Virus record (IMG/VR): IMGVR_UViG_2671180849_000011
Origin: a virus
Taxonomy: Duplodnaviria; Heunggongvirae; Uroviricota; Caudoviricetes
Direction: 5' to 3' (one strand)
Length of the DNA stretch: 13,205 bases
In this document: positions 1 to 13,205 of the stretch, piece after piece
Layout: every line of letters starts with the position of its first letter
How positions within the stretch are numbered: position 1 is the first letter of the stretch
The notes under the pieces: generated by a model
What the model was told of the DNA's origin: nothing
The model's input: only the letters and a program-made list of their open reading frames with translations
Databases searched by the model: none
Translations under genes and position numbers: made by a program

Positions 1-88
1 CCCCCTGGGCACCGGACCCGCCTCAAAGGTCGGATCATCACAATTGGCGGGGCGATTTTATAGTCGCTTTAAGGTTTATAGACCGGAG

Positions 89-118
89 TTGACTTACCTT
101 CCGGCAACCTGCTAACAT
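89..118 (+). promoter_or_regulatory. candidate sigma70 promoter (TTGACT - 18 bp - TAACAT)
   Basis: -35 TTGACT at 89-94, 18-bp spacer, -10 TAACAT at 113-118; a 10-bp inverted repeat CCTGCTAACA (108-117) / TGTTAGCAGG (142-151) overlaps the -10 and could be an operator. Confidence 0.4.
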
Positions 119-124
119 TAGTCT

Positions 125-215
125 CGCGAGAGGTTGATTTTTGTTAGCAGGTTTTGCCCCGCATCAAAAGGATACCGGAGAAGAGCCCCTTTGTTAACAC
201 TTAGGGGCTTTTTTC
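125..215 (+). ncRNA. candidate small RNA of about 90 nt (promoter-to-terminator unit with no ORF)
   Basis: Predicted start about 125 after the -10; no ATG/GTG-initiated ORF before the terminator; 5' end GCGAGAGGTTGATTT (126-140) is antisense to leader elements at 8510-8527 and 9052-9069 of - strand mRNAs. Confidence 0.3.
184..215 (+). terminator. rho-independent terminator
   Basis: Stem AGCCCCT (184-190) / AGGGGCT (203-209), 12-nt loop, then T-run 209-214; sits just beyond the stop (266-268) of the convergent 708-aa gene. Confidence 0.6.
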
Positions 216-265
216 TTGCCTGGAGTTTATCCGGTCAGGCTAACTTATTGATTTAGATCACAATA

Positions 266-2392
266 TTAGAAAAGCTGGTTAGATTCCTGTGTGGCTTTCC
301 AATCCAACTGATCGCTGACTTCCTTCTGGATCACCCTGGCAATTCCACCCTCATCGATGGTTATCTCCCATTTGCCGGAAATCTCACCTTGTGGAACTAC
401 ATTAACCTGAGCAGGTTGATAGCCACCATTCTGAATAGCCGTACCAGTGCTAGGAGTAGGACGTGACGGGCTAATTGTTGGATATGGATTAAAGGAAGCT
501 CCTTTGCTGATGTAGCTATGGTTATAGGCCCCTGGCTTGGTCATAGCATCCTGCTCATCACTGAGAAGGCCTTTAGATTTAGCCCACTCCCCGAACTGAT
601 CAGCCTTGCTTTGCATCCATCCTCTGAACTTCTCACCTACCGTCTTAGCGCCAAGTGCGCCAGCGACACCAACACCCACACCTGCGGCACTGCCAGCGGC
701 TAATGCTGTTGTTGGGCTTCCAGCGACTGCCCCGCCAGCACCCTTAACGAGATTGCCCAGACCTGGAATCTTGCCTATCAGAGAAATCAGTTGGGTGACA
801 AGTGAAACAAATCCGGTTAGAGGGGAAAGCAGTGTAGTAATAACTTTCAGACCAGCTAAGCCGACTACCAATTTTCCGATAAGCTCGCCAACCTCTGATC
901 CGGTCATGCCGAACTCTTTAGCCTTGACCTCGATATATCCCTTAGCAAAGCCTACCCAATACATGATCTCCCGCATGGCAGCTCCGACTGCCTCACCAAA
1001 CTGTTTTGCCGCGCTCCCGCTGCCGTCCATATCAGTGGTGAGGTCTTCGAAGATGGAGATCAGAGATTCAGATAAGCTAATAACGCCATCTGCAGGATCC
1101 ACAACACCCATAAATTGAATCGCCAGCTCGTTAAAGCTGTTTTTCATGCGCTGCATTGCTACTTCTGGCTGTTTCATGGATTCAGCAAAAGCTTTAGTTT
1201 CTTTTGCAGCACCCCATATTTTCACCAAAGAAGGAAGTAGCTTGTCCAGGGTGATTTTGCCATCTTTAAGGGCTTTATCGAATTCCTGGGCATTCTTGAT
1301 GATTCCGGCATCAATAGCGGCCTGTTGGAAGTCCTGTTGTGAGCCTGCAAAGGCTTCTGACAGTTGGCCCCGCAGCTCTTCAGCCATAACTTTTCCCTTT
1401 GAAGCCATTTGTTGGACCGCAACAAGCGCCCTGTTCTGTTGCTCACCAGTAGCACCCACTGAGCGGCCTTTAATAGCCATAGCCTCAAAGAGAGCCTGCT
1501 TATCAGATTCCTTCATGGTGGGGGTAGCTGCAGCAAAGCGCATGTAGCCCCCTTGCATCTCCCGCTCATCCATCCCATAGGTGTAGGCTGTGTTCTTGAT
1601 AAAAGCCATCTGCTGATCAGTCTTGGCTTTATCATCCTTGTTCTGTGCCATCAAACCGAAGTAGGCACTGTTGCGATCTGCAAGGCTACCCATAGCACCA
1701 CTAACAGCACGCTGAACACCCCAGCCAGCGGCAGTAAGGCCAATGGCTATCTTGCCTAGTGTGGAGTTGATTTTGCCCAGGTTGTCATGCACCTTGCTGG
1801 CACCTGATGCCAGTTTATCCAGTCTGCTCTGAAATTTTCCGGCCTCTACTGTTGCCATCTTCATTTCAGATCTGAGCCGGGCCATTTTCTGATTATAGGT
1901 CTGCAGGTTAATAGCCCCTTTAGCATAATCAGCATTAACTCTCTGGATTCTGGATTGGAACTGAGCAACCAGGGAGCCATCAAACATGCTGCTGATTCGT
2001 GCACTGTTGGCCCCTACACGGGCCTTTCTGTGCTGAACATCTCCAACACTACGATCTAACAGTTTTTGTTGTCTGGCGGCCTCTCTGGCTTGCTGCTGAT
2101 AGAACTTGCGCATAGAGGAGAGCTCCGGATTATTGCCCCCGGTCAGACGGCTAACAGCCTGAGCACGTTGTTTCTTCTGTGCTCTGGCGATCTGCTCTTC
2201 CACCTTAGCGCGTGTTCTTTGTGTTCTGAGCACAGCCTGATTAGATTTAAAATCAGCTTTAGCTATATCGTCGGTAGCTTTCTTCCAGGATTTTTTATAA
2301 TCCTCAAGCCGTTTAACTTCTTTTCGCCAGCTGGATTTATCAGAATCCCAGTAAATAACGTTTGTTAGTCTGGCGATTTCCTTCATTGCCAT
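266..2392 (-). CDS. tail tape-measure-like protein (708 aa)
   Basis: Long ORF; N-terminal Q/R/A/K-rich predicted coiled coil; central segment (ALVAVQQMASKGKVMAEELRGQLSEAFAGS...) that I read as tape-measure-like; Gly/Ala/Val-rich hydrophobic stretch typical of tape measure proteins; RBS GGCGAGGTG before ATG at 2392; translationally coupled to the upstream gene. Confidence 0.55.
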   Translation of the reverse strand: MAMKEIARLTNVIYWDSDKSSWRKEVKRLEDYKKSWKKATDDIAKADFKSNQAVLRTQRTRAKVEEQIARAQKKQRAQAVSRLTGGNNPELSSMRKFYQQQAREAARQQKLLDRSVGDVQHRKARVGANSARISSMFDGSLVAQFQSRIQRVNADYAKGAINLQTYNQKMARLRSEMKMATVEAGKFQSRLDKLASGASKVHDNLGKINSTLGKIAIGLTAAGWGVQRAVSGAMGSLADRNSAYFGLMAQNKDDKAKTDQQMAFIKNTAYTYGMDEREMQGGYMRFAAATPTMKESDKQALFEAMAIKGRSVGATGEQQNRALVAVQQMASKGKVMAEELRGQLSEAFAGSQQDFQQAAIDAGIIKNAQEFDKALKDGKITLDKLLPSLVKIWGAAKETKAFAESMKQPEVAMQRMKNSFNELAIQFMGVVDPADGVISLSESLISIFEDLTTDMDGSGSAAKQFGEAVGAAMREIMYWVGFAKGYIEVKAKEFGMTGSEVGELIGKLVVGLAGLKVITTLLSPLTGFVSLVTQLISLIGKIPGLGNLVKGAGGAVAGSPTTALAAGSAAGVGVGVAGALGAKTVGEKFRGWMQSKADQFGEWAKSKGLLSDEQDAMTKPGAYNHSYISKGASFNPYPTISPSRPTPSTGTAIQNGGYQPAQVNVVPQGEISGKWEITIDEGGIARVIQKEVSDQLDWKATQESNQLF

Positions 2393-2395
2393 CTC

Positions 2396-2581
2396 TTACA
2401 CCTCGCCCTGTCTTAAAGATTTTGATAATGAAATAGCTCTTTTCAGGGCCTCTTTATCAATATTATATTTCTCCGCAAGCTCTTCGATTGAGAGGTCACC
2501 AGAGGAAGAAGCCCCGCCCTTAATGACGGGAGCATTGTTATCACTTTTTAATTTTTGATAAATCTTTTCGTAGGTATTCAT
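2396..2581 (-). CDS. hypothetical small protein (61 aa) with helix-turn-helix-like segment
   Basis: ATG at 2581 one nt after stop of the upstream gene (TGA-T-ATG); its stop TAA 2396-2398 lies 3 nt before the tape-measure ATG; segment LSIEELAEKYNIDKEALKRAI looks HTH-like. Confidence 0.45.
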   Translation of the reverse strand: MNTYEKIYQKLKSDNNAPVIKGGASSSGDLSIEELAEKYNIDKEALKRAISLSKSLRQGEV

Positions 2582-2582
2582 A

Positions 2583-2966
2583 TCATTTGCCTTTGCGTCT
2601 TAGTGGACACTTATCGCCAATAGTCCACACAAAAATATAATGGCGCTTGCTTTCAGCTTTAGGATTTAATAATTCTTTATGCAAATATCCGGCTGACAGC
2701 ATTTGATCGACCAGGTTTTTCACTCTTTGCCCTTCCTCAAACGTTTGTGTTTTGAAATAGAGATTTGGAAAGTTTTGGCCTGTATATTTTCCATCTTCAT
2801 ATAAGCGGGTGCATACCCAGCGACATAAATCATCATCGTTAAAATCACTAACGTGTGGTTTATCCTCACTGCTAAATAACGCCTGTTTAAAACGGGAGTA
2901 TTTAAACTCCCCATCTTCCAGGAAATCACCCTCATCGAATTCAACTATCATTTCTTCAATATTCAT
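2583..2966 (-). CDS. hypothetical acidic protein (127 aa from second ATG; 129 aa if ATG 2972)
   Basis: ORF in track; SD AAGGA is 7 nt before ATG at 2966; D/E-rich N-terminal half; occupies the position where tail assembly chaperones usually sit but no slippery heptamer seen. Confidence 0.5.
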   Translation of the reverse strand: MNIEEMIVEFDEGDFLEDGEFKYSRFKQALFSSEDKPHVSDFNDDDLCRWVCTRLYEDGKYTGQNFPNLYFKTQTFEEGQRVKNLVDQMLSAGYLHKELLNPKAESKRHYIFVWTIGDKCPLRRKGK

Positions 2967-3010
2967 AGGCATATCCTTTTAGATAAACATGAAAAGTAAG
3001 ATAAATAAAG

Positions 3011-3033
3011 GCACCCCCATTTTTTGAGGGTGC
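3011..3033 (-). terminator. intrinsic terminator-like hairpin (bidirectional context)
   Basis: Stem GCACCC (3011-3016) / GGGTGC (3028-3033) with T-rich loop; U-rich tail on the - strand (CTTTATTTAT, complement of 3001-3010) directly after the stop of the 147-aa gene at 3041. Confidence 0.4.
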
Positions 3034-3040
3034 TTATTAA

Positions 3041-3484
3041 TCATTCAAGATTTACCAGTTTGAGAGGCTTCACCGCCTGCAGCATGGCCTGCATCATTCC
3101 TACGCTTATTTCGAAGAGGTCTGCCATGTTTTGAAGGCTGGCACCTTCTGCCTCGATCATTGATTTGGAGAGCGCCGCGATCACGAATCCATCTTTGGCG
3201 TTATCCCACATGCTGATAAGAGGATCCTCACCGTGCTGGCGCATAAGGTCCTGAATCATCCACAGGCGCATTGCCATAACCACCAAATCGACATAAAAAA
3301 CATCACCATTGGCGGACTTGCATTCAGCAAAAGCGTGGTGTCTGTGTTTTAAGAAGTGCTCTTTGTCACGGGTAAATGCCAGGGTGTTGGTAAACTTGCC
3401 ATCTAAAAGATCCTGGCGAACTTTTGAATCTTCAGCGTCGATAGCTTTGATAACCTGGGATAATAATTTAGCGATTTGAGACAT
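3041..3484 (-). CDS. hypothetical protein (147 aa; track ORF extends to 3514)
   Basis: SD AAGGA 7 nt before internal ATG at 3484 (MSQIAKLL...); predicted helical protein with no recognisable motif. Confidence 0.5.
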   Translation of the reverse strand: MSQIAKLLSQVIKAIDAEDSKVRQDLLDGKFTNTLAFTRDKEHFLKHRHHAFAECKSANGDVFYVDLVVMAMRLWMIQDLMRQHGEDPLISMWDNAKDGFVIAALSKSMIEAEGASLQNMADLFEISVGMMQAMLQAVKPLKLVNLE

Positions 3485-3572
3485 TTGGAATTCCTTAAAA
3501 TTTATATGAGCCATCCGGCATATTTACCGGACGGCAGAATCAATAACTTGCGGCATATGTGAAGGCTATAAG

Positions 3573-4058
3573 CTATTTGCGCTGCATTGCTTTCCGGACT
3601 TTATTGCTGTGGCGGCGGTAGATGAATATAAATTCGCGATAAGCACGACTACCGGGCTTAGGCAAACGTTGATTAAGCTCCTTACGTGGCAGGAGGTCGC
3701 TCAACAAGCCCCAGACATGAAAGCAGGTTACTTTTAATTCTTTTGCTATCTCTTCAATATTCATCCCGCAATTCCACATTAAAAGAGATTTGCGGCGGCG
3801 ATCTTCGAAGACATTTCTATCTCTATCTATTTCGTTATAGACACTGAGGGGAACTCGACACCGTGGATTCCAGGATTCTTCATATAGTTTTTGGACTTTC
3901 TCAAGTTTAACGCCTGTATATTCCGCCACGAATTCAGGGGTAAAGCCCTCGACTAATAAGTGTTTGGCCTGTCGTGTTGGTTGATCATCACTGGGGAGAT
4001 ATTTCTGCAGTGCTACCAGTTTTTCAAATTGGGAATCAGAAAGATCAGATTTGAACAT
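3573..4058 (-). CDS. hypothetical DNA-binding protein (161 aa) with two HTH-like segments
   Basis: ATG 4058 preceded by GGAG at 8-nt spacing; segments FTPEFVAEYTGVKLEKVQKL and GMNIEEIAKELKVTCFHVWGLL resemble HTH motifs; basic C-terminus. Confidence 0.5.
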   Translation of the reverse strand: MFKSDLSDSQFEKLVALQKYLPSDDQPTRQAKHLLVEGFTPEFVAEYTGVKLEKVQKLYEESWNPRCRVPLSVYNEIDRDRNVFEDRRRKSLLMWNCGMNIEEIAKELKVTCFHVWGLLSDLLPRKELNQRLPKPGSRAYREFIFIYRRHSNKVRKAMQRK

Positions 4059-4146
4059 GATTAATTCTCCGAACGTTTAAAAGATCAGGGCAATCAATCT
4101 AGTTCTAGTAATTCTATGTTTAGTTTATTTAGTTTATTTGGGGGTG

Positions 4147-4293
4147 TTAATAAGGGATGTCAGAATCATTTTCTTCATCTGCTGGATCTTCAGCTAACCA
4201 ACCACAATATTCTTCCCAATATGAAAAATGTTGTGATAGTTCATCTTCAAAATATTTTTCCTTTTCCAGGTAATAATCAAAATCGCCATACAT
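4147..4293 (-). CDS. small highly acidic aromatic-rich protein (48 aa), not in ORF track
   Basis: ATG 4293 with SD AAGGAAG at 6-nt spacing, stop TAA 4147-4149; translation MYGDFDYYLEKEKYFEDELSQHFSYWEEYCGWLAEDPADEENDSDIPY has 16 D/E versus 2 K and no R; fills the gap between two called genes on the same strand. Confidence 0.35.
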   Translation of the reverse strand: MYGDFDYYLEKEKYFEDELSQHFSYWEEYCGWLAEDPADEENDSDIPY

Positions 4294-4334
4294 TTTAAAC
4301 TTCCTTAAACAAAAAAATAAGATTATCAGTGTTT

Positions 4335-5231
4335 TTATTTAAACTCTAAAATGCCTTTTTTATTTTTTCTAACATTTCTCCACAATATTTCGGGATAATC
4401 TCCGCAGGTTTTATCTAACAATATTTCGAATCCCATCCCAATAAGCTTATTTGCAAAAATAAAAACAGGTCTGGTTAAATGCCAGTATTCTTCCGGTTTC
4501 CAGATTTCACCCTCTATTTTCCCTTTATGTTGGCTTACCTCTTCTGCGGTGTAAAAATCCTCCTGAATCTTTGACAAAAGGATCGGGCGACGTTTGTTTA
4601 AATCTTTGTATTTGCTTTCCCACAGTGATCGCATTATGCCTTTAGCCTCACTCTCACCCAGGACAATCCAGCCCCCATCGGTTACATCTTTCACAGGACG
4701 GCCCCGGCGTGGCTTGTCACTAACAGCGTTAATTTGAGGCGCTTTAGTGTCTTGGGTAGGCAATTGCACCACCTTAGCCTTTTTAGCTTGCTGTGTGGCT
4801 TGTTTTGGGGCTTCTTGCGGGTGTTTCTCTTCACTACCTGCATTGCTCATAGGTTGTATTCCTTGAGCGTCACACATTTTGCAGATTTGAGAAGGAGTAA
4901 TTAACAGTTTGTAATGATTAGATTTGCCTTTACTTTTAATTACTGAAATAAGCCCGGCATTTTCCAGAGTTTTGATAGATTCAATGATTTTTCTATCACT
5001 CACACCACATATTTTTGCTAAGGTCTGCTCTGAGATAAATATTTCTTGCCCGTTTAAATGAAAACCTGCCATTTTTCCATAGATTGTTACCTCTATCAGG
5101 TCTAAATTAAATCGCTCTTTTGTTTTTCCAGTCTTTTTATTAGCAATTGTTGTTGCTACTGGTTTATCAAAAGTATACTGAATGAGGCGTTCGAAATGGG
5201 GATTAAAAACCTCCCCGTAATTACTTGCCAT
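4335..5231 (-). CDS. winged-helix DNA-binding protein (298 aa), replication-initiator-like or antirepressor-like
   Basis: ATG at 5231 preceded by GGGGGA; N-terminal wHTH-like segment ISEQTLAKICGVSDRKIIESIKTLENAGLISV; central P/Q/K/A-rich linker with KPRRGRPVK (AT-hook-like); architecture recalls lambda O-type initiators (from memory, unverified). Confidence 0.5.
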   Translation of the reverse strand: MASNYGEVFNPHFERLIQYTFDKPVATTIANKKTGKTKERFNLDLIEVTIYGKMAGFHLNGQEIFISEQTLAKICGVSDRKIIESIKTLENAGLISVIKSKGKSNHYKLLITPSQICKMCDAQGIQPMSNAGSEEKHPQEAPKQATQQAKKAKVVQLPTQDTKAPQINAVSDKPRRGRPVKDVTDGGWIVLGESEAKGIMRSLWESKYKDLNKRRPILLSKIQEDFYTAEEVSQHKGKIEGEIWKPEEYWHLTRPVFIFANKLIGMGFEILLDKTCGDYPEILWRNVRKNKKGILEFK

Positions 5232-5244
5232 AGTTCCCCCACAG

Positions 5245-5460
5245 TTATTTATTAATGTTGTTGGTGTATTTAGCCAGCTCACGCTCAAGGCGGAGACGAT
5301 TCAGTTCTAAAATTGCCGCTTCAATGTGTGGATATTCTCCTTTGTGTTTACGAATAAATGCATAAACGGAAGTTTTTCGAAAGTTACCTTTAAGCACGTT
5401 CTCGACGATTTCGTCAGTAGTCCAGTTTACCAGCTGGCTTATCGGTCCGGTTTTAGCCAT
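5245..5460 (-). CDS. hypothetical small protein (71 aa)
   Basis: ATG 5460 preceded by SD AGGAGA at 7-nt spacing; stop 13 nt before the next start; basic, possibly DNA-binding. Confidence 0.5.
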   Translation of the reverse strand: MAKTGPISQLVNWTTDEIVENVLKGNFRKTSVYAFIRKHKGEYPHIEAAILELNRLRLERELAKYTNNINK

Positions 5461-5592
5461 GATTCAATCTCCTGTTAGCTCACTAACCTGTGCGATATAT
5501 GGTTAAAAAGAAACGGGAACTTAAGACAAGCCCCCGCATTTTTGTTTAAGGAAATTCACTATGATGAGAATTACCCTATGATTTATATTTTA

Positions 5593-5742
5593 TCAGCTAT
5601 TTGCGAGATTGTCAACAATCTTTTTGTATTTATCTATCATTTTTTCTTCAAGGTTGTCGATTGCAGCTACTCCGGCTATGTAGGCAACACCGCACCACAG
5701 TACAGCCAGGTTGATGATCGCTATAGCGTCGCTCAGTTCCAC
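5593..5742 (-). CDS. small single-pass membrane protein (49 aa, GTG start), not in ORF track
   Basis: GTG 5742 preceded by GGAGG at 5-nt spacing; translation VELSDAIAIINLAVLWCGVAYIAGVAAIDNLEEKMIDKYKKIVDNLANS is one hydrophobic helix plus charged tail; stop TGA 5593-5595. Confidence 0.3.
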   Translation of the reverse strand: MELSDAIAIINLAVLWCGVAYIAGVAAIDNLEEKMIDKYKKIVDNLANS

Positions 5743-5786
5743 GTTGACCTCCGGATCTGTTTCTCCCACTATCTATAATCTTATCA

Positions 5787-5808
5787 TATTGACAACCAAT
5801 TGTCAATA
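5787..5808. promoter_or_regulatory. palindromic operator overlapping candidate leftward promoter
   Basis: Perfect inverted repeat TTGACAA (5789-5795) - CCAA - TTGTCAA (5800-5806), arms extend to 9 bp; on the - strand TTGACA, 17-bp spacer, TAAGAT; a third half-site TTGTCAAT at 5929-5936. Confidence 0.4.
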
Positions 5809-6424
5809 GGAATCATTATCATTTAGGCGAGCTATAGGTACAAACAAGTCCACAGCAAAGGGGTAAGCATTATTAATGGCCCCTACCGTGTCAAAACCAA
5901 AGTCACTTATAGCATTTATGCAATAAGATTGTCAATGGCCCACAAGGGAGGGAGAGCACTTTTTGCCTTAAGCGCTCTAAAATCGATTCTAACGCGATTT
6001 AGAGGTCAGGTAATGCAATTGCACTACTCACACAAGTTAATGCAGCCAGAAGGCCATTTAGGGGCCTTATTTTCGATTTCTGAGCGTCCTGTTACGTGTG
6101 TGCATACACGGGCGCGCGGAATCCCTCGCTTAAACGGTCCGGATTGGAAACAGAAGTCTCTTATCCGGACTCCACATTATATAGCTACGTGCTATCGCAC
6201 TACGCTACCCACACACAGGCCGACGTAGTCGGTTTAGCTGTATAGCTAAAGTCACAGAGTGACCCACACACAGATTGCCTAAAGAGTCGCTAATGCTCTT
6301 TAGGCTTTCATTTGTGGGTTAAGCTTTTCCCTTAGAAAACCTTCCCCACTCTCTGATCCCTCCCCATTCCCCTTGGGGGGTTAGGGGGGGATCTGTTGTG
6401 TGATCTATTAATTTATCTATTAGA

Positions 6425-6645
6425 GTGAGAAATTTTCAGGGGTACTAGTGAGAAATCTTCGGTAGTAGTGGTGAGAAATTCTCAGGGGTGTGGGTAGGTA
6501 TGGTGGTTAAGTAGTGAGAAATCTTCAGTAGTTAGAGGCTGTGTATCATGGGGGCAATGACTGCAAAACGGGAAAGCATGACTGTATAAACACACAGGTG
6601 TGAAAATTCTTCACAGGTTAGCGACACCGGAAAAATCTTCAGTAG
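6425..6645. repeat. iteron-like direct repeats, six copies of about 18 bp (consensus GTGAGAAATCTTCAG(G/T)(G/A)G)
   Basis: Copies at 6425-6442, 6448-6465, 6471-6488 (exact 23-bp phasing), 6514-6531, 6598-6617 (degenerate), 6630-6645; preceded by G-run GGGGGGTTAGGGGGGG 6375-6390. Confidence 0.6.
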
Positions 6646-6655
6646 TGTCTATCTG

Positions 6656-6753
6656 CATATGTGGGAAATACACCCTTATTGACCTATTTTGACTAGCAAA
6701 CCTCTCTCTTCTCTCTTTGCTCTGATTTCCTCTCATGTGTGGGAAATATGCAT
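6656..6753. repeat. second repeat family CAT(A/G)TGTGGGAAATA (two copies) flanking a CT-rich tract
   Basis: catatgtgggaaata at 6656-6670 and catgtgtgggaaata at 6734-6748; pyrimidine-rich tract 6701-6734; a related copy aaaatgtgggatata near 7047-7061. Confidence 0.45.
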
Positions 6754-7488
6754 ACCAACACCCGTTGATTTTATCAATAGCTATGTTGACCGGGCATCAT
6801 AAGTGTGGCCCCTGAGGCAGTCCATCCTTCCCTCACACAGGACAATGAATATATAAAGAACATGAAAGACTGTTCACACCAACACGCCGATAAATTGCCT
6901 GAAGAGGCTTACATGGGGTTATTGTTGTGTGGGTAATGGTGATCATGCTAACAGATTATGTTAATCAGATGTAAATTCCGATTTTGTGGTCTGCATGGAG
7001 CAAACTATACTGGTTAAATGATCAGGGGAATGACTACAAAACAATCAAAAATGTGGGATATAGCCATCTACACGTCTAATGTGCTGTGTGGGGTGTTAGT
7101 GCATGCTTACATGTAAGTCATTGATTTGAAGGGTTGGGAAAATTGCATTTAACATAATAGATCTTATCTACACTAATAAAGCGAACTACAAAATCTGATT
7201 TAAAAATCATGATCAGTGGGCACAGAATTTACGTACAGCCACCTGAATAAATAATGTGCACAACATACAGCAAAGCTTAAGAATTAACATAATAGCAACG
7301 TGGTCAGTAGTGGTGTGATATTTGAGAATTGTTAGAAGAAAAAAGGGAGGTGGGGGAGCGCCTGCCTGGCACCTCAGACGAGTTACCCATAAGCTCAAAT
7401 ACCGCTAATGGATATTTCTGACACCCACACCCAAGACCGCTTTCAGCACATAGCCATATAGCCACACAGGACCGCACAGGATGCAATT

Positions 7489-7698
7489 GTGATAACAAAA
7501 AATGGGGGTGTAATAGGGTAGGTCACCTTTCATCAAAATCACTTCTACGACGTTTCCAGAGTGATAACAAGAAAACAGGCCTCTAAGATTATCTGTGCCT
7601 CGTTTTTAGCTTTTTGTGTGGTTACCAGGTGAAGAGGAAATGTTAAAAACTGTTCATTTTATGCACAAACTAGTCAGGGTGATACCACAAAATGAGGT
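7489..7698. repeat. third repeat family GTGATA(A/C)CA-A-rich-GG, three copies
   Basis: gtgataacaaaaaatggggg 7489-7508, gtgataacaagaaaacagg 7561-7579, gtgataccacaaaatgagg 7679-7697; DnaA-box-like TTATGCACA at 7659-7667. Confidence 0.45.
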
Positions 7699-7887
7699 GT
7701 AAGAAATCCAGCTGCAGATAATCTTGCAGCCAGATTTTGCAGTTTTTTAGGGTATGTTAAATTTGACAAAAATAGAGAAAAGGCTTATTAAGCTAACTTA
7801 TTGATTTTATTAGTATTACGAAAAAGGGTTACACCCTCTCTCTTACTCTGTCAACCGGGCGGTTGTGGCATAAAACGGATTAAATCA

Positions 7888-7946
7888 ATAAATAGGCATT
7901 AAATAGGGGATAAATAGGGGTTAATTGAGGGATAAATAAAAAGGGG
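7888..7946. repeat. five tandem 11-bp phased repeats (A/T)TAAAT(A/T)GGGG
   Basis: Units start at 7888, 7899, 7910, 7921, 7932 (exact 11-bp period); last unit merges into the terminator stem. Confidence 0.55.
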
Positions 7947-7959
7947 CCGTGATGGCCCC
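7931..7959 (-). terminator. rho-independent terminator of the membrane-protein gene
   Basis: Stem GGGGCC (7943-7948) / GGCCCC (7954-7959), loop GTGAT; - strand tail TTTTTATTTATC (complement of 7931-7942); 8 nt past stop codon 7968-7970. Confidence 0.6.
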
Positions 7960-7967
7960 CTGGTAGG

Positions 7968-8498
7968 TCAGAACAGTTTTTTGCTTTTTCTCCAACTAAC
8001 GCCGCGTTTGCCTATGCTCAGCCAGCCGCCAGCGAATCGGGTACCTGCGGTAACACTAGCTCCCCTGGTACCTACATGTGCATAAATACCTGCTCCACTG
8101 CTACCACCGCTTCTACGGCTTTTTCCGCCATCGATATCAAGGAGAACACAGATCGCATTCCACCAAAAGCCGATCACCCATATTGCAAATGCTAAGCCTA
8201 AAACGCCCCAGGTGACCGCCCACCCTTCCAGACTAGTGGGGAAGTAGAAAGCATTGAGAACAGCATTTATAGGGCGGATCAGGAGAAAATCTATAAAACC
8301 AGTATCCACATGAAACGGTCCATTGCCGAACTTGCTACTGCCAATAAATAAGGTAGCAGGGTAAAAGAAGATAGCCATTGCCCAAGGGCCAATAAGCAGG
8401 ATAGTAGCCCCGAACTGTGCGGCCTCCTTAAAGAACATTTTTACTATTGCTTTAAAAAGCTTTTTGTTTTCTGATTCTTTATCTTTCTGAAATAACAT
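7968..8498 (-). CDS. polytopic membrane protein (176 aa) with Gly/Ser/Arg-rich C-terminal tail
   Basis: ATG 8498 preceded by AAGGGG; about four hydrophobic segments; own terminator; position and type fit a superinfection-exclusion or abortive-infection moron (inference). Confidence 0.6.
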   Translation of the reverse strand: MLFQKDKESENKKLFKAIVKMFFKEAAQFGATILLIGPWAMAIFFYPATLFIGSSKFGNGPFHVDTGFIDFLLIRPINAVLNAFYFPTSLEGWAVTWGVLGLAFAIWVIGFWWNAICVLLDIDGGKSRRSGGSSGAGIYAHVGTRGASVTAGTRFAGGWLSIGKRGVSWRKSKKLF

Positions 8499-8509
8499 GA
8501 CGGTACCCC

Positions 8510-8527
8510 TTTGCGAGAAGTTGAATT
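8510..8527 (-). promoter_or_regulatory. conserved leader element copy 1, 12 nt upstream of ATG 8498
   Basis: + strand TTTGCGAGAAGTTGA (8510-8524) identical to 9052-9066 at the same distance from a start codon; 13/15 match to 126-140. Confidence 0.5.
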
Positions 8528-8555
8528 TAGTTAATAACCTGTTGGACTGTTCCTA

Positions 8556-8816
8556 CTATTTATTCTTCTTAAATCTCCCATCCTCCTTTCTCTCGATATT
8601 GTGGTAGTCGGCATAGGCTTTCAGCCTTCTGTGCACGGTGGCGATCCCCACACCGAAGGTTTTAGCGATAACCTGTCGTGGTGTTCCCTCTTCAACCATC
8701 TTGTACATCTGTTCCGCTACATCCATTTGTGCGGCTATCTCCATTTGCTTTGCCTTAGCTTTAATTTCAGCTATCAGCTCTTCCCTCAGTCTCCTGATAT
8801 CTTTAGCCCCCGTCAT
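8556..8816 (-). CDS. small HTH DNA-binding regulator (86 aa)
   Basis: SD GAGGAG 3 nt before ATG 8816; N-terminal predicted coiled coil; C-terminal HTH TPRQVIAKTFGVGIATVHRRLK of the resolvase/Mor-like type (by eye). Confidence 0.6.
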   Translation of the reverse strand: MTGAKDIRRLREELIAEIKAKAKQMEIAAQMDVAEQMYKMVEEGTPRQVIAKTFGVGIATVHRRLKAYADYHNIERKEDGRFKKNK

Positions 8817-8839
8817 AAACTCCTCTCAATGCTGTTCAT
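8813..8839 (-). CDS. 8-codon upstream micro-ORF (MNSIERSL) overlapping the HTH gene start
   Basis: ATG 8839 preceded by GCGGAG; stop TGA 8813-8815 overlaps ATG 8816 (ATGA); lies in an 18-bp direct repeat that duplicates the SD-start region. Confidence 0.2.
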   Translation of the reverse strand: MNSIERSL

Positions 8840-8916
8840 AAACTCCGCTCAATCATGATTAGTAGAACATCCAGGATAGCCAGACCTATTAAAAATGCTT
8901 TGCCTCCTTTGCCCAT
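8836..8916 (-). CDS. 26-aa hydrophobic micro-ORF (MGKGGKAFLIGLAILDVLLIMIERSL)
   Basis: ATG 8916 preceded by GGAGG at 6-nt spacing, 1 nt after stop of the upstream micro-ORF; stop TGA 8836-8838 overlaps ATG of the 8-codon uORF (ATGA). Confidence 0.25.
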   Translation of the reverse strand: MGKGGKAFLIGLAILDVLLIMIERSL

Positions 8917-8917
8917 C

Positions 8918-9040
8918 TCACACCTCCACACACAGAGCTAACATCAGGGCTAACACTCCAACCACCTCAATTGCCTTAACAATGTGTGGGTGATGAAACC
9001 TGGCCTTTTGCCATGCGCTGGCACTGTTCTTGATACCCAT
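8918..9040 (-). CDS. 40-aa micro-ORF with C-terminal hydrophobic helix (track ORF extends to 9145)
   Basis: Internal ATG 9040 preceded by SD AAGGTGA at 5-nt spacing and by leader element copy 2; ATG 9145 has no SD and the N-terminal extension is low-complexity. Confidence 0.3.
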   Translation of the reverse strand: MGIKNSASAWQKARFHHPHIVKAIEVVGVLALMLALCVEV

Positions 9041-9051
9041 AACTATCACCT

Positions 9052-9069
9052 TTTGCGAGAAGTTGATTT
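9052..9069 (-). promoter_or_regulatory. conserved leader element copy 2, 12 nt upstream of ATG 9040
   Basis: + strand TTTGCGAGAAGTTGA (9052-9066) identical to 8510-8524; GCGAGAAGTTGATTT (9055-9069) is 14/15 identical to 126-140. Confidence 0.5.
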
Positions 9070-9336
9070 GTTTGTTCGGTTGGGGTGCTATCAATGATCC
9101 CCTTCCTTGATTCGAACTATAGCCGGGTAAATCACTGGAAAACATTGATATTGATCAAAAGATATCTATCACGAATGAAAAAGTTATGATAGATGATAGG
9201 AGTCGCATAGCTGCGACCTTGGCTGTGTGCCAAGCCTGCAAAGCAGGTCAGGGATGAGGTGACGTATTGATGGGATTGATAGAGGTCTGAAAATACCGTT
9301 ACCACGCTAATTATTAGAATTTATATAATCAGGATG

Positions 9337-9365
9337 TTGACAATGTGAGTAAATACTGATATAAT
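9337..9365 (+). promoter_or_regulatory. perfect-consensus sigma70 promoter (TTGACA - 17 bp - TATAAT) with AT-rich upstream region
   Basis: TTGACA 9337-9342, exactly 17-bp spacer, TATAAT 9360-9365; AT-rich 9305-9335 (UP-element-like); faces the capsid genes. Confidence 0.65.
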
Positions 9366-9373
9366 ATACAGTA
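9354..9373. promoter_or_regulatory. LexA-type SOS box overlapping the -10 element
   Basis: TACTGATATAATATACAGTA matches the E. coli-type consensus TACTG(TA)5CAGTA at all ten flanking positions with an AT-only core. Confidence 0.45.
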
Positions 9374-9508
9374 TACCGTGAATCATTTAGCGAAGGTGGT
9401 TTACCGTATTTTCCTCCAAAGTAACGGCGACCAGGTAGCGGTGCCGCCTTATAAATAACACTACCCTGATCATCGTTGAGTGGTCGATTAATTCTCCTAT
9501 TGGGCTAG

Positions 9509-9517
9509 TTATCCACA
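9509..9517 (+). promoter_or_regulatory. consensus DnaA box TTATCCACA inside the capsid-operon leader
   Basis: Exact 9-mer; also the 5' arm of an inverted repeat CCACACAG (9513-9520) / CTGTGTGG (9539-9546). Confidence 0.3.
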
Positions 9518-9845
9518 CAGTTTTCTTTTGCGGGTTTTCTGTGTGGGTAGCTATCCCGAAAGGTATTTCCCCGCTGATGTGACCGCAGCCTGAACTGATT
9601 CGGGGGAGTGCCTTTCGTGATAGTGCTCTCTAGCAACCGTAACCATGCAGTGAACTATCAGCCAACTGTTGTTGGTTTTCCCCATATGGAATAGCCCCCG
9701 CTTGGACGGTGCGGGGCTATCTCCCTCTCCTTATATCAATCCCCCTTTAGATTTCCGGCATAACTTTTCGGCCCGAGCCTGTCGTGGTTTGAGAGGTTAT
9801 ACCTGAACCCTTTGAGGGGAGTTAATTTAAATCGCAGGTGATCAA

Positions 9846-10181
9846 ATGAGAGATATGACTATCCGCACACGCGGACACATCATTTCATACGCCGCAGATG
9901 AGCAATTTAGTATTCGCGACGTTGAAGTTAAAAACAAAGTTAAGACTGAGATTCCGGCTGGCACTGTTGTTGTGGTGACTGAGGCTGGCGAGGTTGAGAC
10001 CTTCGTTAAAGCAACGCACACCGGTAAAACTCCGCTGCTGGTTGTAGAACGTGCTGAAGTTGGTGATTCCTTTATCGTTGTTGCGAACAAAGGTTGCTAC
10101 ATCAATCCGGCCTATGTGGACAAAGACGGCTTAGCCGCTGTTGTTGCTGCCAGCAATGGCGATTTGCGTGTTGCACAATAA
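9846..10181 (+). CDS. head decoration-like protein (111 aa), assignment by position
   Basis: ATG 9846 preceded by AGGTGA at 5-nt spacing; strongly biased high-expression-type codons; immediately upstream of the capsid gene, as gpD is in lambda; no sequence similarity to lambda gpD recognised. Confidence 0.5.
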   Translation: MRDMTIRTRGHIISYAADEQFSIRDVEVKNKVKTEIPAGTVVVVTEAGEVETFVKATHTGKTPLLVVERAEVGDSFIVVANKGCYINPAYVDKDGLAAVVAASNGDLRVAQ

Positions 10182-10192
10182 GGAGGTTGAAA

Positions 10193-11239
10193 ATGGCTAA
10201 GAAAGAATTCGAAGTTCGCGATCTGTGTGGTCTGATTAAAGATATCCCGCCGGATAACATGATTATTTCTGCAATGGATATCTTCAACACTACTGCTCTG
10301 TGCAATACCTTTAAATTTGAATATGACAAAGTTCGCCAGGTGAAACAAACCGCTTTCGGTCAGTATCCGCGCTACGGTGAACAGATGGCTACCATTACCG
10401 CAGATGAGCGTGAAACGGGCACGGGTGATATGGCATTCACTGCCGCATCAAGTGCTATTTATCCTTCTGACTGGCAGGGTATCCGCGTTCCTGGCAAAGA
10501 TTCCGAAGAGAATCTAGAGTCTGTAACCGCTCGTCGTGTTATTCAGCTGGGCGAAGGCTTACGCCAGACCCACGAAGAAGCACGCCAGCTTGCTCTCTTT
10601 GAGAACAAAATTATCCTCACCAAGGGTAAAGAACTGAATGTGTGCGAACTGCTGGGCGCACAGCAAACCACTTCAGAAGTGGATCTAACTCAAGATATCC
10701 TTAAACAGCTGCAGGACCTGGTTGCACTGAGCAAGGTTAAACAGCGTGGTGTCGTTCGTGCCCTGCGTGGTTTCACCCTGTTCTGCCGTGCTGAACTGTT
10801 TACCGCTATTCAGACTGATGAACTGCTCCGTAAAGTGCTGTTGTTCGGCAATCAGAACATTACCGACAAAGGTCTGATGTTCCCTGAGGATATTCTGCCG
10901 GGCTTCCCGACCTTCCGCATTCCGGGCTTAGCCCTGCGTGTGGTGCAAATGGATAGTCTGCCAGAGAATACTGCTTATCTGGTCCCACAGTTCCAGCCGC
11001 ATGCGTTAGGCGATATGGTGGGCGTTTATACTCAATTTTTCGGCCCTTGCGCTCGCAACCTGAAGCTGGCAAACGGCGCTGCACGTGAAGCTTTCATGTA
11101 TATGGAAGAGTCCAGAGGCAAACGCGAAATCTTCGTTGAATCCTCTTATGCTTTCATGAACATGATGCCTGAAGTTGTGGTTAAAGTGAGTGTTAAAAAC
11201 ACCGCCGCCGCTGCTCTGGCAAAAGCCAAGGCTAAATAA
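10193..11239 (+). CDS. major capsid protein, lambda gpE-like family (348 aa)
   Basis: ATG 10193 preceded by AAGGAGG at 6-nt spacing (track ORF starts at an upstream TTG); strong codon bias; collinear matches to lambda gpE as I recall it (FKF near N-terminus, LPENT versus LPDNT, C-terminal V-S-V); size fits. Confidence 0.6.
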   Translation: MAKKEFEVRDLCGLIKDIPPDNMIISAMDIFNTTALCNTFKFEYDKVRQVKQTAFGQYPRYGEQMATITADERETGTGDMAFTAASSAIYPSDWQGIRVPGKDSEENLESVTARRVIQLGEGLRQTHEEARQLALFENKIILTKGKELNVCELLGAQQTTSEVDLTQDILKQLQDLVALSKVKQRGVVRALRGFTLFCRAELFTAIQTDELLRKVLLFGNQNITDKGLMFPEDILPGFPTFRIPGLALRVVQMDSLPENTAYLVPQFQPHALGDMVGVYTQFFGPCARNLKLANGAAREAFMYMEESRGKREIFVESSYAFMNMMPEVVVKVSVKNTAAAALAKAKAK

Positions 11240-11243
11240 AAGC

Positions 11244-11296
11244 AAAGGGAAGAGGTGGGAGATTGTGGGTAGGTCTTTCCCTCTTCCCTTTTTTGT
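11244..11296 (+). terminator. strong rho-independent terminator after the capsid gene
   Basis: 12-bp stem AAAGGGAAGAGG (11244-11255) / CCTCTTCCCTTT (11280-11291) then T-run to 11294; begins 5 nt after stop codon. Confidence 0.65.
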
Positions 11297-11328
11297 TATC
11301 CCCGTCTTAAGTTTTTGAGGTGTCTTTT

Positions 11329-11580
11329 ATGAAAATTGTTTTATACGGCGACCGTGACGACGTGCCTTTTGATATTATCCATATCGATGACGAGGATCTG
11401 CCGGAATTCCTGCGTATCTCCACATTTGCCGCCTGCTATGACGTTAGCCGCCAGGCTATGCATAAATACCGTGAATATAATAAATGCACCTGGGCCGAGA
11501 CTTTCGAACATTTTATTGCACGCAAACAAGCCCAGGACCGCAAAAAAGCCCTGAATGCGCATAATCGTTTTGCAAAATAA
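11329..11580 (+). CDS. hypothetical small protein (83 aa)
   Basis: ATG 11329 preceded by GAGGTG at 6-nt spacing (track ORF starts at GTG 11320); acidic N-terminus, basic C-terminus. Confidence 0.5.
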   Translation: MKIVLYGDRDDVPFDIIHIDDEDLPEFLRISTFAACYDVSRQAMHKYREYNKCTWAETFEHFIARKQAQDRKKALNAHNRFAK

Positions 11581-11654
11581 CGATAGATAGCCCTGTCTTT
11601 TTATCAGAATTCACACAGGGCCACCAAAAGATTCAATTTGGAGGCATGTTTAAT

Positions 11655-12458
11655 ATGGCTAGTGATGCTCTGACAGCTGCAAAACAAGCTGAGTCGAGAT
11701 CTCCTGCATTCACTGTTATGTGTGGGGGATATTCACAAAACAAAAATATAATGGATGGCTTCAACTATACCGATAATGTGGCTATCTTCTTTGACTCTAT
11801 CTCTGATGTCAGCTATTCGTTCCCTGTTGAGAAATCGAGCTATGCGGTCGAGGATGGCACCACCATGTCAGACCATGCCGTCATTAAAGATAAATCTGTC
11901 AGCTTTACGGGTATTATTACCTCTTCCCCTCACATTATCCGGAAAGAGAACTACATCGACCGGAACACTGATCCAGATAATCCCCGTGAATCTATGCGCC
12001 CTGCTGCCGCTGTTCAGGCACTTATGGAAATGAGAGACAAGCGCCAGCTAGTTAGCCTGGTAAGTGAAGATGCCGGACTCCTTGAGAACTTCATCATGAC
12101 GAAATGTGAAGTTAAGCGTAGCTCTTCCTCTGGCGACTGCATCACTATTGATTGCACTTTTGAAGAATTCCGCACCTTCAAGGTGAAGATGGTCGAAAAT
12201 GCCGGAGTTTTCACTAACAGTAAGAAGGTGAATAAAACACAGCAAAAGGGTGCTGTTAACAGTGCTAAAGAGGGTAGTAACGCTGGCAATGCTGCTACGA
12301 AATCTACCAGAGCTAAGCATCGCGGGGAATATGCACAGGGAGAGGCAGCGGGAAAGATTGCCGCAGGTGATAAGTCTGTCGTGTCGAATGAGTTCCACGA
12401 AACGATGATTGATAAGGCCAACATGTTGCTTGATGACATCACGGAGATCAACAAATGA
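11655..12458 (+). CDS. hypothetical protein (267 aa; 270 aa if ATG 11646)
   Basis: GGAGG 11640-11644 is 1 nt from ATG 11646 but 10 nt from ATG 11655; Ser/Thr-rich; stop overlaps next start (ATGA). Confidence 0.55.
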   Translation: MASDALTAAKQAESRSPAFTVMCGGYSQNKNIMDGFNYTDNVAIFFDSISDVSYSFPVEKSSYAVEDGTTMSDHAVIKDKSVSFTGIITSSPHIIRKENYIDRNTDPDNPRESMRPAAAVQALMEMRDKRQLVSLVSEDAGLLENFIMTKCEVKRSSSSGDCITIDCTFEEFRTFKVKMVENAGVFTNSKKVNKTQQKGAVNSAKEGSNAGNAATKSTRAKHRGEYAQGEAAGKIAAGDKSVVSNEFHETMIDKANMLLDDITEINK

Positions 12459-12913
12459 GTCCGAAAGTCCGTTGCACCATAGACAAGCGCATGATGGATA
12501 AGCTGCATAAAGAGCTCTCACAGATGGAAGGTGTAGCGGTTGGCTGGGATGACGGGAAACACTATAGCGGCCTGAATTACGCCACACTGGCAGCAATTCA
12601 TTCTGAGGGGTGGGGTGATCTGCCTAAGCGCTCCTTTATGGAATCTGCCCACGCAGCAATGCTCTATGAGAGCCTGAGACACACAAAAGCCCTGATTAAT
12701 GCAATCGTAAAGGGTGGGAGCTCTGAGGCCGTCAGGAAGCGAATAGGCAAGCGATACGCCGACATTCTGGAGACTATCCTGATTAGTGGGCAATTCAGCA
12801 ACAACAAGGTTTCCCCACAATGGGCAAGCTATAAAGGCTTCAATGATGCCATGCGCCACTATGATGATTTGATCGGTGCAATCAAATACTGGTCAAATGT
12901 GGGGAGAGGTTGA
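12455..12913 (+). CDS. hypothetical protein (152 aa), translationally coupled
   Basis: ATG 12455 overlaps upstream stop (ATGA); GGAG 8 nt upstream; no recognisable motif. Confidence 0.55.
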   Translation: MSPKVRCTIDKRMMDKLHKELSQMEGVAVGWDDGKHYSGLNYATLAAIHSEGWGDLPKRSFMESAHAAMLYESLRHTKALINAIVKGGSSEAVRKRIGKRYADILETILISGQFSNNKVSPQWASYKGFNDAMRHYDDLIGAIKYWSNVGRG

Positions 12914-12929
12914 AAAGAGGTAATAGTGT

Positions 12930-13005
12930 TCTTTTGAGGCCGTAGTGAGGCTAATCACGGTCCGGCTTAAAAAAGACAATAGGATGTCTTTTGAGGCCGT
13001 AGTGA
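12930..13005. repeat. two copies of a 19-bp direct repeat TCTTTTGAGGCCGTAGTGA
   Basis: Exact copies at 12930-12948 and 12987-13005 (57-bp spacing), similarity extends upstream (AATAG..); 17 nt after stop of the 152-aa gene. Confidence 0.5.
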
Positions 13006-13205
13006 TACACCACAAATCAGCCCCTTTCCACTTCTTTTCTCGCGATTGGTCCCTTGTGAGAATCCTTTATCAGGTATGCATTGTCCCGTGCATGAGCGGT
13101 CGATAGAGCCAGCCTCTTTCCCGGACTGGTTAGGATTTAGTGCGCTGAGAGAGCGCCGCTATCACTGTTAGCCTGTTTATCGTTGCCTGGTTTGTGCATC
13201 ACTGC

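Follow-up and report, generated by a model that had tools for sequence, protein, structure and literature searches.

ORF176, a predicted membrane protein encoded in an exchangeable-cargo slot of a phage-related Escherichia coli plasmid, as a candidate for envelope-level interference with phage infection

Introduction

T4 Imm, T4 Sp, HK97 gp15 and P22 SieA are small proteins of the inner membrane that block superinfection. They have no enzymatic domain, and their genes are accessory or lie beside regulators. In virulent phages, exclusion genes such as T4 imm and sp are kept at variable positions among small genes. To our knowledge, none of these four proteins has a conserved basic beta-hairpin tail. 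At a more general level, the variable hotspots of satellites and phages were recognized in 2022 as reservoirs of anti-phage genes (PMC9122126).

The gene discussed here, ORF176, lies on a 13,205-nucleotide stretch of DNA (the window), the whole of which was analysed. Like the satellite and phage hotspots of PMC9122126, it occupies a fixed backbone position at which unrelated genes interchange between conserved flanks. Unlike those hotspots, however, the ORF176 slot holds a single CDS between an RBS-bearing leader and a terminator, and none of its cargos matches a known defence family; the element itself is a plasmid, whereas the satellites of that study are integrated. ORF176 resembles the superinfection-blocking proteins in being a small accessory protein, presumably of the inner membrane, that lacks an enzymatic domain and is encoded beside a regulator gene, and short homologues of it are found among the small genes of virulent rV5-like phages; it has no sequence or fold similarity to Imm, Sp, HK97 gp15 or P22 SieA. 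The family carries no annotation; neither structure nor sequence comparison gave it a significant relative, and no paper on it was found. Phage-related elements with an accessory membrane protein in a variable slot are familiar; the architecture of the protein and the precision of the slot are new.

The host plasmid

From end to end, the window matches complete circular E. coli plasmids of 13.2-13.7 kb, and it represents almost the whole of a 13.2 kb circular plasmid (Table 1). The plus strand carries genes for a protein of 111 aa, a major capsid protein, a protein of 86 aa, a Dit-like/tail-tube-initiator protein and a Neck1/tail-completion protein; the order of this module is that of phage Murica, with head decoration followed by major head and Neck1. 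The closest phage relatives of the structural proteins all belong to the Vequintavirinae (rV5-like virulent myoviruses), at identities of 51% for the tube-initiator/Dit protein, 24.5% for the major capsid protein and 26% for the tape-measure protein. In two related elements, L009 and L025, the Pfam family Phage_cap_E (PF03864) was matched as well. No partition, terminase or protease gene was recognizable on the plasmid in Pfam and PHROG searches, nor was there an endolysin or spanin gene, beside ORF176 or elsewhere. The whole window gave no megablast match in a phage DNA database.

To judge by its gene content, the plasmid looks like a candidate phage satellite that is kept as a plasmid and carries divergent rV5-like capsid and tail genes, since its 13 kb hold only a partial, divergent set of virion genes. 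A review in 2025 still counted a single plasmid satellite (PMC12282955), and the PISP/cf-PISP satellite-plasmids are a recent discovery, reported so far from Vibrio alone (Nat Commun 2026, PMC13230959). The E. coli plasmid resembles these small (11-16 kb) elements in being circular and extrachromosomal, and in having plasmid replication functions together with a satellite-type major capsid protein. However, the PISP/cf-PISP elements encode ParA and have no tail genes, whereas the E. coli plasmid has genes homologous to those for the tape-measure, Dit-like/tube-initiator and Neck1 proteins in a group of virulent myoviruses. No paper on this E. coli plasmid family was found in the literature.

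Table 1. Features of the window discussed in the text.
Feature	Position	Strand	Basis or remarks
Tape-measure protein	266-2392	minus	Pfam/PHROG searches
Replication-initiator-like HTH_36 protein	4335-5288	minus	Pfam/PHROG searches
Iterons	6423-6646		Within a non-coding region of ~2.2 kb
11-nt tandem repeats	7888-7931		In the repeat-rich non-coding region adjoining ORF176
Terminator	7931-7961	minus	GGGGGCCATCACGGCCCC, then T-run; terminator scan and conservation 3' of three cargos
ORF176 CDS	7968-8498	minus	176 aa plus stop (7968-7970); ORF list, translation, orthologues
Conserved basic Gly-rich tail, residues 135-176	7971-8096	minus	22 columns invariant in the 22-sequence alignment
Variable G/S/K/R linker, residues 122-134	8097-8135	minus	IDGGKSRRSGGSS; length and sequence differ between members
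Predicted membrane anchor, residues 28-121	8136-8417	minus	Hydropathy, AlphaFold, conserved residues
Slot leader, 57 nt	8499-8555	minus	Holds the 15-mer (8510-8524) and the GGGG RBS (8506-8509)
GGGG Shine-Dalgarno of ORF176	8506-8509	minus	7 nt 5' of the ATG
HTH_7/HTH_23 protein gene, 86 aa	8556-8816	minus	Pfam HTH_7, E=3.4e-6; upstream of ORF176
40-aa hydrophobic peptide ORF	9040-8918	minus	MGIKNSASAWQKARFHHPHIVKAIEVVGVLALMLALCVEV; translation
Second 15-mer copy	9052-9066	minus	11 nt 5' of the ATG (9040) of the 40-aa ORF

A fixed slot with exchangeable cargo

The ORF list and its translation bear out the open frame of 176 aa, from ATG to stop, that the first-pass annotation had assigned to ORF176. 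It is a real gene under purifying selection, as is evident from the presence of orthologues with 70-94% identity on sister plasmids and from the dN/dS ratios between these (0.18-0.29 by pairwise Nei-Gojobori comparison; about 0.28 for ORF176). The homologues in related elements are 34-48% identical. ORF176 is preceded by a gene for an 86-aa HTH protein, and promoter and terminator scans of the 57-nt gap between the two detected neither kind of signal. A sigma-70-like site is absent from both the leader and the 3' end of the HTH gene (phage-specific promoters lie beyond the scan), and for the two genes as a unit no promoter was found on the minus strand, where there are weak candidates only. 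The simplest reading is that ORF176 is co-transcribed with the HTH gene, because no promoter- or terminator-like site separates them. ORF176 and the HTH gene are probably one transcript, and ORF176, which has a strong RBS of the ordinary kind, apparently closes the regulator operon.

The flanks of ORF176 are found with other genes as well. The leader, which ends with AACTAAATTCAACTTCTCGCAAAGGGGTACC directly before the start codon, varies little or not at all among the seven sister plasmids (7/7), whichever CDS comes next. When the seven plasmids are aligned, identity is ~90-100% up to the ATG and ~100% again from the terminator GGGGGCCATCACGGCCCC on, and three unrelated CDSs are swapped exactly between these two points. 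Cargo of the ORF176 type is present in the window and in L001, L002 and L012. The cargo of L013 is a protein of 236 aa with two N-terminal TM helices and a large external C-terminal domain, while that of L014 and L015 is a protein of 195 aa with a signal peptide. The 236-aa and 195-aa cargos have a C-terminal motif in common, CKDxxxNDR[WF][LF], and gave no match in Pfam or PHROG. All three cargo types are predicted to be envelope-targeted, and none of them matches a known defence family. (The alternative cargos of the slot are periplasm-exposed.)

The leader and the terminator are conserved plasmid backbone and are a property of the slot, not of ORF176. ORF176 itself is an exchangeable cargo of this fixed slot, which consists of leader with RBS, CDS and terminator, and it is moron-like in its behaviour. 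A strong terminator does follow the gene, as had been claimed: a hairpin of 8 bp, 6 of them GC, at 7961-7941, which begins 6 nt past the stop codon and is extended by a T-run to 7931, although it too is conserved backbone. The further claim of a self-contained gene with its own leader and terminator has to be given up, because both belong to the slot, being conserved with unrelated cargos in the sister plasmids, and because no intervening promoter or terminator, and no promoter of its own, was found. The label of moron applies in part. ORF176 shows replacement polymorphism and a terminator on its 3' side, but no promoter of its own was detected, and its composition is not distinct (46.0% GC, versus 44.6% for the plasmid). 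What remains of the original description is an exchangeable accessory gene in a phage-related mobile element, with three unrelated envelope proteins alternating in the slot.

Could ORF176 nevertheless belong to the core life cycle of the plasmid? The protein might use its basic tail to tether plasmid or phage DNA, a virion protein or a replication protein to the membrane, and so serve the replication, segregation or packaging of the plasmid while a helper infects the cell. The place of the gene between the HTH gene and the long, iteron-bearing non-coding region is retained in elements whose proteins are only 34-46% identical. It is under strong purifying selection, it adjoins the repeat-rich non-coding region with its tandem repeats and iterons, and the plasmids have no recognizable partition system. 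However, unrelated proteins replace ORF176 in three of the seven otherwise near-identical complete plasmids (3/7), and the gene is therefore dispensable, at least for maintenance. A natural variant truncated to 69 aa (P0022) is without the tail, and no nucleic-acid-binding fold was detected, so that we consider a core tether unlikely. The three-way replacement of cargo is, on the other hand, the genomic signature of exclusion or defence cargo.

A duplicated element in the leader

The leader includes a 15-mer, TTTGCGAGAAGTTGA, of which the window has exactly two copies (8510-8524 and 9052-9066). Both read TCAACTTCTCGCAAA on the coding (minus) strand and so make up a same-sense direct repeat, and each ends exactly 11 nt before an ATG, in one case that of ORF176 and in the other that of a 40-aa ORF for a hydrophobic peptide. 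The region of the second copy is 92-100% conserved in sister plasmids. The distant element L025 has the core of the 15-mer, ACTTCTCGCA, at the corresponding place in the leader of its ORF176 homologue, and a shorter TCTCGCA recurs in L006.

The 15-mer had at first been taken for a match to a candidate sRNA. The two copies cannot pair with one another, because both are same-sense, and no inverted copy or other complementary transcript site is present in the window, in which the sole match with 3 mismatches (123-137, minus) is also same-sense. Rfam has no family in the 15-mer region, and no sRNA. The 15-mer is a duplicated element of the translation-initiation region, not an sRNA pairing site. 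It is probably functional, since its core is kept in the L025 leader and a shorter form in L006, and it could act either as an operator of translation at the RNA level or as an operator or start region at the DNA level.

A leader element held in common with a second small hydrophobic ORF, at identical spacing from the ATG and with a core retained in L025, could also be the mark of a toxic membrane effector of the abortive-infection or addiction type. Such an effector would be kept in check through the shared element and released on infection or plasmid loss, and a membrane protein with a highly basic tail would suit the part. However, neither an antitoxin nor an antisense promoter or complementary RNA was detected. 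The 15-mers have the same sense, the window has no inverted copy and Rfam is empty, and the gene, apparently the last of a regulator operon, has an RBS that is strong but ordinary. Toxicity of this kind therefore seems rather improbable.

Membrane anchor and conserved tail

Hydropathy and structure prediction divide ORF176 into an anchor, a variable linker and a tail. On the Kyte-Doolittle scale, the protein is strongly hydrophobic at residues ~28-53 and 93-121 and weakly so at ~66-88, where Asp70 and Arg75 lie inside the segment. AlphaFold, given an alignment of 22 sequences, predicted helices at 2-53, 68-85 and 90-119 with pLDDT of 70-85 (the two ORF176 runs had pLDDT of 61 and 67). The predicted helices are thus three in number, two strongly and one weakly hydrophobic, and the "about four hydrophobic segments" of the first-pass annotation reduce to 28-53, 68-85 (the weak one) and 93-121. 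Among the 22 sequences, W107 is invariant in the anchor and P38, P47, P76 and Y85 are nearly so; Pro76 directly follows Arg75 in the weak helix. Between distant members, dN/dS in the anchor is 0.26-0.38. The protein presumably resides in the inner membrane. As for its topology, the positive-inside rule favours a cytoplasmic place for the tail, with its charge of +10; three full passes from a cytoplasmic N-terminus would leave the tail in the periplasm.

Might the anchor be a fragment or a relative of a housekeeping transporter, such as an ABC-2 permease? Homology of this sort was looked for, and the sole similarity was to ABC2_membrane_6 (PF06182) over residues 58-110 (E=0.0012, 19.1 bits). 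The score is below the curated cut-off of 22 bits, and the match covers only 53 of the 229 profile positions, which lie inside the hydrophobic helices. It was repeated in none of the five other members scanned at full length (P0004-P0008). Moreover, the family is absent from the representative genomes of 185,579 species and is found only on these elements and in rV5-like phages. ORF176 is therefore not a transporter fragment, and such an origin can hardly be entertained. (A colicin-immunity-like protein, which would be similar in size and helix count, was also considered and rejected, since Pfam gave no match and the plasmid does not encode a colicin.)

Conservation within the family is highest in the tail, which is very strongly constrained. 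In the alignment of 22 family members, 22 of the 23 invariant columns fall in residues 135-176, with the consensus GxGxYxHxGT[RK]GxSxTxGxRxxGGWLxxGKxGxxWR[KR]SK[KR][LI][FLW]. The dN/dS ratio of the tail is 0.04-0.12 (0.04-0.06 among distant family members), with synonymous sites that are saturated (dS >1.6). The final 54 residues of ORF176 include 13 G, 8 S, 6 R and 5 K and have a net charge of +10. Both AlphaFold runs gave the tail four short strands with Gly turns, at a pLDDT of only 39-52; in the run with 22 sequences, the strands are at 136-143, 146-155, 158-163 and 166-171. The tail is a conserved domain and is predicted to form a four-strand beta-meander. The original picture of a flexible, G/S/R-rich tail was right about the composition, but variation is confined to residues 122-134.

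The only Pfam family touched by isolated tails is DUF4236 (PF14020), which was hit by six of seven tails (6/7), always below the gathering score of 27 bits; the best tail had E=0.059, and that of ORF176 scored 12.9 bits (E=0.17). Full-length ORF176 did not match this family in Pfam. When the tail alignment was compared by hhalign with the N-termini of four genuine, plasmid-encoded DUF4236 proteins, the probability was 65% over 33 columns with 39% identity, both profiles being shallow. DUF4236 is an uncharacterized, basic and Gly-rich beta-repeat domain of ~55 residues, and the ORF176 tail is like it in having short strands with G-x-[KR]-G turns between them and an RKS motif. However, DUF4236 is placed at the extreme N-terminus of soluble-looking proteins of 350-400 residues, for instance beside ter genes on IncHI2 plasmids, whereas the ORF176 motif is C-terminal to a membrane anchor. 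On these profile comparisons the similarity is weak, and a relationship between the two is possible. Membership in DUF4236 would yield no mechanism, because the domain has no known function and no paper on it was found in the literature. (In a search of the PDB with the tail profile, a match to a tailspike N-terminal domain (7rfv/7rej/7rfo), read as NGGWLSLGGGGIRW, covered 14 residues at E=0.42 and was put down to chance.)

Distribution of the family

When 1.84 billion representative proteins were scanned exhaustively with HMMER, ORF176 had only five relatives, and a search of 5.8 billion proteins with a full-length profile found about 21 clusters; a profile of the tail alone gave no match in the latter set, in which the full-length profile succeeded. 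No relatives were present in IMG/VR or among the GTDB representatives, a set in which each of 185,579 bacterial and archaeal species has a single genome. A tblastn search of 50,697 phage records (E<=10) with ORF176 and P0008 was likewise without a match, probably in part because the low-complexity filter masked the query. In the complete genome of Murica, the reference Vequintavirus, a six-frame search with a tail HMM and no filter found no homologue (best E=0.8, with positive controls at 78-88 bits).

The long members of the family belong to elements related to the plasmid. This was the case for all four whose contigs were examined (P0004, P0005, P0007 and P0017), and the contigs were syntenic where they were long enough; for most other long members, the longest contigs are ~14 kb. 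On several contigs, the genes run in one direction through Neck1, Dit-like, a 78-aa protein, capsid and a 111-aa protein, and in the diverging direction through an HTH protein, a small hydrophobic peptide, the ORF176 homologue, a terminator and a long non-coding region. The HTH proteins of these elements are homologous to that of the window, and in L009 and L025 the homologous HTH domain opens a protein of 234-243 aa that precedes the ORF176 homologue.

Two short members, of 87-88 aa, have one helix and the same tail. They are found on contigs of divergent rV5-like phages, directly after a gene homologous to Murica gp094; the gene that Murica has at this place is unrelated. The short forms take a variable position among the small genes of rV5-like phages. 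The family is restricted to related elements of ~14 kb and some rV5-like phages, and in both settings, phage and plasmid, the module behaves as an accessory gene.

The distribution bears on another possible function, the timing of lysis. Small size, a membrane location and a strongly basic C-terminus give ORF176 the general look of a holin, and LidI, a small membrane protein of the PLE satellite of a virulent vibriophage, changes lysis timing. A holin-, antiholin- or LidI-like ORF176 might shift the time at which a helper-infected cell lyses, in favour of the plasmid or, for the short forms, of the phage that encodes them. It is a small membrane protein with three predicted helices and a tail of net charge +10, which is a loose and non-specific criterion, and rV5-like phages themselves encode the short homologues. 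However, neither the plasmid nor any of the related elements examined encodes an endolysin or spanin, and no holin family was matched in Pfam or PHROG. Holin C-termini are usually short and variable, whereas here the tail is an invariant motif of 42 residues with predicted beta structure. One of the alternative cargos is a soluble secreted protein, and Murica, which has annotated lysis genes of its own, is without a homologue. A role in lysis timing is thus doubtful.

A possible role at the cell envelope

Why should a satellite-like plasmid keep a slot for envelope proteins? We propose, tentatively and with a probability of about 0.4, that ORF176 is a candidate for envelope-level interference with phage infection, by exclusion or by modulation of entry. 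The proposal is made because the slot behaves as a hotspot, because all three of its cargos are predicted to go to the envelope and because of the position of the short forms in phages. In such a scheme, the three-helix anchor would insert ORF176 into the inner membrane, and the short variable linker of Gly, Ser, Lys and Arg would present the strictly conserved, strongly basic 42-residue beta-hairpin module as the functional head. At the membrane, the binding partner of the tail would itself be conserved, and it may be a phage protein, a host protein, or an anionic lipid or polymer. By this means, ORF176 could exclude superinfecting or competing phages, or it could disturb the DNA-entry or envelope steps of the helper.

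Searches for known relatives gave no support for such a function. ORF176 gave no defence or exclusion match in PADLOC (PADLOC-DB 2.0, E<=0.1), PHROG, Pfam or NCBIfam, and Foldseek comparison of the predicted structure with BFVD and the PDB returned nothing below E=0.9. Two considerations weaken the case for interference. The family is kept at the same position across elements with 34-46% identical proteins, which is more like the behaviour of a core gene, and a satellite would hinder its own spread by blocking its helper constitutively.

If the cargo does control infection at the envelope, the combination of an anchor with a basic beta-hairpin tail would be an uncharacterized architecture among exclusion and defence proteins, and a plasmid-borne, satellite-like element of virulent rV5-type phages would possess a plug-in slot for such genes. 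The clean structure of the slot makes the matter directly testable by the swapping of cargos.

A wider reading joins the phage and plasmid forms. The tail might be a new membrane-tethered effector module common to rV5-like phages, in a one-helix form, and to parasitic plasmid satellites of ~13-14 kb, in a three-helix form, and the conserved envelope step under its control might be DNA entry or the timing of lysis. This seems improbable to us. Were it true, however, the plasmid would be the first of its kind in two respects, as an E. coli satellite-plasmid of a virulent myovirus and as a satellite with tape-measure and tail-initiator genes of its own, and ORF176 would provide the first functional handle on DUF4236-like domains. 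The host plasmid family is probably a more interesting, and perhaps a more important, object than ORF176 itself. One further copy of the same plasmid was found in the JGI metagenomes.

The host plasmid

The window (1-13205) is essentially one whole copy of a circular Escherichia coli plasmid of 13.2-13.7 kb, which is contained in seven complete RefSeq genomes as well as in PLSDB records and is typed as non-mobilizable. Its genes encode a Rep-like HTH_36 protein and divergent homologues of four proteins of rV5-like phages (Vequintavirinae): capsid, tape measure, tube initiator and Neck1. The plasmid is a candidate for a satellite-plasmid that depends on a virulent myovirus. No description of this plasmid family was found in the literature searched.

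Two observations concern length. In the 39,610 bp plasmid record NZ_CP043822.1 (hits H4/H10), the window is matched at three places (approximately 3 x 13.2 kb); the record represents a multimer or else arose as an artefact of assembly. An rV5-type genome (~136 kb) has the length of about ten plasmid units.

Positions of the features discussed (window coordinates unless a relative is named)
Feature	Position	Strand	Remarks
Small hydrophobic-peptide ORFs	8836-8915; 8918-9040	minus	upstream of the HTH gene
16-mer AAATCAATAAGTTAGC, two copies	7792-7807; 239-254	minus	
Iteron-like repeats, ~21-nt unit TAGTGAGAAATCTTCAGTAGT, five copies	6423-6646		part of the non-coding region 5800-7940
Three tandem 11-nt units, ATAAATAGGGG-like	7888-7931		directly downstream of the ORF176 terminator
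Perfect sigma-70 consensus promoter	9337-9365	+	TTGACA, 17 nt, TATAAT, TG upstream
Other cargos of the ORF176 slot	L013 8618-9328; L014 4394-4981; L015 339-926		
Lambda_Kil-type small protein	L008 5402-5524; L003 1752-1874		elements with an ORF176 homologue
P0022, 69-aa in-frame deletion variant of the ORF176 family	L024 2059-2268		

Alternative cargos and relatives of ORF176

The slot that holds ORF176, the gene for a 176-aa membrane protein, carries other coding sequences in sister plasmids. One of these cargos is a 236-aa protein with two TM helices followed by a C-terminal domain, and the other is a 195-aa signal-peptide protein. Neither has a Pfam or PHROG match; they share the motif CKDxxxNDR[WF][LF]x[MI]xH. 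In the 236-aa protein, helix 1 contains a GPW motif that resembles helix 1 of ORF176.

Homologues of ORF176 are also present in related, larger elements (L008 and L003, including an 18.9 kb contig), where the Lambda_Kil-type protein and the many small unidirectional genes suggest phage-like host-takeover functions. In P0022, only helix 1 and the final nine residues (GWRKSKRIF) are retained, and this is probably a decaying copy. In the window, ORFs for small hydrophobic peptides stand upstream of the HTH gene; in the distant relatives L009, L006, L025, L008 and L003, a gene for a hydrophobic peptide, of either 38-39 or 66-71 aa, lies directly before the ORF176 homologue. These peptides may be partner membrane peptides.

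Branched tail-fibre assemblies are found in rV5-like phages. The sole PDB sequence match of the ORF176 tail profile (7971-8096), to 7rfv/7rej/7rfo, covers 14 residues (NGGWLSLGGGGIRW) of a tailspike protein, within its N-terminal part, and is not significant (E=0.42).

Non-coding elements

The 2.2 kb gene-free stretch, in which iteron-like copies 1-3 are spaced at 23 nt and many other short repeats (CCCACA-type, GTGATAACAA) occur, probably serves as the replication origin and may also be a packaging site. The tandem-repeat site next to the ORF176 terminator shows insertions and variants in the sister plasmids.

Both copies of the 16-mer stand just downstream of the ends of minus-strand transcription units, those of ORF176 and of the tape-measure gene. 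Motifs of the AATCAA type, which are related to it, lie ahead of the copies of the 15-mer, the repeat found 11 nt 5' of two start codons, and L025 has AATCAATAACT(T) in its leader and twice more in its non-coding region. The 16-mer and its relatives may be protein-binding sites.

The sigma-70 promoter is oriented toward the operon encoding a 111-aa protein and the capsid protein, the first ORF of which begins ~480 nt downstream. The intervening leader is 98-100% conserved among the sister plasmids over much of its length (~9420-9620) and contains a strong GC hairpin near 9690-9730.

Follow-up and report, generated by a model that had tools for sequence, protein, structure and literature searches.

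Two genes of a small E. coli plasmid are preceded by the same short sequence element, and this element is probably the pairing site of a trans-acting small RNA (sRNA). The 5' seed of the predicted RNA would pair next to the ribosome-binding sites of both genes and regulate them through that pairing. The strongest evidence for this reading, which comes from sequence comparison, is a second, short allele of the RNA locus.

The window, by which we mean the whole stretch of 13,205 nucleotides that was analysed, was found to be an essentially complete circular plasmid of ~13.2 kb from E. coli. It matched five ~13-kb E. coli plasmids in PLSDB at 90–95% identity over 82–92% of its length, and more ~13-kb copies are present in complete RefSeq genomes. 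Eight related plasmid records were compared at full length. The family comparison was made with 41 loci, and both copies of the element were taken from each. The main contents of the window are as follows.

Gene content of the window: Rep-like HTH_36 protein; major capsid protein (a name taken from database annotations); Dit-like tail protein; neck/tail-completion protein (phrog_222); tape-measure protein
6423–6646: iterons

No terminase, portal or integrase was detected in the window or in the plasmid family. The phage database contained no match to the whole window and none to the sRNA and leader-cassette DNA. IMG/VR contained nothing similar. Capsid-based searches of viral contigs and of GTDB genomes returned nothing; a capsid-based metagenome search yielded three loci. 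Homologue searches with the capsid, neck and HTH proteins found E. coli relatives only, at 81% identity or higher, and gave no distant family for a co-variation test. Because the family is this narrow (capsid homologues occur in E. coli only and are at least 81% identical), the conservation described below partly reflects relatedness. The plasmids are nevertheless common and occur in far more than a thousand E. coli assemblies; a 48-aa family protein was indexed in 1762 blocks of an assembly collection, 1421 of them with 10–20-kb contigs. A search of the literature for a description of the plasmid family or for its protein accessions found none, and the family is apparently undescribed and satellite-like.

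The repeated element and its putative target operon

The 15-nt sequence TTTGCGAGAAGTTGA is present as two exact copies in the 13.2-kb window, at 8510–8524 and 9052–9066 on the + strand. Read on the − strand, both copies are TCAACTTCTCGCAAA, followed by 11 nt that contain a Shine-Dalgarno (SD) sequence (AGGTGA or GGGG) and then by an ATG. The upstream copy has the − strand context ...acaaaTCAACTTCTCGCAAAaggtgatagttATGggt, with the ATG at 9040, and the second copy the context ...taaatTCAACTTCTCGCAAAggggtaccgtcATGtta, with the ATG at 8498. The initial annotation, which had reported a 15-mer twice upstream of two start codons, was thus accurate in its coordinates, its SD sequences and its 11-nt gap. 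It had also held that a 15-mer at the same register was very unlikely to arise by chance, and this was borne out in part. When the 40-nt regions upstream of 18 plausible gene starts were compared, the same-register run was 15 nt for this pair and 7 nt for the next-best pair; but the window also contains three other exact repeats of 15–19 nt (D4, D10 and D14, the 15-mer pair being family D3), so that exact repetition alone is weaker evidence than had been assumed. The exact 15-mer had 106 single matches in IMG/VR, which is about the chance number for a 15-mer, and none of these came from the plasmid family.

The element could have belonged to a longer duplicated segment with no conservation of its position elsewhere, but this was not the case. 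An extended 32-nt alignment of the two copies is 78% identical, the additional matches being the SD and the ATG, and the adjacency to the SD is kept in the relatives. Both copies lie in a single operon on the − strand, with the following features; the 12-nt core named here is the conserved part of the 15-mer.

9055–9066 (15-mer 9052–9066), − strand: site 1, core UCAACUUCUCGC, 14 nt upstream of the orf40 AUG and directly 5' of the SD AGGUGA
8918–9040, − strand: orf40, encoding a 40-aa protein with a C-terminal hydrophobic helix; first cistron of the operon, after site 1
8556–8816, − strand: gene for an 86-aa HTH_7 protein, between the two sites, with its own SD and without the core element
8513–8524 (15-mer 8510–8524), − strand: site 2, core UCAACUUCUCGC, 14 nt upstream of the AUG of the 176-aa cargo gene and directly 5' of the SD GGGG
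7968–8498, − strand: gene for a 176-aa multi-pass membrane protein, in the cargo slot after site 2
7961–7941, − strand: operon terminator

The order of the operon is leader, site 1, orf40, a 26-aa hydrophobic ORF, an 8-codon mini-ORF, the HTH_7 gene, site 2, the 176-aa gene and the terminator. The product of orf40 had no protein-family match; the gene is annotated as a 40-aa gene in L131, L133, L135 and L145. Site 1 would fall within coding sequence if translation began at 9145, in a 75-aa ORF of the same frame, but a 1-nt indel breaks this frame in most relatives and the longer ORF was rejected. The 176-aa protein had no Pfam match above the curated cutoff and could be assigned to neither a PHROG nor a PADLOC family. 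Plasmids exchange the gene that follows site 2: across the family its products fall into four or more unrelated groups, all of them membrane or secreted proteins that match no Pfam or PADLOC family. Site 2 is always retained before these cargo genes, as a conserved leader that travels with them. Site 1 lies away from any cargo junction.

Comparison of the 41 family loci showed that the conserved unit is not the 15-mer but a 12-nt core, TCAACTTCTCGC. At site 1 all 12 core positions were invariant among 12 distinct haplotypes, whereas variation was seen in most of the 24 columns upstream of the core and in several of those downstream. At site 2, where there were 19 haplotypes, 10 of the 12 core positions were invariant and nearly all flanking columns varied. 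The sole core variant at site 2, aCAACCUCUCGC, belongs to the lineage L129/L115, and its U-to-C change turns a G·U pair with the seed of the predicted RNA into a G-C pair. Site 2 of L134 reads ttaatTCAACTTCTCGCAggagtatttaccATG and lacks the trailing AAA, which is therefore dispensable. The distance from the core to the ATG ranged from 13 to 17 nt across the family. Thus the core of the element was kept in homologues, but neither the AAA nor the fixed −12 register was; the conserved feature is adjacency to the SD. At both sites the edges of the conserved block coincide with the 12 nt that match the seed.

The candidate small RNA and its short allele

Besides its two exact copies, the 15-mer has only one near-copy in the window, CTCGCGAGAGGTTGA at 123–137 on the + strand, with three mismatches. 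This near-copy is the complementary partner of the core, and it lies within a locus with the following features.

89–118, + strand: promoter-like site of the sRNA, consisting of TTGACT, 18 nt and TAACAT, with a TG extended −10
124–216, + strand: predicted small RNA of ~90 nt (~93 nt as folded), with its 5' end predicted at ~124–126, containing a 5' seed, a U-rich stretch, an internal hairpin and an intrinsic terminator
126–137, + strand: seed, GCGAGAGGUUGA (DNA GCGAGAGGTTGA), beginning ~7 nt after the promoter-like site and complementary to the core through 11 Watson-Crick pairs and one G·U pair
~177–216, + strand: predicted strong intrinsic terminator, a GC-rich stem (AGCCCCU/AGGGGCU) followed by UUUUUUCU, with a U-run on the + strand only

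The suggestion that the two genes are co-regulated by a candidate sRNA at 125–215 is well supported by comparison and by this arrangement, in which the core of both elements is complementary to the 5' terminus of a predicted unit with both promoter and terminator (~124–216, + strand). The promoter-like site was identical in the 32 loci that carry this long allele. Its −10 hexamer, TAACAT, is weak, as is the corresponding CACACT of the short allele. Folding of the RNA from position 124 gave −32.9 kcal/mol (z = −3.6) with the seed unpaired. No conserved ORF was found in the sRNA region; it contains only short ORFs, which continue past the terminator and are not the same in the two alleles. Compared with the diverged lineage L129, identity is 93.5% in the sRNA region and 95% in the upstream intergenic sequence (12964–13205), but 66–85% for the DNA of the protein genes.

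No Rfam family reached its gathering threshold with either the long or the short allele, and neither C4 nor IsrK was matched even at E ≤ 10. The best match, to ctRNA_p42d, scored 23.6 bits against a threshold of 50 and covered the terminator only. A weak match to OhsC (19.4 bits against a gathering score of 50) overlapped the terminator and not the seed. Sequences containing the seed were not found outside the plasmid family: the few matches to seed-containing 17–19-mers in IMG/VR and GTDB genomes lay in DNA unlike the window, and inspection showed no promoter or terminator of the sRNA type around them. Two occurrences of GAGGTTGA, one at the capsid ribosome-binding site (10183–10190) and one at 12906–12913, were considered as extra seed-like copies and rejected as incidental; they are SD-like, and the copy at 12906 is not kept in L129 or L117.

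Complementarity to the core was then weighed against chance. A 12-nt antisense match to the core, with G·U pairs allowed, occurred somewhere in 4.6% of dinucleotide-shuffled 13.2-kb windows, and the antisense match taken by itself is only marginal. When the 27-nt 5' part of the sRNA was run in RNAduplex against the whole plasmid, the two sites gave −26.2 and −24.9 kcal/mol and were the top partners on the − strand, the RNA's own antisense locus aside. The best windows on the + strand gave −22 to −24.7 kcal/mol, the strongest being the sRNA locus with itself, and the two sites are only slightly better than these best background windows. The long allele allows pairing to continue into the upstream flanks, which are not identical at the two sites; the short allele does not. 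The confinement of short-allele pairing to the core makes the 12-nt core the common denominator.

Variation in the seed and its targets was compatible with pairing throughout the 41 loci, in which core and seed were either invariant or compatibly changed. At seed position 7 the long allele has G and the short allele has A, and both stand opposite a target U. In L129/L115 a target C stands opposite the seed G; a target C occurs only with a seed G, and the mismatching combination of seed A with target C was not seen among the family loci. All of these are single-sided compatible changes, and no double compensatory change of seed and target was present in the 41 loci of this narrow family. One remnant locus (L121), which has lost the target operon and has an IS element and a beta-lactamase gene as neighbours, shows the seed substitution GCGATAGGTTGA; it is the only such example.

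The whole ~580-nt segment between the neck and tape-measure genes has been replaced by ~700 nt of unrelated DNA in L117 and, independently of this, in L134/L135. A search of E. coli genomes and plasmids with the replacement segment of L117 found nothing relevant. At the same place and on the same strand, this DNA contains TTGACT, 17 nt, CACACT, tgccag and GCGAGAAGTTGA, with a terminator hairpin directly after. The seed of these short alleles is, as RNA, GCGAGAAGUUGA and forms 12 Watson-Crick pairs with the core. Counted from TTGACT, the first G of the seed comes at a distance of 36 nt in L117 and of 37 nt in the window, while the sequence between the −35 and the seed differs between the long allele and the short alleles of L117 and L134. 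The terminator sequences likewise differ between L117 and L134, and both differ from that of the long allele. The chance of a seed match in a replacement of ~700 nt is ~0.0025, as obtained by scaling the shuffle rate to length. This far shorter and very different allele thus retains the −35 and its spacing, the 12-nt seed and a + strand terminator, which are the parts that an sRNA with a 5' seed needs.

For both allele types, prediction gives an independent transcription unit with the architecture of a trans-acting sRNA (a promoter, no conserved ORF and a U-tailed terminator). The prediction also includes a single-stranded, conserved seed that is complementary to conserved sites near ribosome-binding sites. 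If the pairing is real, the short allele, with its seed and terminator in ~50 nt, would rank with the smallest sRNA designs found in nature.

Proposed mechanism and alternative explanations

The mechanism that we propose is as follows. The sRNA (~124–216, + strand) would be transcribed from its own sigma-70-type promoter and ended by the intrinsic terminator. Its first ~12 nt, predicted to be single-stranded, would pair with the core at the orf40 and cargo cistrons of the one operon, and the duplex would span about −26 to −15 relative to the AUG. Binding of the 30S subunit would be hindered, and Hfq or RNase E might be recruited. Both membrane-protein genes would be kept down together post-transcriptionally, and the HTH gene between the sites, which has no core site, would be spared.

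Given that the pairing is real, we lean toward repression as its effect and regard activation as a less likely, though appreciable, outcome. The pairing stops at −15, upstream of the SD, which makes occlusion of the SD plausible but not guaranteed. Repression is favoured because the leaders are no more structured than shuffled sequence, because weak hairpins between core and SD are lost when the SD varies, and because a constitutive RNA that restrains small hydrophobic peptides and envelope proteins follows a familiar logic.

An explanation that keeps the same sRNA and the same pairing but makes them activate the operon seems unlikely overall. According to it, the pyrimidine-rich core (CUUCUC) folds on the purine-rich SD, and the SD-like seed (GAGAGG) displaces the core and opens the ribosome-binding site. 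Such anti-antisense activation is known for GlmZ-glmS and DsrA-rpoS. Local hairpins between core and SD are predicted at both sites (UCGC/GUGA and ACUUCU/AGGGGU), and the predicted mean unpaired probability of the SD rises from 0.30–0.51 to 0.54–0.77 when the core is blocked. These hairpins are, however, very weak; the whole segments have energies of −4.5 to −7.4 kcal/mol, with z = +0.5 to +1.2 relative to shuffles. They are also lost with the SD variants of relatives (AGGTTA, GGATGA and AGGAG). Moreover, sequestration of the SD does not require the UCAAC and CGC parts of the core, yet they are invariant.

The initial annotation had offered recognition of the leader by a protein as the other possible means of co-regulation. 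The 12-mer would then be a binding site either for the 86-aa HTH_7 protein on DNA or for an RNA-binding protein on − strand transcripts, and 126–137 would be a third copy in the same orientation rather than a seed. The gene for the HTH protein does lie between the two sites, the three copies share the − strand reading TCAACYTCTCGC, and CTCGCGAG of the long allele is palindromic; transcripts reading through on the − strand from the tape-measure gene would carry the third copy. We nevertheless consider a protein site very unlikely. It leaves unexplained why sites 1 and 2 adjoin the SD in every lineage and why the third copy is framed, in two very different alleles, by a TTGACT 36–37 nt before it and a + strand terminator after it; in addition, intra-operon operators at ribosome-binding sites would be unusual. 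It is exceedingly improbable that the element has no regulatory role, as a relic of a duplicated initiation cassette or a recombination junction of cargo swaps with a chance match at 126–137: exchange of the cargo gene, the other exact 15–19-nt repeats and the ~5% chance of the antisense match would agree with this, but the sharp edge of the 12-nt conservation between variable flanks on both sides of both sites, the independent survival of the seed where L117 and L134 have had the segment replaced (chance ~0.0025) and the location of site 1 away from the cargo junction would not.

Regulation by the pairing sRNA thus remains our preferred reading, and a larger role can be imagined for it, although the scheme as a whole is quite unlikely to be correct. 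The sRNA and its sites might form the immunity or maintenance switch of common, undescribed, helper-dependent phage-satellite plasmids of E. coli. While the plasmid is carried, the RNA would silence a small membrane peptide, either a toxin or a lysis peptide, together with an exchangeable cargo for surface exclusion, and convergent read-through from the late tape-measure operon, which is perfectly antisense to the RNA, would neutralise it. If this were true, release of the membrane proteins would be coupled to helper-driven late gene expression, and the plasmids would possess an RNA-based switch analogous to P4 immunity and unrelated to P4.

Comparison with known systems

The nearest analogy is the CI RNA of P4, to which the c4 RNA of P1/P7 and IsrK are related (Rfam C4 family). 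In P4, one complementary segment of the CI RNA pairs with the repeated sequences seqA and seqC of one operon and holds the operon down; the RNA is processed from the same leader transcript, between its targets, and acts by premature transcription termination (PMC4825925). As in P4, which is a helper-dependent satellite phage-plasmid, the present case has a mobile element with one RNA and two repeated sites in one operon, a resemblance that is functional only. Unlike the CI RNA, the plasmid RNA is encoded on the other strand, ~4.3 kb from its targets, with its own promoter-like site and terminator; its seed is at the predicted 5' end, and its targets adjoin ribosome-binding sites. It therefore shares with the C4 family the predicted pairing with two sites, but it neither matches the Rfam model nor has the leader-processed location. 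The plasmid RNA would be somewhat like P4 immunity in its action and is not a C4 family member.

In its architecture the plasmid RNA resembles a different group of RNAs. In trans-acting sRNAs of enterobacteria such as RybB, OmrA/B and MicC, a conserved single-stranded seed of ~12 nt at the 5' end is combined with a terminator/Hfq module; a U-rich stretch and a Rho-independent terminator belong to the design, and RNAs of this type pair at or near the initiation regions of several mRNAs for envelope proteins. The predicted RNA has the same architecture, and its short allele is a minimal form of the design. It differs from these sRNAs in being a plasmid-borne RNA of a single family, in that its only identified targets are on the same plasmid, and in having no sequence or Rfam relationship to them.

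A third comparison is with type I toxin-antitoxin pairs in which the antitoxin RNA is separately encoded, such as tisB/IstR-1, shoB/OhsC and zorO/OrzO. The likeness consists in genes for hydrophobic peptides (orf40 and the 26-aa ORF that follows it) and in an RNA with short complementarity to the 5' untranslated region of orf40. In contrast to these pairs, the RNA is encoded at a distance from the peptide gene, and a second copy of the site stands before a large cargo gene that can be exchanged.

The mechanism proposed here, pairing of an sRNA beside a ribosome-binding site, is already textbook knowledge, and the value of the case is in the element and the logic of the circuit rather than in any new principle. 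Should the pairing prove real, this small and common plasmid would carry a compact circuit made up of a 12-nt seed, two sites and a single operon, and this circuit would show how such a plasmid restrains its membrane-protein and cargo genes.

The predicted sRNA locus and the DNA upstream of it

Around the predicted small RNA (sRNA), whose 5' seed is at 126-137, the following features were located:

12914-13205 and 1-123: intergenic DNA from the neck gene to the sRNA
100-164, plus strand: 10-bp inverted repeat, CCTGCTAACA...TGTTAGCAGG

In comparison with the diverged lineage L129, no other part of the plasmid was as conserved as the intergenic DNA, which was 93-95% identical against 66-85% for the genes. 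In lineages L117 and L134 it had been wholly exchanged for an unrelated segment of approximately 700 nt that contains a 49-aa ORF. This intergenic DNA may be a cos or pac site or another RNA. Within it, at 13037-13045, is TTCTCGCGA, a potential pairing partner of the sRNA seed.

The inverted repeat flanks the -10 element and the seed on both sides in the long sRNA allele, the type found in the window, and is absent from the short alleles of L117 and L134. In transcripts entering from upstream, the repeat would place the seed/core sequence in a hairpin loop; minus-strand read-through from the tape-measure gene would do likewise. In L121 (GCA_033543915.1 contig, locus at approximately 8500-17200), a partial plasmid copy lies within a 353-kb contig, where its neighbours are an IS element and a gene for a beta-lactamase. 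This copy does not contain the target operon, and its sRNA seed has a substitution (GCGATAGGTTGA).

The cargo slot and elements in and near the operons

The gene 3' of site 2 (the 12-nt core next to the cargo gene SD) occupies an exchangeable cargo slot, at 7968-8498 on the minus strand of the window, with equivalents in L003, L006, L124, and L129. The proteins encoded there, membrane or secreted, are of at least four unrelated types (173-176, 195, 228-236, and 186 aa), and none was assigned to a Pfam, PHROG, or PADLOC family. Three further features were noted in or near the operons:

8813-8853, minus strand: 23-nt tandem duplication of the HTH gene SD/ATG region, ATTGAG[C/A]GGAGTTTATGA
239-254 and 7792-7807, plus strand: two copies of a second exact repeat, GCTAACTTATTGATTT
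9337-9365, plus strand: sigma-70 promoter with perfect consensus (TTGACA, 17 nt, TATAAT, with TG)

The tandem duplication yields an 8-codon mini-ORF. Because the mini-ORF stop overlaps the HTH start codon, the sequence suggests translational coupling of the two. The duplication is absent in L129, where the HTH upstream region is different.

Each copy of the exact repeat lies immediately downstream of the end of a minus-strand operon, one at the tape-measure gene and the other at the cargo-gene terminator. Most family members retain the repeat in the form GCTAAnnTATTGATTT; L129 and L134 lack it.

The promoter is directed toward the capsid operon and overlaps an opposite-strand TTGTCA in the divergent control region; given its strength, a repressor is presumably needed there.

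Probable replication region and nature of the plasmid

6423-6646: three to four copies of an approximately 21-nt iteron (TAGTGAGAAATCTTCAGTAGT)

The iterons sit inside a stretch of approximately 2 kb (about 5800-7960) without an annotated gene, and their region is probably the replication origin. The window (1-13205) is a complete circular E. coli plasmid of approximately 13.2 kb. Its family was indexed in about 1,760 assembly blocks; neither the phage database nor IMG/VR gave a match to it, and we found no paper describing it. Alongside the iterons and a Rep-like gene, the window carries genes for capsid, Dit-like, neck, and tape-measure proteins; a terminase, a portal, or an integrase was not detected in it. 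The plasmid looks like a helper-dependent satellite maintained in plasmid form.

Follow-up and report, generated by a model that had tools for sequence, protein, structure and literature searches.

Two conserved genes for predicted small membrane peptides and a probable duplication footprint upstream of an HTH gene in a phage-like Escherichia coli plasmid

A chain of three very short open reading frames leads into an HTH gene on the minus strand of a 13.2-kb element of E. coli. Our comparison with related loci indicates that this region probably constitutes a compact operon, in which two of the short frames, ORF40 and ORF26, are true genes, and that the third one, an 8-codon ORF, represents together with the repeated SD-start module the footprint of a 23-bp duplication and no designed device.

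The element and the loci compared

The stretch of DNA analyzed here (13,205 nucleotides, referred to as the window) is a complete circular element, which is collinear from end to end with the 13,283-bp plasmid NZ_AP045055. It appears to be a phage-like, circular E. coli plasmid of 13.2 kb. Its DNA relatives are solely E. coli plasmids and contigs of 13.2–13.9 kb (88–96% identity), and homologues of its HTH protein were found solely in E. coli contigs of about 13–14 kb. Examples of strains carrying the plasmid are E. coli E275a (pE275a_13, NZ_CP035869) and strain 190 (NZ_CP020521). When the region was searched against the INPHARED phage collection at the DNA level (near and distant modes), no match was obtained, and no relatives emerged when IMG/VR and the GTDB representative genomes were scanned with the HTH and major capsid proteins. 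A scan of JGI metagenomes added just two close relatives, and in the literature we did not find a description of this 13-kb plasmid family. The element encodes a major capsid protein, a tape-measure protein, a “baseplate” protein, a tail-completion/Neck1-like protein and a Rep-like HTH protein. Neither a terminase nor a portal gene was recognizable, and the element includes an ORF-poor region of 2.4 kb. The element itself, the swappable cassette slot downstream of the HTH gene and a 15-nt motif preceding two starts (see below) are odder than the micro-ORF chain.

For comparative purposes we used 27 loci (the window, L001–L014, L016–L025, L133 and L134), all of which are E. coli plasmids or contigs of about 13–14 kb and some of which are the same isolate from two sources, so that not all of them are independent. 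The diversity of this set is shallow, since the HTH proteins of all relatives share at least about 86% identity. The five loci L010–L014, the HTH proteins of which are 86–87% identical to that of the window lineage, form what we call the divergent lineage.

Gene chain upstream of the HTH gene

The chain consists of the following reading frames:

9040..8918, minus strand: ORF40, 40 aa by translation (MGIKNSASAWQKARFHHPHIVKAIEVVGVLALMLALCVEV, followed by the stop), ending with TGA
8916..8836, minus strand: ORF26, 26 aa (MGKGGKAFLIGLAILDVLLIMIERSL, followed by the stop), composed of MGKGGK, a hydrophobic helix and ERSL; GGAGG at 8927–8923 is separated by 6 nt from the ATG
8839..8813, minus strand: 8-codon ORF, MNSIERSL followed by the stop, with an ATGA overlap at each end
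8816..8556, minus strand: HTH gene, 86 aa, with an N-terminal helix ahead of a resolvase/Hin-type HTH

The three junctions between these frames measure +1, −4 and −4 nt. The TGA of ORF26 shares an ATGA with the ATG of the 8-codon ORF, the TGA of which shares a second ATGA with the ATG of the HTH gene. Thus, translation confirmed the anatomy given in the original prediction, i.e. a 40-aa, a 26-aa, an 8-codon and an 86-aa HTH frame joined by a 1-nt gap and two ATGA overlaps. On the minus strand the complete operon reads ORF40, ORF26, the 8-codon ORF where present, the HTH_7 gene, a variable cassette gene for a membrane or secreted product and a terminator-like hairpin.

From ORF26, or a truncated form of it, to the HTH start the stop/start chain is unbroken in 24 of the 27 loci, either directly or via the 8-codon relay, and it is broken in L008, L019 and L133. 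The divergent lineage employs another type of overlap at the HTH start (ATGTCTAA). Similarly tight junctions are found elsewhere in the element (gap of 1 at 2581/2583, gap of 3 at 2392/2396, ATGA overlap at 12455–12458). Since such junctions are the rule for this element, the stop/start packing at the ORF26/HTH boundary is not special, and we consider the micro-ORF chain with its HTH gene tidy but ordinary gene packing.

ORF40 and ORF26 as small-protein genes

Coding capacity was assessed by comparing pN/pS in frame with the values of the two other frames (Fisher p), and for ORF40 the window lineage was compared with the divergent lineage. ORF40 is intact in all 27 loci. Its in-frame pS was 0.45–0.59 and its pN 0.06–0.12, which corresponds to pN/pS ratios of 0.10–0.27, and in five of six pairs the other frames gave ratios of about 0.9 or higher, with 0.37 for the remaining pair (p = 1e-6 and 5e-4). 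For ORF26 we obtained in-frame ratios of 0.12–0.44 (p = 0.003–0.03); here, frame 2 was well above 1 and frame 1 reached just 0.29–0.84. The exchanges in ORF26 include synonymous leucine codons (CTG/TTA/TTG) and replacements of one hydrophobic residue by another. With 0.07–0.27, the HTH gene is in a comparable range.

Each of the two peptides has one hydrophobic core, and the best 15-residue hydropathy was 2.71 for ORF40 and 2.92 for ORF26. In ORF40, a basic N-terminus precedes a C-terminal hydrophobic helix (IEVVGVLALMLALCV). ORF26 is preceded by a strong SD (duplex energy −10.6 kcal/mol). Taken together, these data argue for ORF40 and ORF26 as genuine conserved genes encoding predicted single-helix small membrane peptides. 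Purifying selection and hydropathy thus bear out the proposal that the two longer micro-ORFs are real, conserved small hydrophobic peptides packed stop-to-start with the HTH gene. Conservation of the reading frames, which had been suggested as a check, was found for ORF40 and ORF26 in the pN/pS ratios but not for the 8-codon ORF, which is missing in 9 of the 27 loci.

Neither peptide matched a family in Pfam (E up to 0.1), NCBIfam (E up to 10), PADLOC (E up to 1) or PHROGs (E up to 0.01). ORF40 has been called as a protein solely in this plasmid family, and a tblastn search of phage genomes returned a best E-value of about 6, which is noise. A 42-aa peptide of the distant relative L132 has a similar architecture (E = 0.23), and we do not claim homology. 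An extended ORF40 of 75 aa starting at the ATG 9145 was also considered. Because its frame is broken by indels in relatives, we place the start of ORF40 at 9040.

In the divergent lineage, ORF26 is present as a 28-aa version, the TAA of which overlaps codons 2–3 of the HTH gene, and an additional acidic ORF of 35 aa lies between ORF40 and ORF26. The two haplotypes of this 35-aa ORF differ by four synonymous and one non-synonymous exchanges. Together with the coding selection on its neighbors, this ORF characterizes the region as a string of real small genes with gain and loss of cassettes.

In 8 of the 27 loci, T-runs of ORF26 carry a frameshift. An additional T (L016, L017, L021–L023) leads to a 22-aa product, and loss of one T (L008, L019, L133) leaves 8 aa. 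Since each variant is present in independent assemblies, these frameshifts are not mere sequencing errors, and their frequency implies that some lineages can either do without ORF26 or select against it. We also considered that programmed frameshifting might join ORF26 to the HTH protein and dropped this idea, since on reading the junction we found no canonical slippery heptamer.

According to size and hydropathy (single helix, under 60 aa) ORF40 and ORF26 both fall into the range of type I toxins. ORF26 and/or ORF40 might therefore be membrane toxins and the HTH protein a labile autoregulating repressor serving as regulator or antidote, the whole forming a plasmid-addiction or abortive module. 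The peptides are short and combine one hydrophobic helix with a charged end, they are tightly linked to the HTH gene and always co-inherited with it on a small plasmid that needs stabilization, an operator-like TGATAG cluster is located at the putative promoter (see below), and repeated independent frameshifts as seen in ORF26 are frequent in toxic genes. We nevertheless consider this scenario unlikely. No membership of ORF40 or ORF26 in described toxin families (Hok/Gef, Ldr, Ibs, TisB, ShoB and others) was detected with Pfam, NCBIfam, PADLOC and PHROGs. A consensus scan of the opposite strand within the ORFs did not reveal a sigma-70-like promoter, the sole promoter-like site lying at 9337–9365 on the plus strand, although a weak promoter could escape such a scan, and there was no Rfam match to a known antitoxin RNA. 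Moreover, ORF40 is never disrupted, the peptides are under purifying selection as strong as that acting on the regulator, and they open an operon instead of forming a stand-alone toxin locus. They are upstream cistrons with good SDs in open mRNA and lack the strong translational repression that characterizes type I toxins. When compared with hok/mok/sok and other type I loci, the small hydrophobic peptide, the plasmid location and the possible coupling to an overlapping upstream ORF are shared features, whereas the missing family match, the lack of a detectable antisense RNA or promoter, the lack of a long structured mRNA and the presence of the HTH gene in the operon are different.

Control region, cassette slot and operon end

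The operon is flanked by the following elements:

9043..9282, strand not assigned: control region with a cluster of TGATAG/CTATCA hexamers, an inverted repeat and TATAGT
9199..9164: inverted repeat ATCTATCA-N15-TGATAGAT within the hexamer cluster
9121..9116: TATAGT, a likely −10 element
9052..9066, minus strand: 15-nt motif TCAACTTCTCGCAAA, directly 5′ of the ORF40 SD
8524..8510, minus strand: second copy of TCAACTTCTCGCAAA, 5′ of the cassette gene
7968..8498, minus strand: last cistron, encoding a predicted multi-helix membrane protein of 176 aa with a conserved C-terminal VYAHVGTRG...SKKLF tail
7941..7961, minus strand: terminator-like hairpin with T-run (intrinsic type), operon end

Seven of the 19 TGATAG/CTATCA hexamers of the window fall within the 240 nt of the control region, and TATAGT is conserved in every aligned locus whose sequence reaches it, including L010–L014. 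We infer that this region comprises a promoter and operators, and the operon probably starts with ORF40. On the plus strand, a perfect sigma-70 consensus promoter (9337–9365) is divergently oriented and directed toward the capsid genes.

At least the first 13 nt of the 15-nt motif (TCAACTTCTCGCA) do not vary between the loci and precede each of the cassette types unchanged. An exact scan of IMG/VR for TCAACTTCTCGCAAA was uninformative, since it yielded 106 single and evidently chance matches, none with two copies.

ORF40, ORF26 and the HTH gene are constant. The cassette slot is occupied by at least three unrelated types of genes (176/173/179 aa; 195 aa with a signal-peptide-like N-terminus; 225/236 aa). 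For the 176-aa protein, an exhaustive HMM search with its alignment retrieved only six representatives among 1.84 billion proteins and no functional lead, and its AlphaFold model is poor (pLDDT 48). The peptides belong to the same operon as this protein and all three products are predicted to be membrane-embedded, so that ORF40 and ORF26 might be accessory subunits of the membrane protein at the operon end, in the manner of KdpF or CydX. This appears extremely unlikely, since the last gene is swapped among the unrelated cassettes while the peptides and the HTH gene stay, and the haplotypes of ORF26 do not follow the cassette type. ORF40 and ORF26 seem to travel with the HTH gene and not with the downstream cassette, and they would not be partners of the cassette proteins. 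Most likely, they are small inner-membrane proteins of a maintenance or regulatory operon of the element.

A 23-bp tandem duplication and the 8-codon ORF

The positions 8813–8830 and 8836–8853 form a direct repeat (17 of 18 identical) with a spacing of 23. It is the sole repeat of its kind in the window, and none of 100 Markov shuffles produced one, so that a chance origin can be dismissed. The predicted 18-bp repeat was thus recovered, but the actual unit is larger and comprises 23 bp arranged head-to-tail with 19 of 23 positions identical:

8859..8837, minus strand: copy 1, ATCATGATTGAGCGGAGTTTATG, containing the C-terminus and stop of ORF26, a degenerate SD and the ATG of the 8-codon ORF
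8836..8814, minus strand: copy 2, AACAGCATTGAGAGGAGTTTATG, containing GAGAGGAG as the functional SD, as well as the HTH start codon ATG

Tandem Repeats Finder (minimum score 30) did not report this 23-bp two-copy array, and our evidence for it comes from reading, the repeat search and the shuffle test. It is true that ORF26 and the 8-codon peptide both end with IERSL, and this shared ending is a direct consequence of the duplicated coding sequence.

The duplication is present in 18 of the 27 loci and absent from nine (L003, L008, L009, L010–L014, L133), and the 8-codon ORF occurs only where the duplication is present. In the HTH tree, L008 and L133 are basal to the main clade and L010–L014 are outgroups, all of them without the duplication. 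L003 and L009 also lack it, yet they are nested inside the duplication clade, implying secondary loss or recombination if the tree is followed. Each of the two ORF26 haplotypes is found both with and without the duplication, which therefore appears to have been gained and later lost or recombined away. Copy 1 is identical to the single junction of the L003 type and copy 2 matches the L008-type junction in 22 of 23 positions, which fits an unequal exchange or slippage at a conserved junction.

Copy 2 is invariant in all 18 carriers. In contrast, the SD portion of copy 1 varies among the relatives (GAGCGGAG, GAGATGAG, GAGCTGAG, AAGCGGAG). When SD strength was expressed as anti-SD duplex energy (background mean −2.35 kcal/mol), copy 1 reached −6.1 kcal/mol in 6 carriers and −2.7 kcal/mol in 12, suggesting that in these 12 of the 18 carriers the first SD has weakened to background level. 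That the 8-codon ORF does not vary within the duplication clade can be read neither way, because diversity is shallow and the loci are partly the same isolate. The duplicated unit holds an SD and an ATGA, and any copy of it therefore automatically creates a mini-ORF running from the ORF26 stop to the HTH start. These data indicate that a duplication of the junction between the ORF26 stop and the HTH start gave rise, as a by-product or scar, to both the 8-codon ORF and the repeated SD-start module.

Translation start of the HTH gene

The HTH protein matches Pfam HTH_7 with 27.5 bits (cut-off 23.8; residues 30–65) and resembles the Hin DNA-binding domain 1hcr (E = 3.5e-4). It is predicted to bind DNA on its own, as it lacks a recombinase catalytic domain.

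The SD of the HTH gene (GAGAGGAG) is strong, with a duplex energy of −8.6 kcal/mol, and the mean unpaired probability of the RBS was 0.44–0.48 in the duplication alleles compared with 0.12–0.30 in the single-copy alleles L003 and L009, the HTH SD of which is also weaker (−6.1 kcal/mol). The single-copy alleles L008 and L133 carry the same strong SD without the duplication. The 156-nt junction RNA had a minimum free energy of −26.4 kcal/mol, and the mean of the shuffled sequences was −33.8 kcal/mol (z = +2.1). Since 199 of 200 shuffles folded at least as well, the native RNA is less structured. Neither a terminator-like site on the minus strand between 8800 and 9100 nor an Rfam leader in the region was detected. 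A strong SD in open RNA suggests that translation of the HTH gene depends at most partially on upstream translation.

These results bear on the idea of leader-peptide coupling, which had been put forward for this chain. In the regulatory or attenuator sense it is not supported: the 8-codon ORF is present in only 18 of 27 loci and its SD has probably decayed. An attenuation-type or obligatory leader finds no support either, because the RNA is open, terminator and Rfam elements are lacking and the HTH gene has a strong SD of its own. In a broader version of this idea, HTH translation would be set by ribosome flow via ORF26 and the 8-codon ORF, with the duplication selected for dosage or insulation. 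The maintenance of the stop/start overlaps in most loci, the stronger SD and more open RBS of the duplication alleles relative to L003 and L009, and the fact that the duplication is the majority allele are compatible with such a relay. Still, we regard it as quite unlikely, as the region shows no alternative hairpins, terminator or SD-sequestering structure, MNSIERSL contains neither a regulatory codon run nor a known arrest motif, and the loci without the mini-ORF include the outgroups. In addition, L008 and L133 achieve equal SD strength from a single copy, and the HTH gene is predicted from its SD to initiate alone. The leaders trpL, ermCL and tnaC also are very short ORFs directly upstream of, and overlapping, a gene, whereas here alternative RNA structures and a terminator are lacking, the uORF is unconserved among relatives and its origin is a DNA duplication. 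The duplication may, however, have a modest adaptive effect on HTH dosage, since the RBS is stronger and more accessible than in the L003 and L009 alleles.

Discussion

The compact operon with a duplication scar, which we favor, would be translated as follows. Ribosomes terminating on ORF26 may re-initiate at the overlapping AUG and read 8 codons. At the next AUGA they would terminate and start again with the HTH gene, forming a termination-reinitiation relay. Direct loading of ribosomes on the strong and unstructured HTH SD is also possible, and in the duplication alleles the mini-ORF would act as a passive relay. With both routes available the duplication should have hardly any selective effect, and its gain, its loss and the weakening of the upstream SD agree with this. 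Ordinary termination-reinitiation coupling at the ATGA overlaps remains plausible; that the three short ORFs are translated, and that they are coupled, is predicted from the sequence.

In E. coli, trpE-trpD and trpB-trpA are examples of coupled gene pairs in which stop and start codons overlap (ATGA or TGATG). Our chain resembles them in that co-directional cistrons are joined by −4 overlaps or a 1-nt gap, the SD lies inside the upstream gene and the arrangement is kept in most relatives. It differs in that one member has only 8 codons and was probably born by duplication of a junction, and in that its coupling is a prediction. According to genome-wide surveys, termination-reinitiation coupling via ATGA overlaps is widespread in prokaryotes (PMC6728339, PMC10666635, PMC12548453).

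Unannotated small membrane proteins with a single helix and under 50 aa, such as KdpF, CydX, AcrZ and MgtS, have been described for enterobacteria (bioRxiv 10.1101/511675). ORF40 and ORF26 share with these proteins their size, the one hydrophobic helix, the operon setting, the fact that annotation missed them and the support by codon-level conservation. In contrast, they are unrelated in sequence, have no fixed partner, as the cassette is swappable, and are borne by a phage-like plasmid.

More far-reaching would be the possibility that the elements are undescribed plasmid-borne E. coli phage satellites encoding capsid and tape-measure proteins, in which ORF40, ORF26 and the HTH protein form an undescribed membrane-linked switch (addiction, exclusion or induction sensing) and gain and loss of the duplication serve as a fast dial for regulator dosage. 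We consider this combination very unlikely.

Nothing found here overturns current understanding, and ORF40 and ORF26 would be new and unannotated, yet ordinary small membrane-protein genes. The practical value lies in annotation, since the conserved genes for the 40-aa and 26-aa proteins mostly escape gene callers, and none of the nine RefSeq/GenBank records examined for this plasmid family contains either of them. Duplication of an SD-ATGA junction can yield a perfectly “coupled” mini-ORF without selection, which calls for caution when regulation is read into such chains. As the sole constant companions of the HTH regulator, ORF40 and ORF26 are reasonable first targets for studying this phage-like plasmid.

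A cassette slot preceded by a conserved motif

The last position of the minus-strand operon, 3' of the gene for the 86-aa HTH protein, is occupied by three unrelated proteins that are interchanged among close relatives of the element. The corresponding genes are located as follows:

7968-8498, minus strand: cassette gene of the window
L009:339-926; L005:2821-3531; L010:1814-2491: genes in the same slot of three related E. coli loci

The first type is a multi-helix membrane protein of 173-179 aa with an invariant tail (VYAHVGTRG...WRKSKKLF), which is a member of a very small family (6 representatives in 1.84 billion proteins). The second type (195 aa) has a signal-peptide-like N-terminus and the third (225/236 aa) carries a helix at its N-terminus. 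Possibly, the slot is a hotspot of cargo that serves exclusion or defence.

A 15-nt motif, TCAACTTCTCGCAAA, was found in two copies, which form part of a 21-nt repeat with 90% identity:

9052-9066, minus strand: copy directly 5' of the Shine-Dalgarno sequence of ORF40 (40-aa peptide)
8510-8524, minus strand: copy directly 5' of the Shine-Dalgarno sequence of the cassette gene

At least the first 13 nucleotides of the motif (TCAACTTCTCGCA) were unchanged across all loci examined, including the divergent lineage (L010-L014), and this invariance was independent of the cassette type that follows. The motif could act as a translational operator, mark a processing site or serve as an anchor for recombination.

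The divergent lineage carries an additional open reading frame for an acidic, helical peptide of 35 aa (MSQAEMIIKAEELLERLQKAMDDAWNLIEELHEED; L010:1311-1418 and L012:1311-1418), which is inserted exactly between ORF40 and ORF26, the gene of the 26-aa hydrophobic peptide. Its two haplotypes differ mostly by synonymous substitutions.

Control region and operon leader

Upstream of the operon lies a divergent control region with the following elements:

9043-9365: divergent control region
9337-9365, plus strand: perfect sigma-70 consensus promoter (TTGACA-17-TATAAT with TG)
9043-9282: cluster of TGATAG/CTATCA hexamers

The promoter points to the capsid genes, from which it is separated by a leader of about 480 nt. 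Seven of the 19 hexamers in the window are concentrated in the cluster, and among them we found the inverted repeat ATCTATCA-N15-TGATAGAT. The clustered hexamers are probably operators, and the HTH protein is possibly their ligand.

In the 5' leader of the operon, five relatives (L001, L005, L018, L020, L025) carry a 47-nt insertion between window positions 9088 and 9087. The inserted stretch comprises two short palindromes that form hairpins, GGGGTGACTGAAAGTCACC and CTGGCATAGCCAG. Another segment of about 60 nt, farther upstream (window ~9200-9260), was found in some loci only.

A distant relative with a run of small genes

A homologue of the 176-aa cassette protein of the window (46% identity) was found in L132, an 18.9-kb Logan contig (SRR33442656). 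Its stretch 3865-6483 contains a run of small genes, which encode a 40-aa protein of the Lambda_Kil family, membrane peptides of 79 and 66 aa, and a 42-aa peptide with a basic N-terminus and a hydrophobic C-terminus. The 42-aa peptide has the same layout as ORF40, but sequence comparison of the two peptides indicated no significant similarity.

Nature of the element

The window represents a complete circular element of about 13.2 kb, which is collinear with plasmid NZ_AP045055. Outside the operon, the following features were recognised:

266-2392, minus strand: tape-measure protein (708 aa)
4335-5288, minus strand: Rep-like HTH_36 protein
5500-7900: region without convincing open reading frame
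6424-6489: tandem repeat (23 bp, 2.9 copies)
7888-7938: tandem repeat (22 bp, 2.3 copies)
10193-11239, plus strand: major capsid protein
11646-12458, plus strand: 'baseplate' protein
12455-12913, plus strand: tail-completion/Neck1-like protein

The ORF-poor region, in which both tandem repeats are located, spans approximately 2.4 kb or 18% of the whole element, and its counterpart in RefSeq relatives likewise lacks annotation. Despite the lack of convincing reading frames it is 86-93% conserved, and an Rfam search of this region gave no match. The region may represent an origin or iterons, act as a packaging site or encode a long non-coding RNA.

Among those open reading frames that were submitted to PHROGs or Pfam, neither a terminase nor a portal protein was recognised. 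The phage collection contained no DNA match to the element and capsid relatives were absent from IMG/VR and from the GTDB representatives. The tape-measure protein shares only about 26% identity with those of rV5-like phages. So far, the element has been seen solely in E. coli, and NZ_CP043822 (39.6 kb) carries three copies of it. The element has the appearance of an undescribed phage satellite of the plasmid type or of a minimal defective phage-plasmid.

Follow-up and report, generated by a model that had tools for sequence, protein, structure and literature searches.

A cluster of operator half-sites beside the gene of a small helix-turn-helix protein would in itself be ordinary, and the TGATAG cluster considered here owes its interest to its location. 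The window, i.e., the whole stretch of 13,205 nucleotides that was analysed, comprises one entire plasmid of an E. coli family whose members, 13-14 kb in size, have been recorded from several continents and possess their own replication module together with a partial set of structural genes; the capsid cluster of the family comprises 441 member sequences. The baseplate-like and capsid proteins are 50% and 24% identical, respectively, to those of virulent rV5-like phages, and the 13-kb plasmid looks like a plasmid-borne satellite of these phages. Searches for relatives via the capsid or the 111-aa protein among viral, genome and metagenome contigs returned only close relatives or none, and we found no paper in the literature describing the 13-14 kb plasmid family. 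According to a 2025 review, a plasmid nature has been demonstrated for a single phage satellite to date. The first-pass annotation of the control region of this element had interpreted eight TGATAG hexamers and three palindromes as operator half-sites, which raises the question of whether they constitute one set of operators and, if so, which protein reads them.

A direct motif search of the window places all eight copies of TGATAG (or its complement CTATCA) at the positions originally given (Table 1). The sequence likewise confirms the location of the three palindromes, and the gene order on either side confirms that the region separates two divergent operons. Between positions 9043 and 9660 (618 bp) the hexamer occurs 8 times against 0.41 expected, which none of 2000 dinucleotide shuffles matched. 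The window as a whole contains 19 copies (6.9 expected; 0 of 200 shuffles reach 19), the 11 outside the cluster being an unremarkable number. When the post hoc choice of the hexamer is allowed for, none of 4000 shuffles has any hexamer at 8 copies. The copies at 9166/9187 and at 9618/9655 form inverted repeats, however, so that each pair counts as one event, and the copy at 9194 stems from an insertion peculiar to the window; with 5-6 independent events, the any-hexamer probability lies between 0.085 and 0.0065. The statistic obtained from the single sequence is therefore moderate, and the case is carried by the comparative evidence. The diverged lineages likewise have TGATAG in excess in their divergent regions, with 5, 4 and 3 copies against 0.19, 0.25 and 0.16 expected, numbers matched by at most 1 of 2000 shuffles in each case; the sequences compared all come from one narrow family and amount in effect to three lineages. 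The TGAT core is enriched as well (15 vs 5.3 in the window and 11 vs 4.0 in L010), and so are TTGAT and ATCAAT in their own right (5 vs 0.57). No helical phasing was found among the TGAT cores, and no motif longer than 6-7 bases is common to all eight copies, subsets of which share TGATAGA or TTCGTGATAG. The excess of TGATAG is real and beyond chance, but the copies are of mixed origin.

Table 1. Features of the divergent control region and its surroundings, in coordinates of the window.
Feature	Position	Strand	Remarks
TGATAG copies	9043, 9088, 9166, 9187, 9194, 9277, 9618, 9655	-, -, -, +, +, +, +, -	
Dyad ATCTATCA-N15-TGATAGAT	9164-9194	none	hexamers 9166-9171 (-) and 9187-9192 (+)
Hexamer copy in ribosome-binding site AAAGGTGATAGTTATG of the 40-aa ORF	9043-9048	-	from reading of the sequence
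Hexamer copy	9088-9093	-	within putative 5' untranslated region of the leftward operon
Hexamer copy from 3-nt insertion	9194-9199	+	window only
Direct pair TGATGG-N3-TGATAG	9268-9282	+	hexamer 9277-9282; ~90-105 bp upstream of rightward start site
FNR box TTGAT-ATTG-ATCAA	9145-9158	none	perfect consensus, 10/10
-10-like hexamer TATAGT	9116-9121	-	putative leftward promoter without -35
Variable insertion with three small hairpins	9200-9252	none	holds palindromes 9202-9217 and 9235-9247
Rightward promoter TTGACA-17-TATAAT, extended -10 TG	9337-9365	+	12/12 consensus positions
Structured leader RNA, ~360 nt	9372-9735	+	between promoter and 111-aa/capsid operon
Long helix of leader RNA			strands GAAAGGUAU/AGUGCCUUUC
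Leader hairpin	9618-9660	+	arms are hexamers 9618-9623 and 9655-9660
40-aa ORF	8918-9040	-	membrane peptide; first gene of leftward operon
86-aa HTH_7 protein gene	8556-8816	-	leftward operon
Leftward operon			40-aa ORF, 26-aa ORF, 86-aa helix-turn-helix protein, 176-aa membrane protein
Rightward operon			111-aa protein, major capsid protein
Iteron-like repeats GTGAGAAATYTTCRGKRGT	6425-6646		about five copies

The two rightmost hexamers, at 9618 and 9655, had been counted among the operators; instead, they lie ~250 nt inside a transcribed leader and are paired with each other in a covarying RNA structure. The leader folds with a z-score of -3.6 (-3.8 for that of L010), and its secondary structure is conserved and supported by covariation. 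The consensus structure of 16 sequences contains 72 pairs, 13 of them with compensatory changes against 4.3±1.7 in shuffles (0 of 500 reach 13) and 2-5 in slid controls, and 97.9% of the cells are paired compared with 40-50% in the slid controls; these figures come from three lineages and a structure derived from the same sequences. The minimum-free-energy fold pairs the hexamers at 9618 and 9655 along their full length, and the two correspond to helix 9 of the consensus structure (9618-9624 with 9654-9660), which is 100% paired. In lineage 3, helix 9 carries TTATCA, giving a G.U wobble, and in the L010 type the 9618-9660 hairpin is missing. The L010 leader ends with a canonical terminator, and the terminal hairpin of the window has no U tract. 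Rfam contained no family matching the leader at gathering score, and matches with E up to 10 were at chance level.

Other elements of the cluster also have their own explanations. The copy at 9043 overlaps the Shine-Dalgarno sequence of the 40-aa ORF, as had been claimed, and GGTGAT can pair with the 3' end of 16S rRNA. It lies inside a 30-bp block that is identical across all three lineages, reads CTATAA in 3 close relatives, and has no counterpart in the leader that precedes the 176-aa gene (8496-8527; family D13), a paralogue without TGATAG. The 40-aa ORF is called by gene callers in lineage 3, and the L010 type retains a reading frame of that length and of similar sequence; a longer form of 58 or 75 aa was rejected because 47-nt and 11-nt indels in relatives break the frame. 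As to the copy at 9194, its columns differ in all 13 other close relatives, and the supposed tandem TGATAGATGATAGG exists in the window only, the relatives having TGATAGAT followed by a 3-nt gap and AGG, TGATAGGTG or similar. Nor is the reading as operators supported for the palindromes at 9202-9217 and 9235-9247, which lie within an insertion found in 5 close relatives and missing from the other 9 of the 14. In L001, L003 and L008, CCTGC/GCAGG is replaced by CCTAT/GTAGG with pairing preserved.

The dyad formed by the copies at 9166 and 9187 shows a different pattern. Its centre (9179) lies ~70 bp upstream of the putative leftward start site, and CTATCA-N12-18-TGATAG occurs a single time in the plasmid, where 0 is expected. 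The half-sites are invariant in the 14 close relatives, save one base in one sequence; 10 of the 15 spacer columns vary, giving about seven versions of 14-15 bp (local Fisher p=0.02). Conservation of the dyad while its spacer varies freely points to an operator footprint. Furthermore, the dyad has been kept in three plasmid lineages that are 59-94% identical: it is retained in lineage 3 (77-78% identity) and is present in the L010/L016 lineage (59% identity; the L010 type) as CGATCA-N15-TGATAG. Based on this pattern, the dyad is a predicted protein operator. A scan of viral contigs with the 16-base dyad gave 71 matches, which is at chance level by a rough estimate; none of them is near a helix-turn-helix homologue or has a comparable cluster.

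It might be argued that the copies have no common binder at all, and that a Shine-Dalgarno sequence (GGTGAT), two hairpin inverted repeats, FNR-type TTGAT half-sites and a local duplication happen to coincide in TGAT(AG). This would agree with the fates of the copies at 9043, 9194 and 9618/9655 described above, with the separate enrichment of TTGAT and ATCAAT, and with the any-hexamer probability of 0.085 at 5 independent events; moreover, the arms at 9166/9187, if transcribed, would also give an 8-bp hairpin. However, the L010 type unpairs these arms (CGATCA vs TGATAG) while keeping their spacing and position, and two half-sites therefore fit better than a hairpin. In addition, each lineage again has the excess in its divergent region even when the leader copies are left aside, and L019 keeps all 5 copies of this region at 78% background identity, which for each hexamer has a probability of ~0.225 by chance. 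We therefore consider the absence of a common binder quite unlikely. What emerges is that the original proposal of operator half-sites stands for a subset, exemplified by the dyad conserved in three lineages, but not for the eight copies as one homogeneous set.

Two further elements may belong to this subset. The direct pair at 9268-9282 is invariant in the close family and reads ATTGATAGA in lineage 3, and the L010 type has TGATAG where the window has TGATGG (9268); this is probably an auxiliary site. The copy at 9088 is invariant in the close family and L019, and has been lost from L020/L021 and the L010 type; a 47-nt insertion adjoins it in L001 and L003. It may be another auxiliary site, and among the candidates it shows the weakest conservation.

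The remaining palindrome, TTGATCAA (9151-9158), was not a phage operator as had been supposed, but forms half of a conserved box that matches the FNR consensus (PMC1802743) perfectly. This perfect match is unique in the 13.2 kb, and the pattern was found as one copy at the orthologous place in 13 of the 13 close-family loci then counted. Lineage 3 (L018-L021) has a perfect box too, L002 and L004 keep the half-sites around an N4 spacer CAGG, and the L010 type has GTGAT-CTAC-ATCAA at this position. A promoter search of the region found no good sigma-70 promoter directed leftward. The -10-like hexamer is kept in lineage 3 and reads TAAAGT in the L010 type, and in both the window and the L010 type the centre of the FNR box lies 30.5 bp upstream of it. 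With the start site that this hexamer predicts, near 9109-9110, the box would be centred at -41.5 to -42.5. A perfect TTGAT-N4-ATCAA, the lack of a -35 and this predicted distance are as in class II FNR promoters of E. coli; the difference is that the putative promoter sits on a phage-related plasmid.

Which protein would bind the dyad? Three had been named as possible binders, of 86, 161 and 71 aa, and only the first has positive evidence in its favour. The 86-aa protein matches Pfam HTH_7 with 27.5 bits (cut-off 23.8), and its best solved relative, and the only significant one, is the DNA-binding domain of the Hin recombinase (1HCR; phmmer against PDB, E=3.4e-4); the helix-turn-helix segments of the two agree at 15 of 34 residues. 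Its AlphaFold2 model (mean pLDDT 83.7) has a long helix (residues 2-41) and, after it, two further helices (46-53 and 57-71); a Foldseek search of PDB with this model gave only generic helix-turn-helix matches, with E of at least 0.3. The recognition helix IATV(H/Q)RRL is retained in the L010 type at 62% identity, so that its residues are conserved between lineages that also have the hexamer. The distance of the gene from the sites is 230-470 bp, and that from the dyad ~350 bp. Between Hin and the 86-aa protein several positions of the recognition helix differ (GVSTLYRYF vs GIATVHRRL), and HTH_7 domains have diverse specificities, so that similarity to Hin leaves the target sequence unfixed. 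At least four further proteins of the plasmid might bind DNA, namely those of 161, 61 and 71 aa and a Rep-like protein. An exhaustive protein search showed that the 86-aa family is rare (30 representatives at E up to 1e-3), its nearest outsiders being proteins of 233 and 247 aa with an uninformative C-terminal extension; a tblastn search of phage records with the 86-aa protein gave no match, and PADLOC and NCBIfam gave nothing usable for the neighbouring proteins. Judged from its family and the location of its gene, the adjacent 86-aa protein is the most likely binder.

Alternatively, the hexamers might be operators of a protein encoded elsewhere, such as a helper-phage regulator that switches the element on when infection occurs, some other protein of the plasmid or a factor of the host. 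Phage satellites commonly sense proteins of their helpers (SaPI, P4, PLE), the structural genes point to an rV5-like helper, and the region already has one site for a host factor, the FNR box; besides, the conservation pattern says that a protein binds, without saying which. On the other hand, the first 50 kb (36%) of an rV5-like genome, that of one candidate helper, contain 29 copies of TGATAG against 31 expected, with at most 3 per 620 bp, and searches of phage records in near and distant modes revealed no DNA similar to the control region. As to host factors, the consensus sequences of LexA, IHF, OxyR, Fur and PhoB do not fit the hexamers in a check by eye, and we know of no E. coli regulator whose consensus does. 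We regard a non-adjacent binder as rather unlikely.

The resemblance to Hin extends to the DNA. The half-sites of hixL and hixR are GGTTTTTGATAA, and those of gix and bix end in GGATAA, AGATAA or CGATAA (PMC3241671, Table 3). The TGATA(G) core matches the outer end of the hix half-sites, with 5 of 6 bases identical between TGATAG and TGATAA and the last base being G in the plasmid and A in hix. The dyad, with two outward half-sites 14-15 bp apart, is comparable to the 26-bp hix site, and the symmetric hix site TTATCA-N14-TGATAA comes still closer to its geometry. The hix bases contacted by the Hin helix are those reportedly described by Hughes in 1992 and Feng in 1994. The centre-to-centre distance of the half-sites, 21 bp, is long for a dimer of an 86-aa protein. 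One could envisage the dyad as a hix- or res-like crossover or accessory site on which a serine recombinase acts in trans for multimer resolution: TATCA-N14/15-TGATA resembles in its geometry the hixL/hixR half-sites ending in GATAA, the neighbouring protein has a recombinase-type helix-turn-helix, and one relative on record as a 39.6-kb trimer indicates that multimers do form. We give this possibility very little credence, because none of the proteins scanned, the 86-aa protein included, has a recombinase catalytic domain, the dyad is single-copy in the plasmid, leaving it without a second site, and the central spacer, where strand exchange would take place, is its most variable part, which is the opposite of a crossover site; hix has a conserved A/T tract and a fixed central dinucleotide. 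The function of the pair formed by the dyad and the 86-aa protein would be regulation rather than inversion. TGATAG copies as iterons of Rep were also rejected: iterons are direct repeats of 17-22 bp to which Rep binds in the origin, whereas the copies are 6 bp long and in mixed orientation, and iteron-like repeats lie elsewhere.

The array could also be a pac site resembling that of P1, with hexamers to either side of a point of cleavage, and read by the terminase of the helper or by the 86-aa protein as a specificity factor akin to a small terminase. The pac site of P1 is said, after Sternberg and Coulby, to consist of seven TGATCA/G hexamers in a 4+3 arrangement. Here, too, TGAT-type hexamers flank a central point on a phage-related replicon, with three minus-strand copies to the left and three plus-strand copies to the right of 9179, and the array adjoins the capsid operon. 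No terminase-like gene was found among the proteins scanned; as a satellite, the element would therefore have to offer its helper a site for packaging. Nevertheless, TGATAG does not contain GATC, on which the Dam dependence of the P1 hexamers rests, conservation of the outer copies is poor and does not extend across lineages, a similar cluster is absent from the first 50 kb of the rV5-like genome, and the 86-aa protein has its helix-turn-helix at the C-terminus, unlike known small terminases, and matches no terminase family. A packaging role seems very improbable.

On the other side of the region, the strong rightward sigma-70 promoter is conserved in all lineages, and no TGATAG copy overlaps its -35 or -10, or the core of the putative leftward promoter. 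A LexA box (CTGA-N8-ACAG) across its -10 and start site was discarded, being unconserved in half the family and in L010. The arrangement of short repeated or dyad sites between divergent operons, adjoining a small helix-turn-helix gene that could autoregulate, is reminiscent of control regions in temperate phages and satellites, e.g., OR of phage lambda between cI and cro, to whose repeated sites a small helix-turn-helix regulator binds. It differs in that the plasmid sites lie off the -35 and -10 of the strong promoter, in that the region includes a host FNR box, and in that the structural operon is apparently controlled after initiation by the long structured leader. A near-consensus promoter that looks constitutive, followed by a long structured leader, which a terminator-like hairpin ends before the structural genes, is also found in the 6S RNA of lambda pR'-tR' (Q antitermination) and the leader of P4 (CI RNA). 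The plasmid leader, however, shows neither sequence nor Rfam similarity, and no antiterminator was identified.

We thus favour, with about equal weight for and against it, a composite control region that comprises a dyad operator and auxiliary sites, most likely bound by the 86-aa protein, and a feedback linked to FNR, with the other hexamer copies having other causes. On the dyad, the 86-aa protein would act as a dimer whose subunits are joined through the long N-terminal helix, and each helix-turn-helix would recognise a TGATA(G) core in the way that Hin recognises TGATAA, the outer end of the hix half-site; the TGATGG/TGATAG pair would probably be an auxiliary site, and 9088-9093 possibly a further one. 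Since the dyad precedes, by ~70 bp, a putative leftward promoter with no -35 and with a perfect FNR box at about -42, the protein would feed back on its own FNR-dependent, i.e., anaerobic, operon, and via the sites spread over 9088-9282 it may influence the strong promoter of the capsid operon. The sequence data themselves establish the positions of the copies, their enrichment and pattern of conservation, the family of the protein, the FNR consensus and the covariation of the RNA; we infer the binder, its dimerisation, the leftward start site and whatever sign the regulation would have. Of the remaining copies, that at 9043 is part of a ribosome-binding site, that at 9194 a strain-specific insertion, and those at 9618/9655 are the strands of a leader RNA helix.

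A broader and more speculative view, which we hold as rather doubtful in its entirety, is that a Hin-like DNA-binding module of recombinase type has, by domestication, become an independent regulator of 86 aa, that its TGATA(G) sites together with the FNR box couple oxygen status to a switch between plasmid maintenance and the capsid operon, and that the element, so far undescribed, is a satellite of virulent rV5-like phages that resides on a plasmid and has its structural operon gated also by a new structured leader RNA. If the plasmid is a satellite, the control region, with its dyad, FNR box, consensus promoter and covarying leader RNA, would be its decision point, and it offers a way to ask by what means such a plasmid detects its host and its helper phage.

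All eight copies of TGATAG or its complement CTATCA (named here by start position) and the three palindromes reported between 9043 and 9660 by the first-pass annotation, which had read them as operator half-sites between divergent operons, are correctly placed. The enrichment withstands comparison with dinucleotide-preserving shuffles (8 copies in 9043-9660 versus 0.41 expected; 0/2000), and the window as a whole holds 19 copies versus 6.9 expected (0/200). As the hexamer was picked after sight of the sequence, shuffles of 9043-9660 were also scored for any hexamer: at least eight copies occurred in 0/4000, at least six in a fraction of 0.0065 and at least five in 0.085. Not all copies count as separate events, as 9166/9187 and 9618/9655 each form an inverted pair and 9194 arose by a local insertion; deflated accordingly, the excess in this single sequence is real but only moderately significant. 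The argument for the cluster is carried by the comparative data.

The relatives available for such a comparison are narrow, since protein and locus searches gave mostly sequences that are 90-97% identical; two diverged lineages were nevertheless recovered in addition to the close family. The L010 type (L010, L016 and L017) consists of complete 13.3-kb plasmids whose capsid protein is 81%, and whose intergenic region is 59%, identical to that of the window. Lineage 3 (L018-L021; 14.0-14.3 kb) is 77-78% identical in the intergenic region. The hexamer is enriched in the divergent region of every lineage (5 versus 0.19, 4 versus 0.25 and 3 versus 0.16 expected; each at most 1/2000 shuffles), and so is the TGAT core (15 versus 5.3 expected in the window, 11 versus 4.0 in L010).

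On the left, the operon begins with two small ORFs that carry hydrophobic segments and have no match in a defence-system library; their start and stop codons almost abut, which suggests translational coupling in a set that continues through the 86-aa helix-turn-helix gene to a 176-aa membrane protein gene, and the 40-aa frame is kept in all lineages. On the right, about 470 nt without a gene separate the promoter from a 111-aa gene and, after it, the capsid gene. The divergent region proper thus covers about 9041-9336, and hexamers 9618 and 9655 lie well within the transcribed leader.

Coordinates of the features in and around the control region
Feature	Coordinates	Strand	Remarks
Iteron-like repeats GTGAGAAATYTTCRGKRGT	6425-6646		within gene-free 5461-7967
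11-bp repeats ATAAATAGGGG	7888-7931		three to four copies; within gene-free 5461-7967
CCACACA heptamers	include 6209, 6264, 6736, 6926, 7085, 7462, 7615, 8926, 8983, 9513, 9540
176-aa membrane protein gene		minus	last of leftward set
86-aa helix-turn-helix gene	8816-8556	minus
26-aa peptide ORF		minus	between 40-aa ORF and 86-aa gene; both small ORFs in 8835-9040
40-aa membrane peptide ORF	9040-8918	minus	opens leftward operon; conserved
-10-like TATAGT	9121-9116	minus	conserved; TAAAGT in L010
FNR box	9145-9158		TTGAT-ATTG-ATCAA (TTGATATTGATCAA)
Rightward promoter	9337-9365		12/12 consensus positions, extended -10
Structured leader RNA	9372-9735	+	conserved; follows rightward promoter; ~360 nt

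Hexamers 9166 and 9187 are arranged as ATCTATCA-N15-TGATAGAT, the sole such dyad in the plasmid. Across the 14 close relatives, a single sequence departs from the rest within the 12 hexamer columns, by one base, while 10 of the 15 spacer columns vary (local Fisher p=0.02), giving about seven A/T-rich versions of 14-15 bp. Both arms are kept in lineage 3, and the L010 type has CGATCA-N15-TGATAG, a mismatch that disrupts the potential 9166/9187 hairpin and leaves the layout intact, which favours half-sites over a hairpin. Conserved arms around a spacer that is free in sequence and fixed in length form the classic footprint of a dimer-bound operator, and we consider it rather probable that the dyad is a protein operator, whichever protein binds it. 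That it is instead a recombination site is hardly credible, given that it is single-copy, that the scanned proteins include no recombinase catalytic domain and that its centre is hypervariable.

The other copies are heterogeneous. Hexamer 9277 follows a TGATGG at 9268; it does not vary within the close family and persists in lineage 3, and the L010 type has a perfect copy at the TGATGG position; 9088 is kept in the close family and L019, and lost in L020, L021 and the L010 type. Compared with the close relatives, 9194 is found in the window only. Hexamer 9043 does overlap the Shine-Dalgarno sequence of the 40-aa ORF, as the annotation had pointed out: it sits in the ribosome-binding site AAAGGTGATAGTTATG, within a stretch of 30 bp that is the same in every lineage, and reads CTATAA in three close relatives. 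Being part of a conserved ribosome-binding site, it is explicable without an operator; the paralogous leader upstream of the 176-aa gene lacks the hexamer. Hexamers 9618 and 9655 are fully paired with each other when the leader is folded to minimum free energy, and they form helix 9 of its consensus structure, in which TTATCA of lineage 3 makes a G.U wobble, a pair that is tolerated in RNA. Three or four copies thus have independent explanations, as would be expected if the hexamers had no common binder, but this is made improbable by the way the dyad behaves and by an excess that recurs in every lineage. Even less probable is a P1-like pac site, which would agree with the finding of no terminase gene among the proteins scanned, but the hexamers lack GATC and the outer copies are not conserved. 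The proposal of operator half-sites is partly supported: it would hold for a conserved dyad with auxiliary sites, and not for the three to four look-alike copies that have other causes.

Just before their start codons, the 40-aa ORF and the 176-aa gene both carry the motif AAWTCAACTTCTCGCAAARGG (9038-9069 and 8496-8527, minus strand), which also precedes the corresponding gene in L010 (310-331). At 9049-9070, all three lineages have the same sequence, and this copy is better conserved than the coding sequence next to it; the motif may act in translational control.

Two of the proposed operator palindromes, GTCGCA-tagc-TGCGAC and CCTGC-aaa-GCAGG, share a block of about 55 nt (9200-9252) with a third hairpin, CTTGGC-tgtgt-GCCAAG. 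This block is present in 5 of the 14 close relatives and missing from the other nine, which rules out an essential operator role. One of its hairpins stays paired through a compensatory G-C to A-T change, so the insert is a structured module in its own right. A second indel module, found in L001 and L003 at window position 9083/9084, is an insertion of 47 nt that contains an inverted repeat of its own.

The remaining palindrome, TTGATCAA, belongs to an FNR box that matches the E. coli consensus perfectly (PMC1802743) and is the sole perfect match in the plasmid. One copy is present at the orthologous place in 13/13 close-family loci examined, and the box is perfect in lineage 3 as well. In L002 and L004, CAGG replaces ATTG between unchanged half-sites, and the L010 type has GTGAT-CTAC-ATCAA. 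FNR-type half-sites account for part of a separate excess of TTGAT/ATCAAT (5 versus 0.57 expected). A search for a good leftward sigma-70 promoter found none. In the window's own lineage and the L010 type alike, 30.5 bp separate the centre of the box from the upstream edge of the -10-like hexamer; relative to the expected start, the box thus lies at about -41.5 to -42.5, the position of a class II activator. From this arrangement we infer an FNR-activated leftward promoter that would start near 9109-9110, with the dyad centre near -70, suggesting that expression of the leftward operon may be oxygen-dependent.

The 86-aa protein matches Pfam HTH_7 (27.5 bits versus a cut-off of 23.8), and the Hin DNA-binding domain (1HCR, E=3.4e-4) is its sole significant relative of solved structure, 15/34 residues being identical across the helix-turn-helix. 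The Hin recognition helix reportedly contacts the outer half-site end in the major groove (work attributed to Hughes 1992 and Feng 1994). In Hin-family half-sites, namely GGTTTTTGATAA (hixL, hixR), GGTTTTGGATAA (gix) and GGTTTTAGATAA or GGTATTCGATAA (bix) (PMC3241671, Table 3), this outer end, (T)GATAA, has 5/6 bases in common with TGATAG. The dyad shares with the 26-bp hix site (PMC3798978) the layout of two outward-facing half-sites, although its spacer is one base longer; in L006 and L019 it has the hix length. The L010-type protein, 62% identical overall, retains the recognition helix IATV(H/Q)RRL, and the hexamer is kept in that type as well. An AlphaFold2 model (pLDDT 83.7) places the helix-turn-helix after an N-terminal helix of 40 residues, and two DNA turns could plausibly be spanned by an antiparallel helical dimer; a structure search with this model gave generic helix-turn-helix matches only. 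Its family is rare, as 1.84 billion proteins yielded 30 representatives at E up to 1e-3. These similarities make the 86-aa protein a reasonable, if tentative, candidate for the binder. A binder encoded by a helper or the host would fit the dyad footprint equally well, but we regard it as unlikely; 50 kb of one rV5-like genome contained no hexamer cluster, a weak test. The reading that fits the cluster best is a conserved dyad operator with auxiliary TGATA(G) sites, which would serve a Hin-like helix-turn-helix protein beside a putative FNR-dependent promoter.

The rightward leader folds better than shuffles (z=-3.6 in the window, -3.8 in L010). RNAalifold predicts 72 pairs from 16 distinct sequences of three lineages, with 97.9% of cells paired versus 40-50% for slid partners. 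Thirteen pairs have changed on both sides, versus 4.3+-1.7 in shuffles (0/500) and 2-5 in slid controls, a count that reflects effectively three lineages and a structure derived from the same sequences. No Rfam family matches the leader. In L010, it ends in a canonical intrinsic terminator, GGAATACTCC...GGGGGTATTCC followed by T9 (L010 1405-1440), where the window has a GC-rich hairpin without a U tract. The leader may exert post-initiation control of the capsid operon, with a logic comparable, by analogy only, to that of lambda pR'-tR' and the P4 leader. A perfect DnaA box, TTATCCACA (9509-9517), is the 5' arm of a leader hairpin, CCACACAG...CTGTGTGG; lineage 3 has TTATCCATA or TTATCCATG at this place.

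The control region had no match in phage records and matches seven RefSeq E. coli plasmids (13.2-13.7 kb, 92-96% identity). The 39.6-kb record NZ_CP043822.1, of which L008 is part, contains the 13-kb unit three times, an arrangement due either to natural multimerization or to misassembly. Five PLSDB plasmids align end to end with the whole window, so that 1-13205 is a complete circular plasmid. The family consists of E. coli plasmids of 13.2-14.3 kb from the USA, Chile, China, Japan and South Africa, and the capsid cluster comprises 441 sequences.

The stretch 5461-7967 lacks annotated genes in all relatives and, at 2.5 kb, is of unusual length for a 13-kb replicon; it probably comprises the origin together with a partition or control site. 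The heptamer CCACACA, usually as YCCCACACA, occurs 17 times in the window versus 1.18 expected (0/200 shuffles), mostly in this stretch and the leader, where two copies form a stem; two copies inside the 40-aa ORF are codon-constrained (HHPH, CVE).

The plasmid encodes a Rep-like winged-helix protein together with major capsid, tape-measure, baseplate-like (Dit-like) and tail-completion proteins, a partial structural set; identity to proteins of rV5-like virulent phages (Vequintavirus) is 50% for the baseplate-like protein and 24% for the capsid protein. Terminase, portal and tail-tube genes were not identified among the proteins scanned. This gene content is as expected of a plasmid-borne phage satellite, which the window probably is. 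A literature search found no paper describing the family, and according to a 2025 review one plasmid only has been shown to be a phage satellite (PMC12282955). As a class of feature, the hexamer cluster is of a kind already known; greater novelty lies in the element around it and in the leader RNA, which merit follow-up.

Follow-up and report, generated by a model that had tools for sequence, protein, structure and literature searches.

A sigma70-type promoter that appears to be built strong and of a constitutive type stands at the head of the capsid-gene operon in a family of small Escherichia coli plasmids, and it is followed by a highly conserved, structured leader RNA, whereas the LexA-type box that overlaps the promoter comes and goes among close relatives. 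Our preferred reading, to which we give about an even chance, is that a strong promoter feeds a gating leader RNA and through it the head operon, while LexA adds an accessory layer of control that varies from strain to strain. The window analyzed is the whole stretch of 13,205 nucleotides in IMG/VR record IMGVR_UViG_2671180849_000011, and the promoter, P9337, lies at positions 9337 to 9365 on the plus strand.

The gene for the major capsid protein (MCP; 10193–11239) was found on a 13,236-bp Logan contig that corresponds to the window plus a 31-mer overlap, and contigs with close MCP homologs are nearly all 13.2 to 14.3 kb long; the MCP cluster occurs in several hundred Logan assemblies. Among complete E. 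coli genomes, seven circular plasmids of 13.3 to 13.7 kb align with the window over its full length at 90% to 95% identity (the assembly of one is a 39.6-kb trimer), and no chromosomal copy was present among 5426 genomes. Because the matches are to circular plasmids and never to a chromosome, the window represents an entire small plasmid of ~13.2 kb. The family is globally scattered, with members from human, chicken, cattle, and pig sources, one of them with a resistance transposon; NTNY01000053.1 is a strAB-tet derivative. Two more divergent lineages, L011 (MCP 81% identical) and L025 (MCP 50% identical), were available for comparison.

The plasmid is organized into two operons. The leftward one has genes for a Rep-like HTH_36 protein and, at 708 aa, the tape measure protein (TMP), together with small ORFs, and is separated from the rightward one by an ORF-poor block of ~2.2 kb with iterons and a gene for a small divergent HTH_7 protein; the iteron-type origin lies at 6425–6660. 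The rightward operon starts with p111 (9846–10181, plus strand), whose place before the MCP gene is that of the decoration gene in rV5-like phages. On gene order, its sole basis, a role as head decoration protein is possible; p111 showed no sequence similarity to the rV5-like decoration protein, and its AF2 single-sequence model was unusable (pLDDT 37). The MCP is of the lambda-E/rV5 type (phrog_29, E = 5.5e-21; PF03864 in the homolog P0019) and shares 24% identity with rV5-like MCPs across 96% of its length. The rest of the operon (11329–12913, plus strand) comprises p83, a Dit-like tube initiator (11655–12458), and a neck/tail completion-like protein, p152 (12455–12913), with profile matches to PF21821 (E = 2.3e-25) and phrog_222 (E = 7.9e-29).

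Phage relatives could be detected for four structural proteins, and in every case they point to the virulent rV5-like Vequintavirinae: besides the MCP, the tube initiator and the neck-like protein are 51% and 45% identical to bas57_0019 and bas57_0011 of phage MaxTheCat, respectively, and the TMP is 26.5% identical to its rV5-like relative. Pfam and PHROG searches detected no integrase, portal, protease, scaffold, terminase, or lysis genes on the plasmid, p147 showed no similarity to the phage tube and chaperone proteins, and PADLOC defense models gave no meaningful match. Neither the window nor its 8500–11300 section matched GenBank phages at the DNA level, and a peptide-pattern search of IMG/VR and GTDB genomes returned no MCP relatives. 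Literature searches for the plasmid family, its protein accessions, and plasmid satellites of rV5-like phages found nothing. As a side observation, the ORF-free block of the plasmid shares a 23/24-nt match (E = 0.003), invariant in the plasmids, with a non-coding block of the phage; the 18-mer core of this match occurs in IMG/VR at about chance frequency, on unrelated contigs.

Read directly from the sequence, P9337 consists of a −35 hexamer TTGACA (9337–9342), a 17-nt spacer, and a −10 hexamer TATAAT (9360–9365). The −35 hexamer is part of an extended −35 element, TGTTGACAAT (9335–9344), and the spacer ends in TGA, so that TG at 9357–9358 (TGn, 9357–9359) provides an extended −10. The sequence-only reading had described an exact-consensus promoter with an AT-rich, UP-like stretch upstream, and both elements held up: P9337 is the sole promoter-like site of the window that matches at 12/12 positions, and AT-rich sequence occupies 9308–9329 (plus strand, read directly). 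The exact pattern did not arise in any of 200 dinucleotide shuffles. Both hexamers are unchanged in 15/15 close relatives, and the AT-rich stretch is unchanged in all ten aligned plasmids, which are invariant over ~9258–9370, including both hexamers and TACTGATATAATATACA. The promoter also has counterparts in the divergent lineages, namely TTGACA-17-TAAAAT with TGn in L011 and TTGACT-17-TATAAT in L025; the stretch upstream is AT-rich in both and partly kept in L011 (TTATTAGAA). These features suggest a strong, constitutive-type promoter with a predicted start just downstream of the −10. By eye, −10-like hexamers repeat just 3' of the −10, a weak point of likeness to lambdoid late promoters. 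Operator-like repeats for the divergent HTH protein were sought near P9337, with nothing convincing found.

A second main promoter, P5615 (5587–5615, minus strand; TTGACA-17-TGATAAAATA, 11/12 with TG), heads the leftward Rep...TMP operon. It shares TGTTGACAAT and CTGATAWAATATA with P9337, is unchanged among close relatives, and is likewise followed, ahead of the first gene, by a hairpin and UUUCUUUUU (5537–5513). TGnTAWAATA occurs in exactly two copies on the plasmid, at P9337 and at P5615. MaxTheCat, an rV5-like phage, has 12 occurrences of the same extended −10 motif, TGnTA(A/C)AATA, in its structural module against 1.0 expected, and TggTAaAAtA is its published form in the late genes of rV5 (PMC3606486); phage promoters of the TTGACAAT...CTGATAAAAT style were also present. 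The plasmid promoters thus resemble those of the Vequintavirinae: P9337 and P5615 carry TGATATAATA and TGATAAAATA, L011 carries TGATAAAATA, and TTGACAAT stands at −35 in some of these promoters with the rV5-like motif. However, as an extended −10 the motif would also suit host sigma70 well, so likeness to rV5 promoters is no proof of dependence on the phage.

The LexA-type box, TACTGATATAATATACAGTA, covers 9354–9373 and extends from the −10 hexamer across the predicted +1. Direct reading bears out the earlier description of this match: all ten flanking positions agree with TACTG/CAGTA, the core holds only A and T, and the box lies over the −10. Its central part, CTG-ATATAATATA-CAG (9356–9371), is flanked by TA and conforms to the CTG-N10-CAG core of published LexA sites (PMC8072944, PMC2994835). 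Compared with the 20-nt consensus TACTGTATATATATACAGTA (PMC8072944), the box is identical at 15/20 positions, because its left half-site reads CTGATA rather than CTGTAT. Scored with an approximate matrix of 28 E. coli boxes, it reached 17.6 to 17.8 bits with a heterology-type index (HI) of 7.1, as a mid-strength E. coli LexA box would; the training boxes themselves span 12.9 to 25 bits and HI 2 to 11.6. The index is also consistent with the HIs of ~1.5 to 13 published for functional LexA boxes (PMC8072944). An equally good site appeared in 2/300 Markov shuffles of the window, and TACTG-N10-CAGTA with at most one mismatch is expected 0.24 times per window. LexA bound at this position would block RNA polymerase. 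The promoter motif CTGATAWAATATA, shared with P5615 and with rV5-type promoters, nevertheless accounts for the left arm of the box: since CTGAT and the A/T core are set by the extended −10, only the right arm, CAGTA, carries independent information.

That right arm is the part that varies. Across 15 close relatives (the ten aligned plasmids plus extra members from metagenomes and assemblies), CTG-N10-CAG is present at P9337 in seven, the window included (6/14 of the others), and CAG is found in only half of the ten aligned plasmids. The remaining 8/15, pVTB448v-4 among them, have CAT instead of CAG, read ...ATATACATAT..., and score ~5 bits; the difference is a 1-nt indel, one G being missing at the predicted transcription start. 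In the same register, the 20-mer scores −0.1 bits in L011 and −15 bits in L025, so that the box is absent from both divergent lineages and the operator is not conserved at orthologous promoters (7/15; 0/2 divergent). The CAG and CAT states each occur on both types of the hairpin that follows downstream, which implies that the change arose by mutation more than once or that recombination took place at exactly this point. With the box in about half of the close relatives, SOS control would be an optional extra and not part of the core design, and LexA control, with LexA binding predicted from the box, is an accessory, strain-variable layer of the head unit. Natural variants that differ by a single G in how visible P9337 is to LexA constitute a ready-made experiment.

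Better-conserved LexA-like boxes lie elsewhere on the plasmids, in the origin and the ORF-free block. One, at 6580–6599 among the iterons of the origin region, scores 17.8 bits; 10/12 complete members retain its arms, CTGTAT...ACAG, around any of three cores, although the neighboring iterons differ. Another, at 7008–7027 in the ORF-free block, scores 12 to 15 bits in 11/12 members, and the equivalent block of L025 contains a 21.4-bit box. The 135-kb phage, by comparison, contains just three sites of at least 11 bits. The family is therefore probably wired to the SOS response, as judged from these predicted sites, mainly at places other than P9337. Since LexA-like boxes are enriched among the plasmids, the box at P9337 could nonetheless be a selected, functional operator.

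Between P9337 and the first head gene lies a gap of ~480 nt with no conserved ORF, most of which is taken up by the leader (~350 nt; 9371–9724, plus strand), running from the predicted start to the terminal hairpin. Apart from the convergent intergenic region, no part of the plasmid is better conserved, coding genes included: column identity is 0.99 over 9401–9600 against a plasmid mean of 0.87. The plus strand folds better than shuffled sequences (z = −4.6), whereas the minus strand does not (z = −1.6); the L011 leader gave z = −3.8. A consensus fold of the close family and L011 comprises 97 pairs, and 96.5% of its cells are paired. It contains 11 compensatory pairs, compared with 2.1 ± 1.0 in shuffles (0/500 as high) and 1 to 5 in slid registers. 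One compensatory change is visible inside the close family, where CCAAC/GTTGG alternates with CCGAC/GTCGG at 9662–9675. The covariation as a whole draws on effectively three lineages, and the alignments used to measure it also served to predict the structures. The leader, a predicted transcript, is by these measures a conserved untranslated structured RNA.

Three elements stand out in the predicted fold. The 5' hairpin (9378–9404, plus strand; GUGAAUCA...UGGUUUAC, read by eye) is the sole variable stretch of the leader, and close relatives keep its stem with differing loops and sequences (AAUCAA/UUGAUU, GUAAAUCA/UGAUUUGC, GUGAAUCA/UGGUUUAC). The long central hairpin (9502–9556, plus strand; helix 5/6 of the consensus fold) includes CTGTGTGGG and has 18+3 pairs, 94% to 100% paired, with 3 compensatory pairs relative to L011. 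In the three-lineage alignment, a conserved core helix (9550–9624, plus strand) joins GCUAUC.CGAAAGGUAUU (9550–9567) to AGUGCCUUUCG.GAUAGU (9607–9624); it is paired in all three lineages and has 4 positions with compensatory changes. A covariance model of this domain, R1, scored 96 bits on the window, 83 on L025, and 52 on L011, and found no match in the 135-kb rV5-like phage genome, where blastn and nhmmer also revealed no counterpart of the leader or of the other non-coding blocks. Rfam 15 yielded no credible match to the whole window or, at E ≤ 10, to 9330–9860 and the L011 leader, and the window contains no tRNA or tmRNA genes. A search with a leader motif found no match in IMG/VR or GTDB, and a metagenome scan added four members and one chance match (L017). 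The motif TGTGTGGG, which is enriched in the ORF-free block, is present in the leader as well.

The leader closes with a terminator-type hairpin (9688–9724, plus strand; −21.3 kcal/mol) that ends ~120 nt 5' of the first head gene. The homologous hairpins are followed by U9 in L011 and by U7 in L025 and are canonical intrinsic terminators, whereas in the close E. coli family the hairpin has no U-tract and its tail reads CUCCCUCUCC. A C-rich, G-poor tract (9725–9757, plus strand), with ~15 C and 1 G in 38 nt by direct reading, follows the hairpin and is kept in the close family; it is possibly a Rho-utilization-like region. An attenuator-style pairing of the G/C runs at 9581 and 9601 with the terminal hairpin, proposed by eye, was set aside, being not conserved in L011 and L025. 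No further promoter-like site was seen between the terminal hairpin and the p111 start codon. With a structured leader and a terminator-type hairpin in between, the firing of P9337 need not turn on the capsid genes. Equally, with no U-tract in the E. coli family, read-through could be the default there, and the leader would then be an ordinary long 5' UTR. The sequence-only reading, which had the promoter aimed at capsid genes, is accordingly upheld as to direction, P9337 pointing to p111 and the MCP gene in a conserved arrangement, but ~480 nt of leader with its hairpin come first.

In our preferred reading, that of a strong promoter, a gating leader, and an accessory LexA layer, P9337 would head the rightward structural unit of ~13-kb circular E. 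coli plasmids that carry homologs of rV5-like head and tail genes. Its first product, from the predicted transcription start to a predicted 3' end of terminator type, would be an untranslated structured RNA of ~350 nt. Expression of p111, the MCP, and the later genes would probably need read-through of the leader, whether by regulated termination and antitermination or by processing, with in vivo termination and a read-through signal as presumed components. Where the G is present at the predicted +1, LexA should hold P9337 down until SOS induction.

Three other explanations were weighed against this one. As had been proposed from the sequence alone, LexA may repress P9337 so that DNA damage directly turns on the capsid cassette without a late activator, in the style of SaPI operon I. 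The box is within the functional range by score (17.6 bits, HI 7.1) and overlaps the −10 and +1, no other promoter was seen ahead of the head genes, the other boxes look selected (the arms at 6580 kept with three cores; 21.4 bits in L025), and Ubeda et al. 2007, as cited in PMC6092414, offers a precedent. We nevertheless regard this explanation as unlikely, for the box is missing from 8/15 close relatives and from both divergent lineages, all of which retain promoter and leader; its left arm is accounted for by the promoter motif; the capsid genes come only after 350 nt of structured leader that closes in terminator fashion; and the structural genes are akin to those of rV5-like phages, whose virulent lifestyle makes SOS a less than obvious cue. 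What survives of the proposal is a good box over −10/+1, and what does not is its generality, with the box in 7/15 close relatives and 0/2 divergent lineages and a leader intervening: direct SOS induction of the capsid genes is possible in this particular plasmid, not as a conserved design.

Slightly less probable again is that the box arose neutrally, as a by-product of combining an AT-rich extended −10 with a slippage-prone (TA)n/G start, and that a constitutive P9337 makes a trans-acting non-coding RNA. The targets of such an RNA might be, for example, helper-phage or host functions, and the head genes would be driven otherwise, for instance by a phage-modified polymerase or by read-through during infection only. 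That a 1-nt indel makes or loses the box, with both states on both 5' hairpin types, fits this explanation, as do an RNA core conserved above the coding genes and a textbook terminator that ends the RNA in 2/3 lineages, as it would a discrete RNA gene. However, searches of an rV5-like genome revealed neither a counterpart nor target complementarity, no alternative promoter lies 5' of p111, and in all three lineages the RNA sits at a fixed place directly 5' of the head operon, which suggests a role in cis. The conserved stretch could also be a DNA element, a packaging site (cos/pac) or an origin, which the promoter merely activates or flanks; cos and pac sites are often located just 5' of head genes. 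Very high DNA conservation, a position adjoining the head genes on their 5' side, and the occurrence in the leader of TGTGTGGG from the ORF-free block would suit such an element, but the compensatory changes and G-U pairs work on the plus strand only and shuffled sequences fold as well as the minus strand does, there is no similarity to rV5-like phage DNA, and an iteron-type origin lies elsewhere (6425–6660), all of which makes a DNA element highly improbable.

The arrangement was compared with several known systems. Like the E. coli SOS operators that cover −10/+1 (sulA, umuDC, colicin), the box at P9337 has CTG-N10-CAG with TA flanks and an A/T core (PMC2994835, PMC8072944); unlike them, it is not conserved, its left arm doubles as an extended −10, and it reads CTGA instead of CTGT. 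SaPI operon I is the LexA-controlled packaging operon of staphylococcal satellites (Ubeda et al. 2007, as cited in PMC6092414), and there as here morphogenesis genes of a (in our case putative) phage-dependent element stand behind a promoter with a LexA site. SaPIs, however, are integrated islands of Gram-positive hosts with temperate helpers, and their operon I encodes terS and capsid-size genes; the element studied here is a plasmid with its own homologs of the MCP, TMP, and tube initiator of virulent rV5-like phages, its box varies among relatives, and between promoter and genes there is a structured leader with a terminator-type end. Genes for terS or capsid-size redirection are absent from the rightward operon (p111, MCP, p83, Dit-like, and neck-like proteins).

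The layout also recalls the lambdoid PR'-6S RNA-tR' unit with Q antitermination, in which a near-consensus, constitutive-type promoter is followed by a short terminated transcript directly before the late structural genes. In the plasmids, the terminators of this arrangement are canonical in L011 and L025, and the family of the window has the hairpin without a U-tract. The plasmid leader differs from 6S RNA in being ~350 nt long, highly structured, and conserved, and antitermination here is hypothetical; the plasmid showed neither a Q-like gene (Pfam/PHROG, 17 ORFs) nor a Q-binding element, and a helper-encoded factor is possible. The PLE/CI RNA of P4, c4 of P1/P7, and the CA RNA of N15 are structured leader RNAs that control downstream genes by premature termination. 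With these immunity leaders the plasmid shares a presumably constitutive promoter, a structured untranslated leader, and life as a plasmid. In contrast to them, it has structural genes downstream and not replication or antirepressor genes, and its leader has no Rfam match; antisense target repeats of the kind found in the P4, P1, and N15 systems were not identified on the plasmid.

In gene content the plasmids recall capsid-forming phage-inducible chromosomal islands (PICIs) and other satellites, being ~13 kb long with their own capsid protein and an incomplete set of virion genes. They differ from PICIs and capsid-forming PICIs in being circular iteron/Rep plasmids without integrase, portal, protease, or terS, and from the capsid-forming PICIs also in having TMP, tube-initiator, and neck homologs. 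On this gene content, the plasmid is plausibly a phage satellite. A 2025 review lists one known plasmid phage satellite, that of an inovirus (PMC12282955). As a more specific and distinctly tentative proposal, the plasmids may be extrachromosomal satellites, or assembly-hijackers, of virulent rV5-like phages, in which a new leader RNA and terminator gate the head operon behind a helper-style promoter and are opened by helper infection, by SOS, or by both, with the LexA boxes of the origin block and, in some variants, of the head promoter tuning the response.

A LexA box over a promoter is routine by itself, and the interest lies in its context, the structural operon of an undescribed plasmid family. 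The rV5-like phages are used in phage therapy and typing, and the plasmids hold a subset of related virion genes. If the plasmids do prove to be satellites or assembly parasites, no plasmid-borne satellite of a tailed phage would have preceded them, and they might help to determine how phage therapy turns out. The leader RNA offers a concrete candidate for the switch that controls the making of their capsid genes' products.

Every structural protein of the plasmid with detectable phage relatives matched the virulent rV5-like Vequintavirinae, at identities ranging from 24% for the major capsid protein (MCP; 10193-11239, plus strand) and 26% for the tape measure protein (TMP; 266-2392, minus strand) to 45% for the neck-like protein (12455-12913, plus strand) and 51% for the tube initiator (11655-12458, plus strand). 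No gene for a portal, terminase, protease, or integrase was found in the window. Taken together, the rV5-like matches and the absence of these four functions single out the plasmid family as a candidate satellite of rV5-like phages that resides on a plasmid, or as a candidate parasite of their assembly. A literature search recovered no description of the family.

The window (1-13205) represents an entire circular Escherichia coli plasmid of ~13.2 kb. Members of the family were found in 7 of 5426 complete genomes, each time as a plasmid of 13.3-13.7 kb, and the corresponding isolates originate from human, chicken, bovine, and pig hosts on several continents; MOB-suite classified the family as non-mobilizable.

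The plasmid contains an ORF-poor block of ~2.2 kb (5800-7960); rV5-like phages likewise possess a non-coding block, of ~2.5 kb. The plasmid block includes iterons (GTGAGAAATYTTCAG; about 6425-6660), the sequence of which co-varies with a Rep gene showing only ~70% identity across members. LexA-like boxes (6580 and 7008) are also located there, as are several repeat motifs in the vicinity of 7880-7930. A 24-nt stretch, GATATTTGAGAATTGTTAGAAGA (7317-7340), matches positions 91576-91599 of the rV5-like phage MaxTheCat (MZ501094.1) at 23 of 24 nucleotides (blastn E = 0.003), a potential link between the ORF-free block of the plasmid and the non-coding block of the phage. The stretch is unchanged in all plasmids and its flank is variable; the 18-mer core occurs in IMG/VR at chance frequency, so the match may be without significance. 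The motif TGTGTGGG is present 8 times in the window (6208, 6263, 6736, 6926, 7085, 8983, 9540, and 11719), against 0.37 expected, and 6 times in the divergent plasmid lineage L025 (878, 986, 1093, 1454, 3610, and 5374), against 0.23 expected. Its copies cluster in the ORF-free block and extend to the leader of the head operon; this enrichment and placement mark TGTGTGGG as a conserved motif and a candidate protein-binding site.

The second main promoter, P5615 (TTGACA-17-TGATAAAATA; 5587-5615, minus strand), is near-consensus and heads the operon running from Rep to TMP. It is followed, ahead of the first gene of the operon, by a hairpin with UUUCUUUUU (5513-5537, minus strand). In pMB4926_4, the sequence at this position is unlike that of the window, yet a hairpin and T-run are formed again. 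The arrangement points to control of the replication genes by an attenuator or by a small RNA. In the head operon, the stretch immediately 3' of the capsid gene (11240-11300) contains a hairpin, GGGAAGAGG...CCTCTTCCC, and then TTTTTTG, similar to the terminator located after the MCP gene of rV5-like phages; given this element, the operon genes downstream of the capsid gene would need read-through as well. Upstream of the head-operon promoter P9337, an insertion of ~60 nt (9195-9257) consists of three short hairpins (GTCGCA..TGCGAC, TTGGC..GCCAA, and CCTGC..GCAGG); it is present in the window, pE275a_13, p7_14_47A, p3RM10740, and L012, and missing from the remaining members.

The records of two family members depart from the usual size. 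L010 (NZ_CP043822.1; 39,610 bp) comprises three tandem plasmid copies, some with scattered frameshifts, and reflects either misassembly or a genuine multimer (concatemer); if real, the concatemer would be relevant to headful packaging. L012 (NTNY01000053.1; 30 kb) carries a transposon (13400-21041) encoding strA/strB-type aminoglycoside phosphotransferases, a DDE transposase, and tetR, inserted between the neck-like and TMP genes, indicating that the plasmid backbone can carry resistance cargo.

Follow-up and report, generated by a model that had tools for sequence, protein, structure and literature searches.

The late gate of lambdoid phages consists of the constitutive promoter PR', the 6S leader RNA and the terminator tR', where termination is relieved by the Q antiterminator. 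The RNAs of the C4 type (P4 CI, P1/P7 c4 and N15 CA; RF01695) are processed from constitutive leaders and enforce termination or block translation. The put RNA of phage HK022 and the nut sites with boxA and boxB are antitermination RNAs which act in cis. In the A site of the ABC-primosome a DnaA box is located in the stem of a DNA hairpin, and this site loads DnaB. For satellites of virulent phages, silencing and helper-triggered switching of the structural genes are known for very few systems.

Here we compare with these systems the region from 9374 to 9845 of a window of 13,205 bases, the whole stretch of DNA which was analysed. Judged by its sequence and that of its relatives, this region appears to specify a conserved, highly structured leader RNA, non-coding and about 350 nt long, which would be transcribed rightward from a consensus sigma-70 promoter and is followed by a variable linker. 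The reading we prefer, with a probability of roughly 40%, is that this leader RNA serves the capsid cassette as a transcriptional gate, which is opened by a trans-acting factor.

The window represents essentially one whole circular element. Near-identical plasmids of 13.2-13.7 kb are found in seven of 5,426 complete E. coli genomes, with zero chromosomal copies; E. coli 190 (NZ_CP020521) and E275a (NZ_CP035869) are examples of carrier strains. On the minus strand the element encodes an O-like replication initiator (4335-5288) and a tape-measure protein (266-2392). In addition it encodes the major capsid protein (10193-11239), a Dit-like protein (11646-12458), a neck/tail-completion-like protein (12455-12913) and small helix-turn-helix proteins. 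Iterons are located at 6423-6646, and neither tRNA nor tmRNA could be found. The nearest relatives of the tail and neck genes belong to rV5-like phages (Vequintavirinae and relatives), and among the proteins of the element there is no terminase, no portal and no integrase; for both reasons we regard the element as probably a plasmid-borne satellite of rV5-like phages. In protein searches the families of the capsid protein and of the 111-aa protein encoded next to the leader were confined to this element, and a literature search retrieved no published description of the element or its leader. It appears to be an undescribed plasmid-type satellite that brings capsid and tail-length genes of its own, and taken as a whole it is a more striking object than the leader itself.

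The promoter (9337-9365, plus strand) consists of TTGACA, a 17-nt spacer and TATAAT with an upstream TG, and it is the sole 12/12 sigma-70 match in the window. It is retained in all 22 distinct leaders of the comparison set described below, with TAAAAT as the -10 element in clade B. The transcription start is predicted at about 9371-9373, and from there the leader extends over about 474 nt to the ATG (9846) of the 111-aa gene, the first gene of the capsid cassette. The earlier note had described this stretch as an ORF-free, GC-rich leader with structure. The first attribute holds, as the ORFs within 9374-9845 all stay below 60 aa on both strands (43-45 aa at most), and none of the short ORFs (26-45 aa) is common to clade A and the divergent clade B. 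GC-rich was an overstatement, the GC content being 48.5% in the leader vs 44.6% in the whole window. When the fold of the whole leader is compared with that of shuffled sequences, the plus strand reaches z = -3.76 and the minus strand z = -1.80.

A search of the whole window against Rfam at the gathering score gave no match. With E-values of up to 10 (regions 5700-9900 and 9330-9860, and the clade B leader) only chance-level hairpin matches were obtained, none of them to C4. A profile search with nhmmer found one copy of the leader RNA per element and no second one as in putL/putR or nutL/nutR. The leader shows no similarity to the phage DNA in the collection, and the longest word shared with or complementary to the rV5-like phage NHEP1 (137 kb) has 12 nt, where shuffled leaders give 12-17 nt. 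The capsid block and the tape-measure block have no late-promoter motif of at least 8 nt in common in their upstream regions.

Leaders for comparison were gathered from complete plasmids, four metagenome contigs and assemblies reached via the capsid protein and the 111-aa protein. The resulting set of 22 distinct leaders falls into three clades, namely clade A with the window, clade C with L026/L027, and clade B, whose 111-aa protein shows 65% amino-acid identity. The metagenome scan yielded four loci, all of them from the same element. Because scans of viral and genome contigs for a pattern of the major capsid protein and for the conserved motifs revealed no more distant relatives, the covariation described below is confined to these three clades. 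Within clade A the core of the leader (9397-9571) is 97-99% identical, compared with 90-93% for the adjacent coding sequence. Between clades A and B the identity of the leader is only 35-58%, yet it contains invariant blocks: the loop CCAGGUAGCGGUG of the hairpin SL2, the tract AUAAAUAACACU, UUUGCGG, UGGGU.GCUAUC and AGUGCC.UU.G.GAU.GU. The length of the leader ranges from 460 to 570 nt across the relatives. The second of these blocks lies in a mostly unpaired conserved tract (UUAUAAAUAACACUACCC, 9449-9466, plus strand), is unchanged in 22 of 22 leaders and occurs a single time in the window; CUACCC of the same tract could pair alternatively with GGGUAG at 9545-9550.

All predicted hairpins are given here for the plus strand. 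The first one, SL1 (9373-9409), forms the 5' end of the RNA and varies in sequence among the relatives. It is a 5'-proximal hairpin in every clade A variant, with U·G/G·U and A-U changes, and L026 and clade B have a folded 5' end too, of a different form. Because the alignment of SL1 is poor, its pairs were left out of the formal count. SL2 (9426-9448) has a short stem (GGCG/CGCC plus CC/GG) and a loop that is identical across the three clades. Its cells are 100% paired, with one pair changed from G-C to C-G in clade B and one from G-C to G·U, while its stability alone is unremarkable (z = -0.69). The SL2 loop includes GGTAGCGGTG, which is a partial look-alike only of the RfaH ops element; ops itself (GGCGGTAGnnTG) has no match with up to two mismatches in 9374-9845. 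The word GGTAGCGGTG is also part of the terminator hairpin of ColE1 RNA I. A primer similar to ColE1 RNA II was considered and rejected, as there is no Rfam match to RNAI, an O-like initiator and iterons are located elsewhere, and the DnaA box of the leader is not conserved.

Downstream of the hairpin H3, to which we return below, and adjoining it follows the long hairpin H4 (9550-9624; z = -7.0) with the closing pairs GCUAUC/GAUAGU and the stem CGAAAGGUAUUUCCCCG.../...CGGGGGAGUGCCUUUCG. Through these six closing pairs H4 competes with the base of H3. In its lower stem all cells are paired (100%), three of the pairs being compensatory (G-C to A-U, A-U to G-C and G-C to A-U), and the hairpin forms in all three clades with -29.8 to -39.6 kcal/mol on the plus strand vs -21 to -29 kcal/mol on the minus strand. 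The small hairpin Hs (9661-9679; GCCAAC-UGUU-GUUGGU followed by UUU; z = -4.1) shows a compensatory change within clade A, from CCAAC/GUUGG to CCGAC/GUCGG, and reads CCGAU/GUCGG in L026; it is absent in clade B. The last conserved hairpin, T (9688-9724; -21.3 kcal/mol), has a terminator-like stem, the upper part of which differs by clade and is always paired (CCCCGC/GCGGGG in clade A, CUCUCC/GGAGGG in L026).

In total SL2, H3, H4, Hs and T were counted on an alignment of the 22 leaders. In the proposed structure 92.5% of the cells are paired, compared with 40-50% when the partners are slid, and nine pairs are changed on both sides, compared with zero to four. The covariation score is 0.166, a value reached by none of 500 shuffles, and stays at or below 0.087 with slid partners; as the tested structure was drawn from the same 22 sequences and the changes come from three clades, thus from few independent events, we consider this evidence supportive rather than statistically decisive. 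The leader is thus neither poorly conserved nor free of covariation, and the idea of a structured leader stands.

The nature of these changes also bears on the proposal of the earlier note that the leader is a packaging recognition site (cos/pac), which would be recognised by the terminase of the helper. The element has no terminase gene and must carry a site recognised by the helper, and the leader is non-coding and located just upstream of the head genes, where packaging sites are commonly found. However, the clades A and B, which have near-identical sequence in other places, share only the 35-58% leader identity given above, the substitutions keep RNA pairing and not DNA sequence, and the leader shares neither similarity with any phage in the collection nor a word beyond chance with NHEP1. 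The best-conserved non-coding DNA of the element is found at 12990-13205 plus 1-200, where the two gene blocks converge with their ends; its identity between clades A and B amounts to 97-98%, whereas most other non-coding DNA differs by 35-65%. This stretch has no match to phage DNA in the collection either. Since the element contains non-coding DNA that is far better conserved than the leader, a packaging role of the leader is unlikely, and the specific case of a cos/pac site for the helper's terminase has in our view hardly any chance of being correct.

The hairpin H3 (9502-9557) consists of 18 pairs and carries TTATCCACA in its 5' arm and the conserved UUUGCGG in its loop. The exact DnaA box that had been noticed before is indeed present at 9509-9517 and matches the 9-mer consensus TTWTNCACA. 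It had been described as part of an inverted repeat (CCACACAG/CTGTGTGG) with a 22-nt loop; the repeat is real and even longer than stated, with arms at 9496-9520 and 9539-9563 in a repeat search, whereas the loop has 18 nt (9521-9538). Folded as RNA, H3 has 15 consecutive and three outer pairs (-29.7 kcal/mol, z = -7.3), and 91% of its cells are paired over the 22 leaders.

A DnaA site acting at the DNA level, whether as a putative transcriptional roadblock, as a regulator or as an A-site-like signal for single-strand initiation, would profit from an exact consensus 9-mer placed in a stem. Calculated as DNA, the hairpin forms on both strands as well (-11.4 and -10.2 kcal/mol, z about -5 to -6), and none of the 13 main clade A leaders deviates from the exact box. 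These 13 are, however, the only ones among the 22 with an exact box; the other nine contain TTATCCATG (two leaders), TTATCCATA (one) or ATATCTACC (six). The natural changes of C9516 to U and of A9517 to G, by which the box is lost, leave U·G and G·U pairs with the opposite arm in each variant of clades A and C, and such wobbles are pairs in the plus-strand RNA only but mismatches in DNA or in minus-strand RNA. The box duplex itself includes two G·T pairs. In the clade B version H3 reaches -22.6 kcal/mol on the plus strand vs -14.6 kcal/mol on the minus strand, and all DnaA boxes of clade B are located outside the leader.

The number of boxes in the window does not strengthen a DnaA site. At least one exact DnaA 9-mer occurs in 25 of 200 shuffles of the 13.2 kb, so that a single match is within chance. 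Other matches to TTWTNCACA are located at 7659 and 8077, and the iterons (6423-6646) together with other DnaA-like boxes lie about 2-3 kb away, between 6423 and 7667. Boxes with one mismatch are in excess (14 vs 3.5 expected), but they overlap an element-wide motif, (C)TGTGTGGGT(A), which has 19 matches (2.2 expected), most densely in the ORF-free region 6000-7650. In clade B this motif is still enriched, and the leader is without it.

Because the box varies while the pairing of the plus-strand RNA is kept, selection seems to preserve the RNA hairpin visibly rather than the DnaA box. The sequence TTATCCACA is most simply explained as the 5' arm of H3, for which a DnaA function is not needed, and it should be regarded as a putative DnaA site only. 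The roadblock proposed in the earlier note is thus not supported, given a box that is exact in 13 of 22 leaders, within chance and about 2-3 kb from the iterons, and we consider any such role at the DNA level very improbable. An exact match to a DnaA box can evidently arise within an RNA hairpin, and its conservation should be checked before replication or roadblock functions are annotated.

The 3' end of the structured part differs between the clades. In the window, T has no U-run, and a terminator scan of the plus strand found no terminator in the leader, which agrees with the statement of the earlier note that none of the leader hairpins is followed by one. Intrinsic termination in the window would be weak because of this missing U-run. 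In clade B the same hairpin has the stem GGAAUACUCC/GGGGGUAUUCC followed by a U-run of seven to nine residues among the variants, and the scan classifies this version, with its 15-pair stem and T-run, as an intrinsic terminator. It is located about 120-130 nt ahead of the ATG, and its distance from the promoter is about 375 nt. In the window T is followed by a C-rich, G-poor tract (CUAUCUCCCUCUCCUUAUAUCAAUCCCCCUUUAGAUUUCC, 9718-9757, plus strand); the 40 nt from 9714 to 9753 contain 14 C vs four G and no U-run. As Rho uses C-rich, G-poor tracts in long untranslated RNA, this tract may represent a Rho-utilisation region. The sequence from 9758 to 9848 (plus strand) comprises a variable linker, the ribosome-binding site AGGUGA at 9836-9841 and the start codon of the 111-aa gene, and in some relatives the linker after T contains about 70-95 nt extra. 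CCUCUC (9724-9729) is complementary to GAGAGG (9791-9796), and a similar pair is present in clade B.

Some of these features would also suit a leader for mRNA stability, processing or translation, behind which the capsid operon would be transcribed straight through. In that case SL1 would protect the message, the duplexes of H3 and H4 would be candidate processing sites of RNase III, and the C-rich runs would pair with the purine-rich region GAGAGG/GAGGGGAG/AGGUGA and thereby tune translation of the first gene. A 5'-terminal hairpin is indeed kept in every variant despite sequence change. H4 with its about 23-25 pairs (closing pairs included) comes close to the duplex length required by RNase III, H3 having 18 pairs, and both the missing U-run after T in the window and the CCUCUC/GAGAGG complementarity with its counterpart in clade B would be expected. 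But simple read-through is hard to square with the full intrinsic terminator of the clade B homologue, and constitutive production of capsid protein from a consensus promoter would probably be costly in a cell without helper. We therefore hold a leader of this kind to be quite unlikely.

The clade B terminator, 120-130 nt ahead of the ATG, is expected for a stand-alone regulatory RNA gene with a product of about 350 nt, which would act either in trans or on the nascent transcripts of its own gene, following the models P4 CI, P1/P7 c4 and N15 CA. Its role could be immunity, copy-number control or interference with the helper, and the capsid genes would be activated elsewhere or by loss of the RNA's action. 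A promoter of consensus strength is typical of RNA genes, CCAGGUAGCGGUG, AUAAAUAACACU and UUUGCGG never change although the stems do, a pattern expected of recognition loops, and the linker after T tolerates the insertions of 70-95 nt. On the other side, neither C4 nor any other Rfam family matched even at E = 10, and no complementary word beyond chance was found in the one rV5-like genome compared. The window contains no sigma-70-like promoter between hairpin T and the ATG that could serve the capsid genes as an alternative. Duplex folding against the translation starts of the element gave long, loop-ridden duplexes and no target shared by clades A and B, although this method is uninformative here. 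A stand-alone RNA gene is the chief alternative to the gate and, as we see it, somewhat unlikely.

The observations which support a transcriptional gate are the promoter, the lack of conserved coding capacity, the covarying plus-strand hairpins, the terminator of clade B and the single copy per element. This evidence fits a stand-alone regulatory RNA as well, and the data presented here do not separate the two readings. Among the roles suggested earlier for the leader, that of an attenuation or processing element is the one we favour, on the grounds of the conserved hairpins, the wobble and compensatory changes of the plus strand and the clade B terminator. When the RNA is folded as far as the loop of T, the partners of the 5' arm differ between clades A, C and B or are absent, so that no conserved antiterminator pairing could be found. 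This argues against a classical self-contained attenuator and in favour of a trans-acting factor.

According to the gate we propose, transcription in the resting plasmid state would be initiated frequently and constitutively, and RNA polymerase would stop where the structured part ends, in clade B at a canonical intrinsic terminator. In the window the stop would be formed by the homologous hairpin at 9688-9724 together with the C-rich tract, which, judged by its composition, may allow Rho to terminate the untranslated RNA. Transcription could then continue into the 111-aa gene, the major capsid gene and the later genes only with the help of a trans-acting factor, provided by the helper phage or by the element, with the invariant loops and stems of SL2, H3 and H4 as its target. 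We infer that transcripts end at T, that Rho acts in clade A and that the factor relieves termination. Among the scanned proteins of the element no antiterminator-type protein was recognised (Pfam, PHROG, NCBIfam).

A more specific version, which we regard as unlikely and put forward only tentatively, is that the leader RNA is a constitutive, helper-sensing riboregulator of a new kind in an undescribed family of plasmid-borne satellites of virulent rV5-like phages. The invariant loops CCAGGUAGCGGUG, AUAAAUAACACU and UUUGCGG would be recognised by a protein or an RNA encoded by the helper, and recognition would result in a read-through capsid mRNA or would free the RNA to act in trans. If this is true, capsid production would be coupled to infection by a lytic phage without integrase or repressor circuit. 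What deserves attention is a capsid cassette located behind a consensus promoter and a conserved RNA of no known family. If the RNA is a switch, one promoter, one RNA and one terminator would make up a compact and testable system, in which helper sensing during transcription elongation could be studied, and the RNA would found a new family.

Comparing the leader with the described systems, it seems to be a new RNA without known family but of a known functional kind. With the lambdoid late gate it shares a strong constitutive sigma-70 promoter directly upstream of structural genes and a non-coding RNA which ends at a terminator before the late genes, although this terminator is canonical in clade B only; with a terminator ahead of the head and tail genes, the late genes would need read-through. 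It differs in its length (about 350 nt vs 194 nt), in the covarying hairpins, which Q does not require, and in the window's hairpin without U-run. A Q-family protein was not recognised in the element, and there is no sign here of a Q-binding element or a promoter-proximal pause.

The RNAs of the C4 type are similar with regard to the plasmid- or satellite-type element, the constitutive promoter, the structured leader before genes which are silent in the carrier state, and termination within the leader. However, neither the C4 covariance model nor any other Rfam model matches, the RNA described here exceeds the C4-type RNAs several times in size, its loops showed no conserved complementarity to a target, and the downstream genes are capsid genes and not replication or antirepressor genes. 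As in put, two adjacent stem-loops (H3 and H4) are located between the promoter and a terminator-like hairpin, a likeness which we compared by description only. H3 and H4 together comprise about 120 nt, which is much larger than put, and there is one copy per element and not one per operon. A boxA-like UGCUCUCUAGCAA follows H4 (9624-9636) and recalls nut; it matches boxA (UGCUCUUUAACAA / CGCUCUUA) with two mismatches, is absent in clade B, and matches with up to three mismatches are as frequent as expected (5 vs 6.0).

The A site of the ABC-primosome resembles H3 in the consensus DnaA box within a hairpin stem that is stable also as DNA. But in the sister clades it is not the box which is conserved but the wobble pairing typical of RNA, the box contains the two G·T pairs mentioned above, and it lies about 2.9 kb from the iteron array.

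The window (1-13205) represents a complete circular plasmid-like element of about 13.2 kb. Major capsid, tape-measure, Dit-like and neck proteins are all encoded on the element itself, together with an O-like replication initiator, while no terminase, portal or integrase was found among its genes. The closest relatives of the tail and neck genes belong to rV5-like phages (Vequintavirinae). In a set of 5,426 complete E. coli genomes, seven harbour the element, each time as a plasmid of 13.2-13.7 kb, and no description of it could be found in the literature. Most likely it is a satellite of virulent phages, of a plasmid type not described before. One relative recorded as a 'plasmid' (L014, NZ_CP043822.1, 39,610 bp) consists of three copies of the element arranged head-to-tail, one of which contains frameshifted or decayed genes; this trimer may exist as a genuine multimer or concatemer, or may have arisen through misassembly.

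The ORF-free region of 2.2 kb at 5800-7960 includes five iteron-like repeats of 23 bp each (6423-6646) and 11-bp repeats ATAAATAGGGG (7888-7931). It also holds the majority of the copies of the motif (C)TGTGTGGGT(A), which is over-represented in the window with 19 matches versus 2.2 expected. This region is likely to comprise the replication origin as well as other sites. A non-coding stretch spans 12990-13205 and 1-200, which are contiguous on the circle, and lies between the convergent ends of the two gene blocks. Here clades A (including the window) and B are 97-98% identical, whereas most other non-coding DNA reaches only 35-65%. No match to this stretch was found in the phage DNA of the collection. 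As a candidate for the packaging site, or for some other essential cis element, it ranks first.

Directly after the major capsid gene (10193-11239) the plus strand has a strong hairpin that resembles a terminator and carries a U-run (11241-11297; -28.4 kcal/mol, z = -4.5). On the minus strand an intrinsic terminator (3033-3011) parts the replication-side genes from the tape-measure block, which comprises a 129-aa gene, a helix-turn-helix gene and the tape-measure gene, and therefore both structural blocks lie behind terminators.

Divergent from the leader promoter (9337-9365), a gene on the minus strand (8918-9040) encodes a 40-aa peptide with the hydrophobic tail MGIKNSASAWQKARFHHPHIVKAIEVVGVLALMLALCVEV. 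Its ribosome-binding region TTTGCGAGAAGTTGA, 100% conserved in clade B, occurs a second time before a 176-aa gene, the two copies lying at 8496-8527 and 9038-9069. Within the leader itself (9374-9845), some relatives (L005, L013, L029-L030 and L026) have 70-95 nt more between the terminal hairpin (9688-9724) and the ribosome-binding site, aligned after position 9782, and thus the part following this hairpin tolerates large length changes.

The leader is followed by the 111-aa gene (9846-10181), the first of the capsid cassette. In the compared region of the rV5-like phage NHEP1 (L031, 3576-5023) a 'head decoration protein' gene is located directly upstream of the major head gene, and the comparison of gene positions places the 111-aa gene in the same position. 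Judged by gene order, there is thus synteny between the capsid cassette and the putative helper.

What the first reader, a model, noticed from the sequence alone, without database searches (positions are those of the whole stretch)
9846..11296. Orphan capsid cassette: decoration-like plus gpE-like capsid gene without upstream portal, protease or terminase
Both genes have strong SDs and markedly biased codon usage, and are bracketed by the SOS-box promoter and a 12-bp-stem terminator, forming an insulated high-expression unit. In lambda-like genomes the decoration and capsid genes follow terminase, portal and protease genes in one operon; here the upstream side is regulatory DNA and leftward genes. 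That fits a satellite-like or domesticated element carrying its own capsid genes, or a rearranged prophage.
Basis: partly seen in the sequence, partly recalled or inferred. Interest (0 to 1): 0.6.

Follow-up and report, generated by a model that had tools for sequence, protein, structure and literature searches.

The report
Plasmid-borne phage-satellite capsid cassette
The two capsid genes are real, but they sit on a complete 13-kb E. coli plasmid that also carries a few tail genes and no DNA-packaging machinery, so it is most likely an undescribed kind of phage satellite that borrows the rest of a virus particle from a large lytic phage.

Summary
Position 9846-10181 encodes a 111-aa protein whose predicted fold matches lambda gpD/phage-21 SHP decoration proteins. 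Position 10193-11239 encodes a divergent gpE-family major capsid protein (MCP). Both have Shine-Dalgarno sites and the highest codon adaptation in the window. A strong terminator follows, and a consensus promoter lies 475 nt upstream.

The context changes the picture. The window is a complete circular 13.2-kb plasmid, found in 7 of 5426 complete E. coli genomes and never on a chromosome. It has no portal, protease, terminase, tube, sheath, baseplate or lysis genes. It does carry a tape-measure protein, a tail-tube initiator (51% identical to rV5-like Vequintavirus phages) and a neck/tail-completion protein (45%), plus a Rep gene and iterons.

Four lineages with MCPs down to about 28% identical keep the same gene order. 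Three have circular 13.3-14.9-kb members and a fourth a 13.8-kb contig. All genes are under purifying selection.

Best reading: a plasmid-resident phage satellite that supplies its own head- and tail-size determinants. No helper phage or packaging has been shown. The LexA box is lost in half the close relatives. No paper on these plasmids turned up in nine literature searches.

The parts
9337..9365 (+). Consensus sigma-70 promoter, TTGACA-17-TATAAT with extended TG
   Evidence: 12 of 12 matches. Conserved in all 6 family members. Near-consensus promoters sit at the same relative place in lineages L012, L013 and L016.
9354..9373 (+). LexA-box-like palindrome TACTGATATAATATACAGTA overlapping the -10 hexamer
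   Evidence: One mismatch to CTGT-N8-ACAG. The right arm is lost in 3 of 6 relatives, so its function is doubtful.
9372..9845 (+). Long, highly structured 5' leader of the capsid operon
   Evidence: Free energy -168.7 kcal/mol, z = -5.7. Positions 9401-9600 are 99% conserved in the family. Equivalent leaders of 550-690 nt in L012 and L013 have z = -6.0. L016 has a 15-bp terminator hairpin inside its leader.
9846..10181 (+). Head decoration protein with a gpD/SHP-like fold, 111 aa
   Evidence: AlphaFold2 model with a 13-sequence alignment, pLDDT 87. Top Foldseek hits are phage 21 SHP, the Bas63, PhiTE, Sf14 and YSD1 decoration proteins and lambda gpD. pN/pS 0.12. Always directly upstream of the MCP gene in all lineages.
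10193..11239 (+). Major capsid protein, a divergent member of the lambda gpE (Phage_cap_E) family, 348 aa
   Evidence: PHROG 29 at 5.5e-21. 17 of 18 aligned homologues hit PF03864. The profile hits phi92 gp124 and the PhiTE MCP at about 1e-53. pN/pS 0.11. CAI 0.51.
11245..11298 (+). Intrinsic terminator after the MCP gene
   Evidence: 12-bp outer stem plus 8-bp inner stem and a U-run, z = -5.1. Conserved in type in four lineages.
11320..11580 (+). Small conserved protein of unknown role, 86 aa (NCBI annotates 83 aa)
   Evidence: pN/pS 0.05, CAI 0.46. Homologue at the same position in L010, L012 and L016. No family hit.
11646..12458 (+). Dit-like tail-tube initiator
   Evidence: PF21821 at 2.3e-25. 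51% identical to the 'tail tube initiator protein' of rV5-like phages. pN/pS 0.01.
12455..12913 (+). Neck / tail-completion protein, 152 aa
   Evidence: PHROG 222 at 7.9e-29. 45% identical to bas57_0011 of phage MaxTheCat. pN/pS 0.01.
12914..13205 (+). First half of an ultra-conserved non-coding element; it continues at position 1
   Evidence: 93-100% identical between lineages whose flanking genes are 66-84% identical. Motifs are shared with L012, L010 and L014. The + strand folds with z = -5.6. No Rfam match.
1..265 (+). Second half of the conserved non-coding element, ending in a + strand terminator at about 185-215
266..2392 (-). Tail tape-measure protein, 708 aa
   Evidence: PF20155 and PHROG 5255 at 4.6e-191. 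26.5% identical to the rV5-like TMP. pN/pS 0.19.
2396..2972 (-). Two small ORFs (61 and 129 aa) in the position of tail assembly chaperones; unverified
   Evidence: Position only. rV5-like phages have two small ORFs before their TMP. No sequence match.
3041..4058 (-). Two conserved proteins of unknown role (157 and 161 aa); the second has weak HTH / sigma-r4-like signals
   Evidence: pN/pS 0.12 and 0.24. The 161-aa protein is conserved in L012 (40%) and L016 (58%). Only weak family hits.
4335..5288 (-). Replication initiator (HTH_36, O-like / DnaD-like)
6423..6646 (+). Iterons: five repeats of 21-23 nt, the putative oriV
7968..8816 (-). 176-aa protein of unknown function and 86-aa HTH_7 regulator
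   Evidence: pN/pS 0.63 and 0.09.

Best explanation
The window is a complete 13.2-kb plasmid that behaves as a phage satellite.

In the resting state it replicates through its own Rep protein and iterons.

Its capsid cassette is a consensus promoter, a 475-nt structured leader, the decoration gene, the MCP gene and a terminator. The cassette is built for very high output. I infer that the leader holds expression back until a phage infects, probably by termination that must be overridden. In some members LexA may contribute.

When a large myovirus of the rV5/phi92 (Vequintavirinae) type infects, I propose four steps:
1. The plasmid's own MCP assembles small shells on the helper's portal. By volume scaling from lambda these would be about T=3, holding about 13.6 kb.
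2. The plasmid's gpD-like decoration protein stabilises these shells, which fit 13-15 kb and exclude the 137-kb helper genome.
3. The helper terminase fills them with plasmid DNA. The recognition site is probably the ultra-conserved 0.5-kb non-coding element between the neck gene and the tape-measure gene.
4. The plasmid's tape measure, tail-tube initiator and tail-completion protein direct tail building from helper tube, sheath and baseplate subunits. Helper lysis then releases particles that carry the plasmid to new cells.

Shown: gene identities, completeness and circularity of the replicon, absence of the other virion genes, conservation of architecture and size, purifying selection, and kinship of the tail proteins to Vequintavirinae.

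Inferred: helper dependence, the identity of the helper, small capsids, the packaging site and the role of the leader.
For: Complete circular replicon:
- The window's end-to-start junction is contiguous in 5 relatives.
- It occurs in 7 of 5426 complete E. coli genomes, in 9 places, all on plasmids and none on a chromosome.
- MOB-suite types all five PLSDB records as non-mobilizable. Yet hosts include human, chicken, bovine and feral-pig isolates, with USA, Chile and South Africa among the recorded countries. Some transfer route must therefore exist.

Gene content:
- Structural genes present: decoration, MCP, TMP, Dit-like initiator and neck/tail-completion protein.
- The largest remaining ORF is 176 aa, so there is no room for a portal or a large terminase.

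Link to rV5-like phages:
- Four proteins have homologues in the rV5-like phage MaxTheCat: Dit 51%, neck protein 45%, TMP 26.5% and MCP 24%.
- That phage has the same decoration-then-MCP gene order.
- GC content is 44.6% for the plasmid and 43.6% for the phage.

Selection: pN/pS is 0.01-0.19 for all structural genes.

Conserved architecture and size:
- Four lineages keep the same synteny, with MCPs 27-81% identical to the window's. Three have circular members (L012 14.9 kb; L016-L018 13.3 kb) and the fourth is a 13.8-kb contig, L013.
- Among 56 Dit homologue clusters in 5.8 billion proteins, the longest contigs pile up at 13.2-15.2 kb and at 18-20.5 kb. Only two lie on larger contigs, of 60 and 92 kb. 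A size constraint is what a capsid would impose.
- Volume scaling from lambda gives 13.6 kb for T=3 and 21 kb for T=4.
- Satellite MCPs form one clade.

No known defence system matches.

Precedents: a satellite-encoded MCP homologue redirects capsid size in SaPIbov5 (PMC8569155). A TMP in a satellite is reported only for EPIPs and proposed for PLE11 (PMC12822802).
Against: - No helper has been identified.
- rV5-like DNA is absent from all 5426 complete E. coli genomes, including the seven that carry the plasmid. This is expected for a lytic phage, but it means there is no co-occurrence evidence.
- No relative was found in IMG/VR viral contigs, so there is no evidence that the element is ever encapsidated.
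- No small terminase, cos site or pac site could be identified.
- The MCP is only 18-24% identical to the rV5-like MCP, and it belongs to its own clade. Compatibility with a helper portal, scaffold and protease is therefore not evident.
- The closest tail proteins are only 45-51% identical, so the true helper may be an unsequenced relative.
- The motifs of the conserved non-coding element are absent from the rV5-like genome examined.
Confidence: 0.58

Rival explanations
1. Anti-phage 'decoy' plasmid. The divergent MCP, tape measure, tube initiator and neck protein are expressed on infection and poison assembly of rV5-like phages in a dominant-negative way. This protects the population without the plasmid ever being packaged.
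For: - The tail-interface proteins are close enough to Vequintavirinae (45-51%) to co-assemble.
- Expression signals are strong.
- Satellites and defence by assembly interference overlap in known systems, such as Tab and Tai (PMC10884400, PMC11364771).
- There is no evidence of encapsidation.
Against: - No PADLOC match.
- A decoy needs no decoration protein, no complete capsid module and no conserved replicon size. Yet size and synteny are conserved across four lineages.
- It does not explain how a non-mobilizable plasmid spreads among unrelated hosts.
- The two readings are not exclusive, since satellites usually also inhibit their helper.
Confidence: 0.15
2. Satellite of a different helper. 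The helper is an unsequenced temperate phage or phage-plasmid, SOS-inducible, rather than a lytic Vequintavirus. The LexA boxes synchronise satellite late genes with helper induction.
For: - A LexA-like box overlaps the capsid promoter, and a perfect box CTGTATAAACACACAG sits at 6582-6597.
- The identities to rV5-like proteins are only 24-51%.
- Lineages L013 and L014 carry AntA-type antirepressor genes.
Against: - tblastn of the Dit protein against 72,556 plasmids found no phage-plasmid homologue. It found only the small elements and one rV5-like genome deposited as a plasmid.
- Against 50,697 phage records the best hits are all rV5-like, at about 51%.
- The promoter LexA box is lost in half the close relatives.
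Confidence: 0.17
3. Decaying remnant of a phage-plasmid, or a rearranged or defective prophage, with leftover structural genes and no present function.
For: - Only a fragmentary set of virion genes is present.
- The gene order differs from that of a phage.
Against: - Strong purifying selection on every structural gene, pN/pS 0.01-0.19.
- The same gene set and size are retained in lineages whose MCPs are only 27-40% identical.
- It is never chromosomal.
- Reading frames are intact, with optimised codon usage and expression signals.
Confidence: 0.04

Closest known systems
Capsid-forming PICIs (cf-PICIs)
   Same: Small elements (the three named here are 13-15 kb) that encode their own HK97-fold major capsid protein, build small capsids for themselves and take the rest of the virion from a helper phage.
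   Different: By my recollection of their published descriptions (not re-checked here), cf-PICIs are integrated islands with an integrase. They carry their own portal, protease, head-tail connectors and small terminase, and they take only tails from the helper. This element is a plasmid. It lacks portal, protease and small terminase, and it carries tail genes (TMP, tube initiator, tail-completion protein).
SaPIbov5 Ccm (PMC8569155)
   Same: A satellite-encoded homologue of the capsid protein that changes the size of the capsid.
   Different: Ccm is a homologue of its own helper's capsid protein, and SaPIbov5 belongs to the phage-inducible chromosomal islands. Here the MCP is only 18-24% identical to the putative helper's MCP and has its own decoration protein.
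Satellite phage P4 with helper P2
   Same: Can persist as a plasmid. It makes a small capsid for an 11.6-kb genome and has a decoration-like stabiliser, Psu.
   Different: P4 encodes no capsid protein and no tail proteins. It reshapes P2's gpN with the external scaffold Sid. No P4-family hits were found here.
PLE (Vibrio cholerae, helper ICP1), PICMI and MiniFlayer: satellites of virulent phages
   Same: They parasitise strictly lytic helpers, as is proposed here for rV5-like phages.
   Different: PLE and PICMI are integrated and encode no MCP. A TMP-like protein has only been proposed for PLE11 (PMC12822802). MiniFlayer is a free virulent satellite of Streptomyces.
EPIPs of Mycolicibacterium (preprint PMC12822802)
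   Same: Satellites reported to encode both a major capsid protein and a tape-measure protein.
   Different: EPIPs also carry a small terminase, a scaffold protein, adaptor and stopper proteins and a serine integrase. Their host is an actinobacterium. There is no sequence relationship.
Autonomous plasmid acting as an inovirus satellite (cited in PMC12282955)
   Same: According to that review, the only plasmid shown to be a phage satellite.
   Different: Its helper is a filamentous phage. I did not read the primary paper, so its gene content was not compared with this element's.

Membership tests
Phage_cap_E (lambda gpE-like HK97-fold major capsid proteins, PF03864) | Significant match of the protein itself to the Pfam model | tested here: not met
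   The window's MCP gives no PF03864 hit even at E <= 1.
Phage_cap_E (lambda gpE-like HK97-fold major capsid proteins, PF03864) | Homology to bona fide members (transitive or profile-based) | tested here: met
   17 of 18 aligned homologues hit PF03864, best E 5.7e-40. These include satellite MCPs 38-40% identical to the window's in that alignment. PHROG 29 hits at 5.5e-21 over residues 3-346. The profile hits the solved MCPs of phi92 and PhiTE at about 1e-53.
Phage_cap_E (lambda gpE-like HK97-fold major capsid proteins, PF03864) | HK97 fold of the protein and assembly into an icosahedral shell | not tested
Shell assembly needs an experiment.
gpD/SHP-type head decoration proteins | gpD/SHP-like fold | tested here: met
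   The model has pLDDT 87. Foldseek against PDB returns SHP (1td0), lambda gpD and the Bas63, PhiTE, Sf14 and YSD1 decoration chains, with probability 0.93-1.0 and TM 0.50-0.60. The top BFVD hits are annotated head decoration proteins.
gpD/SHP-type head decoration proteins | Sequence membership in a curated decoration family | tested here: not met
   No Pfam or PHROG hit. No BLASTP similarity to the rV5-like decoration protein. No PDB sequence hit.
gpD/SHP-type head decoration proteins | Gene directly upstream of a gpE-type MCP gene | tested here: met
   True in the window, in all four satellite lineages and in the rV5-like phage.
gpD/SHP-type head decoration proteins | Trimer binding at the capsid's three-fold sites | not testable with these tools
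   Needs cryo-EM or biochemistry.
Phage satellites (general) | Lacks a complete virion gene set and so cannot form particles alone | tested here: met
   The whole 13.2-kb replicon has no portal, terminase, protease, tube, sheath, baseplate, fibre or lysis genes.
Phage satellites (general) | Own replication module | tested here: met
   Rep (HTH_36, O-like) plus five iterons. It exists as a plasmid in 7 genomes.
Phage satellites (general) | Packaged and transferred in particles made with helper-phage proteins | not testable with these tools
   Indirect support only: size clustering and kinship of the tail proteins to Vequintavirinae. No relative was found in IMG/VR.
cf-PICI | Integrase-mediated chromosomal integration; own portal, protease, connector proteins and small terminase | tested here: not met
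   None of these genes is present, and the element is never chromosomal.
P4-like satellites | Sid, Psu, Delta, alpha primase-helicase and integrase core genes | tested here: not met
   No matching Pfam or PHROG families in any ORF.
LexA (SOS) regulon promoter | CTGT-N8-ACAG box at the promoter, conserved among relatives | tested here: inconclusive
   In the window the box has one mismatch and perfect outer TACTG/CAGTA arms. The right arm is lost in L001, L006 and L009. Much of the match is the extended -10 element itself.

The most novel reading that the evidence does not exclude
These 13-15-kb E. coli plasmids, and a related 18-20-kb class, are a widespread and so far unrecognised family of plasmid-resident phage satellites that parasitise virulent Vequintavirinae-type myoviruses. 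They supply the size-determining parts of both head (own MCP plus decoration protein, giving a mini-capsid) and tail (own tape measure, tube initiator and tail-completion protein). Portal, terminase, tube, sheath, baseplate and lysis functions come from the helper. Late genes are gated by a long structured leader RNA. An ultra-conserved 0.5-kb non-coding element serves as the packaging signal or as a regulatory RNA.
Probability: 0.4. Interest if true: 0.88.

Novelty: new variant of a known kind. Interest (0 to 1): 0.76.

Why it matters
- Transfer of 'non-mobilizable' plasmids is an open question. [quoted passage not shown] These plasmids offer a concrete, testable E. coli case.
- They would be a satellite of rV5-like phages, for which my literature searches found no report. 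rV5-like phages are virulent coliphages. A resident satellite could reduce their yield and move plasmid DNA between strains.
- Mechanistically it would be a new division of labour. The satellite brings its own capsid shell, decoration protein and tail ruler but no portal or packaging motor. That raises questions about portal-MCP and scaffold-MCP compatibility across 20% sequence identity.
- It also yields two unexplained conserved RNA/DNA elements worth study.

Tried and rejected
- **Nucleotide search of the cassette against 50,697 phage records:** no match.
- **Rfam, at gathering and at E-value thresholds, and tRNA search:** nothing meaningful.
- **Single-sequence AlphaFold of the 111-aa protein:** failed, pLDDT 37. 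It worked only after divergent homologues were collected.
- **BLASTP of the 111-aa protein against the rV5-like decoration protein:** nothing.
- **24-nt near-identity between window 7317-7340 and a non-coding region of phage MaxTheCat:**
  - It is not present in IMG/VR.
  - A database-wide blastn of the whole non-coding region gives nothing.
  - It was not among the segments that blastn aligned with lineage L016.
  - I treat it as probably chance.
- **Motifs of the conserved intergenic element:** absent from the rV5-like genome.
- **rV5-like portal-to-MCP DNA against 5426 complete E. coli genomes:** no match.
- **MCP-profile scans of IMG/VR and of GTDB species representatives:** no relatives.
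- **PADLOC:** no defence system.
- **Alignment of the 129-aa ORF with its supposed L012 counterpart:** unconvincing, so the 'tail assembly chaperone' label rests on position only.
- **Nine literature searches, including one by accession number:** no paper on these plasmids was found.
- **'Rearranged prophage' and 'decaying remnant':** rejected on circularity, plasmid-only occurrence, purifying selection and deep synteny.
Full report
**1. The observation**

The two genes exist as described. ORF 9846-10181 encodes 111 aa. The capsid gene starts at the ATG at 10193 and ends at 11239, giving 348 aa.

The capsid gene has a textbook AAGGAGGT Shine-Dalgarno site, and the first gene has AGGTGA. Codon adaptation to E. 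coli is 0.48 and 0.51. The 14 other ORFs of the window score 0.16-0.38; only the neighbouring 86-aa ORF, at 0.46, comes close. The Sharp-Li weights were typed in from memory.

The terminator after the capsid gene has a perfect 12-bp outer stem, an 8-bp inner stem and a U-run (-28.4 kcal/mol, z = -5.1).

A perfect consensus sigma-70 promoter, TTGACA-17-TATAAT with TG, lies at 9337-9365. A LexA-like palindrome, TACTGATATAATATACAGTA, overlaps it.

**2. Family assignments**

*Capsid protein.*
- It hits PHROG 29 'major head protein' at 5.5e-21 over its whole length.
- On its own it does not reach the Pfam Phage_cap_E model. However, 17 of 18 aligned homologues do, including satellite relatives 38-40% identical to it in that alignment.
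- A profile of the alignment hits the solved capsid proteins of phi92 and PhiTE at about 1e-53.
- It is therefore a divergent gpE-family capsid protein.

*The 111-aa protein.*
- It has no sequence-level family.
- A single-sequence model failed.
- After divergent homologues were collected, AlphaFold2 gave pLDDT 87.
- Foldseek then returned phage 21 SHP, lambda gpD and the decoration chains of Bas63, PhiTE, Sf14 and YSD1. It also returned annotated head decoration proteins in BFVD.
- 'Decoration-like' is therefore correct.

**3. What the window is**

The cassette has no nucleotide match in 50,697 phage records. It matches five small E. coli plasmids of 13.2-13.7 kb, plus a 39.6-kb record that holds three copies.

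Seven of 5426 complete E. coli genomes hold it, at nine places, all on plasmids. The junction of window end to window start is contiguous in five relatives. The 13,205 bases are therefore one complete circular replicon. There is no flanking genome in which a portal or terminase gene could hide.

The replicon contains:
- the capsid cassette;
- an 86-aa conserved protein;
- a Dit-like tail-tube initiator (PF21821);
- a 152-aa neck/tail-completion protein (PHROG 222);
- a convergent 708-aa tape-measure gene preceded by two small ORFs;
- two conserved proteins of unknown role;
- a Rep initiator (HTH_36) and five iterons;
- a small HTH protein and a 176-aa protein of unknown function.

The largest unassigned ORF is 176 aa, so portal, large terminase, sheath and baseplate genes are absent. 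MOB-suite types the plasmids as non-mobilizable. No PADLOC defence family matches.

**4. Relatives among phages**

Against the phage collection, the capsid protein, the tape measure and the Dit-like protein all find rV5-like Vequintavirinae first. These are lytic myoviruses of about 137 kb. Identities are 24%, 26% and 51%.

A whole-genome comparison with phage MaxTheCat found four homologous pairs:
- tape measure, 26.5%;
- MCP, 24%;
- tail-tube initiator, 51%;
- the 152-aa protein against bas57_0011 in the neck region, 45%.

That phage also has a decoration gene directly before its MCP gene, and two small ORFs before its tape measure. GC content is 44.6% for the plasmid and 43.6% for the phage.

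Among 72,556 plasmids, the Dit protein finds only three kinds of record:
- the small elements themselves;
- one rV5-like genome deposited as a 137.5-kb 'plasmid';
- a 20.7-kb plasmid from the same pooled cattle sample.

No classical phage-plasmid has a homologue.

**5. Evolutionary conservation**

Within the close family, pN/pS is 0.12 (decoration), 0.11 (MCP), 0.19 (TMP), 0.01 (Dit) and 0.01 (neck protein).

An exhaustive HMMER search of 1.84 billion representative proteins found only 31 relatives of the MCP. The two closest, at 43% and 30% identity, lie in loci with the same order: decoration, MCP, small ORF, Dit.

Full-length elements of three further lineages were recovered:
- L012, 14.9 kb, with a 30-nt terminal overlap indicating a circle;
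- L013, 13.8 kb;
- L016-L019, 13.3 kb; the three Logan contigs L016-L018 have 30-nt terminal overlaps, and the index lists the gene in 56 blocks of the collection, 50 of them with 10-20-kb contigs.

All have the same architecture, although their proteins are only 24-92% identical to the window's.

The satellite MCPs form one clade in a neighbour-joining tree, and the rV5-like MCP is not their nearest neighbour.

Dit homologues in 5.8 billion proteins fall into 56 clusters. Their longest contigs pile up at 13.2-15.2 kb and at 18-20.5 kb, and only two lie on larger contigs, of 60 and 92 kb.

Scaling capsid volume from lambda (T=7, 48.5 kb) gives 13.6 kb for T=3, 21 kb for T=4 and 123 kb for T=13. 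This is arithmetic, not evidence of capsid geometry.

**6. Regulation of the cassette**

The promoter is conserved in all six close relatives, but the right arm of the LexA box is lost in three of them. SOS control is therefore not a family trait. Part of the match is simply the extended -10 element.

Between the promoter and the first gene lies a 475-nt leader that folds far better than shuffled sequence (z = -5.7). Its core, 9401-9600, is 99% conserved.

Lineages L012, L013 and L016 have no alignable leader sequence, or only a 63-nt alignable segment in L016. Yet each has a near-consensus promoter 500-690 nt upstream of the decoration gene. The L012 and L013 leaders are equally structured, at z = -6.0. 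L016 has a 15-bp terminator hairpin inside its leader, and L013 a 19-bp one.

A terminator with a purine-rich GGGAGG-type stem follows the MCP gene in all four lineages.

The conserved design is: strong promoter, long structured leader, decoration gene, MCP gene, terminator. I infer a gate in the leader, probably termination that must be overridden on infection. This resembles the lambdoid pR'-tR' arrangement in logic only. That step is inference.

**7. Interpretation**

The data fit a plasmid-resident phage satellite better than any alternative:
- It cannot make particles alone.
- It keeps a coherent subset of virion genes under strong selection.
- Its size is held constant over deep divergence.
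- Its tail-interface proteins are recognisably Vequintavirinae-like.
- It spreads among unrelated E. coli hosts without any conjugation function.

The subset it keeps is striking. The shell and its cement set head size. The tail ruler is kept together with the two proteins that, by general knowledge of tail assembly, sit at the two ends of the tape measure.

Weak points:
- no helper has been identified;
- there is no evidence of encapsidation;
- there is no recognisable packaging gene or site;
- the MCP is very distant from the putative helper's.

A decoy or interference function is a live alternative and could coexist with the satellite role. A different, perhaps SOS-inducible, helper cannot be excluded. 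A decaying remnant or a rearranged prophage is contradicted.

**8. Comparison with known systems and novelty**

The nearest analogues are the following:
- cf-PICIs have their own capsid genes, but also their own portal, protease and small terminase. They are integrated and have no tail genes.
- SaPIbov5 Ccm is a satellite-encoded MCP homologue (PMC8569155).
- P4 has a plasmid state and a small capsid, but no MCP.
- PLE, PICMI and MiniFlayer have virulent helpers.
- EPIPs combine an MCP with a TMP, but also have a small terminase, a scaffold protein and an integrase (PMC12822802).

That preprint notes that tape measures are otherwise unknown in satellites. [quoted passage not shown]

Nine literature searches, including one by accession number, found no description of these plasmids. 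One strain paper merely lists the 39.6-kb record.

I classify this as a new variant of a known kind: a putative new satellite family. It remains unproven until transfer is shown.

Noticed in passing
window 12964-13205 and 1-261 (between the neck gene and the tape-measure gene): About 0.5 kb of non-coding DNA is the most conserved part of the plasmid. It is 93-100% identical between lineages whose flanking genes are 66-84% identical. It contains a duplicated motif TCTTTTGAGGCCGTAGTGA and blocks shared with lineages L012, L010 and L014. The + strand folds with z = -5.6 and ends in a terminator at about 185-215. There is no Rfam family. The 19 compensatory pairs all come from a single divergent sequence. 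It could be a packaging signal or a large non-coding RNA.
   Followed up: partly
window 9372-9845; L012 4481-5028; L013 4961-5650; L016 about 9456-9955: The long 5' leaders ahead of the capsid genes are very strongly structured in the three lineages folded (z about -6), although their sequences do not align. Two of them contain terminator-like hairpins. This suggests a conserved RNA-level gate on capsid expression.
   Followed up: partly
window 6582-6597, next to the iterons at 6423-6646: A perfect LexA box, CTGTATAAACACACAG, sits beside the iterons. The CTGTAT...ACAG arms are kept in 5 of 6 relatives while the spacer varies. It is followed by a second palindrome, GTGTGAAAATTCTTCACAG. This suggests SOS control of replication or of an unannotated transcript.
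   Followed up: partly
window 7317-7340 versus phage MaxTheCat 91576-91599: A 23-of-24-nt identity (GATATTTGAGAATTGTTAGAAGAA) to a 2.5-kb gene-free region of the rV5-like phage. It is identical in all six close plasmids, but the segment was not among those aligned with lineage L016, and the motif is absent from IMG/VR. The pairwise E-value is 0.003. It may be chance.
   Followed up: partly
window 401-800 (C-terminal third of the tape-measure gene): This is the least conserved stretch of the plasmid, at about 59% column identity among close relatives and with indels, inside an otherwise conserved gene. It may be a hypervariable region of the tape measure.
   Followed up: no
L014 (CP057043.1, 20.7 kb) and L015 (CP057073.1, 137.5 kb): A second class of small E. 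coli plasmids, 18-20.5 kb, carries Dit-like, tape-measure-like and neck genes plus AntA, an HNH endonuclease and an integrase, but no recognisable MCP. One such plasmid and a complete rV5-like phage genome deposited as a 'plasmid' come from two colonies of the same pooled cattle-faeces sample, RHB39.
   Followed up: partly
L002 (NZ_CP043822.1, 39,610 bp): This record is three tandem copies of the 13.2-kb unit. The copies differ by frameshifts in the MCP, Dit and TMP genes. It is either an assembly artefact of a small plasmid or a real multimer.
   Followed up: no
window 7888-7938: An 11-nt unit, ATAAATAGGGG, is repeated 4.6 times just upstream of the 176-aa ORF of unknown function. It could be a partition site or an operator array.
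   Followed up: no
window about 90-215: A promoter-like TTGACT-17-TAACAT is followed about 95 nt later by the terminator. This could make a small RNA convergent with the 3' end of the tape-measure gene. The equivalent place in L001 gives a weak sub-threshold ctRNA_p42d match (E = 0.011).
   Followed up: no
window 4201-5400 (Rep gene and neighbours): The replication module is much more variable than the structural genes (72-81% column identity, pN/pS 0.6). In lineage L016 part of it is 91% identical at the DNA level while its neighbours are not alignable. This indicates mosaic exchange of replication modules.
   Followed up: no

Follow-up and report, generated by a model that had tools for sequence, protein, structure and literature searches.

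Large structured noncoding RNAs such as ROOL, GOLLD, and the raiA-type RNAs occur on phages and mobile elements and have no assigned biochemical function. The locus studied here, a noncoding block of an Escherichia coli plasmid that starts at a duplicated 19-nt sequence (19-mer), resembles them in its length of several hundred nucleotides, its multiple covarying helices and invariant loops, and its location on phage-related mobile DNA. In contrast to those RNAs, the block is smaller (a core of ~270 nt, or ~500 nt with a second domain), has no Rfam match, and lies at the noncoding ends of satellite-like elements. A second comparison is provided by the enterobacterial small RNAs (sRNAs) of the Hfq type that derive from 3' untranslated regions (3' UTRs), either through an internal promoter (DapZ type) or by processing (CpxQ and SroC type). 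Like these, the block follows the last gene of an operon and shares the intrinsic terminator of that operon. It also has an internal sigma-70-like promoter, as in the DapZ type, a predicted single-stranded 5' seed, A/U-rich sequence, and a long U-tail, and the seed is complementary to sites adjoining ribosome-binding sites (RBSs), as for Hfq-type sRNAs. However, the putative sRNA is part of a much larger conserved fold, its promoter lies within the span of that fold's closing helix, and its putative targets are encoded by the same plasmid.

Satellites and phage-plasmids also encode antisense immunity RNAs, the CI RNA of P4 and the C4 RNA of P1 and P7 (Rfam RF01695). The block shares with them the putative arrangement in which the loop or seed of a small structured RNA pairs with short target sequences repeated in the leaders of the element's own operons, but it lacks a match to the Rfam C4 model, the putative RNA lies on the other strand from its targets and ~4.5 kb away from them, and the 19-mer repeat is not the target-complementary sequence. 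Finally, the terminase recognition repeats of packaging sites (the R sites of lambda cosB and the T7-type terminal repeat regions) are comparable as short direct repeats in a conserved noncoding region beside the structural genes of a phage-like element that has to be packaged. Unlike those, the 19-mer is present in one or two copies, its sequence covaries with distant partners as in a folded strand, and no similarity to a phage end or packaging site was found. Weighing these comparisons with the evidence given below, we consider it fairly probable that the 19-mer, duplicated in the isolate studied here, provides the 5' strand of the helix closing an undescribed structured module, probably of RNA, on a satellite-like plasmid.

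The window (the whole stretch of DNA analyzed, 13,205 bp) is contig CYDZ01000054.1 of a draft E. coli assembly, and it is a complete circular plasmid of ~13.2 kb. The identical 152-amino-acid (aa) neck protein, encoded just before the repeat, was found in 1,661 blocks of the collection, with a longest contig of 10 to 20 kb in 1,347 of them, and a circular plasmid of 13.2 to 13.7 kb that is 90 to 95% identical is present in 7 of 5,426 complete E. coli genomes. One related record (39.6 kb) consists of about three tandem plasmid copies. BLAST tables suggested shared physical termini at the window ends, which we rejected: the fetched records are circular and cut at different places. In 20 assemblies, made from cells and not from particles, the terminal overlaps of full-length contigs are k-mer-sized only and the cut points are scattered. 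Because the plasmid is circular, the repeats do not lie downstream of the last gene, as an earlier note on this DNA had it; that position is an artifact of linearization. They are inside a 557-bp intergenic region (12914 to 13205 joined to 1 to 265), split by the contig break, between the convergent neck (+ strand) and tape-measure (- strand) genes.

The plasmid encodes a Rep protein (HTH_36), an HTH_7 regulator, and a 161-aa protein, together with homologs of phage structural proteins, namely, a major head (capsid) protein, a Dit-like tail-tube initiator, a neck protein, and a tape-measure protein. The structural proteins are 26 to 51% identical to those of rV5/phiTE-like myoviruses, so that no helper phage was identified. 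No terminase, portal, or integrase was recognized among the open reading frames (ORFs) of the plasmid, and no tRNA or tmRNA gene was found in it. Such a gene content is as expected for a plasmid-borne phage satellite or mini-phage; the searchable literature yielded no description of a satellite of rV5-like phages or of this plasmid family. Comparisons by megablast, blastn, and tblastn showed no DNA similarity to phages among 50,697 phage records, and DNA-motif and protein scans of IMG/VR and of GTDB representative genomes returned no homologs. A metagenome scan yielded only two further, near-identical plasmids. Replication appears to be of the iteron/Rep (theta) type. The 19-mer was rejected as an iteron or Rep-binding repeat, being unrelated to the iteron array (GTGAGAAATYTTCRG... 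at 6425 to 6646) and ~6 kb away from it. The plasmids have no relaxase and are classed as non-mobilizable in PLSDB. A terminator-like hairpin follows the capsid gene at 11236 to 11299.

The 19-mer, TCTTTTGAGGCCGTAGTGA, occurs exactly at 12930 to 12948 and again at 12987 to 13005 on the + strand, 57 bp from start to start, as the earlier note had reported. A search of the rest of the window, on either strand and with up to three mismatches, found no third copy, and none of 200 dinucleotide-preserving shuffles contained two matches. The weaker similarity noted upstream is also real. Between the two units, 14 of 23 positions before the core are identical (with one indel), compared to 19 of 19 in the core and 8 of 22 after it, and these values indicate that the repeat is a tandem unit of ~57 nt. 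Unit 1 opens with the two final codons of the upstream gene, GGTTGA, and unit 2 opens with GGCTTA; both continue with an AATAG box, the 19-mer, and a tail. The features of the repeat region are as follows.

12908 to 12964, + strand: repeat unit 1, the extra tandem unit, with the neck gene's final 6 nt (GGTTGA), a TAATAG box (12921 to 12926), copy 1 of the 19-mer, and a spacer.
12937 to 12968, + strand: hairpin in which the spacer of unit 1 folds back on the core, -12.7 kcal/mol, not significant compared to shuffles.
12965 to 13027, + strand: repeat unit 2, present in all relatives, with an ACAATAG box (12976 to 12982) and copy 2 of the 19-mer.
13038 to 13045, + strand: leader-like segment TTCTCGCG, whose sense is that of the mRNA leaders; it is complementary to the loop 12-mer at 125 to 132.

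The last of these is the partial leader motif that the earlier note had placed on the - strand, where it reads CGCGAGAA. A T-run just upstream of it varies from 3 to 5 T among relatives, and a local hairpin predicted in this region is disrupted in L015, L022, and L017. The repeat is not explained by a longer duplicated coding segment. A 53-aa ORF overlaps it (12945 to 13106), but a coding role was rejected because the T-run of 3, 4, or 5 T causes frameshifts among near-identical relatives; in addition, the conserved bases fall in another reading frame in L017, a metagenomic relative that keeps this region and whose neck protein is 50% identical. A 16-codon ORF after the leader-like segment was rejected on the same two grounds. 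An attachment-site-type repeat, one of the roles proposed in the earlier note, finds no support in a plasmid that has no integrase and no tRNA-Gly or att-like sequence, and it was rejected. ToxI-like arrays of type III toxin-antitoxin systems consist of several tandem repeats of ~36 nt that immediately precede a toxin gene of the same strand. We rejected such an array here, as there are at most two units of 57 nt (usually one) and no + strand gene before the terminator.

To follow the copy number, the region around the repeat was extracted from 24 related plasmids. Two 19-mer cores are present in three of them (the window, L003, and L007), a single copy is present in 18, and in another three (L006, L010, and L025) part of the spacer is kept and the first core is gone. 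Unit 1 is missing from 21 of the 24, so that the presence of two sites is not a conserved property. In the two-copy plasmids the core is identical at 19 or 16 of 19 positions, with 14 to 16 of 23 and 7 to 8 of 22 for the flanks; the units of L007 are more diverged from each other and have a 13-nt core, GAGGCCGTAGTGA, in common. Single-copy alleles show either of the left-flank variants found in two-copy forms, which is the pattern expected from loss by recombination between the 19-mers. We conclude that the two-copy arrangement is a minority state and that the extra unit is easily lost through such recombination.

These data also bear on whether the second copy has a function of its own. It could have arisen by neutral tandem duplication, or by unequal crossover between multimers or co-resident variants, and now be in the process of loss, as its absence from most relatives, the three plasmids that retain only part of the spacer, and the match of single-copy left flanks to deletions between the 19-mers of window-type and L003-type forms would all suggest. 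However, the flanks of the units are 36 to 61% identical where the core is 100% identical, and L007 keeps its 13-nt core twice; diverged flanks around identical cores suggest constraint on both cores, or gene conversion. We regard a functionless second copy as rather improbable. It would in any case cover the duplication only and is compatible with our main explanation of the 19-mer as one strand of a closing helix.

At the 19-mer begins a block of ~500 nt that is more strongly conserved than any other part of the plasmid. From 13001 to 195 of the window, identity across 19 plasmids is ~99%, compared to 90 to 95% for coding sequence and ~90% for the repeat region. The earlier note was right to look for a function in the 19-mer, which is a functional box rather than a coincidence: it is conserved in four lineages with proteins that are either unrelated or no more than 50% identical, namely, the plasmids, the metagenomic L017, an E. 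coli chromosomal island (L030), and a Klebsiella plasmid (L029). All four open the module with AATA(G), followed 9 to 10 nt later by GCCGTRRTG. The intact copy folds on the + strand with a minimum free energy of -171.8 kcal/mol (z = -5.25, reached by 0 of 100 shuffles), and its fold on the - strand is weaker (z = -2.33). In L017 the region shows blocks of identity, insertions and deletions of whole hairpins, and compensatory changes. In a six-sequence alignment of the block there are 10 compensatory pairs, compared to 1.8 ± 1.3 in shuffles (0 of 500) and 1 to 3 with slid partners. Conserved G.U pairs would read A.C on the opposite strand, and in plasmids, L017, and island alike, the module is followed by a terminator-like hairpin on the + strand.

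Compensatory changes in excess of both shuffled and slid controls are a general sign of structured RNA, and they were obtained here at an effective phylogenetic depth of four lineages, with two alignments fitted or constructed. The folded element is most likely an RNA; the pointers to transcription of the folded strand are indirect, namely, the + strand terminators at its 3' end, a + strand operon upstream, and a promoter-like site inside the block. It does not belong to a family that we could name: none of the 4,227 models of Rfam 15, including those of ROOL, GOLLD, and raiA-type RNAs, matched at gathering or permissive thresholds. The window itself gave no Rfam hits, the intact locus L002 gave only sub-threshold, terminator-like hits at E values of up to 10, and L017, L029, and L030 gave only tRNA, STnc550, and a weak sodB thermometer, all outside the module.

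The 5' part of the block contains a domain that is shared more widely than the plasmid family.

13065 to 13186, + strand: Domain A, a three-way junction with outer stem CAGGU/GCCUG, hairpin AUGCA/UGCAU, and a long arm.

The long arm ends in the invariant loop CUCUUUCCCGGA, followed by GUUAGGAU. A sensitive blastn search matched 37 nt of the best-conserved hairpin in two settings unrelated to each other, the 120-kb Klebsiella plasmid and the chromosomal island, which is integrated beside tRNA-Gly. The two have in common only a discrete module of ~260 nt; a Rep-like protein and a homolog of the 161-aa plasmid protein are also encoded on the island. A covariance model of Domain A, with a hit of 151.9 bits at 13065 to 13186, was built from the plasmids and L017 only and without the island and Klebsiella copies. 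It found both of these copies at full length with E values of ~1e-10 and had no match in the KPP-1 terminal-repeat region or in fragments of rV5-like phages. Within Domain A, 12 of 34 pairs show compensatory changes, compared to 3.8 ± 1.4 in shuffles (0 of 500) and 1 to 2 in slid controls, and independent folding of each lineage gave the same architecture. The Klebsiella copy folds slightly better on the - strand. Matches to promoters and terminators on the - strand of the island copy were rejected, since they are no more frequent than expected by chance and are at odds with the conserved G.U pairs.

The 19-mer itself does not form a conserved local hairpin; this candidate was rejected because such a hairpin is strong in L017 but not in the plasmids, with a four-lineage consensus energy of ~0. 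Instead, it pairs over a long range with a bipartite partner located just 3' of the junction domain, in a helix that we call P1.

12988 to 12997, + strand: 5' strand of P1a, CTTTTGAGGC, within unit 2.
12999 to 13006, + strand: 5' strand of P1b, GTAGTGAT, within unit 2.
13194 to 13205, + strand: 3' strand of P1b, GTG.CATCACTGC, the 19-mer's inner partner, which occupies the last bases of the window.
20 to 29, + strand: 3' strand of P1a, GCCTCAAAGG, the outer partner of CTTTTGAGGC, at the start of the window.

In the outer half, CUUUUGAGGC pairs with GCCUCAAAGG at 20 to 29, and in the inner half, GUAGUGAU pairs with AUCACUGC at 13198 to 13205; the two 3' strands are separated by a poly-C bulge of ~21 nt that contains the contig break. 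Copy 2 forms a duplex with this distal partner of -27.0 kcal/mol (reached by 0.3% of shuffles), and copy 1 can form one of -25.7 kcal/mol with the same partner (9% of shuffles). As one partner serves both copies, the two helices are mutually exclusive. P1 duplexes of the plasmids are at -25 to -27 kcal/mol, reached by 0.3 to 0.7% of shuffled boxes, and taking L002, copy 2 of the window, copy 1 of L007, and L030 together, the range is -25 to -32 kcal/mol, reached by at most 1% of shuffles. The island has the same arrangement with different sequences (CAUUUAGCGC/GCGCUAAGUG and CGUGAUGG/UCAUCACG; -31.5 kcal/mol, 0 of 300 shuffles), and all 10 pairs of CAUUUAGCGC/GCGCUAAGUG are kept with four double changes.

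A formal count over the 19 pairs of P1, made on compact constructs, found 91.6% of cells paired and double changes in 7 pairs (14 cells); it is biased toward pairing, as the partner segments had been picked beforehand with RNAduplex and by eye. Shuffled controls reached these values in 0 of 500 cases for cells and in 7 of 500 for pairs, and slid controls gave 0 to 1. Variants of the partner among the plasmids, A to G in L003, L005, and L022 and G to A in L019, stand opposite U and keep the pairing. L017 forms 8 of 10 pairs in the outer half and has the inner half in a different register. Whole-sequence thermodynamic folding gives the U-rich part of the 19-mer other partners, and the helix with GCCUCAAAGG alone gave no clear signal among the plasmids and L017; the signal emerged once the island copies and the inner half were added. 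The earlier note had listed the repeat as a possible binding site or 3' processing signal. The best-supported role is now that of one strand of a long-range helix in a large folded single-stranded element, rather than that of a duplex binding site or a simple 3' processing signal, with protein binding or packaging as a less probable candidate.

Under a packaging role, the block would be a double-stranded region (pac/cos or terminal-repeat-like) for a helper terminase, and the 19-mers would bind the small subunit or a redirecting protein. A plasmid with capsid, neck, and tail proteins and no recognizable terminase or portal must offer a packaging signal to its helper. The block is the most conserved segment, its presence in an integrated island with Rep-like and p161-like genes places it in the core that these elements have in common, and the two-copy plasmids hold the core identical while the flanks diverge, as for a recognition box. 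Direct terminal repeats of 514 bp, similar in size and topology, lie between convergent gene blocks in at least one Vequintavirinae phage (PMC9862379); headful packaging was inferred in another report (PMC13211470). However, compensatory changes in at least six helices, conserved G.U pairs, and a strand-biased fold are unexpected for a duplex protein site, and nothing similar was found in the phage records, IMG/VR, the KPP-1 direct terminal repeat (DTR) region, or the rV5-like fragments. The 20 cell-derived assemblies have no defined ends, the copy number of the box shifts between 1 and 2, the proteins are distant from those of rV5-like phages, and no helper was identified. We consider a packaging region an unlikely explanation of the block.

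Strand-specific structure with covariation could also result from a fold formed in single-stranded DNA. It might be a single-strand initiation site or promoter, a site resembling oriT that is used in trans, or a hairpin for packaging such as the structured intergenic region of filamentous phages. This we judge very unlikely. The promoter-like -10 within a hairpin arm and the position of the block at the noncoding end of the island beside tRNA-Gly would fit it, and the 39.6-kb record suggests multimers or rolling-circle forms, but replication appears to be of the theta type and the plasmids lack a relaxase and are typed as non-mobilizable. Moreover, the AATAG box varies (GACAAT, GGTAAT, GTCAAT, and GGCAAT), unlike a nick site, and the many conserved G.U pairs and the terminators with 3' U-tracts suit RNA better.

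Returning to our reading of the block as a folded RNA, its 3' part may in addition encode a separate small RNA. The relevant features, including two leader motifs elsewhere on the plasmid, are these.

47 to 162, + strand: Domain B, closed by GCGGGGC (47 to 53) pairing with GCCCCGC (156 to 162).
83 to 88 and 99 to 104, + strand: hairpin CCGGAG/TTCCGG inside Domain B.
89 to 118, + strand: putative sigma-70-like promoter, a consensus match only, with TTGACT (89 to 94), an 18-nt spacer, and the extended -10 TGcTAACAT (110 to 118).
108 to 117 and 142 to 151, + strand: hairpin CCTGCTAACA/TGTTAGCAGG inside Domain B.
126 to 137, + strand: 12-mer GCGAGAGGTTGA, in the loop of the 108-to-151 hairpin and at the predicted 5' end of a short transcript of ~90 nt.
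184 to 216, + strand: intrinsic terminator of the block, AGCCCCT...AGGGGCT followed by T6.
8513 to 8524, - strand: leader motif, UCAACUUCUCGC in the mRNA sense, just 5' of the RBS of the gene for a 176-aa membrane protein (start 8498); putative antisense target 1.
9055 to 9066, - strand: leader motif just 5' of the RBS of a hydrophobic ORF of 40 aa that starts at 9040; putative antisense target 2.

The closing helix of Domain B has four compensatory pairs in L017 (GCUGAUA/UAUCAGC), and the terminator is retained there with a compensatory change and an intact T-run. The internal promoter, found on the intact locus L006 with a predicted start at ~125 to 126, is conserved in L017 as TTGACT-16/17-TGtTAGTAT. 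The 12-mer GCGAGAGGTTGA is complementary, with one G.U pair, to UCAACUUCUCGC in the two - strand leaders. Every complete plasmid has the three 12-mer sites, exact and all on one DNA strand; the sites at 8513 to 8524 and 9055 to 9066 differ from the 12-mer of the block by one A/G change, and the motif at 8513 to 8524 is kept in L015 despite unrelated flanks. A search for further antisense targets of the block, based on exact matching, found nothing above chance.

At the level of sequence, the block has what is typical of 3'-UTR-derived, Hfq-type sRNAs, a terminator with a U-tail and a seed complementary to sites near RBSs. Because the three-site arrangement is kept in every complete plasmid, we can reasonably infer a small RNA of ~90 nt with a 5' seed that would regulate the two - strand genes, an antisense model based on 12 nt of complementarity and on conservation. 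The segment TTCTCGCG could pair with the seed inside the long transcript. The earlier note's association of the repeat region with the leader motif proved a good lead, since the same block holds the 12-mer complementary to that motif.

We propose the following model for the element. P1 would close the 5' domain, of ~270 nt, of a folded noncoding element of ~500 nt read on the + strand, in which the AATAG box and the 19-mer are followed by the three-way-junction domain and then by a second domain that ends in the intrinsic terminator. The RNA may be an extended 3' UTR of the neck-gene mRNA, or it may be released from that transcript by processing. No promoter was found directly upstream of the box, and the hairpin after the capsid gene makes read-through of the operon into the block uncertain. 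In the window, the first ~57 nt of the element (the stop codon region, the box, and the 19-mer) are doubled, such that two 5' strands would compete for one 3' partner; the second copy may be either redundant or the source of an alternative fold. The 3' domain would give rise to the ~90-nt small RNA from its own promoter, and the 5' end of that RNA, GCGAGAGGUUGA, is predicted to pair with the two - strand gene leaders and to control their translation. The 5' domain closed by the 19-mer would serve as a recognition or stability module common to related integrated elements.

Taken alone, the repeat is a minor polymorphism, but it points to the most conserved segment of a common E. coli plasmid family. 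That segment has the hallmarks of a new structured RNA, given its covariation in multiple lineages, its invariant loops, its lack of an Rfam family, and its presence in islands as well. A bolder possibility, which we hold only tentatively, is that an undescribed class of large structured RNA forms the common noncoding core of satellite-like elements in E. coli and Klebsiella, both the plasmids with capsid, neck, and tape-measure genes and the tRNA-Gly islands. Such an RNA would act in the interaction of satellite and helper, for example, as a riboregulator that senses the helper or as an RNA needed for packaging or assembly, and the duplicated 5' strand would be a structural switch. If the block were instead a packaging signal, it would define what the helper phage recognizes. 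If it is an RNA, it represents a candidate new family and provides a handle on the regulation and mobilization of mini-elements that encode capsids and tails.

The E. coli plasmid is complete and circular, spans about 13.2 kb (the whole window, 1-13205), and combines a Rep/iteron module with capsid, tail-tube initiator, neck, and tape-measure proteins that are distant homologs (26-51% identity) of the rV5/phiTE-like ones. No terminase, portal, or integrase was recognized in window 1-13205. The plasmid is widespread, being represented in 1,661 collection blocks and, among 5,426 complete E. coli genomes, in 7; in the literature that could be searched, we came across no account that presents it as a satellite.

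Repeat and predicted regulatory features of the window.
6425-6646, iteron array GTGAGAAATYTTCRGKRGT, spacing 23 bp, inside the ORF-free stretch 5461-7967
7888-7931, tandem repeats ATAAATAGGGG, 11 bp, inside the ORF-free stretch 5461-7967
9337-9365 (+), predicted sigma-70 promoter, extended -10, TTGACA-17-TATAAT, 12/12 consensus match
11236-11299, strong inverted repeat with trailing T-run, AAAGCAAAGGGAAGAGG...CCTCTTCCCTTTTTTGTT, directly after the capsid gene

The stretch from 5461 to 7967 (~2.5 kb), which holds both repeat arrays, contains no credible ORFs and is uncalled in all relatives too, an unusually large non-coding share for a 13-kb replicon. The promoter at 9337-9365 (+) is predicted to drive the capsid operon, whose untranslated leader extends over ~480 nt (9366-9845). 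Because leader segment 9401-9600 is 98.9% conserved across plasmids, this segment is a second candidate for a regulatory RNA or an operator region. The inverted repeat and T-run at 11236-11299 are likely an attenuating terminator, which would allow more capsid protein to be made than products of the tail and neck genes downstream.

The 12-mer GCGAGARGTTGA occurs three times, always on the same DNA strand. At 8513-8524 it is antisense to the leader of the gene for a 176-aa membrane protein, at 9055-9066 it is antisense to the leader of a 40-aa hydrophobic ORF, and at 126-137 it sits at the predicted 5' end of the putative small RNA. The neck gene ends with a fourth, near copy of this 12-mer, GGGAGAGGTTGA (12902-12913).

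The structured non-coding module to which the 19-bp repeat belongs also occurs in two unrelated contexts.

Other carriers of the module (module positions are those of each locus).
L030, NZ_CP146893.1 854392-872428, E. coli chromosomal island at tRNA-Gly, module at 8865-9124
L029, NZ_CP074582.1 79300-87336, Klebsiella pneumoniae 120-kb plasmid, module at 3866-4124

The E. coli island carries the module at its end, together with genes for a Rep-like protein (DUF6945), a homolog of the plasmid 161-aa protein, an ImmA/IrrE-HTH regulator, and a truncated integrase, and has an ORF-free gap of its own (~1.9 kb). The island is apparently related to the plasmid family, in integrated form and without the structural genes. 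The Klebsiella copy of the module, 90% identical to that of the island, is flanked on one side by a serine-recombinase region and on the other by a sodB-purR segment of chromosomal type; the module therefore travels independently of the satellite genes.

The contig break (13200-13205 / 1-6) falls within a poly-C run that differs in length and sequence among relatives (CCCCCC, CCCCC, CCACC, and CCCACC). The join is 1-2 bases short compared to all relatives, probably as a result of assembly trimming. One relative (L003; GCA_033543915.1 JAWROW010000003.1) occupies the end of a 353-kb contig; it is cut short in its non-coding region and adjoins genes for a DDE transposase and a beta-lactamase, an arrangement that stems either from integration or transposition or from an assembly join. 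The complete "plasmid" record of another, NZ_CP043822.1 (39,610 bp), consists of about three head-to-tail 13-kb units and represents multimers or concatemers of the 13-kb plasmid, forms that bear on packaging and on unequal recombination at the repeat.
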